Shown here one piece after another: positions 1 through 64,000 of a stretch of 64,000 nucleotides of DNA. Numbering within the stretch: the first letter of the stretch is position 1; each line of letters begins with the position of its first letter. A model generated the notes under the pieces. It was not told where the DNA came from. It saw nothing but the letters and a program-made list of their open reading frames with translations, and did no database searches. The DNA is from Callorhinchus milii. Lineage: Eukaryota. A program made the position numbers and the translations under genes. The DNA lies in contig NW_024704750.1 of the NCBI RefSeq assembly GCF_018977255.1, positions 10,168,001 through 10,232,000 of the forward strand, written 5' to 3'.

Positions 1-164
1 TTATCGGCCTTCATACCCTCAGTGATCGGTCCTCCAAACCTTCTCTCTATCCCCGGGACCTCTCTCTCTCTAACCCCCAGGTCTCTCTCCCAGGGTCTCC
101 CTGTGTCCAAGTCTCTCCCTACTCCCCCCCCACCCACCCCCGCCCCCGGGGCCTGTGTGTGTCT

Positions 165-265
165 CTCTCTCTCTCGCGCGCGCTCTCCAGGTTCAAACGG
201 CGGTTCCTCGCGAGCTCGAGTTCTCATTGGTCACTGACATTTCAAATCAAGGGCCTGACGTCACA
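165..265. promoter_or_regulatory. CpG-rich promoter-like segment, probably for a gene transcribed leftward out of the window
   Basis: Local CpG cluster (CGCGCGCG, GGCGG), palindrome CTCGCGAG 207-214, ATTGG (CCAAT box on - strand) 226-230, perfect CRE TGACGTCA 256-263, TTCAAA (CHR-like TTTGAA on - strand) at 192-197 and 241-246. Target gene not visible. Confidence 0.5.
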
Positions 266-267
266 AG

Positions 268-623
268 CCCCCCCCCGAGTCTCCTCCTCCCTCCCCCCCG
301 AGTCTCCTCCCCCTCCCCCCGAGTCTCCTCCCCCCTCCCCCCCGAGTCTCCTCCCCCCTCCCCCCCGAGTCTCCCCCCCTCCCCCCCGAGTCTCCCCCCC
401 TCCCCCCCGAGTCTCCTCCCCCCTCCCCCCCGAGTCTCCTCCCCCCTCCCCCCCGAGTCTCCTCCCCCCCCACCGAGTCTCCTCCCCCCTCCCCCCGAGT
501 CTCCTCCCCCTCCCCCCGAGTCTCCTCCCCCCTCCCCCCCGAGTCTCCTCCCCCGAGTCTCCTCCCCCTCCCCCCGAGTCTCCTCCCCCCTCCCCCCCGA
601 GTCTCCTCCCCCCCCACCGAGTC
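268..623. repeat. C-rich minisatellite, about 21-bp unit (CCCCCCCGAGTCTCCTCCCCCT), about 17 copies
   Basis: GAGTC core recurs 17 times separated by C-runs; this produces the Pro/Ser-rich and Gly-rich pseudo-ORFs in the track. Confidence 0.95.
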
Positions 624-975
624 GTGTGTATATCTCTCTGTCTGTCTGTATGTGTGTGTCTCTGTATGTATGTGTCTTTTTCTGTGTGTCTCTCTGTCTA
701 TGTATGTCTCTCTCTCTGTCTGTATGTATGTGTGTGTCTCTCTGTCTATGTATGTCTCTCTGTCTGTATGTATGTGTCTCTCTGTCTGTATGTATGTGTG
801 TGTCTCTCTGTCTCTCTGTATGTGTGTGTCTCTCTGTCTGTATGTATCTGTGTGTCTCTCTGTCTATGTATGTGTATCTCTCTGTATGTGTGTGTCTCTC
901 TCTGTCTATGTATGTGTGTGTCTCTGTCTGTATGTGTGCGTCTATGTCTCTGTAAATGTGTATCTCTGTGTCTCT
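624..975. repeat. Compound (TG)n/(TC)n/(TATG)n microsatellite
   Basis: Interleaved tgtg/tctc/tatg units seen directly. Confidence 0.95.
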
Positions 976-1954
976 GAGGCCGCGAGTCTCTCTCTGGGTC
1001 TGTGTGTGGTGGACCCTGAGCGGCAGGAGATGGTGAGCTCCTGTATCCCCTCAGTCAGGACACTGGTCCTGAGTGTCAGGTTTTTTTTGCAAGATCTCCA
1101 GGGCTGTGCTGGTGTCCCCTTCCCCCCAATGGCCCACCCGGTTTCTGTTAAGAAATTAATAAAAAGTGTTTTGCAACAATCCGATTGTTATTTCCTCAGG
1201 TTTAGATTTTATGAATAAAGTAAAAAAAAATGTAGGTTGGCAATAAAATGTACCTCAATAGCACCAACCGACCCTCCGCAAGATTCCCAAGTTTCCCTAC
1301 AATTTTAGGCAAACATTTCCGCACTTTTCTATTGGCCCAGCCAATGACCAATTTGATCTTGGGGATTGTTGGCACCTCGTTTCGAACAGTGCCATGGAAA
1401 TTGTTGACATCAACAACAAAATCCACCCGAACAGGCCGACAGCTTTGATTTAGTGTCTCATCAGAAGGATAATAATAAAACTTGCATTTGATACAGCGCC
1501 TTATCACATCGTTGAGATGTCTCAAAGCCTTCACAGACTATCCTGTGAAGTGAAGGATGGCACCTCCAACAATGCAGCAGCTCCCCCAGCACTGTTTGGG
1601 AGTGTCAGTCCAGACCAGTGTTTCTCTAATGCGGCCACCTGTGTGATTCTGTGTGACCACGTGAGCCTCCTGGCCCCCCACAGCAGGTGAGGTGTGCAGC
1701 TCCTATTAGCCAGCTTTAGCTTGTTCTACATCTATCGCCTACAGCACTGCTGGTTGGAGTGCTGTAGGCGATAGAACGAGCTTACAGTCACAGGTTTGTT
1801 CGTATAATCGTTCTTAACCACTAAGCCAATGTTGACAACTCTGGTCCCTCTTTCATGTAGACTGCAGCAATCTCAATTGCTGCAAGCTTATTTGAAAGCT
1901 AAGGTTGTGGCACAGCAATGTCATTGTTGTCTATGTTTGTGCAACACTGATGGT

Positions 1955-2276
1955 GGAGTCCTGTAGCTCAGTGGTTAGAGCACTCACTTCGCAAGCGAGA
2001 GACCTGAGTTCAATTCCAGGCAGAGGGCGAAAACTTGGGCAAGTTTCCTTACTCCACACGCCTAATAATAATCCCTCCAAAACAAAAACAATAATAAATT
2101 GGTCATTTTCAATCTACGACTGTTTGTGAGACATTGCTGTGTGCAATTGGCTGCCGCGTTTGCCCACAAATATACAGTCAATTCACTTTACAGTGTGTTC
2201 TGTGAAGCGCTTTGGGACGTCCTCCTGACGTGAAAAGCGCTGTATCAAATGCAAGGATTATTATTATTATTATTAT
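1955..2276 (+). mobile_element. tRNA-Ala-derived SINE, short young form, full length
   Basis: Head GGAGTCCTGTAGCTCAGTGGTTAGAGC (A box), GTTCAATTCC (B box), shared body, L2-like tail GGGACGTCCTCC..GTGAAAAGCGC..ATCAAATGCAAGG and (ATT)n end. Confidence 0.92.
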
Positions 2277-2379
2277 TTATTGTGCTGTACTTGTTACTGT
2301 CTGTGTAAGATTTTGTGGAAAAAAGTTTTTCTCAAATATGGTTTGTCAAATATACAGAAATGAATGAAAATGAATTGAG

Positions 2380-2423
<44 letters not shown>

Positions 2424-2727
2424 CCTTGCATTTGATATAGCGTTTTTCACGTCGGGAGGACGTCCCAAAGCGCTTCACAGAACACACTGTAAAGTGAATT
2501 GACTGTATATTTGTGGGCGAACGCGGCAGCCAATTGCGCACAGCAATGTCCCACAAACAGTCGTAGATTGAAAATGACCAATTTATTATTGTTTTGGGGT
2601 TTTTTGGAGGGATTATTATTAGGCGTGTGGAGTAAGGAAACTTGCCCAAGGTTTCGCCCTGCCTGGAATTGAACTCAGGTCTCTCGCTTGCAAAGCGAGT
2701 GCTCTAACCACTGAGCTACAGGACTCC
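2380..2727 (-). mobile_element. tRNA-Ala-derived SINE, short young form, full length
   Basis: Reverse complement of the 1955-2276 element with a long (AAT)n tail at 2380-2423. Confidence 0.92.
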
Positions 2728-3384
2728 ACAAATGTGCATGTGCATGTGTTTATCATTTCTTTATTTTTCATATGATTAACTAAGTATTTTTAGGGAAAAC
2801 TAGTACTGCGGCCACCAAAAATTGACCGAAAGCAATATAATGCTTCCCCACATATTCAATCTGGAAATCTCATGGCCCACAATTGTTCTTTCTATATAAT
2901 ACTGTAACATAAAAGTTGGTGATGTGTAAAGCTAAAAGGAAACACTGTATGCATAAATCTGGTGAACCGTAAAATGAGTCAGACAAATGTTATTTATTTT
3001 ATAGTTGATATATTTTACACATGTAATAATTTTCAGATGTCTTTATTATCCAACATCAAAACTGTTTAAACGTATCCCAATAATAAAATTCACTATTACT
3101 CTTGAACAGATGTGAAATATTATGAATATAACAATGTCAAAATACAGGCTGTGCTTTTGCAGTAATTTTATGTTGCGATAAACATTTGAATGGCCACTGC
3201 ACTAAGAGAAATAATTTAACAACATTTTGTGCGCATGTGTGTGGACTAAATATTAAAATCATTGGAGATGTTCTGGATTATGTATGCACATAAAATAATG
3301 ATCGGCCCCTTGCACAATTCTTCAAAATTATGCTCCCAAGGAGACGCTTTTCTCCAGTGTATTTCCCTTTGCATTGTCAGGGGA

Positions 3385-3550
3385 TAAAATTGTTTTAATT
3401 TCTGTTTGTGGGACATTGCTGTGCATAAATTGGCTGCTCCATTTTTCCACAAAGTACATACGCACTACATTTTACAGTAAATCTGTGAAACTCTTTGAGA
3501 TATCCTGTTGATATGAAATGCGCTATATATAATGGAAGGATTATTATTAT
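3385..3550 (+). mobile_element. Degenerate SINE 3' half
   Basis: CTGTTTGTGGGACATTGCTGTGCATAAATTGGCTGC through GCTATATATAATGGAAGGATTATT. Confidence 0.7.
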
Positions 3551-4149
3551 GATTGTTAGGTTCTATTTTTTGCTCAATATTTTTTTCCGGAGTTGAGGCA
3601 GAGAAAATATCGAAAAATGCACAGTAAGCTGATCAGCATTTGAAAGAGAAAGACAGGTTAACATTTCTGCCATGAAGCTTCATTAGAAAACATAAGGTCA
3701 CCTTAATATATGTAATATAGCTGGAAAATAATAAGGAAAATTCCAATAATCTTTTATACTGTATTGATTTAAATATGTTCACCTTCTGTTGTATTAATAT
3801 ATCATTTGAATCATTTTCTTTTGTAATAAACAAATTCCTCAGACTCAGTCTTTTGGATGTATTTAAGCAAAAATGTACAAAAATAAACTTGTCAGTTGAA
3901 ACTGCTAGTGTCAACAATTAGTTAAGCACTAGAGTGCCCTCTCATGTTCAGAGAGGTCCCTAGCAGGAGTATTTTCTTTCCTGGGTTTTCAAAAGTTGAC
4001 AGATGGACATTTTGTACATATGTTTTGATCATTGTTCAAAGACAGTCAGAACTGAGATCAGGAAGAATTTCAAAAGGTTGTGAATATCTGGAGTGCTCTG
4101 CCCCAGGAAGCCTTTAGGCATCTTGAGACATTTGAGACATTTGGTGTGA

Positions 4150-4385
4150 TGGGCAAGTTTCCTTACTCCACACACCTAATAATAATCCTTCCAAAACCAA
4201 AAACAATAATAAATTGGTCATTTTCAATTTACGACTGTTTGTGGGACATTGCTGTGCGCAATTGGCTGCCGCGTTCGCCCACAAATATACAGTCAATTCA
4301 CTTTACAGTGTGTTCTGTGAAGCGCATTGGGACGTCCTCCCGACGTGAAAAGCGCTATATCAAATGCAAGGATTATTATTATTAT
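4150..4385 (+). mobile_element. Short-form SINE, 5'-truncated, preceded by a small CR1-like fragment (about 4040-4110)
   Basis: Starts at TGGGCAAGTTTCCTTACTCCAC, then near-identical body and tail. Confidence 0.85.
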
Positions 4386-5061
4386 AAGGTGCTTTGACAA
4401 TGCAAGTTTGTTTTTCCGAGGTATGCCACTGTGATTCCAAATACATTTCTGAGGGTTGAAGTAAATATTTAAAGTTTTGTATTAAGGGATAGGAATTAAA
4501 TGCCAACCAAGTATTTGCACACAGCAATGTTCCATAAACTGGCCATGAAATGAATGACCAAATTTATCAAGGGAATTGTTGGTCAGGATACCAGGAAGAT
4601 ATTAAGTACTACAGTAACACAAATAACAGATAAATATATTGACTTTGTATTTATTTGTATTTATTTATTTGTATTGTATTTATTTGGATGAGTTTACACG
4701 AACATTTTAAGAACATATTAGTTTTGTAATATTTAACCCAAGAATTGGAATTTATTTAAGGAAACACTTTAGATTTACCTTAATAAATTGTTAATTTGTT
4801 GTCAGTTGTTACTGGTCTCACGTAGTCTATTACTGTTAATGCAGGATGGGATTCAAAACATTTTACTGCAGTAACATCTGTAAATAAATAAATAAAATTG
4901 ACTTGTTTCACAAGAATGAAATAAACAATGCCATGGTAATGTCAAACAATCCTGGAAAAAAAGATAAAATAATTCACTCATATCTATACGAAAAGTACTT
5001 AACAATTCATGATTACCTATTCATTTCTTAGGTTGGATAAGAACTGATAACTTATTGGATA

Positions 5062-5405
5062 AGAGCACTCACCTCACAAACGAGAGACCTGGGTTCGATT
5101 CCAGGCAGGGCGAAACATTGGGCAAGTTTCCTTCCTCCACAAGCCTCTGTTTACCTATAGTAAGTAGGAACCTGGTTGTTAAGTCGATTAGCGGAACACT
5201 TTTCTGGGGGTAATAATTCCTTAAAAAAAAACTGGTCACTCAATCCATGACTGCTTATGGGACACTGCTGTGTGCAGTTGGCTGCTGCATTTCGCCCACA
5301 AAATATACAGTCATATCACTTTACAGTGTATCCTGTGAAGTGCTTTGAGACATCTCGAAGACGTGCTAAGGCGCTATATCAAATGGAAGAATTATTATTA
5401 TTATT
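5062..5405 (+). mobile_element. tRNA-derived SINE, long form
   Basis: B box GGTTCGATTCC, internal CCTCTGTTTACCTA..GTAAGTAGGAACC..GTTAAGTCGATT segment, shared tail. Confidence 0.85.
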
Positions 5406-8400
5406 AGTTTAACTGTCAGGAGAAACGCCTTATGAATTTGATTCAATGGTGAATGGAAACTGAGAAACCTTTGTAGAAATTATACTCAGTAACAACAGGC
5501 AGGTCTCAGATAGCCAAGTGCATGCTTCAGCAACTGTAGCTCGACAAGCGATGGTTAACTGAAATGCAAAGGCATAAACGTTCTTTGCTGGGATTCAATG
5601 CAGATTTTTGCTTTGATGTAATGTTGAGGGTATTGCTGCAAACCTAGAAATACACTTCACACAGAGAATATGTTTTTGTCATTTTTTTAAATTGTCACTT
5701 CCTGATTATATTTTTTTCTGAAGAGTCCCAATTATGTTCAATTCCATAATGCCTTTCCATTCTTTTTTTAAAAGAAAAACAATCCGTCAGCCCCTAGTAC
5801 TTATTATAGTAATATACACAGCACTTTAATGCACAAGTACCGAATGCTTTATCATAAATAAAACATTGGAATGTTTTTNCCTGTAATATTTTTNATCTTT
5901 TTAATAGCTATAGTCCTCTAACCTCCCCCATTGCTGTATCACCCAGAATCTGATTCGTTCAACTGAGTCAATTTTAAAAATGAAAACATAAATCTGAAGG
6001 GGTTTTGTTGCAGCACAACCTTTTTTTGAAAAGAATGACACAAAGAACTAAAAGGTAGTTGACTTCACAAGTGTCCAATCCCCCTCAAAACCACTGAAAA
6101 TCAGACAGAAGAAATCGTGATATTATCATTAAAATCCCAATTGAAAGGCTGCTTTGAGCTATTCCTCACCCACACAGAAATTAATGAAGCATCTCCTACA
6201 CACCTCGTGACATAACATTGGGATGGTTAAGAAAAACATAAAGTGCCACATGGTGCGCACAGTGGAGCATTCCCCCCCCACCCCACCTCCGGATTCCTAT
6301 AGGATTGCAGATAGAAACAGTGATATAGTCTGGGTGAGGTTTTAAAAATGACAATATGTCTTTATGTTCTACTTTGAACCTCCGTGACTGTTTAATCTTT
6401 GCATCTCTTCACTGGTAAATCACTATTTGATTTGGATTCTCCTATATTTTCCTGGAAACCATAGTTTTAGGAAAGCGATGAAAAATAAAATGCTGCATTA
6501 TCTTAACAATTTTCTTAAAATATCAATCCAGACACCATATTGAAGACTTGCTGAAAAGTTCAAGAATAGTATAATAATCCTTATATTGGTACATCTTCTG
6601 GAACATTGAAACATCTTAACAAATGAATGCTATCATGAAGTGAATGACCAATTTAGCTGACCGAGAGAAACGCCCTTCTCCTTTTCAATAGTGTCATGGG
6701 ATTTTTAACACCCATCTAAACAAGCAGACAGGACTTTGGTTTAATGTCTAATCTGAAGGATGATGACAATGGTAACTTTCTATTTTGTATTGCATCCTTC
6801 CTTACTCCAACATGTGAAAGCAATGTCACATGATTTTCTTTTAAATTGACTTGACCTACAGTCCTCCTGTTTTTTTTATACGCAAAACTCAGTGCATTTG
6901 TTTCAAATTAATGTAGATAGCTAAGGATTTTGTATCAGCTATTTTGTATCAAAAGTATTTTGAAATGGTAGACTGTAGAAAAAGGTTATTTGTGTCCTTT
7001 TACAAAATATAGTTAAATTGGTTACTGAATCTGTAACTAAAAGTAATGAAAGGTTACATTTTGCCCACAAAATATACAGTCAATTCTCTTTACAGAATAT
7101 CTCTTTACAGTATATTCTCTGAAGCGCTTTAAGACGCTTTAAGTCTCAACGACGTGATAAGGCGCTATATCAAATGCAAGGATTACTATTACATTTATAA
7201 TTTAATGTCATTTAGAACAGGCTCGATGGGGTGAGTGACCTCATCCTTTCTGTTCCTATGGTTTTATTGTCAAAGGGGAAATTCACAAAGCAAAACACGA
7301 TTGTTGACGTTTCACTTGCTGATTATTTTCTTGCTAATTATTATGGAATTTCAACATTTCTGTTCTTGTTTCAGTTTTTTGTTTTCTTTTTAGATGCAAA
7401 TAATACATTGGATTTATCCCTGATAATTTTTTACTTACCTGTATAAAGGATATTTACATATAACTGCAACCAAATATGACGATCTCTTTGCATCAAATCA
7501 TTCTAATGCCTACCTTGACTTTGATATTCCACGGTTGTCAATGCCTTGGTTCTTTTGCTGTTTATAAATATCAGATTTGTACCTGCTTATTTGAGGAAAA
7601 TCTTAAATAAAACTTCAGTTTTATTCTTGTTCTCGTGGAATCTACATGTGCAGACATTTGCTAGAATTTTACAAAATTCCATCAAGCGCCACTAAACACA
7701 GTAAATTGACAGCCCACAGATTTTATACCAATCTTCCCAGTTTTGCATTGTGCTTTATGCATTACTTCTTCTTTTGGGTGAGTCCCTCTATTGGTCAGTG
7801 GATTAACCATTTTGATTCAGCTATAAATTTTTCACTAATAGTTCCTTAATTATTCTCACTCAGTACAATAACCCTCTAAGTCTCAACCTCTTCTAACTGT
7901 ATCTACCCTTTCATTGATGTTATTTGCCAAAGGTCCAAAGATAAGTTTTCATCAACTTCTGATATTCTTTGTGTCCATGTAGCAGTCATATAGGTAAAGA
8001 GATATATGCTGTGAAGTGAATGAATGTGGCATTTGTTGTATGTGTGGCCTGTGTCTGATCACCATAGCACAGCTTTTCGGATTCAAAACAAGGTATATAC
8101 AACAACAGCTTGCGTTTATAATAGCTACTTCATGCGAGTAGCATCTCAGAGCTTTTAAAGCATTTAAAATATATAAGCCTCAAGACAGAGTAATACAAGT
8201 AAGTAATAATTAACCTTAGCTATTGATTTATATTACAGTATATACACCTTAACTTGTTCTATTCATTTTATTTTTTTCCCACTTGGTCCGACAAATCCAC
8301 CTTACCCTACCACACCATTCAATCCCTTCTCTCTCCAGGAATGCATCTACTGCACTTAGCACTTAGTCTCCATCTACACTATTCATTTAAACAGGCTCCA

Positions 8401-8660
8401 ATAGTAATGTATTCTACAAGTTTTAACATGAGTTTCTTGCTATTTTAGATGCAGTTAAAGGCAAACAATTTCTCTACATCACATCAGCTCTGATAATCCC
8501 CATTATGATCTTGAAACCTTCATTAAAGTCACTTTGAATTAAGTTTTTGTATTTTAAGCTTTTTTAACCAATTTAACAAAAACCTAGAGTACAATTAAAC
8601 CGATTGGATTTCCAACATCCAGAGATCTCTTTAAAATAAATTATATAATAAATTAATTGT

Positions 8661-9043
8661 GGAGTGTCCTGTAGTGTATTGATTAGAGCACTCACCTTGC
8701 AAGTGAGAGGACCTGGGTTCGATTCCCGGGCAGGGTGAAACGTTAGGCAAATTTTCTTATTCCACACAGCTCTGTTTACCTAGCAGTAGATAGGAACCCG
8801 GTTGTTAGTCGATCAGTGGATCACTTTTCCGGGGGTAAAAATCCCTTTAAAAAAATTAAAAATTATAATTTGGTCACTGAATCCACGACTGTTTATGGAA
8901 CACTGCTGTGTGCAAATGGCTGCCGCATTTGGCCACAAAATATGAAGTCAATTCACTTTACAGTATATTCTATGAAGTTCTTTGAGACGTCTTGAAGACT
9001 TGATAAGGCACTATATCAAGTGCAAGGAATATTTATTATTATT
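8661..9043 (+). mobile_element. tRNA-derived SINE, long form
   Basis: Head, about 65-bp internal segment and tail all present. Confidence 0.87.
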
Positions 9044-9734
9044 AATAGCATTTTGCAATGTCGTACTTTGATATTTGGATAACCAAAACGTTTTACATTT
9101 GGATCAGAAATTGCACTTAAAAGAAGTTTAAAGGAAATACCTAGGTCACAGTTATATTCAGATGAGATGAGTTAACAAGTGCTGGCAATTATTTACCTTC
9201 TTCTGATTGAATGGGTTGGGAGAGTCGCTGACAGTGCAGATTGTATGTAGTTGTTGGAAGTTGAATGTATTTTACTCGTTTTACATTCTTTCTCTCAACG
9301 TAACATCCAAAATCCAGTATCTCCCTTATAATAAAGGCGGGTTTCAGCAGTTTTGCAGAAGCTCAGACGTGCTGTTATTGGTATGGTGGTATACTCATAG
9401 AGGAACATATCATTTTCAAATTAGCTTGGTACTAAATAAAAGATTGAAACTAGGATATGTATGAGTGAAATGCAAGTATTTTCAACTGCACTAAATTTGA
9501 GTTTTTCCAACATTTCAGACCAGTGAAGTTCCATGCCAGCAGCATTTGCAAAATTTGTGACATAATGAGATACAAAACATTTCCTAGGTTATGCTGCAGC
9601 TTGAACAGAAACCATTGGTGCACCAATATAGGAAAAGTACATAAAAGTATCGGAAACACAGTGTAGCTGCAGTCTGCTAGCTGCTGCTTCAGTGGCTTAT
9701 TTTAAACACACCCAGTTATATAAACCTTCCATTG

Positions 9735-9808
9735 CACCTGTGGTAAATGGCAGAGACCACTGGGCTTTGTAACTTCCTGCTGATAATAAATGAATCATTT
9801 AACAGCTG
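9735..9808. promoter_or_regulatory. Candidate haematopoietic/lymphoid enhancer or promoter motif cluster
   Basis: CACCTG 9735-9740, TGTGGT 9739-9744, CTTTGT 9765-9770, ACTTCCTG 9772-9779, TGATAA 9781-9786, TGAATCA 9791-9797, CAGCTG 9803-9808 in repeat-free DNA. Function is inferred. Confidence 0.35.
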
Positions 9809-10501
9809 CACTATTTAGAAGAAAGTGTTGCTTAGTTCATTCTTCTTTCTGAAGAGGGGAGGGTTTTTTTTACAAAGTGAAAGAAGAATTGTCTGAATAA
9901 GGTCGTCACTGCTCACTACAAGGGCTGACAGTCAAAATTGCTTGTTTTTTCTCCTTCACAAGGTTGTTCCAATTTTAAAACTTCTTTTTATATAAAAAAG
10001 GAACAGACTGAGCTCCTAATAAGATCAGTTTTGCCAACGAGAAGGTTGATATGAGCAGAGAAAAATAAATCTTATTAGAAAATGTCTTAAGAATGGCCTT
10101 TGCAGCACCACCAACTTGTTAAGCAAGAAAGTCAAGAAAGTTTGGTAACAGTTTGGAAAATTTGAAAGACTGAGGTTGAAAGGGCAATGATCTATGAAAA
10201 CAAAACTAACACTGAATAGATGTTCCCTAAAACCAATGATTAAGAGCTAGACAGAACGAGACTGTGCTGCAGGCAGAGTAGAGAAGTAACAGAGAGGAAC
10301 TTTACAGTTTCATTGGCTTGTGAGCCACAGGTTTTAAACCACGAGTGTTCAGCCTGACCACAGGCCGAGCACCTGACTAGTATTATGCTGCAAGAATTCA
10401 TACTTAGAAGAGCTAAGAGACTAAGAGCGGTAAGAAACTTTTCGATTTTGTTCTATTTTATTCAAGTCTGACTATGTCCTGTCTTCTTCTTGCTTTGAAA
10501 C

Positions 10502-10641
10502 ATGTATTGGCATGAATCGTGTTACCCGCTTCTGTTGCTAGGCACCAGAGTTGCCGGTTATCTAACTTCAAACAGTGATGTGAATGCGTTCTGCAGTGGT
10601 TTAAGCAAGTTCAAGGATGTGTTTGTGAAGGCCATAAAAAG
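10502..10641 (+). CDS. Candidate first coding exon of RASGRP1 (MYWHESCYPLLLLGTRVAGYLTSNSDVNAFCSGLSKFKDVFVKAIK-R)
   Basis: ATG with A at -3 and an in-frame TGA just upstream, 46 open codons plus 2 nt, donor AAG|GTAAAT. Phase 2 matches the phase-2 acceptor at 36737. No recognised homology. Confidence 0.35.
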
Positions 10642-11464
10642 GTAAATTATAAAATGAATTGAATAACAAACATTGCTTTACTTCCTAGAGCAACGGGGCA
10701 TAATGTAGCTGAAATGTTTAAAGCTTTGTTACAGAAATAAATAGTTTCTATGAAGTACTGTTGTGGAATCGGTTGTTGCCCTTAAACTATGCTATAACAA
10801 TTCCTAGAAATACAAAGGAAAATGCAGGAGAGCGGTGGAATTTTTTTTGCTTATAAATATATTTAAAATGTTGACTTCCCTTTTCACAAAATTCCAATAA
10901 TAGTAAAACTTGATCATTTGAAATTCAATGGAAAGGGCAGGGGATGCTTTGAAGGGAAAACACATTCAGGTCAGAAGCCAAAGATTTAAATTTGCCAAGG
11001 AAAACTCCTTGGTAAATTTTGGTTCATGTTTTAGGTTTCAATCTGGATGTTTACAGGAGTAAAGTGACCCAGAGGGAACAAAACCCATCTTATTCATTTG
11101 GTTACGCAAGTTCTACCAGGTAGCCCCCCCCCCCCCCCCGCCGGTAGCTACTCAGCACTTTGAGAGTGGCATAGCAGCCTCTGTATTATCACACCACGCT
11201 ACATGTATTATCACACCAAGCTACATGCAATGGGAATGTGAAAGGGCACACAGGCTGAATCCTACCTCAAGGCAAGAAACACTCCTGTGCTTGTCAGTAC
11301 TCATATTCCCATTATTTTTGATGACAGCAGGTTGCAACTCTGATCAAGCCACACCTAGAAAATTGCATACAGTTCTGGTTGCCAAAACATAAGGGCATTG
11401 CCTCACCCTATAAATAGTACAAAGGACAGCAGGTAGGAGGATTGGCACTGTTGGAACTATAAAT

Positions 11465-12235
11465 AATGATTAGACAAGCTAGGGCTTTTCAGTCCTGAAA
11501 GGAGACATTTCAAAGAGGATCCCATACTATGTTTAGTGACCATATGTCCCCGATTTCCAGGGACAGTCCTCAGATGAGGTATTGTGTCCCTGGCCAAATT
11601 TGCCCTGACCTGAGTTCAGCAACAAACTTGAGCAAGAACAATAACATTCTAAAACAGACACACTCATCAGAGCAATACAGCCATTCATCAACAGTTCTGG
11701 AGTACTGCCAGGATCAGGAAATGTGGTGAGTTAAATTTTTATTTACATGTGTGCCCAGATTTGGCTTACAAATATGTTCAATTTTAAATTAGATTAAAAA
11801 ATAAATCCAGAACAATAATTTAGGATGCACCAATACAGCAGAACAAGAGGACATATATTTAGAGTTGCAAAGGGCAAATTCAGAAGAAACAGCAGGAAGT
11901 GGTTTTACTCAGAGGGTAATGAACAATTGGAATTGGTGGCCAGGAAGGGTGGTTGAGGCCAGGACATTGGATGATGTAATGGGAGGATGGAAAATGAGTG
12001 TCCTGGAAACATGTGATCAGATAAAATGGCCCACCTTCAATCAAACTAATCTTGTGACCTTGAGAAGAAGATCTCCTACATGAGGGAGAAGTGAATAGAA
12101 GAGTATGGTGAGAGGGTAAGGAAAGGGAATTAGGAGAAGTAGGGGCTTATGTGGAGTATAAACACCAGCACCAGCATGGATTAGTTGGCTGAGTGGCCTG
12201 TTTTTAGTGATACACACTATGTAATTCTATGTAAC
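11465..12235 (+). mobile_element. Decayed CR1-type LINE 3' fragments, interrupted by a DNA-transposon-like insert
   Basis: LGLFS/ERR-like coding remnant at 11470-11525, FTQRVMNNWN motif in ORF 11865-12083, CR1-type end TATGTAATTCTATG near 12220-12232. Confidence 0.65.
11532..11784. mobile_element. Probable non-autonomous hAT (Tip100-like) DNA transposon remnant
   Basis: Left end GTGACCATATGTCCCCGATTTCCAGGGACAGTCC and degenerate right end AAATATGTTCA resemble TAGGGTGACCATAT..ATATGGTCACCCTA termini; it splits the CR1 fragment. Confidence 0.5.
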
Positions 12236-12761
12236 AGGCAGTATCAGTCTGATATGGCTCTGTGAGCTGAGCACCTGAAAAATAAGGATCCATACCCAAA
12301 ACGTACAAACGGTTCACTTGCACAGTATATCATAGACTCTACTAAACAACAAAACACTTTACTACTTCAGGGAGATTGCAGAATTCCTCAGATCTCAGTG
12401 TTTTTACCCACAATATCTCGTTGTTCCAAAAAATATATATATTTTAGCCAGTAATCCCTAGACTGTCCAGTGACTTGGGATGTCCTCCTGACACGAAAGG
12501 TGCTTTATAAAAAGTAATTTTGTTATTGTCATTGTAATCTGTCATTTCTGCAATGTTTGTAAAAAGGTAAGAGGTGAAGAGAAGTACTGGCAAAATATGA
12601 ACTACCACCAGTCTAAGGAATACTGGGACTTAATTCTCCGAGATGCTATCCTGCTTGAAGGTTGCTATATAAATGCAAGTTGTATTTTATTAATAAACCA
12701 AACAAAATATTCAAAACGAGCAGTGAAGATTGTTACCTGGTGAAGCAGAATTTTAAATCCT

Positions 12762-13109
12762 GGAGTTCTGTAGCGTAGTGGTTAAAGCATTCGCCTTGCA
12801 AGCGAGAGGACCACGGTCTGATTCCCGGGCAGATGGAAACCTTAGGCAAGTTTTGTTACTCCAAACACCTCTCTTTACCTAGCAGTAAGCAAGAATCTGG
12901 TTGTTAGTCGTTTGGTGGATTGTTTTACGGGGGTAATAATCCCTCCCCAAAAAATAATAATTTGGTCACTCAATCTTCGACTGTTTGTGGGACACTGCTG
13001 TGGGCAATTGTCTGCTGCATTTCGTCCAAAAAATATAGTCAATCCACTGTGAAGCGCTTTGAGATGTCTCGAAGGCTCTATATCAAATGCAAGGATTATT
13101 GTTATTATT
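12762..13109 (+). mobile_element. tRNA-derived SINE, long form, diverged
   Basis: Head GGAGTTCTGTAGCGTAGTGG, internal segment and tail. Confidence 0.85.
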
Positions 13110-15669
13110 TAAAGATATTTGATAAGTTGTCAGTATTAGGCACAAAGATTTGGGGGGTTTACAAAATGGTGTTAAAAAGGGATATATAGTTTGATACTCA
13201 TTGAAGGAAATCGTGATAAAACATTTTACTTGAATTAAATTCAAGTTTTACAAGAAAATGTAAAGACATTTATGAGAAACATGGAAGTAGTTTATGAAGC
13301 AAATTCTCAAATATGTGTGAAGACCAATGTCCATGAATAGTTTCTTTAGTGAAATAGAAAGTGATTCGGAAACTCTTGAGAGCTGTCAGTATCATATTTA
13401 ATATCTGGCTGGGTTCTTACTCTTTGTTGCTGTAATATTTTTAGACAACTGCTCTAAAGGTTCAGATCTCAGGGTGCTTTTATTCCAGAATGCGAGTGAT
13501 TCTGTAACAGTTTCCATTAAATCAATCTACAGTATTGAATTACATCAATTGCACTTACAAAGGTATTTATATCCAACGTGTACTTCTAAGTAATTTTGTA
13601 ATTGGCAGAGACTGGATTCTGGTCCTATGAAAATAATCATGTATGTAGTACAGAATGTTTCTCATTAAAATTTTAATAGTTGGCTGTGTGACTGGTTTAT
13701 TTGGCTTAGTATCATTTTCAAATAAAAGTACTCAGAGTTTACTTGATTTTTAAAAAAACTTGAGAACCTTATCCTGGAGCGAGACAAACAAAAGAAAGTT
13801 TTTTTTTAAAAAGGAGACTGGTGTTTAATGATAGTAACACAATCTCTGATCATGGGAATACTTCAACTATCCAGAAGTCTGTGTATATCTGGATTTCATG
13901 TGGATTCACATACATGCCCAATGACTAAATTACAAGTTGTATCTTTGAAAAAATATCCATATGAGTTGTTTAGTTTTTTCTTGAAATGTTCTAAAGTTTG
14001 TGTAACGTTATGTCTGTAATAATTTAATGTATCTAGAGTTAATAGATACAGTACTTAGGAAGAGAGTAGATAGCTGCGCATCTGTGGTGCTCGATTACAT
14101 GTATATGATTTTTCTAAACCTATCTACAACCTAATGCAGTCTACGGTCTGTACCTACATAATATAACTAAATGCAATGGAACTTGCACAATATGAAGTGA
14201 GAATCTATTGAAATGCATTTCTAACCCCAAATTCGAAACAGAGTCAAACACATTCATGACATTAAGTTCATTTGGGGGGCATGAAACAGATATTGATAAA
14301 GAGAAAGGTTTTCTTTTATCCTGTGCTAGATCCTTTTCTTTGTAGCACATTATTTTCCATGCTCTACTATCACCCTGGTTGGAGAGTAGGAAACCAGAAC
14401 CGTAGTTCAACAAGCCAATAATAAAAAGCATTTACCATAATTAAAACATCCTGGATTGAAAGTCACCTTTCACTTCAGTTGAGGAACCCTTGCTATGTTC
14501 TGTTAATAAATGGACACAAATCATAATAAACTAAACACTTTTACACAGTATACATATGGTTTCTAGGATTCCACTTCAGATTAGATTTAGTCATTATGTC
14601 AATATTCTTTTTCTTTACACCACAATTCAACATTAAGATAACATTAATGCTTTCACATATAATAAAATCTAAACTTTTTATTTTGTATGCTTCCATCTCA
14701 GTTAAAAACTGCAGATTTCTATATTCATATCAATTTTAATCCACAAAATATTTCATACTTGGCATCTAAATTAACAATGTTAATGTTAAAAAATATTAAA
14801 GGTTTAAAAAAAGGTAATTAATGTGGCGAATGCTATATTCTTCTTTTTCATTTTGTGCCAAACACCAGAATGAAGCTGTCTCTGGTCAGGTGCGAAGCGA
14901 AGTTCCCTCTATTCAACCTCACAATTTAGCTAAAGCCAAATCTGAAAAGTACACTGGTGTGACACTACTATTGCTCATAACAGCCATTCTGAGATCTCTC
15001 TGAGAGAGAACACCAGTTTAATGATAGTTAGTGCTATAATATGGGTATCTGTGGATGAACCTAACAATACTGCGAACAAGATTTTGATGTCTGATCTGTT
15101 TTTTGGGGGGTTCCCTCATAGCCAGGAGATTCTTATAGTCTGAATTTAAACTCAGAATTCCCAAACTACCAAAATACAGTGCTATGCTTTTTATTCTCAA
15201 TTTTTTTTGGGTGGGGAGATTAACATACTAATTCACCCTGATTACAAATAATAAACTATTTTGTAAATGCAAAAAGTCAGCAAGTGTTTAATCTCAAGTG
15301 TTAAGCATGGTTAATGGCCATAATGGTTTGCAGGACTGAGGGTTTTCAGAGTCACATTTGACATTAGACTGGATTTTCCCATTATAAACATGCAGAATAT
15401 CTTGCCTGATGTCTCTTGGATTTAGAAAAGAGTTTTTTGCAATCCAAATGTTTATTTTTCAATAAATTGCATTAATGATGTGAATGTTAATGGCATTTTG
15501 TGGGCAGCCTCTTACATGAAGCACACTGGCAGCTGCTGCTGGCACAAAAAACGAATGAGACCACAGAAAATTGAAACAATAGCAGGCGCCGGGATGTGAT
15601 TCAAGGCCATGGTCTCAAGATGGGAACGGATGGCAATCATAAATCACTTGAGTCTTGTGTGAATGGTTC

Positions 15670-15980
15670 ATGTCATCCTTTGGATGAGACGTTAAACCAA
15701 GGTCCGGCCTGCCTGTTCAGGTGGACGCTAAAGAGCCCATGGAACTATTCGAAAAGAGAAGGGAGTTTCTCCCAGTGTCCTGGCCAACAAAATCCCTCAA
15801 ATAAAATTTATCATTTACTCCATGGCTGTTTGTGGGATGTCGCTGTGTTCAACTGGCTACTGCCTTTCGCCCACAAAATCTAAAGTCACTGCACTTTATA
15901 ATGTATCCTGTGAAGTGCTTTGAGACATCTCAATGGAATAAGGCACTATATCAAATGCAAGAATTATTTTTATTATTATT
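15670..15980 (+). mobile_element. Deu-domain SINE (SacSINE1/AmnSINE-like), headless
   Basis: GGATGAGACGTTAAACCAAGG..CCTGTTCAGGTGGACG..AAAGAGCCCATGG..CTATTCGAA..GGGAGTTTCTCCC..GTGTCCTGGCCAA core, followed by the same tail as the other SINEs. Confidence 0.8.
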
Positions 15981-17285
15981 TGAACGTTTCTATTAAATTA
16001 CTGTCCTACTCTTCTTCCCAGGTACCCATCATTCACTACATTTACTGAATATACTAAAATCCTGATAAACCAATGATCATCAGATCGCATTCATGGTGTT
16101 TTATTTTTCTCAAAGGTGAAACCTTCTTTTGAATATTAGGACTTTAATGTCCAATTGCAGTGCCAGTCAGCAAGGCACAAAAAGGGCAAATAGAATTAAT
16201 TCTTCTTGTAAACTTTCATAATAAGCAAACTGAGAGCATACGTTTTATACTCTGGCATCATTGTAATGTTCTTAGACTAACATGTACAGTTTTGGGGTCG
16301 GGGGATATATTTGGATTTGTAATTTAGTGGCTATCTTATCAGTAGTCAACCTGTAAAGAATTATTGGTATTAATTTGCAGCTAATTAACAGGATATTGTA
16401 AATTCAAATTGGATTATACTGCAGTTTATTCTATTTCCATGGAGAATATCAGTGTAAGTAACCATAATAGATCAAGGTTTTGCAGCATAGTGAAAAAGTG
16501 ACAGTGCAATTAGGCTTCAAACTGATGTTAAGTTACAAAAAAGCACTCAATCCCAAACTATGTATTAGAAATGGAACTTGTCATCTTTAGCAGTGTAATA
16601 TGATTGATATATCCAGTGTTAAGCACTTTTGAGATTTTTCATTCTATGTGAAACACACTCTATAAATGCAAGGGGTTGTGTAATTCAGATGCCTGGAGAG
16701 CATTTTCATAGGGAAGAAGAAAAATAAACAGGTTAAGAGGCAGAGCTGGTCTATTGAGACACAAGGATATCTACATAACCATAGCATTATTATTTAGCTT
16801 AATCAAAATGCTGCTTGAAAATGCAAATTACTTTGCTTGTTTCAGGACACAATTTTCTGAGTATATGGTCTCCCTTCTTACAGCATCATCCTCAGCAATT
16901 AGAAGATGATTCATAGGCACAAATTCTTCCAATGGACCTTCGTCTTTCCCCTCCACTCCCTCACTAGGATTACCCAGCACACCAGGCTTGCTCTGTTACA
17001 CCCTAAATGGCAGCCTCTTGGCTCTTGGACAAACAAGTTTCCTGGTTAATGAAGGAAATAAAAATCCCTTTTCTGATTGCTATCCAGTGACTCATGCTGA
17101 AAAATCTATACAAATGGTTATTTTGGGCAAGGACATAATTAAGTGAAATTCCTGGCCCCTCCCCCATCCATCTTATGCCTGAATATTCTATTGAAATTTG
17201 TAGTGTCGATTTACCCATGAAAATGATCATGTGAGTGAGGTATTGGAGGCTTTACTGTAGCTGCACAACCTGTACTCCAGGGAAA

Positions 17286-17774
17286 TTCTTGCATTTGATA
17301 TAGCGTCTTATCACGCCGTTGAGATGTCTCAAAGCAAAAGTGAATTGACTGTAATATTTAGTGGACAAAACGTGACAGCCAGTTGCGCACAGCAGTGTCC
17401 CACAAACAGTTGTGGATTGAGTGATCAAATTATTATTATTGAGGCAAACTGCAAGCCTCTTCAAATCAATGGCCAGATTGTGTCAGTGCCTGACAGGCTT
17501 ATGTCAGTACTGAAGTGCTTTCCTGTATTTTGAACCAGCAGCCAATTGCACACATTAGTGTACCACAAACAGTCGTGGATTGAGTGATCAATTTTTTTGG
17601 AGGGGAGGGATTATTCCCCCAGAAAGCGATCCGCCAATCAAATAACAACAGGGTTCCAATTTCTGCTAGGTAAATAGTGGTGGGGGGGTAAAGAAACTTG
17701 CCTAAGGTTTCGCCCCGCCCAGGAATCGAACCCAGTTCCTTTTGCTTGTGCTAACCGCTATGCTACTGGACTCC
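17286..17774 (-). mobile_element. Long-form SINE in two pieces (17286-17440 tail part; 17536-17774 head part)
   Basis: Reverse-complement tail and head, with about 55 bp of body present in both pieces. Confidence 0.8.
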
Positions 17775-18306
17775 ACAGGGTATTGTACAAAAATAAAATT
17801 GTTATGCAATTGGAAGGAGCCATCTTGCACGTAGCTCTCAGCTCCACAAAACCTAAAAGGCTGAGAGCTCAACCACCGTCCAAAGTTTCCAAGCTATCTC
17901 AAAACCTCATAGCATCTGAAAGCAGCCAATAACCCAGCATCCCTCCAGTCATAGCAAACCCTATTAAACTCTGCTGGTCTGCTTCCCTCCACAATACAAA
18001 ACTATTGTCCCCACCCACCCCCGCCCCCCCACACACAGAAACCACTGTGTTCTGTTGTTCGATTCCTTTAAGGTTTCCCTTTAACCCAGTCACAAGTCAT
18101 CGAGAGGAATTCATTGTGCTGGTGAAGATGAAGACCTGTTTTTCCCTTCCTGCCCCACCCCACCCCCCCAAAAAAAGTGGGCAGTAGGTTCAGAATCTGG
18201 CTCAGATCTCCTTAACTGGTCACCAGTAATGTCCTACAGTCAGGACACTTACTCCATGGCTGTTTGTGGGACATGACATGACACAGTCTCCCCACTTTAC
18301 GATACG

Positions 18307-18845
18307 TAGATTCATAGAATTATACAGCACAGAAAGAGGTCATTCGGCCCATCGTATCTGTGCCGGTTCTTTGAAAAGAGCTTCCAAATGAATCCCACTC
18401 CCCCGCTCTCTCCCCATAGCCCTGCAAACTTGTCCTCCCAAATAATTATCTACTTCTCTCTTAAAAGTTGTTGTCGAATCATCTTCCACCAGCCTTTCAG
18501 GCATTGCATTCCAGATTCAAACAACTCGCTGTGTGGGGAAAAAAATCGCCTCACCTCTCCTGATAACTGAAGTCCCTCATTCCTGGTACCATCCTGGTCA
18601 ATCTGCTTTGCAACCTCTCCAATGCCTTGACATCCTTCCTAAAGTGTGGTGCCCAGAACTGAACAGTCTCTGAGGCCTCACCAGTGTTTTATATAAAGGT
18701 TCATCATAACTTCCTGACTTTTGTATTCTATGTCCCTATTTATAAAGCCTGGTATCCCGGATGCTTTTTTAACTATCTGCCTGTCCTGCCACCTTCAAAC
18801 ATTTACTATATGACCCCCAGGTCTCTCTGTCCCTTCACTCCCTTT
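18307..18845 (-). mobile_element. CR1 LINE 3' fragment, internally deleted
   Basis: Reverse complement matches the CR1 3' UTR at 54230-54307 and its coding region (CCTCTCCAATGCCTTGACATCCTTCCTAAAGTGTGGTGCCCAGAACTG). Confidence 0.85.
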
Positions 18846-18871
18846 AAGATTGTAACGTCAGCTTACATTGT

Positions 18872-19194
18872 GGAGTCCTGTAGCTCAGTGGTTAGAGCAC
18901 TCGCTTTGCAAGTGAGAGACCTGAGTTCAATTCCAGGCAGAGGGTGAAACCTTGGGCAAGTTTCCTTACTCCACACAGAGCCTAATAATAATCCTCCAAA
19001 ACAAAACAATAATAAATTGGTCATTTTCAATCTACGACTGTTTGTGGGACATTGCTGTGCGCAATTGGCTGCCGCGTTCGCCCACAAATATACAGTCAAT
19101 TCACTTTACAGTGTGTTCTGTGAAGCGCTTTGGGACGTCCTCCCGACGTGAAAAGCGCTATATCAAATGCAAGGATTATTATTATTATTATTAT
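18872..19194 (+). mobile_element. tRNA-Ala-derived SINE, short young form, full length
   Basis: Near-identical to 1955-2276. Confidence 0.92.
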
Positions 19195-22100
19195 CATGAC
19201 ATTGTTACTTAGAAGTGAGGTGATGATATAGTATATTTGCCATGTTTTATGTTTTTAAACTCTTCAAAACTAGGACTTTTAAACAAAGAATACGCCACCT
19301 TTATATAGCAGTGGTGGTCCTTCTTTTAATATAGGTAACAACGAAAGAACTTGCATTTTTATAGTGCTTTATCACTGTCGAAATGTTTCAAAGCACTTTA
19401 CAAATAATTACTGGCAAGTGTTTTGATTGCTTGTGTTGGAAAACGCACCAACCACTTACTGTACACCAAGATCCCAGAAACAGCCACCAGATGAAAAACA
19501 ATTTTTTTGAAGGATTATTGGCTAGGACACCAAGAGAAACTCCCTGCTCCTTTCGAAAGAAGCTAAGCTATTTACTGCACCACATTGCTGTGGGAAACCC
19601 TGGCTCTTGAAATCATTACATACAGTCTAGGATTTTGAATGGATCTGTTTGGAAAGAATGGAAGCCACTATTGTAACAGGATCTATAGCAGTGCAAATGA
19701 TAATTAAACCAGAGAATGAATCCTCTCAAAGCGAAAGCATTAGTGTGATTGATGGTGAATGTAGTTCAAAGTGCTTGTTCAACTGCTCGATAAAGTCTGT
19801 CTTTTCTTCATTTGCCCTTCTCTTCCATTGCATTGTATCATTTTCAATACAAGGACCCCAATCAAAGTATAAACTTGGTGTGTTGCAACAGTCAATTGCA
19901 ATACAGTACTTATCTGCATTCTAACTGCTTCGCAATAGAATGCCACTTTTTTGTTTGCATACAGTGACATTTTCTGATACGGGAAACTGGCCCCACACAA
20001 AAAAATATAGGAGAAAAATAGCGGGGAAATAAGAATATTCATTTCCGAAATTTGTTCCTCAATCATTTGGCAACGAGGTTTCATTTTTGCGGGAGTACAT
20101 TTTAAATCAAGTCAGAAAATAGGAGTAAACCATCTCTTCCAACCAGGCAGAATGTTATGGTATGGGATCCTCTGGCCAATACAGTATCTCCTTAGGAAGT
20201 GTAAGTGTCACACTGGTGCAGTAGAGGGTGCTGTTAAGCATGTGTCAAGGTTGAGACACAGTGTAGGGCCAAAGCAGAGGGTGCTTTTCTCTGGTAATGG
20301 GTCTCATATGCATGAGCTGGGAATGTTTAACATTGTTACAGGTTGCAAAATGTCATTGCTGTTCAGTTCCTGGTTGTCTCTGATTTTTCTAGCACAAAAT
20401 TCACATCCAAAATATAGACATTGATCTGTATGTTCCTCCTTTGAAACTGACTGTAAGGAATGTACTGCACCGAGTAAGTGAATAAGCATATACGTTATTC
20501 TTATTTTTAGGGACAGGCATTATTCTATCCATATTTCAGAAAGCACAAGGGGACAAATAATTACAAACAAATGATTTCCCATCATAACCTAATGCTGCAT
20601 GATATTAGGTAAAATCATATTAATCTGTAGAATTTATATCAGTCAATAAAGAAAACTTTTGGGAACTGTCCAATATTTGGGATTAGCAAAGCGTTTCAGA
20701 AAATTTGTACTCCGTTAAAGAAATAGCTTTATTAAGGTTATGTACTATATGTTTCGAGCCTCATAGCCACATCTGAAAAACTGTTCTGTACAAACACTGA
20801 CAAGTCCTCCTGGGTTTGCGAAACCTTTGAAACACAGAGTTAAGTAAAAAGGTTCAGATTGTACAGGTTTGAAAAACAGAAAAAGAAGTTGCTGTTTTTG
20901 ACAGAAAATAGCCAAGATGCACAAATTCAACCTAATGAACACATCCAGAAAGATGCTAAGTGAAATGAAATTGTAAAACAAACAATCTGAGAGATTACAG
21001 AATCAACAGCACAGTGAGGTCTTTAGGTAATAATTGAAGACAAATATCAAGAGAACAGAGAATCAAGAGGCATGAAAGATTTGAGGGGTGAGAGCTACAG
21101 ATTTGGAGACCTTTGTAGGAATTTACACAAACTCACAGGTTTGGGATTTCTGACAGTTAAGTTCTGTACAAGAAGCACAGATCAAGTTGATATAATACTT
21201 TTAAGACTTATTAGTAAAGTTACCTTTGTATTTACTTTTATTCCTTTTCACTTGACCTTCAAGAATCGAGATGTCAGAAATTACACTGTGACTTTCCCAC
21301 TGGGACAGACAGGAATAGCAAACCGTGCCAGAAATATACAATACAAGTATTGCTACTTACTGCAGGAGTATACGTTATGAATAATATTCCCCTGAAACAG
21401 AATTTCTTCAATTCAGTGAAAATACCATGCTGAAAAATAAGTAAATAAACCGAATATGACTGTGTGATTGGATTGACAAAGTATGCATTTGTAATGATAG
21501 AAGACATTTCAGTAACTAGTAGGCAATATGGTAAATTATCCTCAGGTCCTTCCTAATAAACACAGCTGTCTTGAGTATAATCAAGAGATTCACAGTAATT
21601 CACCCTGCAAAACATTGATCACACAGCAGTTTGAGTGCTCTCGCTTCTGTATATTAAATGATTTGACTCAGAAACCAGTAATAAAATGCTGCAGGACAAA
21701 AACTGAAACATTTCACAAATCTTAGCATTCAAACAGGTTTTGTGAAGTCTGTAAAAATTATATATAATGTGGAAACGCTACGATAAGTACAACATGGGTA
21801 CATTGTGGTAATGTTATTTTTAATATGAAGGTATCTTCTGTACATAAACAGCCCAATCACTCATCTAATATAACACAGTACACATCCGAGGCCTTTAATA
21901 ATTCACACTATATATAATCTGCAGAAAATTCCCTAAATTAACTATTTCCTTCTGCCTCATCATTATGAAACAATAGAGTACTTATTTTCACCCCACCACC
22001 CTCCTCCCACCCCATAAGCATTTCCTCACAAGGAAGAGGGGGAAGAGAAAATTGAAATTTGAACATAACTTAACCCAGATAGCTTTTACATGACCCAAGA

Positions 22101-23350
22101 TGTAGTGGAGGGTGTAGTGGAACTAACAAAACAACAGTCAGCGGGGAGTCTGGCCATGAATCTAATTGAGGGAAAGTAAAGGGAAAAAATGACAAAACCA
22201 AGTGCAGGCTTAAAAACCTGGCAGCCAAAGCAAGAACAGAAGAAACCCCATCAAACTTGTAGTATGAGGAAATGTCATGATGGAAAATTGTGAACTGATA
22301 AGCTAGGCAATTATTAAAATGAAAAATGATTCCCTTTGGAAAAATTAAGTTGGCCAGTGTATCTTTTGGGTAATGACATAATATCATGTTTCAGATAATT
22401 AGGTAAACTGCTTTTGATGGAAATGTTATACCTCATTCCTAGATATTAAGATGTACATAACTCCCAAACAATAGAAAACACAGAGACTAATAATTATATT
22501 GTGTAGTGGATTCACAAGGTAGTAGAGTGATCATGAAATGGAATATGTCTCAATTGTAGAAGTAGCATATGAAAAATAGCTTCACTAGTGAGGCTGAAAG
22601 ACAACCTCATGAATCATAAAATCTTATTTAAGTTACAATGAGCTTCAACACTAGAAATTCCAGTGTATTTTTCGCATGCCAAAAGTACAATTCTACCTCT
22701 CTCCTAAATCTCACCCTTCCGCTCCTGAACACAGTGGCTCGCACAGTGGAGTATTGTCCCATAATCCCAGCAGTTCTCCAGCACCATGTCCTAGTAGCTT
22801 TTCCTCATATACGAACCTGGATGCTGTTTTTAAAGTAGAGGCATATCACATCTGAGACGAATACAATCATTACTCAATGTCCAACCATGAGATCAGGGAT
22901 TGGATAGTAATAATAATAAACCTTACATTTCACGTCTCAAAGCACTTCACATTGGATATACCGTAAAGTCGAATGACTGTATTATGTGGGTTGAAGGTTT
23001 GATAATTCTGTGGACCCGTTCTTAGCTACATCTTAGCTACAGAAAACTTAAATTTACGGGTGCTTAAAATTGTACTGTGCCATTTGCCATGGTTCAGCAG
23101 ATCACCTACAGAAAATACAAGTTCACCTTGAGTACAATGAAATCAAAGCAACTTGTATTGAATCCCTCCCCGCCCCCGTTACAAATAATGTAGAAATAGT
23201 GACTGGCATATTGGTTTAAATTGAAAACCTTATGGGCCTTAGACACCCTTGGCTGGGGTCAACTTGAACAATTTTAGGACATCTGAAATTACATTTTCTT
23301 CAGAGTACATGAAAATATGTTACCTTTAACCCATAGGTAGGCTTATGGGT

Positions 23351-23662
23351 GGAGTCCTGTAGCTCAGGTTAGAGCACTCGCTTTGCAAGCGAGAGACCCG
23401 AGTTCAATTCCAGGCAGAGGGCGAAACCTTGGGCAAGTTTCCTTACTCCACACGCCTAATAATAATCCCTCCAAAAAACAATAATAAATTGGTCATTTTC
23501 AATCTACGACTGTTTGTGGGACATTGCTGTGTGCAATTGGCTGCCGCGTTCGCCCACAAACATACAGTCAATTCACTTTACAGTGTGTTCTGTGAAGCGC
23601 TTTGGGACGTCCTCCCGACGTGAAAAGCGCTATATCAAATGCAAGGATTATTATTATTATTA
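23351..23662 (+). mobile_element. tRNA-Ala-derived SINE, short young form
   Basis: Near-identical body; small deletion in the A box (GCTCAGGTT). Confidence 0.92.
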
Positions 23663-23923
23663 CGTTATTAATATTTATGACAACTATAAGATGAAGATTC
23701 CTTGTTATTGTGTTTACAACAGCACTCGATTTTATTTTAAAAAAGAAACATTTCCAGTCTGTCTGTAATGAGCTTTGAGAGCAACATCCTAAATGAAAGA
23801 TAGTGTATAAGTGCAAGATGTTGTTATTGATAATAAAAGAAAAAGAAAATATAGATAGATTAACCGCCTGCCTCTGTTCAGCGTAGCCCTGCTATACAAC
23901 ACTGGTTCTCTTATAGATACACT

Positions 23924-24118
23924 ACAACAACAAAATTACATCGGGAGGAAGTCCCAAAAGCGCTGAACAGTCAGGTGTCAGGGCCTGAGCATGGGGGAGG
24001 GGTGGTATAGTGGTAAGGGAAGGCAAAGAGGCTGGAGGGCGACCAAAGGCATGATCGAAGAGAAGGGTCTGGAGACCGGCCTTGAAGGAGGCAAGGAAGG
24101 AAGCGAGGCGAAGGGACA
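23924..24118 (-). mobile_element. L2 LINE extreme 3' fragment
   Basis: ORF 23922-24119 LRLASFLASFKAGLQTLLFDHAF matches the L2 ORF2 C-terminus seen at 56600-56854; (CAA)n tail. Confidence 0.82.
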
Positions 24119-24409
24119 CTGATGCATAAATGGGTAGGATTCAGTGGTAATTTCATAAAATAAATAATGTTTTCAGTGTTTCTTGAGCATAACACACAGG
24201 GGTAGCACACAGAAAATGACATCTGATAACCGAATGACCTGGAATGCAGTAGGTTTTTAGATTTCATTTTAATTTGGGATCTAAGTTTAGTTCCAGTCAA
24301 TACATTACAGTAATAACAGTCCATGTGCACAATGTTAGCTGAATGTATTGAATTGTACTCATTTTAAATAGACAACAATATAATGAGAAACACACGATAA
24401 AAAGACTGA

Positions 24410-24570
24410 TGACTGCTGTGCATCGGGGAAAGAGTTTGCATTCCATTCCAGACATAGGGAAATTTCCCTGTCTAGGTGGCAATACACATGTGAAACTCTC
24501 AGTCTGATTTGAATATTATTAACCATAGTGCTGGGTTTCCGCATGTGTCAGACACCCAGGTGACTAAAAG
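24410..24570. repeat. Dispersed repeat of unknown class, copy 1
   Basis: Reverse-complement similarity to 42505-42655 (CCATTCCAGACATAGGGAAATTTCC..TAGGTGGCA..TGTGTCAGACACC). Confidence 0.7.
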
Positions 24571-26045
24571 AAAATTCATGATTAGAGTCCAATTCAATAA
24601 CAAAATTTTACGTCGGAAGAGTTAAACTGTACCATCTGAAAACTGGTAGCATTTGAGATTTTGTGCATCTAGGGAAAGAGCAGAACGGAATTTTTCTCCT
24701 TCCTCTTCAAGGGGACACATTATAAAACTGGGGGCGGGGGAGAAATCTGTGGTAATGTATTTTTATCAATAGACCCGAGATGATTCAGATTTGCATTTGT
24801 TTGGCAGATTAATTACTGAATTGTTTTTTCCATACACCTCAGCCATCGTATTTCCTTGATCTTAATGTAAGACACCTTAATTGTATATTCAGATTAGATT
24901 TCCAAAGTAAATTCCCCTTTACAAATGAAATATTATAAATACTTGTTACGCAGCCAAAGAAATATAAATGTCAACAGGTTCAGTCAATTTCGATTGTCTT
25001 TCTAAATTCATCTTTCCCCTCCTGACTCAATGGGTACATGTGTGGCATGGGGCAACAACAGCCAGAATAACTTGCATTGATAGAATGCCTACCATGTGAA
25101 AGAAAGGTTTCAGATAGTTGTACAGAATGTCACTAATTAGAAATGCAATTAATGTTGTTACATGGACATAATCCGGCATCTAATTCACACCTTTAAGCCA
25201 CACACATATATGTTGAAAGCGAGTTGCTAAATATAGCAGTGAATGGAATATCCCCCATGATTTTATTCTTTTAACGAAAGTTCATTGACATTTAGGATGT
25301 GGTCCCACTGTTTATACACGGGTTTATATGCATTGCCATTATTTATTACGTGGGCATGGCAAGCTGCTCAAAATAATACAGCATTCAGCCCACAACCTGA
25401 ATCAGGTAAAAGAGTGACATTAAATAAAATGGAAAGTTTGTGTCACTCTCAAAGTAAATTACCAAGAGTTGTTTACCTTCAAGCACAAAATGGGTGAAGA
25501 ATGTCAATCTGTTTTGCATAAATGTCCACTCAATACTATTTTCAAAATTTCCCCTGTATTTGTGGATTGCCTGGAACTCAAAAGATCAATCCATCATCAG
25601 TACAAATGAAAATGAAACATACCAAGTATCCCAATGTATTTTTGGTTAGATAATGATCTTTGATTGTTTGAATTGACTCAGGATATAATCGTGGAATATA
25701 ATCAACAAATTAGCCAACTCAGTGCCTTTGTTATTTATTTTAGACATGCACCTCAGTTGCTCCCTCCCAAAAGTCTAAGCCTCATGTTGGGACATGGTTC
25801 ATAGATACTGGGTGACTTTTAGTACCTCAGTCCAAAATCCAGTTATCACATCAAGTCCGATCATAATTGCGTTCAGGCACATTCTTGCAAGTGTGACAGA
25901 CAGTAATCGGAGGCCAAATTCCACCTTGTTTTAGCCAGTAAGACAATTTTTCCTTCACATTTAAGAAGATCATGTAGAATTGTGGATAATTCTTAAATTC
26001 AGCATTAATTTTGGAAATTGTTTTTCTGCTTCCATTTTCTTCAGT

Positions 26046-26418
26046 GGAGTCCTGTGGTTTAGTGGTTAGAGCAATCGCCTCGTAAGCGAGAGGACCTGGG
26101 TTCGATTCCCAGCAGGGCGAAATGTTGGGCAAGTTTCCTTACTCCACACACCTCTGTTTACGTAGTAGCAAGCAGGAACCCAGTTGTTAGTCGATTGGCA
26201 GATCGCTTTTCTAGGGGTAATAATTCCTTAAAAATATATTTTTAAAATAATAATTTGGTCACTCAATTCACGACTGTTTGTGGGATACTGCTATGTGCAA
26301 TCGGCTGCCACATTTGGCCCACAAGATATACAATTCACTTTACAGTATATTCTGTGAAGCGTTTTGAGACGTCTCGAAGACGTGATAAGGCGCTGTATCA
26401 AATGTAAAGATTATTATT
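26046..26418 (+). mobile_element. tRNA-derived SINE, long form, full length
   Basis: Head, internal segment 26154-26218, tail. Confidence 0.9.
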
Positions 26419-26484
26419 CTGTTATAGGACCCTGCCTGGGCCAGTTCCACTATTTGATGCACAGAATGTTGAAGCTCTGTGAAC

Positions 26485-26810
26485 CGATTATCCCATCCTT
26501 GCCTGACTGCATTGGCTCCCCATTCCTCATAGGATCAAATTTAAAATTCTCATCCTCACTTTCAAAGCCCTCCATGGCCTTGCTCCTCCCTACCTCTACG
26601 ACCTATTAACACCATATCAACCTGTCCGCTCCCTTCATTCGGCAGGCACTAGCATGCTTTTTTGTACTCCGTCCTACACACTTCACCATCGGTCGGGCCT
26701 TCAAATTTTCTACCCCCACGCTCTGGAACTCCATCCCAGAATCCCTCCCTTACCTCCTTCAAGGCCTGTATCAAGACTTTACTCTTTGATTGTGCTTTCT
26801 GTCACCATTC
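26485..26810 (+). mobile_element. Decayed L2 LINE ORF2 3' fragment
   Basis: CTGCATTGGCTCCCCATTCCTCATAGGATCAAATTTAAAATTCTCATCCTCACTTTCAAAGCCCTCCATGGCCTTGCTCC encodes LHWLPIPHRIKFKILILTFKALHGLAP. Confidence 0.82.
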
Positions 26811-26975
26811 TCATAAAATGGGTGGGGAAAATCAGTTACTTAGTTTACCAATACTTTAACATGAGCTAACTCAATGCAAAGCAGCATTAGTAGCCAATTC
26901 TTTGGGGCTGGTGTTGGCATGGGGTGGGTGGGGTGAGAGCAGAACTTTGTTTTTAAAATAATTAAGATATATTTT

Positions 26976-27291
26976 GGAGTCCTGTAGCTCAGTGGTTAGA
27001 GCACTCGCTTTGCAAGCGAGAGACCTGAGTTCAATTCCAGGCAGGGCGAAACCTCGAGCAAGTTTCCTTACTCCACACGCCTAATAATGATCCCTCCAAA
27101 AAACCAAAAACAATAATAAGATTGGTAATTTTCAATCTACGGCTGTTTGTGGGACATTGCTGTGTGCAATTGGCTGCCGCGTTCGCCCACAAATATACAG
27201 TCAATTCACTTTACAGTGTGTTCTGTGAAGCGCTTTGGGACGTCCTCCCGACGAGAAAACCGCTATATCAAATGCAAGGATTATTATTATT
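26976..27291 (+). mobile_element. tRNA-Ala-derived SINE, short young form, full length
   Basis: Intact A/B boxes and anticodon arm CTCGC-TTTGCAA-GCGAG. Confidence 0.92.
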
Positions 27292-30200
27292 TTTTAAATA
27301 ATGCCACAAAATATATATTTTGACTCAGAAGAAAGCCAAAGATGTAAACCGACAATAGATGAGAGTCTCCAAGCAGCTCACTTACTACATTGTGTTCCAA
27401 ATGTGACATTAGTTGGTATATAACAATAAAAAGAGACTCCATTTTTTGTTAGAAAAAAACATGACATGTTTCTGTATACCCAACTGTTTGAAATTAAGCC
27501 TGCATCTATAAAGTTGCCTGTCTTTTTCCCCTTCCTCTATGGACTTCTTCTAAGATTTATTTTTGTGGGCTCTAACTCCTCCAGGGGGACTTGCCCAAGA
27601 GACCGCTCTTCACGTGTGAGTGTCGGCTAGCTATTCAACCACAAACACAAGGGAGATAGAATCACAGCTGAGCCTGACCCTGCTCTCACCCAACTTTGAG
27701 TGCTTTGGGACGTGCTCCCAATGTGAAAGGCACTATGTAACTATCAATTTGTATTGTATGTACAATCGTGTAAACTGTCTATCAAGGCTAACAATCGGGA
27801 CATGAAATCTTGGATGGTTTTCATTAGACTAAGACCAATAATTTCATCCTAAATATTGCTCCAACTGAAATCACGTAATTCACCACAGCCTGAGAATCAA
27901 ACTTTCAATTATTCGGTTTGCTTGGCTTGGGCTGCACTAAAGGCAGCAGGACTTTCCCCAATAGAACAATCAGAGCGCCCTCTCTGGATTACAGTATATT
28001 CATAGGGAATTCTATAATACAACACACACAACAAAGCACAACACACGTAATACTTAAATCATTAGGCTCTGAAAGGATTGGTCATCTGTTAGAAGTCTTT
28101 GATGAGGTGTCACAGCAAATGAATGCTGCTTTAGAAGGCTTTTAACAAAATGCAGTTGGACATGTTAGAGGGAAACAGCCAGCTAATGCAACCATATGTT
28201 GTCAAACATGTCACCCTGGAGCCAGATCAGCTCTAAGGAGACTCCTTCAAGCTGAACTGGCTCCAAGGTGATATGTTTGGCAACGGAATGTCGGAATTGA
28301 GCCAACCCTCTGTGGTTGTCTCTGTGGTCCAGTTCCTGAGCCAGGCAGGTCCACATTACTCCAGGGCACTGCTGATGACAGTACGGCCAGGCTGGTTCAT
28401 TATCAGGACTTGGAAGGGCAGACAGTCATTGGGGGGCATGGACTCTTCCCACTCAGCTCCCATTATCCCACAAGCCAAAGCCCTAATAGGTGGGATGGAC
28501 CTAGCTGGTCAAATAGCAGAAAAGGTATTGATTTTTAGCAGTATCCCAACTCACACTCTGGGGTCTCTAAACCTTGGCTCTTGCCAACCACCATTTATCA
28601 CTTCCCAGAATTAGGTAAGCAGGATGCATTCCTCCAGAGAGAAAGTGTGCATTCTATTCTAACAAATTTCTCTGGAAATTCCATGTAAAGGTCGGATGCT
28701 TGTAATTCTGTTTGGTTTGGACACTCTTAAGCATGGTGATGGGGGTCCACATGTATCAGACACCTGGCTGTCCAAAAAAAGGCTTTGGAGGGGGGAAAAA
28801 CAGTAACCAAATGCTGTCAGAAATAGAATAGGAGGTGAGGTTTCTTTGCTGTGGCTAGGAAGATATGTGTTGGTGGGGCGGGTGGGGAATGTCGAGTGAA
28901 GGTTGAATACCGCATTAAAGAATGCAGGAGAATCTGGAAATTCCTGGATTGTCTTGTGCATTAAGGGTGTATTTATGTAGACCTTCATGTGGTAAATTTA
29001 CCTGGTATGCAAAAGAAGTGGGTTGGACATGAAACATTTTGTTTTATGTTCTTGTTCCTGGTAAAGTGCAAAAGTTGGCAGATCCTCTCCTTGCTACAAT
29101 CTAATTGAATTTCCCAGACCATAGCATTTATTACCGAATGTCATCTGAATGTCAATTGCACGCTTTACGATTAAGCATTTATCTCTCCTGAAAGGAGAAG
29201 ATGGGTGTGAACCTGATGAGCCACAGTGCAGTCCTGATTTATACTTTTATTGCTGATGATGAACTGATGTAAATCAAGAGTGACAAATTCACAAGTGAAT
29301 TGCAAAAGTGATCCTGAACAATGAGTTAGAGATTAACGTTTCACTGCGAGCAGCTACATTTGCAATTTATATCTTGAATTTCATTTTAAACTGATTTAAT
29401 AATAATCCTTAAATTTGATATAGCATTTTTCATGTCAGAAGGACATCTCAAAGCGCTTCATAGAAGTTTCCTATAAAATGTAGTAATTGCATATTTTTAT
29501 TTGTTCGTGAACACAGCAGCCAATTTGCATAGAACATCACCCCACGAACAGCCGTGAAGTGAATGACTGTTTTTTTTTATTTGGGGAATTATTGATCTGG
29601 AGACCAGGAGAAATTCCTTGGAATTGAATGATGAGACTTAACTTGCCTTGAAAAGGATTTCAGTAAAGCTAGTTTGAGTTCTCCAAGCATCAGATCTCTG
29701 CTAGCACCAGCAGATGTTGGAGAAATACCTGAAATGCTTGCAGCGATGTGATCTACCTCCTTGGTCTTCTATCATTCATGATAGAAGTAAACCTGTTTCA
29801 AAAACAAGACTAGACAGTGCACAGTGTTTAGCTGAAGGTTGATCCTGTTACTTCTGCTGTATTATCACAAACTTATCCCAAGGGCGGTTTGATTTTCTGC
29901 AGCTAATACAACAGTTTTTAACCACACTCAGTGAACATTTACCTGCCCATAAATTAATGCTCTTTAAAGTTTCTTCAGCGTTTGCCATTTTGTGACTTTG
30001 TTAGCAGAAATTAAGGCAAACTTTTGTAAACAATGATCTTTAAGGAAAACTTCAATGAGTATTGAATCATATTAGATTGTGCATCGTAGATTGTACCTAT
30101 CCTTGTCTATCAATGGTGATCTCCCACCAAGCAATCTGAGTGCACCATTGTGTGCTTGTTCTTGCATGCTGTGAATGAGGTATGATGTCTTCTAAGAGCT

Positions 30201-32299
30201 TATTTACATGTCAAGATCAGAGGCAAGCATATCTTACGATAACCGACAAGCGATTCTGCTCCTTTCAGACAAGCAGCCACCTACTCTCTGTGGCCTGATA
30301 AGATCTTAAGTCATCAGTCGGAAATTCGCATCATGCAAATTTCCTTCCGAAGACATTTCAGCAACAGTCGTGCAAGAGGTTACATGTTGGCTGCCCAGGA
30401 TGAGCTGAGTAGAAATATTTGGCTGTATGTGGAATTGGAGAAACTATGGGATATCAAAAAAGGGGAACATGCCAATCGTCTAACAGCATGGGGACATTAC
30501 AGAGAAAGAAAAACATTCAGTGAGTTTGTGTTCACTTGTGGTCTAAAACCTTTCTATGCAATCTAAACCCAAATTGTTTGTGTTTCTGCTAGCACAAAGC
30601 TGTTTGAGACAATGTGTTCTGATCCCCTGATAACTGTTGTTGCTTTGAAGAATGTATGTTATTCTATTTTTAATATGATAAATGCTTACTTTTTCTTTAT
30701 TTGAATACTGCTACATTCTCTTTTAACAAAATATGTGTTAGATCGTTAATAAATGTATGGTCATTTACATCTTGATCATTTATTCAGTGTAGGTTATGTG
30801 CAATATATCAGACTAAATACTCTTAACTGTTTTAACTCAATATACTTCTGCAAAAGTTAGTGGTGCATATTAACGAGTTCTGCCTATAAAGTAAAAACAT
30901 CAGAGGAATATTTTCAGTACTCTTAAGAGTGTAGGTGGCCGCGTGGAATGCGATCAGTTTTAAAATCCATTGCAAACATGTGCAGGGAATAATAGTTTAC
31001 CCTTCTCTCCCCTTCTGGTTATTTTCCTATTTTCAGATGCTGGGCTACTGTTGCTATACTATGTGTGGGAGAGGACAGGTGGACAAACCATCCCCAAATA
31101 CTAAAGACTGGAGTTATTTTTAAAACTGTGGCAGCCTCAGTCATTTCCCTCGGAATGTTTGAGATGCTAACTGTTTAAAGATTTTTGTGTTTTTCATTTT
31201 TAAATCAAAATTTGACAAATGCTTTCAGTTGCTTTAATAGTTACCGGTATCTCAGCAAATTGTTCCAACTGTTGAACTATTGCAATTATTTAAAAAAAGG
31301 AACAATCATTAAGTCTACCTGGTTTAAACCATTGGTACTTCCACCATTACTAAGATCAGTTAACAGGCAACCCGTGTATCCTGCGATTTTCGTGTCTTCT
31401 CTCACAGTGCTGAGGACTTAAGCAATGATAGCAATGAACTATACATTTTACATTTATACAGCGCCTTTCACATTGCGAGGACCCTCAAAACAATTAATGT
31501 ATTATAATCCCGGAATTAAAGCATTAAATTTAGTATTGCAAAAAAATGTAATTTCAATGAGGAACTTGCATATCAGTTACGTGTTTTCTATTAATAATAA
31601 TAGTGAAGTTCGTGGATGGCATGAAATTGTTGCTTTCACAATATTAACCAGATTTACAGTACAGTAGAATTCTGCAAAAATACAAAGGCTTTTTCCTTTC
31701 AGAAGCACACCAGCAATGCAAGCGCACTTGATTTTAACAAGTGGGTTTCTGGTACACTTGTGAGGTTACTATCACATTATGTACTTGATTTTGTGCAACT
31801 GTCATTGTAAGCTTTTCAAAATTGAGCTCTTTCCTTTTGAAGCTGTGCATTTTTCCCCAAATTCTACAGAAACAGTCTTGGCCCTAGTTCAGTGAAATTT
31901 CTTCATAGTAATGTTAAATACCTGCAGCAGAACTTGAATTCTGGAGTCCCACAACTGTGAGAGTCAAAAACTAAAAATGGAGAACATTTTTTTGAGAAAT
32001 TAGTGCAAAAGACGTGGAGTTAAAGGACAGGGAACTGATAAATGGTTTGTTTGTTGGGATTCCAAGTACTACAAAAGGAGACTCTTTCCAGTAATTGAAA
32101 GTACGTAATGTTGACCATTCGCTCAGTGTCTGGATGGCACTGGAGTGGATGTCTATGTGGTCCGTTCCTGCGGGTTTTAATAGGAATTCTCAGGAAAATA
32201 CTACAAATCAGCCCCCCCCTATCTCACGCCTTCCTACCAGGGCCTGATGAGGTACAAAACAACCCGTTCTTGGAAATGAAAGAAATGAGTGTAAATACG

Positions 32300-32720
32300 T
32301 GTGCACCCTGGCTCAGTGGTAGCACTCTTTCCTCTTAGACAGAAGGTTGTGGGTTGAAGCTCCACATTAGGACTTGGAACTCCTGTAGCCTAAGCTTACA
32401 CTCCAATGCAGTGCTGGGGTTGTGTTACATTGTTGTGCTTCAAATGAGAAGTTAAACTGAAGCCCTCTCCACCTGTTCAGATGGACCTTAAAGATCCCAT
32501 GACACTACTTGGAAAAATAAAGGGAATTTTTCCCAGTGTCCTTGTCAACAATCTCCCAGATAAAATTGATCATTCACTTCATGGCTATTTGTGGGATATT
32601 GCTGTAAATTGGCCCAGAAAACGCACTGTCAGTCTTTACAGCATATTCTGTGAAGCATCCGTTGAATATCCTCCCAAAGTAAAAGGCATTATACCAAATA
32701 CAAGGATGATTGTTATTATG
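32300..32720 (+). mobile_element. Old Deu-domain SINE with tRNA-like head
   Basis: GGCTCAGTGGTAGCACTCT..CAGAAGGTTGTGGGTT head, Deu core CCTGTTCAGATGGACC..AAAGATCCCATGACACTA, decayed tail. Confidence 0.78.
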
Positions 32721-35700
32721 ATACTTGAAGTTTGAAATAATAAAATTGAGCAATCAGTGTTTGAAAGAGAAAGGCAAGTTTAAGGTTTGGATAGGACTTC
32801 TCCCCCACATCTTCGTTATTTTTTAAAATTTGAATGCAGCATTTAAACCGAGAATTTGGGCCATGGTTTCAAATTTTAGCACTATGGGTGAATCAGATAG
32901 AGATCACCAGTGATCAACAAGCCCATTGCTGTGTAAAAAGACACAAAGTACACATACAGTATACTGTGTTTGTCCTTTGGTTGGTCCCAATGATTTGCAA
33001 TAGCAATATGGCAAGGCTCTGAGAAGTGGTAAGCCTCAGCCACAGGCTCATCCAGCTTGATTTGGATTTGTTTAGGCAACCACAATGAGTTAAAATTATG
33101 CATAAGCAAAATTAAGCTCCAAGGGTTTAAGGACATGGTAGGCAGTCTGATGCTAGGCTTACTGAGAAAGCATGCTTCTACAGCCATAAGATGGATGGTA
33201 CATAATTAATCTATGTGACTTATAAGGCTGGATCCAAAGATTTAAAAATTGTCACGGTCTAACCAAATAAATTATAATGGAACTGCAAGTGCCAACAAAA
33301 CTGCAGCTACCCTTTGACACATTGATCAGAAGGAACCTCAGTTCGAAGGGAGATCAGGAAATATTTCTTCACACAGACACTGTGAAAATGAAGAATGCAC
33401 AAATTTGCCCTAGCAGGTTGTGACAGCAGAATGAATGCTGTAATAAAGAAATAGATAGATACTTGGCAAGTAAGAGTATTAAAAAGGATGGAGAAAAGGG
33501 GAGAGAAATTGGATTATAAAATGGTCCTCCCAGAACCATAGAAATCGTGTCAGTGCTGGCTCTTTTTAAGGCAATTGTCTTGTTCTCTCTTGACGGTTAA
33601 TATGGATTCTGCCACTCAACCACTGCTCTCAAAGGGCATTATATATCCCAACTACACTGTGTGTGAAAAAAAATTCTCTTAACCTTCCCATTTGCTTTCT
33701 TACTATCTTAAATTGAAGTCATCTAGTTATTGACTCAGTGGGGAATCCTGTCCCTATATTCCTTGGAATTTTTGAGGAATATGAGGAGTCTCAATCGTCA
33801 CTGGGAACCTTGATTCAGAAATGTACAGGGCAAATGAAAGTCATGGATAACTGCAGATCTGATCTCATGCCTTCAGAACACCCGTTCCCCGAACTATTTT
33901 TTAGTAATTTTAACACTTAGTTATACAATGTTATACCTCGTATTTGTTCAGTCTGAGCAACAAAAGCAGCAGCAACAGGCTGAAAAGCGCAGCAGAGTTC
34001 AAACACTGGTGACAGGTCTGTCTGTGATCACCAGTTCTGTCTGCAGAAGTGTTCAGTGCTCAGAGCTATCAATCAATCACTCTGAGCCTGGTACAGCAGC
34101 CTGATGAAAACAAACATTACATCGCTCTTACAACTGATGGATGCTGGCATCATCCAAATATTTAAATGTTTCAACAAAAAATAACTTTATCAGCACTTTA
34201 TTGCCTGAGCAGAAGACATCCAGGAACATGCTTGCTCCTGGTAGTTTTAGATGCTGATATCATGATCTTCTACCAACTGTAGAGCAAACACAGAGCAATG
34301 CAGAAGCCAGCAGTGATACTGCCCTTGATGCAGCAAGGCAACATATAGCTTACAGACAAGTGTGTTAAGACATCCTTTCCTCTTAACATGCAATGATATA
34401 TGTGGTCTCAGAGTTTACAGTGTGACACTTCATTACTAAATGACTTCTAGAAAGAACAGGCTTTCATTTATGTAGCATCTTAAGTCAAAAGGTCTCAACG
34501 ATCTTCAGATTATTATTATAAACATGCTGTTTTGGGCCAGGAAATACATTATTGTTTTGGCAGCAAGCATGGCAGCCATTCGACCCTCAGTGATCCATCC
34601 CATAAACAGGCATGAGGTGAATATTTCTGGACAGTTGTTTGCTATTTTATTTTATTATTATTTTATTCGTTGTTTCCCGACGTGAAGGGCGCTATACAAA
34701 TGGAATCTTTTTGTTGGTTGTTGTTGTTGATAGGACACTGGAAGAAACTCCATTCTATTTTTGAATAGTGACTTGAGCTCTTGAAAGCTTCGCCAGTACT
34801 GTTCAGCTACTGAGTGTCACCCTGGCTGTGGGCTTGAATCTCAATTTGGGGCTTGAGCCCTTCTAGTCCTGGGTCAAGAATGCCATACACTGAGCCCAAA
34901 TTATAATCTCTTATATATTGAACTACACCCTTATCTGACCACAGTCAGTACACAGAATTAGACTATCCCTCTGCACCATCTCTGCAGTCACTTTATAATC
35001 CCCTAATATTCTGGTAACAGAGTTAACAATGCAGATATATGGATGATTCATCCCCCCACCCTTCACACTCTCTTTTACCCTTCTTTAAGTCGTCTCTTTG
35101 CTCTGTCCTCCCCCATCCTTTCTCTCTCCCCCCCCCCCCCCCCAGTGGAACACACAGAGAGCTGGATTTGAATGCTCTCATCTTATAAATAAATACAAGA
35201 CTCCTTTGCAAACCAACGTAAACCCATTTAAGAGGGTGCACTTGCAATTTTGAAAAAGATTCTTTTATGGGAGAGAGTGCTTTACTAACAACTTTCGAGA
35301 ATGAATCTCGAACGTTTTAGCAGTTGGTGACAGACATAGTCAACTTTAATAAACAGGTCCCAGTTGCCTGGACAAATATAGCACCTTCTGAATACAAGCT
35401 TCCCCAGTCAACCGAGCGGACAGCGATTGGCATCAGAGAAATGAAATGTAAAAGCAACCTCCAAGCAGTGCTATTACCATGCACCAATTGGGGAATTCTG
35501 GAGGCGGGTTTTGTCTGAGTTGAGATTAAAGGAATTGCAAGTGGTTCAAAGCTGTCAGTGAGTCCCACAAGTGTCTCTCTCTCCCTCCTTCCACTGAGAC
35601 CTTGAGATAAGTGAAAGTAATTGTGAAACTCACGGTTCAATTCACACCAGAAGCCGCCTTGCCTGTGTTAAACGGATAAAGTTAAATTAGACTTGTGAAA

Positions 35701-35812
35701 TTCTTTGTTAAGTGTCTGGTATGGGGAGGGAAAGAGATCTCCCCTCTGAAACAAAAATTCTGCCACCAAATAATTCAACTATTTTTTGCTCTTACTGCAT
35801 GTTGCATTTTTT

Positions 35813-36122
35813 CCTTGCATTTTTTTTTGATATAGCGCTTTTCACGTCGGGAGGACGTCCCAAAGCGCTTCACAGAACACACTGTAAAGTGAATTGACTA
35901 TATTTGTGGGCGAACGCGGCAGCCAATTGCGCACAGCAATGTCCCACAAACAGTCGTAGATTAAAAATGACCAATTTTATTGTTGTTTTTTTTTGGTTTT
36001 GGAGGGATTATTATTAGGCGTGTGGAGTAAGGAAACTTGCCCAAGATTTCACCCTGCCTGGAATTGAACTCAGGTCTCTCGCTTGCAAAGCGAGTGCTCT
36101 AACCACTGAGCTACAGGACTCC
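35813..36122 (-). mobile_element. tRNA-Ala-derived SINE, short young form
   Basis: Reverse complement of the short form; lacks the (ATT)n tail. Confidence 0.92.
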
Positions 36123-36736
36123 AATGTTGACCTTTTGTTAGGAAAAAAAACAGATAATACTGAACCGGTGAAACATAAACACGAGAGAATCCATACAGGG
36201 ACAACCAACAAATTGCATTTCTATAGTGCCGTTCATGTCAGGAGGACCATTTAATATTAGACTACAAATAATTCAGTGTGAGATTCAATTCCGAACGATC
36301 TTGTACAGCATTGCTTTGCATTTCTAAAAGCACCAGAAATTAGTTAACTATTCTATGCCTATCATAATGGAGCATGTGTGGGTTTAGTGTCTGCTACATG
36401 ACTACACGTGCTGTGGCTCTCAGTTGCAGCAGTCAGTGTTCCAAGGTAAGTTGCTTTGAAACAACAGGTCTGTGTTCACATGGTACAGTGAACTTTTTCC
36501 CCCCTTGTGTTTAAATTTGCATATGAACTGCAGCCTCTACAGATAGAGAGAGAGAGAGAGTGTTAAGTGCTTCAGTTGCCAAAGGGAGGTTGACGGCTTC
36601 TACCAGTCCAGCCGGAGAGGGAGAGGGAGAGGGTGTTTCTCTTTTTATCCTCCACGCTCTGTGTCTGACTGTACACACATGTGAGATTCAGCTGAGCAAT
36701 TTGACGCTTTTCCAACTGCTGCTGTTCATCTTTCAG

Positions 36737-36915
36737 GAACTCCCGACCAGGATGCACAAACCCTAACATTGCGACTGTACCTCGCCAGAGAGGCTACGGT
36801 GTGTCCAGCCTAAGCCCTGCTCAGATCACCCGGGTCAAAGTGATGATGTCCCTGGGACAACTAGCCAAAGGAGCCAGCATGGATGACCTACTTGAAACCT
36901 GCATTCAGTCATTTG
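36737..36915 (+). CDS. RASGRP1: RASGRP1 exon (equivalent to exon 2): [59 protein letters not shown]
   Basis: TTTCAG acceptor, TTG|GTAAGA donor, 179 nt, phases 2/1. Matches RASGRP1 [25 protein letters not shown] at the start of the REM domain. Confidence 0.92.
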
Positions 36916-39039
36916 GTAAGATTTACTTTCAGTTCCTCTTAAAAGAGTGTGTCTATTTCTTGATGTGAGTGTTGTTTGAGTTAAGTGGTCTTTTTTTTTC
37001 CCCCCCTCCCCTTGACTTCAGCTCTTCGTTTAATCATTTTACGATGAAATTATCCATTTGTAAATGAAGGGTTATATCTGTGTGTCAGGATTTGAGAATG
37101 AGCCGTGTGTTTTAGCAGATTTAATTTCAGTCTGTAAATGAGTTGTCCGTCACAAAACGTTATATATTGACCCACTAATTGGTGCTAAAATATTTTTTAA
37201 AAAATAAGAGATCTGTTGATTGCTGGAAATGTGAAACAATGTTGGGTATTTATAGGAGCTTAACCAGTACCTGAATTAGTCAGATAAGAGGTACATTAAC
37301 CTACAGCATTCTCTTTTAGACAATATTGATCCATCTCCTGTGTGAATTACTAGTATTATGATTCTTACATTGAATTGTGTTATCTATGGTCGAACAGTTC
37401 AGAATATACCGTATAATCATTTGATATGGGATGTTTTTAAGTTGTATTATTGTAAACAACTTTAAAACAATAACACAGCCGTAGCATACTATTGCACCGT
37501 AATTTGGGCAATTTCGTCTTGCAGGGAATATTTAAATTGCACAAATATATTAAACAAGCAATACAGACAGAATATGAATTCCCTTTCCATTCAGAAATCA
37601 AATACTGTGTGTCTATTCACAGTATACTAGAAAAGAAAATCTCTCTCAAGGTTATTCTCTCGCTTCGAGAGAATAGAAATGAAGTTCTATAGAATAGCTT
37701 GAAAATGCAATTCCTGTTTTCAAGGTACAGAAGTTACTGAAAACTCAAGGCACTAATTAATTCCAACAATTATTGACAGAGCTGTTTGTTTAGTGACAGG
37801 CGTTTGCGGTCTGAAAGAATTCCGAATTTAATCCACATTTAATTCACTGGTCTTTTAAGATTGTATGCGTCAAGTTCATAAGGCATGTCTATCAGACAGA
37901 AACCAGTGTACCACTCACCTACTGATCCAGTATTTTGGGAGCACTGAACCCTTTTCACATAACTTCCAGAGTTAATCAATCAGCATAATTTCCAAGGTGT
38001 AATAGATTCAGACCACTTCCTGTTTCGTGTCAAGGTTAATGCGAGTTAGTCCCAAATAAATTAATATTTAAACAATACTTGCGCAAATGCTCTTGTCTGT
38101 AGGATTACTGCAGTGAGCTGTGAACAAGAAATTCACTACTAGATTTAAGTTTGGTAGAAATGATGTTTACAATCTTCTGTGTAAATAGCCTATGTGTGAT
38201 GATGTTGATAATGTCAAATTTCTGGCAAAGATAAATGATCACATCTAATTCATTAACATTTCTATCCTTGGGATGTACACCATGTGTTGTGACTATTGCC
38301 TTCCAGACATTTAAATTATTTCCTATTTGGTGACATATGGAACTACTGTCTCTATTTCCCATACCTATAATGTTTCACTTTGCTGCAGTAGCAAAATGAG
38401 GCTTGTTATTATGCCTGTGGAATGAACAAGGAAGTCAGATTTGAACATCTTAAAGTTAGAAATGTACCAAAAATGTCATAATTTTATGGGTGTTTTGAGC
38501 TAGAGATGATAGTGCTGTCTTTGTTGTAGGGAATATTCGTGAAATGTCTGTTAATTATGTATACTGCACTCAAAAGATAGTGATTTGTTACATTATATTT
38601 AAGTTCTGTAATCTTTTAACAGGTTAACAATACCACTTAGCATATCTGATTCTGATTCTACAATTGTTCAATTGAGCTTTTTAAAACCACAATTATTGTC
38701 GAACAATAATGTCATGATATATCAAATGTCATTAAGGCAAAAGTCGCCATACTGATTAAAAGTATTTTATACATAAGTTATGTCACATAATGGTGTTCAG
38801 TTGGTATCAGCAATAAGAATATATACAGTGGCTCCATACATCCCCTTTGACCTTTCGATCTTCCATTAACCCTTCCACACACACACACCAACAACAACTT
38901 GCATTTATATAGTGCCCTTCACATGGGATAGCACACATTCCCTTAAGACACAGACTGGACGTGCAAACAATATCTACCCGTCTGCTTTTGAATTGTCCAC
39001 TAGGACATGCACAAGAATATTGGTTGCTCAAGTTCCAGT

Positions 39040-39490
39040 TTTCTTCTCTGATCCCTTTCTCCAAACTGAAATTAGGAGTTTGACTTTAAGACACTCACCC
39101 TTAGCTTCAAATGTCTCCCTGGCCTTAACCTCCCCTGCTTCTCAGATTTCCTTCAATTCTACTTGCCTAACTATCGCGTTCGCCCACAAATTTACAGTCA
39201 ATTCACTTTGCAGTGTGTTCTGTGAAGCGCTTTGGGACGTCCTTCCGACGTGAAAAGCGTTATATCAAATGCAAGGATTATTAAGGATTATTATTATCCG
39301 TTTCCTTCGCCAACTCTGACTTACTTTATGTTCCTCTATCCATTGGCATGCAAGCTTTCAGACACCTTGCCCCCACTCTCTGGACATCTCTCCTGAAATC
39401 CCTCTACCTCACTGCTTCCTGTCTGCTTTAACCCTGTCCAAAAACCTATTAATTTGCACCTTCGGACATCTTTTCCCTCCAGCCCCAAAC
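39040..39490 (+). mobile_element. Old L2-like remnant interrupted by a SINE 3' fragment (39175-39297)
   Basis: Pyrimidine-rich L2-like sequence on both sides of a young SINE tail ending GGATTATTAAGGATTATT. Confidence 0.6.
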
Positions 39491-41159
39491 TCCCTTGCAG
39501 CTCAGGCTAAAAACTTTAATCTCACTAGTAGCAATGCACATGGGTGAAATGGAAAAACACACACAGGGGAAACAGAAACGGGGATGTTCTTTGGGTACCT
39601 AATATTACATTGGTCCTATCTGTAGTATAAATGGGACATTTTCATGAAGCTGAAAGTGGGCAGCTTCGAATGCGGAACTTTGATTACAGCTCCAGGAATA
39701 ACCTGAGCAGATCTGGCTTTCAAAGGTTTGGATGTTCTCCTGTGCGAGTCACCAACATTTAGGTTATGGTTGTGAACCAGGTAAATTATATCTCTGATCA
39801 GATACAGAGTGGAACCTCAGCTGTTACAAATCGTATTACAAACTCGTTGCTATACACATCCTTTCCATCTGCACACATAGTCTTTCAGGGATTGCATCAT
39901 TTCATCTATATATACACATCCGCGTACAGTATCATGATGCAAAACTGCACTAATATTCCTGGAGCAGCTGACTGTAGCAATTACTTGTGATATTATTTTC
40001 ATCTCTTGAGAGGTTACTTACTGATAAATATTACACTCATTTTCCATCTCTTTCCTATTTGGCCAGGACTGTTCTACCTACACACACAGAATTACCTGAA
40101 AATGTAAAGAATACGTTGTATTATTACGTTGTGTTATGTATTCGACAATGTTTGAGTTGCTGACTAAAATAGCCCAGCTGGGATTCTATTTCTCTGTCAG
40201 GGATAAAAGATGCATGTCTTTTTTAAGAAGCATTAATACTCTTTTCAAAATGCTTGTCAGAATTTCCAATTAGAAAACAGAATTTCTAGCTGCCGAGATG
40301 TAAAATACTTATTCTTTTGCAGTGACTGATAGTGTCCTTTGTCACATCTTTGGTTTGCTCAGAGCACGCTAATGTAGCTGCTCTTAAATTTGTGGTATCT
40401 GCATTATTGTATTTCAAACAACCACTCTCTTTTGCCAGCTCTTCCTCATTCTGTGGCCCTCCCCACAGTGCTCTCCTATGCAGTGTCCAGCACATTTATA
40501 CTGCAGAGTTCTGCAGAATTGCTTCAAACACGAGCCGCCATTTCAAAGTCAGTAACAGAATATTTTCTGTTTCTGCGGGTAAGGTCCATGCAGTTCTGAA
40601 ATACTCACATCATATCCACATCAGTCATGTTTCTAGCTTATCATTCCATCCCTTCCAGATGTCGGTTTTGTTTTACCTGTTCTCAGTATCAGGTCTTGTT
40701 TTATTTTTACACTCCATTCAATTAATACACAGTAAATCAAAATCAGCTTTAAGACAATCCATGATTTATTGCTGCACAACGCACCTGAATGGAGCTTTCC
40801 TCTTTATGACACAATTTTATTTCAGTTTAAACAAAGGCTTTTATTAAAGAATAAGCCATGCTTGTATCTTTTTTTAATAACAATCAAAAAACTTAACAGA
40901 CTTTGGCACAAGTTCTCCCAAATCCTGGATGAGATGGATTTGAAGCAGGCAGTACAAATTGTGGTTCCCTGCTCCGAATAGCTCTACTATTGGAATCAAT
41001 GTCACTTTACTTCCCCAGTATATTAAAAAAAGGTCATAAGAAAGAGTAAAAGGTTTTACAATCTTTTGTAAAAGGATCGACTTCAAGATCCTCACACTTG
41101 TGTTCAGGTGTTGTGGGTTGGGAATTAGCAGATTGAATAGTATCCTAAAGGAGTATCAT

Positions 41160-41860
41160 TTAACGTTCACTTGCATGCGCAAATACTCATCCGAAGAATA
41201 GCACCTCCAACTTTGCAGTACTCCCCCAGCACTGCACTTGAGTCTCATCCTAGTCTATGGGTTCCAGTCCTGATGTGAGACTTGAATCCAAAACCTTCTG
41301 ACTCAGAGACGAGAGTGCTACCAAGTTGGAGGTGTTGTTCTTTGGATGAGGCAGGAAACCTAGTATTCGTTAGTGCAAGTGAACATAAAATGATATGATT
41401 CCTCTAGGATACTATTCAATCTGCTCATTCCCAAACTCACATCACACAAGCATGGCAAAAACAACTTAGACAACGAAGATGTAGCACATCAAGCAAGTCT
41501 ATTCAGATTCAATATTATTATCTAGGAAAGCTCTATTCAGGTGCATTGTGCAGTTTACAGTGAATCCTTCACAGTGAGCGCCTTGGGACGTCCTCCAGAC
41601 ATGAAAGGCCCTATTCAAATGTAATGTTGTATTAAAGATCCCTATTTGAAAAGACAAGGGTGTTCCAATTGTCCAATCAACAATCCCTCAGATAAAATTG
41701 GTCATTCACTTCATTTGTGGGACATTGCTATATGCAAATTGGCTACCAAGTTTACCTACAAATACATAGTCACTACAGTTTACAGTAAATATTGTGAAGG
41801 GCATTGGGATATTTCGACAACCTAATAAGGTGCTATATCAAATAAAAGGATTATTATTAT
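41160..41860. mobile_element. Cluster of Deu-SINE fragments (- at about 41160-41325; + at about 41635-41860)
   Basis: CTCATCCGAAGAATAGCACCTCC..CCTTCTGACTCAGAG..GAGAGTGCTACC (reverse-complement head and core) and a + strand tail. Confidence 0.7.
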
Positions 41861-42504
41861 GAACTCACAGCTCACAAGATTTCTGTGATACAGAGAGCCA
41901 AGTAATCACACTCCTCTACGAGTTCATTCTGCTCATTCCCAATCTCACTGGTTTGCTTGTCAGTTGAGAACATCACCCTCAAAAATGCAGTCACTGCAAT
42001 ATACAGTGAATCCTGTGAAGCGCTAGGGACATCGTTCCGACGTAAAAGCGTTCTGGGACGCTATGTGTGAGGGGCGCTATGTAAATGCAAGTTGTTGTTG
42101 AAAGGCTTATACCAAATGTTAGGATGATGATAATTGTGTCTTCACTGCAACATTTGCAGCAAAGCCACAACTCCAAAGACAGTAAAACCATCTTTCAACT
42201 AACCGGTGATGAAAGAATGTCGTCAATATTTACACACAAGATGCAAGATAACATCACACAAGCATAGCAAAAACAATTTAGACAGCGCAGATGTAGAACA
42301 TCAAAACAGGTCTATTCAGATTCAATATTATTACCTAGAAACATGCGACTCAATCCTCCCACTTCATTTAAGCATACAATTATTTTCTGTAATGTACAAT
42401 AATAGTTTGGAGCTGGGCTGTATTATTTGACTTTTGAGGTCTCTATGTAAGTAATGTTAGTGAGTTGAAATGTTGCAGAAAAGAACCATAAGCTTTTGTT
42501 TCGT

Positions 42505-42655
42505 TTTGATTCATCCAGGTGTCTGACACGTGCAAAATCCTATCGCCATGCTTAAGAGCACCCAAAACAGAGTTCCACTTATGTATGCCACCTAAATATG
42601 GAAATTTCCCTGTGTCTAGAATGGATTGTGCACTCTCTCCCTACAGCAGTGCATT
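42505..42655. repeat. Dispersed repeat of unknown class, copy 2 (inverted relative to 24410-24570)
   Basis: GGTGTCTGACACGTGC..TGCCACCTAAATATGGAAATTTCCCTGTGTCTAGAATGG. Confidence 0.7.
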
Positions 42656-42932
42656 CTGCTTACGTACCCATGCAGAAAGTAGCTTATTAGGTGCACGAGC
42701 CAAGGCTTGGGATTCCCAGAGTGTGCATTGGAGTACTGCTGAAATTTAACCAGCTAAAACCTATTTGAGATTTTAATACCTATTTGAGAGTCAAAGCCTA
42801 GAATAACAGTAACAGAGGAACAGGAGTAAGCATACACCCCATTGAGCCTGTCTAAACAATAAGGCTTTACTTACTTGAAAAATGTATCGTCACAATTTAT
42901 AGAGCAAAAATGAAGGAATTCACCAAGACTCT

Positions 42933-43275
42933 TTTACTGTGAAATGAAGTAACTGTATTTGTAGGCAAACATTTGCACCAAGCAGTGTCCCACAAACAGC
43001 CATGAAACAAGTAACCAATTTTATTTGGGGGATTGTTGGCCAGGACACCGGGAGAAACTCCCTTCTCTTTTTGAATAGTGCCATGGGATTTTTAACGTCC
43101 ACCTGAACAGGCAGATGGGACCTCGGTTTAACGTCTCATCCGAAAGATGACACCTCTGAATGCAACACACCCTCAGTGGTGCATTTGAGTGTCAGCTTAT
43201 ACTATGATTTGACGTGGGATTTGAACCCACAACCTTGTGACTCAGAGGCGACAGTGCTACCACTGAGCTAGGCTG
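42933..43275 (-). mobile_element. Deu-domain SINE, best-preserved copy
   Basis: Reverse complement gives a tRNA-like head, GGATGAGACGTTAAACCGAGGTCCC..CCTGTTCAGGTGGACGTTAAAAATCCCATGGCACTATTC core and 3' body. Confidence 0.87.
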
Positions 43276-46200
43276 TCCTTTTAAAATCTCACTTGCCTGT
43301 GAGAAAACCACTGCAGTGAAACATACAAACTAGGTAAACTTTCTTCGGCAAAGCTGTGCTTTAATTCTTTCCAGGAGAAACTTTTCCAATAAAAAGAAAC
43401 TCAATAAAAAGAAGACTTATCCATCCAGCAGCCTACCTAATATTGTGGGAACTCATCAACTAGAAGTGAAATTTAAGCTCACACTCAGCTATCTCCTTAA
43501 CAATCAGAAACCTACAGGTAGAGTAGTTTTACCTGATAAGAGCAAAGAGTTAAAAGCAAAATGACTGCCAATATAACTGATAAATACATGATAGATTTTA
43601 AGAGGAAAGCTTTCCTGCTGGGGCTTCTACACATCAGAGGTTCTCGTTGAGGTCCTGGGGTTAAGCAGCCTTTGGATGTTGAGATGTACACAGGCTCCGA
43701 TTGCTTCCTATTTGTGGGATAATGCATTGCCCAGCCTAACGCACACAGAGCTGAAATGTCACATCTCCAAATGAGGCTGCTCAATGGTGTACTTTGCTTT
43801 GAAATGTGCATCTCTTTGAGAGGAGGGATCAATACAGTTCGACAGAAGAGACCTACATCACGCACACTCTGAACTTTAACAACCCATCCTAGGTAATGAT
43901 GACATACATTTTGGCCATCAGAATACATACACTGTCTTTGTTTCCAACACCATGACAACCAAATACATTTGAATTCAAAGTAAAACTGTGTCCACAGTTT
44001 AGTTCCAAACTACGTTTAGTTTTGTAAAACATTAGTCTCAGTGGGTAAAATGCTCAACCACAAAGAGCAGCTAAATTTTCGTTTTGGGTTTCTATGGTTT
44101 GGACGAGAGTGTGTCAGTATTGAAACTCGGTTTAAATCCTAGTGCTACGTTAATTATCTATTATACAAATTGATGTATAAAAAAAACAAAGATTCAATCA
44201 AAATATAATAAATTATTGAGGTGATGTTCCCAAAAGTACATAGACCCAGTTTGCATTTTTGTGTTCGCTTAACAAAGAGTTAGGTAATTTTGTTTTCCAC
44301 TCTGAAAAGATTTCTGCCTCCATCACATTCCCAAAGTCTCAAGTTGCTATTTTGGTCCAGTCTATTGTCTGATCTTGGCTCATCACATTTTATGCATGAA
44401 TAATTTTTTTNATCTCCATATGCTCTTCATATACAAGACTCATTGCGAATGGTCAACATTTGTGGAGACAAGGCTGGATGACTCTAAAATAAATTAAATG
44501 CTTATTTCTGCAAACAGTCAAAATGTTTAATATTTACTGCTAAAAGCTACAGTAGCATAGCATAGATTGAATTAACACACTCTTGTCTAGGCAAACAATT
44601 TAGTACAAATGCAATATGGAAGTGAAAGAAACGCTGCTGGAAATATTCTTCTATGAGGTTAACACTGAGTGACCAACAAAAATATTTTCCCTCAAAAACA
44701 ACCCAATCTCTGAAGCCACCCTCAATTTGAATGAGTCAATATCAAGTAGGAAAAAACAGACAGCAAGGTGAGTCTCTGATAGCTCACTGGGTTAGCCACA
44801 CAGCCCACGTGTTGCAGATATGTGAACATTCCAGGTTCAATCCTGGCTCGGCACCGAGTTTAAATAAACGGTAGCAGCCAAGGTTCTCATTCTTCATAGT
44901 TATTCAGTGGTTCCTGCAGAAAACTACGCCCTTGTGAATGATAATAGTAAAAAATAATCCTTGCATTTGATATTGTTTCTTTCACGTCAGGAGGACATTT
45001 CAAAGCACTCCACAGGATTCACTGTTAAAAAAAGTAGTGACTGGGTATTGTTGTAGGTGAATGATCTTGTTCAGAATGATTGGGTTCAGGTACAGTGTCC
45101 CCCCACATTCAATCAACCTGACACTTATTGTCCAGGCTCATATCTGAAAAGTAGTCACTTAGATGAAGCACCAAACGACAGCTGATATTTTCGGGGCCAC
45201 AAGAAGACAGGTTCAGGAGAGAAGTAAGAGAAAATTATGGAAACGAAAAGAAGGGAAAGGCTGCACAAAATTAAACTTGGAACTTCCAAAATGACTCCTA
45301 TAAAACTAATATTGAATTTAGTGCATGTTTGCAATATTGTTAGTGAACAATACAGAAAAGGAGAACATACTGTAAGTTTTGGTAACCAAGAAGTGTAAAT
45401 TATTTTCAATGTGTGTGGATTTATTTGAAAAATTTACCTTGCAGTCACATGGGAATTCCCATTATTAGACGTTGTTATCTTTAAAAATATATACTCCCGC
45501 CAGTCACTACATCCATGGCACCACAACATTTTTTAAAAGGGGTTCAAAAGTGTTTTACCTGAACATCAATTGACAGTCCTGCTGAGGGGATAACTACCTT
45601 CGTATTTTATGGTCTATAAATGTAAAATAGCACACACTTTCAGAATTACTCAGAGGCAAAATGCATCTTAAGTGACACAATTGACAATAGTTCTAGTTGC
45701 CATGGTATCTGGCTTTTCTGTTATTAGAATACAAGTGCTTTTCACAATTGCTGTTGATTCGATTTTTTTTAGCAGCGCCATCAGCTCCATTACCCACGCC
45801 CACAATGAACATGGGGATTAGCTTGAAAACCTTAGGAGACTTTTCCGGTAGAAAATCTCCCCATCGATTTAGCACAGGGGCCAACTAAAAGTTTCTTACG
45901 AATCTTCAGGTGGAAAGGGGTGTGGGGTTGGGTGGGGGTGGGTGGCGCGGGCATTGTGTCTGGGTGAGGAGGAAAAAAATTGGTAGCGGTCGCCATGGCA
46001 ATAGAAAACAGCAGTCTGTAAAAATACTGTGGTCTGCGCTGATGTAAGAGGCCATCATTCAAAGCAAGAAGTGAAATTGAAATTTCAAGACAGAAATAAC
46101 AACATTTGCATTCCCTGTTCACTGAACCAAAATGCTGCTTGGCATCGATAAACAAGTGGTTTCACATTGATGAACCTTATTAGAAACCTTTACTGACTAT

Positions 46201-48458
46201 TTGCAGTGTTGTGCCACGAGAGGAACATTCCTGGCTATTTCAAATACATTTTTTGCATGTATTTTTGGGCCTCGCATACAGCTACTGAGTAAACCACATC
46301 GTAACATTAGTCAGTTTACCAACACTACAAAACAAGTGGGAAATAATCCATTTATTTAATAATTTCCCACCCGCTACTGTTTGTGCAAATGTATGGCAGC
46401 CGGGTGTGAAAGTGGCCAGGCCGACTGTGAAATCCCACAGATGGTTGGTGCTCACTGACCAGGCTCACACATGATTAATGGCCACTCAGGTGGGATATCA
46501 GAGGCCATCCAGCACCCATGGAGCTGCATCCCAGCAAACAGAGATGAAACCAGGAGTAGAGAGGCATATGTTCAGTGGAGACACAATTTTAAAAACAACA
46601 ACTTGCATTATACAATGCACTTCATGCAGGATAGCAACGGAGCCCCATACACTGACAGGGTCAGACACTGAGCATGGGAAAAGGGAGAGGTAGAGGTGAT
46701 CATAGGCATGGGTCCAAGAGGTAGCTCAAAAATGACGACAGACTAAAACTTTTTTTAAAAAAAACAAATGTGTCAGACAAGTAAGTGTAAAGGTTAGACT
46801 CCTTACTTCCTGGAACAGTGGGCCAAAGGACTTTTGCACCATGTGAAAAGTTCTCCGCCCCGAATTTGTATGTCATAAAACTGTTTTTGCAAAGAGGACC
46901 TTTGGATTTGACAACATGTTTATTCAGTAAATCAACAACCATAAGTCAACCAATATTCCAACAACAAATTGCATTTATACAGCACCTTTCATACCCTGAG
47001 GATGTCCCAAGGCACTATGCTTTCTTCAGCAGAAGTAGCTGTTTGTATGAATAGTTAATCAATAAATACACTGCATGTAGTTATATCAGGAGAGGCGATT
47101 TAAAGAAACTTAGGCAATAATTCAAAAGTATATAAAGGCAGGATTGGGACAGTCAATTCACTTTACAATATATTCTGTGAAGCACTTTGAGATGCCTCAA
47201 AAACGTGATGAGGTGCTATATCAAATGCAAGAATTATTATTATTAGATAACTGGATCCCATTTTCTGTAGTTCTTAAAAAAATACAGAAAATTCACTTAA
47301 AAATGAAAGAGTTGACACACTCCGGGTGCTCTGAAATGCTATGTTAATAGAATAAATTTAGGTTTAGTAGAGATTTTCTTCAAAAGACTCTGGGGGCCGG
47401 CATGTAAATCGTAGAGAGAAGATTTGCATGCATTTAACATGCTGCTTGATTCCGTTTGAAAGGAAAGAAAAAGATGCGACACTGCAAGTCAATCAGCAAT
47501 AGATATTCTGGCAATCAGGAATTCTGTAACAATGGCTAGATTTCCGTACTTGAGGTCTGTCTAGTTTGATGGCTTGAATACAAACTATGGCACTGTTAAC
47601 ATCATTATATTAGAGAACATGATTTTGCTGAGAAGTGTAGTAACTGTGCATTTGTGGGCAAACACAGCAGTCAATTTTCACTGAGCGAAGCGGGTGCCAG
47701 CAGTGTATATTGCTGATCTTTAAAGCAGAAGTGTGAGCAAATGGCTTTTCCTTAAAAATAGGGATACATATATTTTAGGATTTTATAGAAGCGAGAGTGA
47801 ATGTTGTAATTATTAACTTGTTGTTTATTTTAATCTAGAGATTGTTTTCCCAGTGAAACCTAGTACCTAGTTTTTTTTAAAAGCAAAAAAAAATTCTATT
47901 CTATGTAGTCATAGAATAGAATTTTTTTTTGCTTTTAAAAAAAAGTTTCATCATTAATACAACAATCGTGCATGTGGAGCAAAAAACAGTTGCAGAGAAT
48001 TTACTAATACCCAGTATTGTGCGTTTCAGTGTAGAACTACAAAAGCAGAAGTATGGCATTTTGCTAATAGTCACAGGACACTGCATCTCTTCAGTGAGGA
48101 TATCTTGTGAGAAGGCCAATTCACTCCCATCCAATGATGTTCAGATGTCTGATGATTATCCCCTCTCCATTCAGTTTGTGCTCACTGTAAACCTCTGCTA
48201 TCAGATTCCTAGCCATTGCCATCCCTCGACAACATAAAACAATTCTGCAAGATTGGTGCAAAAATGTTTTATGTTTTTACACAGGAAAAAAATGTGCAAA
48301 GTTGCATTTCAGGCTGTATAACACTTCAAGATACAGTTGATCTTCATAAAGTGCTCACATTATTATATTGCTCTCATTTACCATACTCTTGAGTACCTGT
48401 TATCCTATGTGTTGCAATATTCATCATACTTATCACTGAACTTTGAAAATTCATAGTC

Positions 48459-48700
48459 TAATAATAATAATAATCCTTGCATTTGATATAGCGCTTTTTC
48501 ACGTCTTCTAGACGTCTGAAAGCACTTCACAGAATATACTGTAAACTGAATTGACTGTATATTTGTGGGTGAAACCCGGCAGCCAAATGCGCACAGCAGT
48601 GTCCCACAAACAGTTGTGCGTTGAAAGTGACCAATTTATTATTTTTTGTTGTTTTGGAGGGATTATTATTAGGCGTGTGGAGTAAGGAAAATTGCCCAAG
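48459..48700 (-). mobile_element. Short-form SINE, 5'-truncated
   Basis: (AAT)n tail then reverse-complement body ending at TTGCCCAAG. Confidence 0.88.
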
Positions 48701-50397
48701 GTGGCTCTATTGTGCTAGTGTCTCAAATGGTTAGAATACCCACTCTTCTGCCTTCCCATTACAGCATCAAACACGTCTGGTGTCTTGTCCTTACCACTCG
48801 GTCAACTCCCACTCTTCCCTTGCTTGGCATCCAACCTCACCACTGTACAATGCTCTAAGATGCTAGTTTAGTTTTCAAGTTGATCCATTTTTGGAGTCTG
48901 ATGCGCAGGGTAGGTTTTCCCTGTTCCATGTAAAGGTTTACTTTGCAAGTTTGAAAATGAAACAGAATGGTTGGAATACCAAAGGTTGTTGCAAATTTAT
49001 CGCTGTGTCACACGCTTATGACAGAAATGATACACACACGTTTCTTCCTCCTGAAACGCAGTCTTCAAACCTCACAGTGACTGCCAGGTGATCTGTAGTG
49101 CCCCTTGACTTAATGAACTACTGGCCTGAAACATGTACATTATTTAAAGTTCGTCAACTCGTCACTTTGACAGTTAATTTGTGAAACTGACTGTAAAAGA
49201 AAGCACTTCATCAGTTGTGAAAGGAAGTTATTTATAGATGATTACTTTGTGAAGTTGTCGTCTGAAACCAGCCAAGAAACACACAAGCTCACAGTTACCC
49301 AAATACTATGGAAGATTAAGCCTGAAACAATGGAGCAAATTGGAACAAAAGACGCTATTTTAGGCAACAGTTCTAACAGAATTCTTAGAAACTGCTCATA
49401 TGGAAACTAACTTGAAGTGAGAGACAGCACAATATAAAAGAGAGTCTTCAGTACTTTAACAATATCGTGAGTGCTTTGTTTTTGTAGCTCCCACCATATG
49501 TTGCAGAAATGTATCAGAAAATGACTGCCCTTCAAAATGTGTTGTGGATGTTTTTCATTTAATCCACTGTTGTGCCAGTATAACTCATATGCTTAGTGCT
49601 ACATTTTTTGCTACAGATATCTCAACCAAAGGGAAATAGTGCATCCTCCCTCCTGATTGTGATATTTTACAGTAAAAAAAGTCAAATGAACCACCTTAGC
49701 TGTTTTGTGCTGGTAGTTGTTTTCAACTAGGAATCCTGCTCCTCATCACTACTAGGCTGATACTGGGCTATGGTTTTACAGGTGCCAGCACCTCTTCAGT
49801 AATTCATCCAAGTGGCTATTCTTTCTCAATGATCCCACACAATTAGCGTAGGCAGCTTATTTGACTTTTGGACTGCCAAGGCCCAATTTGTGCTCGCTTA
49901 ACATCCTCACCAAAACATTTTGTTGTAAGGACCAGATTGAAAGTCAGTGAGCACATTGAGTTTATTCCCTCCTCTATGTTGGCCAATTACACTGAAGCCA
50001 AATGTAGTGCATTTCCTTCACACCATGAAAAATCATCAAGCAGCAAAGAGTAGCGATTGAACGAGGTGGCTGCGTGGCACAGCCTGCTGATTTATTTAAG
50101 AGCCCCAAAAATCCCTTTTTACAACCATACTTAAAAATAACCTAGAAAAAAAAACATATTAATTTTCCATCAGTGTAACAACATCCAAATTACGGAGTAC
50201 TTTCCTTCAGGTTTTTTTTAAACTAAATAATTTGCAAAATATCTCTTTCATCAATTTGATGCATTCAAATTGCTTGTCACTTTGTTACTCACAAATGATT
50301 AAGTCAGTTTCACTCGCAAAACTATTAATTGTGTCACAGTGCAGGATTCAACACATACTTCGTGGTTTGAGTGAGGCAGACAATGCAGATAAGAAGA

Positions 50398-50774
50398 TAA
50401 TAATTATAATAATCCTTACATTTGATATAGCACCTTATCACATCTTCGAGACATCTCAAAACACTTTACAGAATACAGTGTAAAGTGAATTGACTGTATA
50501 TTTTGTGGGCAAAACGCAGCAGCCAATTGTGCAAAGCATTGTTCGACAAACAATCATGGATTAAGCGATAAATTATTATTATTTATTTTTTAAAGGGATT
50601 ATTAACCCTGGGAAAGGGATCTGCCAATCAACTAACAAACAGGTTCCTTACTTACTGCTAGGTAAACATAGGTGTGTGGAGTAAGGAAACTTGCCCAACA
50701 TTTTGCCTTGCTCGGGAGTCGAACCCAGGTCCTCTTGCTTGAGAGGCAAATGATTTAACCACTAAGCTACAGGA
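50398..50774 (-). mobile_element. tRNA-derived SINE, long form, full length
   Basis: Reverse-complement tail, internal segment and head. Confidence 0.88.
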
Positions 50775-52528
50775 AGACCAAATGTAGAATGTAAACAAAA
50801 CTACTTCTTTCAGAGTTCAGTCTTGGAAACCAATAGCTATCAGCACAGAAGAGAATTACTTCATAAGCTAAATGCAACCGATGCAAAGGCCATGAAATGC
50901 TTGGTAAATCTCACTGTTGTTTTACAATAATCAGCTTTGCATTTGATACACCATCTTATATCAAAACATCAGAAAGCACGTCAGAGACACAAATTGCCAA
51001 AGTTACAATGGAAAATGTGCCCACGAACCAGTGTATTTTACTGTGCGGACAATGAAATGAATTTATCACCTGGAGCCTACAGAAAAAAAGTTTACTGTCA
51101 AGTCCTTAAACTTCTGAAGAAAATTATTAGCATTACCTCTAATTTTCTATTCTCTGCAATGAGAGTCAATTGGGATTGTGTCATTTGAGGCAGTAAAAGT
51201 GCAGGTTCATGCCAATACTGATAAAGCTCTGATCTTAGTAGTTGAAAGTCCAAGTTGTGCTTTTTGAGGGTAGCTTGGCAGGAGCAGGTGCCTGTAAATT
51301 CTGAAGCACCTTCAGACTGCTTCACAATGCTTTTAAATCTTCACAAGAGCACAAAATAGGTCAAATGAAGAAGGCCACTTAAACCCATTTTCTCTTATCC
51401 TTCCAGAATAGCAATTCAACCATTTTTCTGTTACAGCATCAACCTGACTCTTCAATGAAACCAAAGGAGAAACGTTGGAATTTCCGTAGCAGGTTGATTT
51501 CGATCCAAAGGAAAGATAGGTTACCAACGTAGCACTTCAAACATTAAACCATTCTTCCTGGTTAGATGGCAAACAACTTTCTGTGGATTGGCAGCATTTC
51601 TGTTTACGTTTCAGATTTACAGCAGCATCTGCATTTCTCTTTCTATTTCTTACATGAATTAGTGTCTTGGCCATAGTTCTCCATCCTTGTAAACTCATTC
51701 TAGCTGTTGATTACCTTCCATATAGAGCCTAACCCATTCGAGCTGCTAATTGCCCTCTGTACAAAGAAGACCCCAATCCAGCAGCTCATCACTGTTTGTA
51801 TACACGCTATTCATCTGATTACATCGCAGCGAATTTTTACTTTAAAAATGAAAACAGTTCTTTGACAGTGGAATAATTTTTGCTGTGCAAGCTTTTTAAC
51901 TTAAATTTAATTCAGTTAAATAAAGAGTAGAAGAAAGTAGCTCATCTCCTCATGGGAGGGGAATCTGAATGATTTCAACTGATACTGTGGTATTAATAAA
52001 ATGAGGGAGTTGGGAAACCTGGATTTCCCTCTGCTGCGGATGTAGTTCCTCCTTGTCACATTTCTATTATTCTTCATGTATTTGAATATGAAAATAGGGA
52101 TTCCAAAAGATGCGTCACTAACCCGCATAAAATAGTAACATTGTGCTCAGATGCAACCTTTTTTTTTAGAAACGGATAGAAATAAGGATTGCAAAATGTG
52201 GTCTCTTTTTTAAGATTCCCATAGAAATAATTTTGTTTTTTAACCTTCTTAGTTTACCCCCAACCTGTGAAATTCCACAACTGAACGTTATGCCATTCTC
52301 CGAATGGTCTGCCCCTAAAAACATAAGCTGGATTGGTGGGATCTTGTTATAAAAGAATGCATTAGCAGAATAAAGGCTGCGTTGACAGAGATCATTACTG
52401 CAGCCAGAAATGCTAAATATAATGGAAATGTTTGCACAAACAGAATGGAATAGTAGAGGTTAATGAGCCAGCATTCTAATTTCTGTGTCGCTGGATGCTC
52501 TGGTAATTTTCCACTTCTTATTATGCAG

Positions 52529-52634
52529 ATGCAGACGGGAACTTGTGTCGAAGCAGCTACCTGTTGCATGTGACTCTCACCATGCACCGCTTCACCATGT
52601 CATCTACCGAGTTACTGCAGAAACTCATCACACT
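52529..52634 (+). CDS. RASGRP1: RASGRP1 exon 3 (REM domain): [36 protein letters not shown]
   Basis: ATGCAG acceptor, 106 nt, ends at U12 donor ATATCCTTT. Matches RASGRP1 [33 protein letters not shown]. Confidence 0.95.
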
Positions 52635-55600
52635 ATATCCTTTCATTGGGAGAGTCAATCTCACTGATAAACAGATGACACCACTGGAGTGTAATGAAAC
52701 CATCTGGATGGTAAAGCACAAATGTTAAACAGACCAGGATCGCTTTGTCCGCAGAAGAAGCTGCTTTTTAATTCATGATTGCTCAGTTTGGTTTTTCAGA
52801 GGTGAAATCCAAGGCTGGCATTGAATTGCCCTGTTCTTGTCAAAGAAAAAAAGCAAACTTAAATTAATTTTAAAAAATGAACACAGCACAAAACAAGTTA
52901 TACGGCAGTTATATTTATTTGGGGTGTATTTTACTCATGACATTTTCACATGCAAAACCAGGATGAATACATCTTAAATGAAACAAGCATTTGTGTTTTG
53001 GCTGAAAATATGTTTTTAATGTGTACCCTTTCTTATGATAAATATGCTTATGAGGAGCTAATTGATATCCCTGCATTATTAAGAATTTTTTTTACATATT
53101 TTTGTGATTTAACTAAAGTACTAAATCTCTCAGAAAAATATAGGTCATTCATTTCATGGCTTTGTGCAAATTGGCTGCTGCATTTGTCTACAAACAGTTA
53201 GTGCACTCGATAGTAAATTTTGTGAAGTGCTTCAAACTGTTTTCGAGATGACTATATGATAATGCACTCTATCAAATGTTAGGAGTATTATTACTGAGTA
53301 AACAATGTTCCAATATGACTGTTTCATGAAGAACAGATAAATCAAATATTGTGCTATTGGATCTGGTTAAATTCATTCTGTTCTGTGAAATATGGTTGAT
53401 TTTAATTTACTATGAATTCTATCAAATGTGCACAAAGGATTAGAGCTCCTCATTTTTATGTGCTAATCCATTAATTGCCTAGAGTAATGTATCAATTTAA
53501 GATGTCATCACTCGCGAAGCAGACAGTCTACTAAATGCAAACATTATTTTATATAGGCTAGGTAATACAATCTTAAGGGGGGGGTGAAAGAACAGAGAGA
53601 CCTGGGGGTTCAGGTAAATTAATCCTTGAAGGGGCAGGACAGGTAGATAAGGCTGTAAAAAGGGCATAGGGGATACTAGGCTTTATAAACAGGGGCATAG
53701 AGTACAAGAGTCAGGAGGTTATGATTAACCTATATAAAACACTGATTAGGCGTCAGTTAAAATACTGCGCCCAGTTCTGGGCACCACACTATAGGAAGGA
53801 TGTTAAGGCACTGGAAAGGGTGCAGAGGAGATTTACAAGAATGGTACCAGGAATGAGGGACCTCGATTATGAGGGAAGGCTAGAGAGGCTGGGATTATTC
53901 TCATTGGAGCAGAGAAGGTTACGAGGAGACCTAATAGAGGTCTTCAAAATCATGAGGGGTTTGATAGGTTAGAAAGAGAAAAACTGTTTCCACTGGTGGG
54001 TGTTTCGGTGACTCGAGGTCACAGATTTAAAATAGTATCTAAAAGAAGCAGAGGGGAGGTGAGAAGAAATTTTTCATGCAGCGAGTTGTTCGAATCTGGA
54101 ACGCATTGCCTGAAAGGGTGGTCGAGGCCAATTCAATAACTAATTTTAAAAACGCAGTGGATGGGTATTTGACGAGGACGGGTTTGCAGGGTTATGGGGA
54201 AAGGGCTGGGGAGTGGGATTGACATTACATTGCTCTTTTCAAAGAGCTGGCACAGACTCGATGGGCCGAATGGCCTCTTTTTGTGCTGTACGATTCTATG
54301 ATTCTATTATATTATTGCACCCCTCCATGATATCTTTTTATTGCAAACGAAACAGCAACTTTTAAGACATTTTCTTTTGCTTGATATGATCGGGTGTGAA
54401 TAAAACTGGAGAAATAGAAGTATTAGACAGATTCATTAATATAGGCATTACTGGGGAAGCACAATAGTTTTTATGAAGTCTGCAGTGAAAATCACGATAG
54501 TTTTTATGTAGTCTTCAGTGTAAATCATGCATATTTAATCCAAACTACATATTCCTTGGGTGCCAAGGTAAGAATGTCAAACAACTTGGATATCCTCCTG
54601 ACATGAATTAAATGTAAATTCGTACTCTATATAGACCCACAAGCACGCACATACGATTCAAAATGGCCTACAATTACTTTACAAAGTATCAATTTATCAT
54701 ATGGTAACTTATTCGATATTTTCTCAAGCTTCAAAATAAAAAACACACACTTTGTACCTCGGCAGATCAAACACCTGTTGTAAAACTACTTAGATAGAAA
54801 TAATGAAAGCATGTTCTCAAGCATAAGTTTCAATGCAAGCAGAGACTAATAATGCAATGCAAGGCTTGACGTAAATCTTAAAGCTAAATTCTAATTAATA
54901 ACTTTCTCACATATGGATAACCATATTCACATTAGGATAACCTCTCCGAGAGTTTCACAGTGAGAGGGGTTGAATGTTGAGCGAGGGAAAGGAGGGAGAG
55001 TGGTCCTTAGGCACGGTCAGAGTGCTAGGTTTTTAGTGGAGGTTAAATACAGATAGAGAGGGGATAAAGGGAGGGAGTTCCAGACGTTAGGGGTTTAGTA
55101 GTTGATGATTTGGCCACCAATAGCAGCGTAGAGGGGTCAGGGGATGTGCAACATGCTTGAGTTAGCCAAGTGGAGGTAAGCAAAGCAGTGGGGTTGGAGG
55201 AGACCACAGAGATAGGGTGGTGCTAGGGTATGAAGGGTGTCAATTCAATTTGCTCGGTGGCTAAATGCTAAAAGGTGTGTTCTAAGTTATTGCAACACTG
55301 GCGTGTAGCTTATTTCCTGCCCAAAGATTAAGGGGGAAGTGGCAGACTCAACCCTGCAGCAGAACAACAACAAATCATCAAAGCTTGAACAGCAGAGCTA
55401 ATATGACTAATTACAAAATTGATCCCCAATACCAATAAATAGAATCCACTTTAGTCCTTATGAATCATAAATGCCATTGGAACAATTCGCTTTAATCATA
55501 GATAAAAGCTGTGACCTGGTAAAGTATTGATTTTTTTAAAAATCATTTCATTTTTCTGCTTGTATATACATTTTGATGGCTATTGGAAGTGTGAAATTGT

Positions 55601-55853
55601 AATTTAGGAAACTTCCATCAGTCCTAGAGGATGAGCTGAAGTTTATCTTCTAGGATCTAGATCACTAGATGACATGTTTAAGACCCTACATAGCCATGAT
55701 GGAATCTTAAAAACTCTCCTTTTCCAGCAGTGGGCTGCACAGAGGAAAAAACATGAGCGTTGCCAATCGAGCTGGTCTCAATAAAAGTGAGGCACAATTT
55801 AAACTGTGATTTGTGGATGTTTCAGATTTGACGTTTTCTTAACTGTGACCTAC
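52635..55853 (+). other. RASGRP1: U12-type (minor spliceosome) AT-AC intron of RASGRP1
   Basis: 5' site ATATCCTTT at 52635, branch site TTTTCTTAAC 55834-55843, 3' end TAC at 55851-55853. Joining CT|A restores the frame (ITL-YQSAL). Confidence 0.93.
53560..54307 (+). mobile_element. CR1 LINE, 5'-truncated (ORF2 C-terminus plus 3' UTR), with stops and frameshifts
   Basis: ORF 53721-53972 LYKTLIR..YCAQFWAPHYRKDVKALERVQRRFTRM..LGLFSLEQRRLRGDLIEVFKI; terminal GATTCTATGATTCTAT octamer repeat typical of CR1. Confidence 0.93.
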
Positions 55854-55916
55854 ATATCAGAGTGCTTTACAAGACAACAGTGCACCATCCTGCTTGAAGA
55901 TCTGTTACTTTATAAG
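55854..55916 (+). CDS. RASGRP1: RASGRP1 exon 4: YQSALQDNSAPSCLKICYFIR
   Basis: 63 nt after the AC acceptor, AAG|GTAAGG donor. Matches [21 protein letters not shown]. Confidence 0.93.
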
Positions 55917-56565
55917 GTAAGGCTTTTCCTGGAAATAGCAACCAAATGTGTGACAAGACAAAAACAGATCGACTTCCTGCAGCTGCGCAGGTCATTCTGT
56001 GTTTCAATTTGAAACAAAACTTGGTTCAAGTTTTTGCATGGAACACATAAAAAGTATCTAATTGTGCACACTGAATGTTTTCTTCAATCGCAAATGAACA
56101 CGATTTATGCTACTTGGTATGGCCCAGTGTAGTGCTGTTAATTCATGAAACATAGATTTTTTTTAGTACAGAAGGAGTTGCCAAGAAGGGTGGTTGAAGC
56201 CAGGACACTGGATTTATTTAAAAACAAAGCTGGATGACGCTGTGGTAAGAGGACTGTAGGGCAAGTGTTCTAGAAAGATAAGGTTGGATTTCGTCATCCA
56301 AACGTTCTTGTATTCTTGTTAGACCACTTGCCCACTGTGCCTTTATAAAAGAGCTATCCATTTATATTTTATCTTAAAAAAGCTGTATAAATGCAAGTTG
56401 TTGCTCAACTTTCTTTTTAAAAGAATCAGCAGATTGAACAGTGATTGATGTTGATGTGGCTGCTTGGAATGCATAATGTGAATGTTATAGCAGCCTTTAT
56501 AGTGTTGACATATCCAAATAGTGTTCAGTGCTTTGTATAGGTTTACAGTGGGGGCCAAAATGGAA

Positions 56566-57835
56566 ACAACACAACAAAATTACATTTATGGACCGCCTTT
56601 CACGTCGGGAGGACGTCCCAAGGCGCTGGACAGTCAGGGGTCAGGACCTGAGCATGGGGGAGGGGTGGGGTAGGGGTGAGGGAAGGCAGAGATGTGGGAA
56701 GGCAACTGAAGGCACAATCGAAGAGGAGGGTCTTGAGACTGGCCTTGAAGGAGGCAATGGAGGAAGTGAGGCGACGTGATGGAGTTCCAGAGGGTGGAGA
56801 CAGAGAGGCTGAAAGCCTAGCCACCGATGGTAGGGTGGGTCGGGCGGGGGACATGGAGCAGGCCAGAGCCCACTGAATGGAGGGCAGGTTGGTAGGGAGT
56901 CAGCAGGTCAGAGAGTTAGGAGGGGGCAAGGCCATGGATGGCCTTGAAAGTGAAGACGAGGATCTTGAATTCAATCCTCTGAGGGATGCGGAGCCAGTGG
57001 AGTTGGGCGAGGGTGGGAGTGATGGGGTCACGGAGCCTGGTGAGCGAGAGAACGTGAGCTGCAGAGTTTTGGATGATCTGCAGCTTTTGAAGGGAAGAGC
57101 TGGGAAGGCTGACGAGAGGGGAGTTTCCATAATTGAGCCTTGATGTGATGAATGCGTGGGTGAGGGTTTCGGCAGCCTGAGGGGTGAGGCAGTGGCGGAG
57201 TCTGGCAATGTTGCGGAGGTGGTGGTGGGCAGTGCCGGTCATGGCGTGGATGTGGAGGGAGAAAGTAACAGTTCAGGGTCGAACAAGATACCCAGGTTCC
57301 TGACTGGCTTAGTGAGGTTGAGTGTGCAGCCGTGGAGGCTGATGCTGCCAGCGCCTGAGGTGCGGAGGCGCTGGCCGGAGCCAATCAGGAGGGCCTCGGT
57401 CTTGCTGACGTTAAGTTGGAGAAAGTTGGCCCTCGTCCAGGACTTGATGTCGGACAGGCAGTCGGTCAGGACGCCAGTAATCCTGGAGTTGAGGGTGGAG
57501 GTAGAGAAATAGAGGTGGGTGTCATCCGCATACATGTGGAAATTTACCCTATGTCTGTGAATGATGTCACCAAGCGAGAGCATGTAGAGGGTGAAGAGGA
57601 GGGGACCGAGGACAGAGCCCTGAGGAATGCTGCGTGAGACAGTGCAGGGGCTGGAGGAGAAGCCGCTTGTAGAGACGAGTGGAGGAGGTGTGAAAGGTAG
57701 AACCTGAACCAGTCAAGGACAGAACCTTGAAGATTGAGGTTGGAGAAGAGGTGGTGGAGGAGGATTGAGTGGTCCACAGTATCAAAGGCGGCGGATAAGA
57801 CGAAGAAGCAGAGAGCGCCCTGGTCACACATGGTC
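56566..57835 (-). mobile_element. L2-clade LINE, 5'-truncated, frameshifted reverse transcriptase remnant
   Basis: ORF pieces [14 protein letters not shown] (57544-57837), [19 protein letters not shown] (57239-57583), HLRNIARLR..SRLNYGN..LHWL..RIEFKIL (56916-57242), SFKASLKTLLF (56600-56854); (CAA)n-like tail. Confidence 0.94.
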
Positions 57836-57907
57836 ATTTGCCTACCATTTGCCTATTTGCCTATTTATCAATACACTTGTTGGTATATCCTGTGAGCACT
57901 TTTGTGA

Positions 57908-58250
57908 CAACAACAACAACAACAAGATTCCATTTATAAAGCGCCTTTCACGTCAGGAGGACGTCCCAAGGCGCTGCACAGTTGGGTCATGACCCGAGCA
58001 GGGGGGAAATGGTCAGGGTGAGGGGAGGGAGCGAGGAGGGGGGAAATGGTCAGGGTGAGGGGAGGGTTGGGAGGGAGCGAGAAGGGGGAAGAGAGTCAAG
58101 AGGGGAGCTGAAGGCACGGTCAAAGAGAAAGGTTTTGAGACCGGCCTTGAAGGAGGAAAGGGAGGAAGCAAGGCGAAGGCACTGGGGGATAGAGTTCCAG
58201 AGCCTCGGGGCTGAGAGGCTGAAGGCCCGACCACCAATGGTAGGGACAAC
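57908..58250 (-). mobile_element. L2 LINE 3' fragment (second copy)
   Basis: ORF 58050-58277 GGRAFSLSAPRLWNSIP..SFKAGLKTFLF; (CAA)n tail at 57908-57924. Confidence 0.88.
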
Positions 58251-58425
58251 ATCCCGATGTGAAAGGTGCTGTATCAAATGCAGGAATTATTATTTTGTCT
58301 TCAGGTAACTTTGTATAAATAATAATAATAATAATAATATAAATAATCCTTGCATTTGATATAGCGCTTTTCACGTCGGGAGGACGTCCCAAAGCGCTTT
58401 TGTGAAAGGCGCTTTATAAATATGT
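58250..58425. mobile_element. Three SINE/L2 tail fragments in alternating orientation
   Basis: + tail 58250-58293, - tail 58318-58400, + tail remnant 58401-58422. Confidence 0.75.
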
Positions 58426-59225
58426 TTCTATTGTGGGCAGTTGGTGGCAGACCTTGATTGTATTCCCAGCAAATGACAATGTGATGTAGCAAACGGAAAT
58501 TATCTGGAAAATCTCACCTGTTGAGCTAGAACATGATCTGCACAGACTTTGAACCACACCCTTGTCTGTTCCAAGTAACCACATGCATAAGAGCAGTGAC
58601 AGATAACATCTGCCTGTAATGCTGGATTGAAATTCTACTTAATGTTTCAATTATGCTGCACCTTTTGTGACATTTGAGTTTGATTTTCACAAACTCATAG
58701 AGAATAATCCAGTATAGATCAGGTTTGAGGTACACATAATCACCATGCTATGTGCAATGGAATCAAGATTGCCATGTCCATTTTGAAGCTATAATTTACA
58801 ACAGTGATCCTTACATTTGGTACATCAGGAGAATGTTTCAAAGCGCTTCACAAGATATACAGTAAAATGGACTGACTGTAACCATGGGTGGGTTTTATCT
58901 TAAAACCATGGGTGGGTTGTCTGTAAAGATGAAATGAAACGGGCTTCAAAAGTCTCTTGTGACACTGTTTTGGCAAAAGATAAAATGATTGACAAGCACT
59001 GTTTGAGGAGATGACTGTGTTAAAAACTTAAACATTTCAATATGGAATCGGGGACTTTTAGTTTGATCGCAAAATCAGTTTCAACCTTGCCATTTCGTTG
59101 GGGAGGCTTTGGAAGGCAGGTAAGGAAAGAAATAGTCAGTACACCTTAATGAGTGGACACAATGTTCCAAAATAAATGGGCCACTGTTGAACTGAGAGTT
59201 GATTTCACTGTTTCTGTATTGCCAG

Positions 59226-59357
59226 GTACTGGATAACGGAGTTTTGGATTATGTTTAAAATGGACAACAGTTTGTCAGAAGCTATGGAACAATTTCAACA
59301 ACTGGTGAGAGAGAATGGTGAAGAGTGCCACTCCCGCTTTATCGACACCTCACAACT
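59226..59357 (+). CDS. RASGRP1: RASGRP1 exon 5: [44 protein letters not shown]
   Basis: GCCAG acceptor, CT|GTAAGA donor, 132 nt. The YWITEFW.MFKMD motif is RASGRP1-like rather than RASGRP2/3/4-like. Confidence 0.95.
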
Positions 59358-59921
59358 GTAAGAGAAACCCACTTTCTATTCTCCCCAAAAAACAGTTCTA
59401 CCTATTCACATCTGATGTACAGTGTTAGGCTTTGACGCTCAGGAAAGGAGAGATGAGAATAAGGGACAGAAATTCAAGTTTTTTTTCAGATAAAGTCACT
59501 TTAAAAGCCTCAGCCTCATTTAGGCAGCAGATACAGTGTGGGCAAAGAGGGAGTGTGGACATGTGTAAAGGGTTGGAGTTTGTAAAAAGGTTCAGATGAC
59601 AACAAAAAGATATGAAAACCTCTGAACCCTTATAGCCCACAATTTGTGCCAGCAATGAATCATACTTACTTGTAATAGACAGTGGTCAGGCTGGTTTAAT
59701 TCTTCTAAGGCTTCTTATATTGTGACTGTGAGGTCAATCACCTTCCACTATAAGGGTGCTGGAGATAACGATGACGGTAAGTCTGAAGGCGCATGAGCTC
59801 AGGAAACTACACAGACACTATTACCCAGTGATATTATCAATTGTTTATGGTGTTCAGTCTGACGAGGGTAATATTTTTAAGAATGGATTTGTAAAGGGTT
59901 CACTGCGTTTCTCCCCCACAG

Positions 59922-60075
59922 TAATGCCCACGACTGGTCGAGGAAGCTCACTCAGAGGATAAAACCGAACAGCAGTAAGAAGCGTAAAGTTTCCCTCCTG
60001 TTTGACCACCTGGAGCCAGGGGAGCTGGCCGAGCACCTCAGCTACCTCGAGTTCAAGTCCTTCCGCAGGATTTCA
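59922..60075 (+). CDS. RASGRP1: RASGRP1 exon 6: [51 protein letters not shown]
   Basis: CCCACAG acceptor, TCA|GTAAGT donor, 154 nt. DWSRKLTQR and the start of the CDC25 domain are conserved. Confidence 0.96.
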
Positions 60076-61002
60076 GTAAGTGCACTTTACATCACCTCAC
60101 ATACCATTATATCAGACTCTCAGGGAGAAGATGCTGGGATCAGCTATGCCATTGAAACAACAATGGGGTTTTCAGGCCTGACATTCCACCTTCTCCTAGC
60201 CTGGAAGATTATTTTGTCTTAATATTTAGGATCATGTAGGCTTGTGAAAGATTCTTAAATTCAGCCTTAATTTGGAAACTGGTTGTTTTTAACGACTGCA
60301 ATAAACTATCCTCCAAATTCTGACAAAATTTAAGAACTTGCAAGTATTCAGGCTAAGACTAGGTGGAATTTCGAATCAACCAAATCTGATGATTTCAAAT
60401 GATGACTTCTTGATAAGGGATCCTAAGGGTTCAAATAGGGTTTGCTGTAGAGGTAATTGGAAGTGTGTCATGCTAGCTCATCTCTCAGAATGGATTAGGT
60501 CTCATTTTGGTATCTGAAGAGTATCCAACCCAAACCAAGTGTCATGCTCTGCACTCGCAGTTAAATGATACTATTCCGACATTCTGACAGCTATTGTTTG
60601 GAGAAATTGGTCAAATCAAAGTTACCTTCATCAAATATTACAATAATTACATTGTTCCCGGCCAATCATACAACTCTTTTCACCTCAATACCCCTCATTC
60701 CCACGCCTATATTTGATGAATTTCCATTATTTTTAATGTGAATCAACAGCAATTTGAGATTTCAAGTGGCATTGTTGTTTAAGAGGTACTTCACAGTGCT
60801 TGGCAACACTGTGCATCTACTGATGTCTCAAGTGGATAACAGCATCAGGATGCCTCGTGCATTGTAAAGAATATACATTCCAAAAATCCAAAGAACAGAA
60901 TTCTATTATCCTGAGCATGTCCGCTTCTGATGCCCTGAAATAGATGCATTATTCATTAGCTTAAAGTGTTGTGTTTATGCTGCCTCACAGTGTGCAATGA
61001 GG

Positions 61003-61309
61003 GCTTCACAGAATACACTGTAAAGTGAATTGACTGTATATTTTGTGGGCAAAACGCAGCAGCCAATTGCACACAGCAGTGTCCCACAAACAGTCGTGGA
61101 TTGAGTGACCAATCTATATATTTTTTAAGGAATTATTACCCCCGGAAAAGTGATCCGCCAATCGACTAACAACTGGGTTCCTACTTACTACTAGTTAAAC
61201 AGAGGCGTGTGAAGTAAAGAAACTTGCGCAAAGTTTCAACCTACTGGGAATCGAACCCGGGTCTCTCGCTTGCGAGGCGAGCGCTCTAACTACTGAGCTA
61301 GAGGACTCC
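61003..61309 (-). mobile_element. Long-form SINE lacking its tail; a + strand tail follows at 61318-61350
   Basis: Reverse-complement body and intact head ending GAGGACTCC. Confidence 0.88.
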
Positions 61310-61430
61310 ATGGGACTGCTATATCAAAAGCAAAGATTATTTTATTGTTAAATCAAAGCATTTTGCTTGAGATGCACACCAATTGGAAATGCTGGTCTGC
61401 AGAATGCATTGCTTACTATGTTTTGTCCAG

Positions 61431-61604
61431 TTTTCAGATTATCAGAACTACATCATGAGCAGCTGTGTAAAGGACAACCCCACAATGGAGCGTTCAGTTG
61501 CTTTGTGTAATGGTATCTCACAATGGGTTCAGCTCATGGTTCTCAGCAGACCTACCCCACAGCTTCGTGCAGAGGTCTTCACCAAGTTTATTCTCGTCGC
61601 CCAG
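61431..61604 (+). CDS. RASGRP1: RASGRP1 exon 7 (CDC25 GEF domain): [58 protein letters not shown]
   Basis: GTCCAG acceptor, CAG|GTATGG donor, 174 nt, visible within ORF 61383-61616. Confidence 0.97.
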
Positions 61605-62668
61605 GTATGGGTTTGAAACGTTTTCTTACTTTAGGCTGTCACGTTAACCTTTTGGTCAAATTAGTAATTACTGGTATCTTGCACCAAAAATAATCACAGC
61701 ATGTTGTGAATATACAGTAGATTATTGTTGACATTGTTTTTCATGATACAAAATAAAAAATGCAATACACCCGTCATTTTTTATTGTCTGTTCCCAAGAT
61801 ATATGTTATAGTGGAGACTTTCCGAATTGAACTTTTCAGTGTTATGAAAAGGATAGCAAGGTTGATATGGACAAATTATTCACTACAGTGAAGGGTTTAA
61901 ATGCCACGGTACAGATAAAAAATAGCAAGTAAGGTGCAAATCCAAGTGGAACTTTAATACAAAGGGTCACATACAAATACACAATTAATATACTTCCCAG
62001 AAAAACTCTGAAGTACTTTAAGATATTCGGCAGTATATCAAACATAAGATTTTTTAAAAATGGATACGCAAGTTGCAGCAAATAATATAAATGGGTTAAA
62101 GAACAAACTAGGTGAGAAAAAACATATGGAATTGAGAATCAAACAGTGGAAACACTCATTGGACCTAAAAGGCTTTTTTTTCCCCCTGTTGTTAAACAAT
62201 TTATGTTCTTATGATAGGTTTGACAGAAAGTCAGAAAAATCTGGAATGCAAAATGATTTCATTCAGTTGCATTCTTGAGTGCCCGAGGCAGTGAGAAGCT
62301 AACTTGCCATACCAGCGGAATTCATTTAGTAGCATGTGAAGCAATCATTTTTCATGTAAATGCCAATATGTTATGTCTGAACACTTGCATCAATTTTGAA
62401 ATCCAGAACCATGACTAGGAATTATAAGTATAGGTGTGAGAACACAACACATGATGCAAAACACTCTGAATAACACTGAAAAGTTCAATTCGGAAAGTCT
62501 CCACGATAACAAAAGATTACAAGTTTTAAACAAATTCTGCAATGCTGTTGTAACTCAGGTTGGAGGTGTTAATTATGGTGTGTGGTGCAGTCAATGTAAA
62601 TCATTCCTTGTAAATTATCCTGGTTTCACTGATTCAACATTCTAACGTTCATCTCCTATCCCTCACAG

Positions 62669-62785
62669 AAACTCCAGCAGCTGCAGAACTTTAATACACT
62701 AATGGCAGTGGTGGGAGGTTTGTGTCACAGCTCAATCTCCAGACTCAAAGAAACAAGCGCATGTGTCCCTCATGAAGTTAATAAG
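62669..62785 (+). CDS. RASGRP1: RASGRP1 exon 8 (CDC25 GEF domain): [39 protein letters not shown]
   Basis: CTCACAG acceptor, AAG|GTCAGT donor, 117 nt. Contains the RasGEF signature [18 protein letters not shown]. Confidence 0.97.
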
Positions 62786-64000
62786 GTCAGTACCTTTCTA
62801 CAGCATCTATCGTCCTTTATGCAGGCCCTTTTTCATGGTGGCTGAGGCACGGCAAGGTCATTTACAGTACATAAAACTGAATTTGGGACACATGATCCAA
62901 CCCAAAAGTATTGTTCCCATGTAAACATGTCACTTTAAATGAAAGTCACTCACTATGAGCTGTGGTATAAAGAGACATTTCCTGGGTCAGTCAACACCGC
63001 ATGAAGGAATTGAAGTTCACAGGCTCTGGGCTGGGACTGGGGAACCTCATAAGCTACCAATCAATTGGGAATCAATAAAAAGCAACAAGTAGCAACTCTT
63101 CCAGAAAATCAATTTGTAATGATTGAAATGTGTGGGTTGAGGTGCATCTATTAGTTGCAGCACAAAGAGTGTAAACGGGTACTAAATGACATTACTGAGT
63201 AGGCGGACTGTGTTTATGTTCTTCCCCTTTATATCTGTGCATATATTCTAGCAAAATTAGTTAGCAAAATCCCCAGACCAAATATACTCCTTGTGAAAAT
63301 GACACCTTAGTTAAGATTAGAATAGTTCCATTAAGTGTCATCTATTGTTTTCATCTTTTACATCCGATTTACACCAAAAGATTAAAATATGGGACTACAG
63401 ACAGACAGATAAACACTATTAAAAGGAAAATTTTGGGATTACATTTAATGTCGATTCAGATTGAATTTGCTCACTCTGGTAATTTATATTCTTACTTCTC
63501 TGAAGCACTGTATCAAGTGGTAGTACTTTGTTCTTAAAATAATATTTTAGTGTAACTATTACCACTAATGTTACCAGTAACAAATCTGCAGGAATCTAGA
63601 ATAAGATTAAGTTCAAAGTCACACATTTGTAATCTTGTTATCAGCCAACAACGAGAAGAGATTTCACGCCATCTCCCTGCTTCTGTGGTGAAAGAACAGT
63701 GCGGCAGCTAATTACTGTTTCATTGCCAGAAGTCTGTGGGCAAAGCATTGTTGGGCAGCGGCAGTTCAAATTAGATTCTCAAGAATAATCACTCAATAAT
63801 AAATTAGAGAACAATTATAATCATTGCATTGGAGCTGGTTTTGGTTTAAACTGGCCTTGAGAGATCAGATGTTTGCTTTGACTAAGCATTGAAGCAATTG
63901 GTCCAAATTTGAACACCTGCATTTGAGAAGAAAGTGACTTAAATTCATAGAGTTTTTGAGAACGTTTAGTAAGAAAAACAAGCTGCTTCCTCCAGATAGA

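What the first reader, a model, noticed from the sequence alone, without database searches (positions are those of the whole stretch)
52635..55853. Minor-spliceosome AT-AC intron splits the RASGRP1 REM domain
Seen: canonical U12 donor ATATCCTTT, branch TTCTTAAC with the branch A 11 nt from the terminal AC, and a frame-restoring junction. The intron start ATAT repeats the first four bases of exon 4, so GT-AG gene finders would misplace it. Known: U12 introns are rare, AT-AC is the rarer subtype, and they can be rate-limiting; RASGRP genes are, to my knowledge, minor-intron genes. Retention would read [10 protein letters not shown].. to a stop at 52728 and remove the GEF domain. The feature itself is probably conserved rather than new.
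Basis: partly seen in the sequence, partly recalled or inferred. Interest (0 to 1): 0.7.

Follow-up and report, generated by a model that had tools for sequence, protein, structure and literature searches.

The report
Known minor intron in ghostshark RASGRP1
The elephant-shark RASGRP1 gene has a real intron with rare AT-AC ends that is cut out exactly in spliced sequence contigs and is likely removed by the cell's minor splicing machine, but the same intron is already catalogued in human and mouse, so it is ordinary; only some public protein models draw it wrongly.

Summary
Confirmed, but known. The window is elephant-shark (Callorhinchus milii) RASGRP1. Intron 3 runs 52635-55853 with donor ATATCCTTTC, branch motif TTTCTTAAC and terminal AC; it is the only non-GT-AG intron of 16 and lies inside the RasGEF_N/REM domain. 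Contigs of two studies join 52634 to 55854 (AT..AC); a genomic-type run does not. The orthologous human intron is catalogued as U12 AT-AC at the same codon and phase, and is retained when CENATAC, ZRSR2 or U4atac is defective. Both other RASGRP paralogues found in this genome have an AT-AC intron at the same site. One correction: the sliding repeat is 5 nt, not 4. Minor-spliceosome use and retention level in the shark are inferred, not measured. The scan has noted like AT-AC introns in other genes of this genome; none for RASGRP.

The parts
52529..52634 (+). RASGRP1 coding exon 3 (106 nt), first part of the REM domain; ends after two bases of the Leu120 codon
   Evidence: covered by contigs X1, X2, X4
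52635..55853 (+). Intron 3, 3219 nt, AT-AC, phase 2, U12-type by sequence
   Evidence: joint 52634>55854 AT..AC in X1 and X2; model reproduces RefSeq protein
52635..52644 (+). U12-type 5' splice site ATATCCTTTC; positions 3-9 are predicted to pair with the 5' end of the genome's U11
55835..55843 (+). U12-type branch motif TTTCTTAAC; complementary to the genome's U12 with one G-U pair; branch A likely 55841 or 55842
55852..55853 (+). AC 3' splice site
55854..55916 (+). Coding exon 4 (63 nt); starts ATATC, the same five bases as the intron start
52726..52728 (+). In-frame TAA reached if intron 3 is retained (150-aa product, 13 exon junctions downstream)
52654..55860 (+). False GT-AG intron that explains the LYPFIGRSALQ reading of four UniRef models; no contig supports it
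53540..54310 (.). High-copy repeat DNA inside the intron (limits approximate; not classified)
   Evidence: depth thousands of times the flanks in run X8
30446..62785 (+). RASGRP1 coding exons 1-8 (gene continues beyond the window; 17 coding exons, other 15 introns GT-AG)

Best explanation
This is intron 3 of elephant-shark RASGRP1, an AT-AC intron that is excised at 52635-55853 in spliced contigs, is orthologous to the catalogued human and mouse RASGRP1 minor intron, and is likely removed by the minor (U12-dependent) spliceosome. U11 is predicted to pair with donor bases 3-9 and U12 with the branch motif, the bulged A would attack the AT donor, and the AC 11 nt downstream is used as acceptor, joining the two halves of the Leu120 codon and restoring the REM domain. 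Unspliced transcripts would stop at 52728 and likely be degraded by nonsense-mediated decay, so full-length RasGRP1 would depend on minor-spliceosome activity, as shown for the human orthologue. The intron likely predates the vertebrate RASGRP duplications.
For: Shown: motifs and frame; joint 52634>55854 AT..AC in 2 of 4 runs laid (X1 depth 34.6, X2 depth 14.7, two studies), while X8 runs unbroken over both ends and X13 does not cover the exons; X4 contig spacing fits a 63-nt exon 4; RefSeq protein reproduced exactly; 19 of 24 chondrichthyan RASGRP1 proteins covering the site read LYQ without an insertion; U11 and U12 genes over Rfam cut-off in the genome, duplexes -6.2 and -8.4 kcal/mol, the two best of 12 pairings tried; AT-AC introns at the same codon in 2 of 2 other paralogues found. 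From papers (supplement rows): human RASGRP1 chr15:38519372-38526298 is U12 AT_AC with the same split Leu codon; retention rises 0.11 to 0.38 in CENATAC patients and 0.07 to 0.35 in ZRSR2 mutants (PMC8280824) and 0.008 to 0.22 in U4atac-patient cells (PMC6800510); all four human and mouse RASGRP genes have AT-type minor donors (PMC6717393).
Against: No minor-spliceosome perturbation exists here for the shark, and some AT-AC introns are spliced by the major spliceosome (PMC6717393 passage). The runs are only guessed to be RNA, and contigs drop rare forms. Because of the 5-nt repeat the contigs alone fix the joint only within six registers; AT-AC is chosen by the motifs. The U11 duplex is only 0.6 kcal/mol better than the next pairing tried. 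Neither of two U6atac hits looks clearly intact. In one compilation the human intron responded in 1 of 9 perturbation data sets (PMC11347168). The paralogue junctions were not checked against transcripts.
Confidence: 0.95

Rival explanations
1. The real intron is GT-AG, 52654-55860, giving LYPFIGRSALQ as in four UniRef models.
For: 4 of 6 C. milii proteins covering the site read this way; the junction is in frame. Mouse Rasgrp1 is listed with cryptic 5' and 3' site use in three tissues (PMC6717393 supplement).
Against: No contig shows it and X1, X2 have no cover at 52644-52765; it adds four residues absent from 19 shark proteins; its acceptor has the lowest pyrimidine share (0.53) against 0.59-0.88 for the 16 modelled introns. 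The same YP read-through appears in 11 of 76 scorable RASGRP3 models of other vertebrates, as expected of an annotation artefact.
Confidence: 0.02
2. The AT-AC ends are real but the major spliceosome removes the intron (U2-type AT-AC).
For: Such introns exist (PMC6717393 passage); the 3' end is 71% pyrimidine, like the gene's other introns, although that stretch is the branch motif itself.
Against: The donor is the full U12 consensus, not an AT version of GTRAG; the branch motif sits 11 nt from the end, within the 11-13 nt optimum quoted; the human orthologue is retained on loss of minor components.
Confidence: 0.03

Closest known systems
Human RASGRP1 minor intron chr15:38519372-38526298 (U12 A-type, AT_AC) and mouse Rasgrp1 chr2:117302024-117305777 (PMC6717393, PMC8280824, PMC6800510 supplement rows)
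   Same: Same gene, same split Leu codon followed by Tyr, same phase, same donor ATATCCTTT, AC end, branch motif 11 nt from the end.
   Different: Length 3219 nt against 6927 (human) and 3754 (mouse); branch motif TTTCTTAAC against CCCTTAAC; the 5-nt donor/exon-4 repeat is absent in human, whose exon starts with C.
Minor introns of human and mouse RASGRP2, RASGRP3, RASGRP4 (Rasgrp3 intron 4 retained in SMA mice, PMC5224493 passages)
   Same: One A-type minor intron per gene; shark RASGRP3 (C3, 894 nt) and a third shark paralogue (C68, 311 nt) have AT-AC at the same codon.
   Different: Human RASGRP4 ends AA and human RASGRP3 has the weaker donor ATATCTTT, whereas all three shark paralogues have ATATCCTT and AC by sequence.

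Membership tests
U12-type (minor) AT-AC intron | 5' splice site RTATCCTTT at the exon boundary | tested here: met
   ATATCCTTTC at 52635
U12-type (minor) AT-AC intron | Branch motif of TCCTTRAC type about 10-20 nt before the 3' end | tested here: met
   TTTCTTAAC 55835-55843, one C>T from consensus, A 11 nt from the end
U12-type (minor) AT-AC intron | Excised at AT...AC in transcripts, restoring the frame | tested here: met
   (two studies); register within the 5-nt repeat is set by the motifs
U12-type (minor) AT-AC intron | Minor snRNAs present and complementary to the sites | tested here: inconclusive
   U11 and U12 found and complementary; two U6atac hits, neither clearly intact, only 45 of 48905 candidates scored; U4atac not searched
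U12-type (minor) AT-AC intron | Splicing depends on the minor spliceosome | not testable with these tools
   Shown for the human orthologue in supplement rows; no shark perturbation data
Orthologue of the catalogued RASGRP1 minor intron | Host gene is RASGRP1 | tested here: met
Orthologue of the catalogued RASGRP1 minor intron | Same codon position and phase as in human | tested here: met
   human donor and acceptor flanks split the Leu codon after two bases before Tyr, as here

The most novel reading that the evidence does not exclude
The AT-AC intron was kept in every RASGRP paralogue from chimaeras to mammals because it is a selected throttle that ties RasGRP output to minor-spliceosome activity, and REM-less isoforms that start downstream of it (RefSeq isoform X2, 662 aa, with like models in three other sharks) are a conserved bypass that keeps the catalytic domain.
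Probability: 0.1. Interest if true: 0.45.

Novelty: already known. Interest (0 to 1): 0.12.

Why it matters
Little is new. It extends a catalogued disease-responsive minor intron to cartilaginous fish and dates it to before the RASGRP duplications. The practical value is an annotation fix: four UniRef models of this protein carry a spurious four-residue insertion in the REM domain, and the same error recurs in RASGRP3 models of other vertebrates. A multi-species intron catalogue built on Ensembl 99 includes this species and may have the site misclassified; that was not checked.

Tried and rejected
Alternative junctions: six slides and 14 in-frame GT/GC-AG pairs were enumerated; none but the 5-nt slides gives the RefSeq protein. 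(13-kb stretch) was swamped by repeats: its joint table showed only repeat joints, so only the piece table was used. No run was on record as RNA. Retention could not be measured: one X1 contig (depth 2.5) crosses the acceptor by only 25 letters and none crosses the donor. X13 did not cover the exons. No Rfam family in 52400-56100; only short, likely chance repeats within the intron. The C68 paralogue was not firmly named: its GEF exon scores RASGRP1 > 4 > 2 in PDB. No fourth paralogue appeared (56 of 65 candidates scored). The first RASGRP3 survey by pattern left 60 of 120 unscored and was replaced by alignment, which left 44 of 120 unscored. Literature searches with no direct text on this intron: 1 review; 0; 0; unrelated listings; 0 supplement hits. 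The primary ZRSR2 paper was not seen; its result is taken from a review passage and a reanalysis table. One supplementary file each of PMC8280824 and PMC6800510 was not searched, and per-species intron tables of the online catalogues were not seen.

Full report
Observation. Exon 3 (52529-52634) is followed by ATATCCTTTC, the only RTATCCTT on the + strand of the window. TTCTTAAC lies at 55836-55843 and the intron ends AC at 55852-55853, 11 nt after A55842. Retention reads to TAA at 52726-52728. The donor motif occurs 3 times and the branch-plus-AC pattern 4 times in 128 kb of both strands; both landing within 10 nt of the homology-defined exon ends is about 3e-7 by my arithmetic. One correction: intron and exon 4 share five starting bases, ATATC.

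Gene. The exon 3 peptide matches human RasGRP1 in PDB 4l9m best (E 1.2e-9) and is identical to Callorhinchus milii RASGRP1. The window lies at G000:C9. With neighbouring stretches, a 17-exon model with 15 GT-AG introns and this one AT-AC intron translates exactly to RefSeq XP_007886245, 811 aa. The intron splits the Leu120 codon, inside Pfam RasGEF_N (69-164); the RasGEF domain is 219-395.

Splicing evidence. Of 13 runs listed six were laid. In one search the only joint listed is 52634>55854, ends AT..AC, in X1 (depth 34.6) and X2 (14.7), from two studies; X8 runs unbroken across both splice sites, and X13 does not cover the exons. In one search an X4 contig has 61 letters between 52634 and 59224, which fits a 63-nt exon 4 and not the 75 nt of the GT-AG model; the X3 rows shown did not include the site. 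The runs are guessed to be RNA, contigs drop rare forms, and the joint could lie up to five places further on; only the leftmost register has splice-site ends. Retention could not be measured.

Misannotation. Of 9 C. milii proteins in the cluster, 3 lack the region, 2 RefSeq models read LYQSALQ and 4 UniRef models read LYPFIGRSALQ, which is what a GT-AG intron 52654-55860 gives. Of 32 chondrichthyan RASGRP1 proteins, 24 cover the site: 19 clean, those 4, and a Mustelus model with a one-residue insertion. Among 120 proteins from the RASGRP3 search, 76 could be scored; 63 were clean, 11 showed YP read-through of the donor and 2 had other indels. That the UniRef entries derive from Ensembl is my recall.

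Paralogues and machinery. A search of the genome with the full protein found two more RASGRP genes. RASGRP3 on C3 (named) has an 894-nt AT-AC intron and the C68 gene (RASGRP4-like, not settled) a 311-nt AT-AC intron, both with ATATCCTT, a CCTTRAC branch motif and the same phase before Tyr; these were read from sequence only. U11 and U12 genes are present and give the two best of 12 duplexes with donor and branch motif. The two U6atac hits look degenerate, so an intact copy was not shown.

What is known. PMC6717393 (passages and supplement rows) lists RASGRP1-4 as minor-intron genes in human and mouse with AT-type donors, and puts AT-AC at 22-24% of minor introns. PMC8280824 (abstract and supplement rows) lists human RASGRP1 chr15:38519372-38526298 as AT_AC, with flanks that split the same Leu codon, and retention rising in CENATAC patients (0.11 to 0.38, adjusted p 0.003) and ZRSR2 mutants (0.07 to 0.35). 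PMC6800510 (supplement rows) shows 0.008 to 0.22 in U4atac-patient lymphoblasts. PMC5224493 (passages) reports retention of the Rasgrp3 minor intron in SMA mice. PMC9405558 (passages) names RASGRP1, 2 and 4 as ZRSR2 targets. PMC11347168 (search listing and supplement rows) classes the human intron as minor, responsive in 1 of 9 data sets, and includes C. milii from Ensembl 99. PMC10639083 supplements gave no hit. I found no text on the shark intron itself.

Mechanism. Shown: the ends, the excision, the frame, orthology with the human intron and presence in three shark paralogues. Inferred: use of the minor spliceosome (from motifs, snRNA complementarity and the human orthologue), the branch A, decay of retained transcripts (stop with 13 junctions downstream) and an origin before the RASGRP duplications. 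Untested: any regulatory or rate-limiting role in the shark.

Verdict. A correct reading of a real, conserved and already catalogued minor intron. Earlier scan notes report the same kind of result for other genes of this genome and none holds all of the words RASGRP, U12, minor and intron. Interest 0.12.

Noticed in passing
G000:C3:61948189-61949082 (-) and G000:C68:160666-160976 (+): RASGRP3 and a third, RASGRP4-like paralogue carry AT-AC introns at the same codon; the UniRef shark RASGRP3 model P0034 also reads through the donor.
   Followed up: partly
window 59226 onward (exon 5); P0007, P0014, P0016, P0019, P0021, P0022: RefSeq models in C. milii and three other sharks start at a Met in exon 5 or use other first exons joined to exon 5, skipping the minor intron and most of the REM domain while keeping RasGEF.
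   Followed up: no
L016 (G000:C2:27158569-27158693) and L017 (G000:C14:12235371-12235565): Both U6atac hits look degenerate: L016 reads AAGAAGA where L017 reads AAGGAGA (the box I recall as pairing with the donor) and lacks a closing T run; L017 has about 70 extra bases. An intact gene may be unscored or missing from the assembly.
   Followed up: partly
P0017 (Mustelus asterias RefSeq) and 11 of 76 scorable RASGRP3 proteins: A YP(F/L) signature at this site marks models that read into the U12 donor; it could serve as a quick flag for missed AT-AC introns in protein databases.
   Followed up: partly
window 53540-54310, 56580-58400, 60920-61300, 50500-50710: High-copy repeats in introns 2-6; several are abundant in the RNA-like runs. 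Not classified.
   Followed up: no
window 53163-53195: A 33-nt intronic stretch is shared with contigs from elsewhere in all four runs, with the same flanks in X1, X2 and X13; likely a short repeat fragment in another transcript.
   Followed up: no
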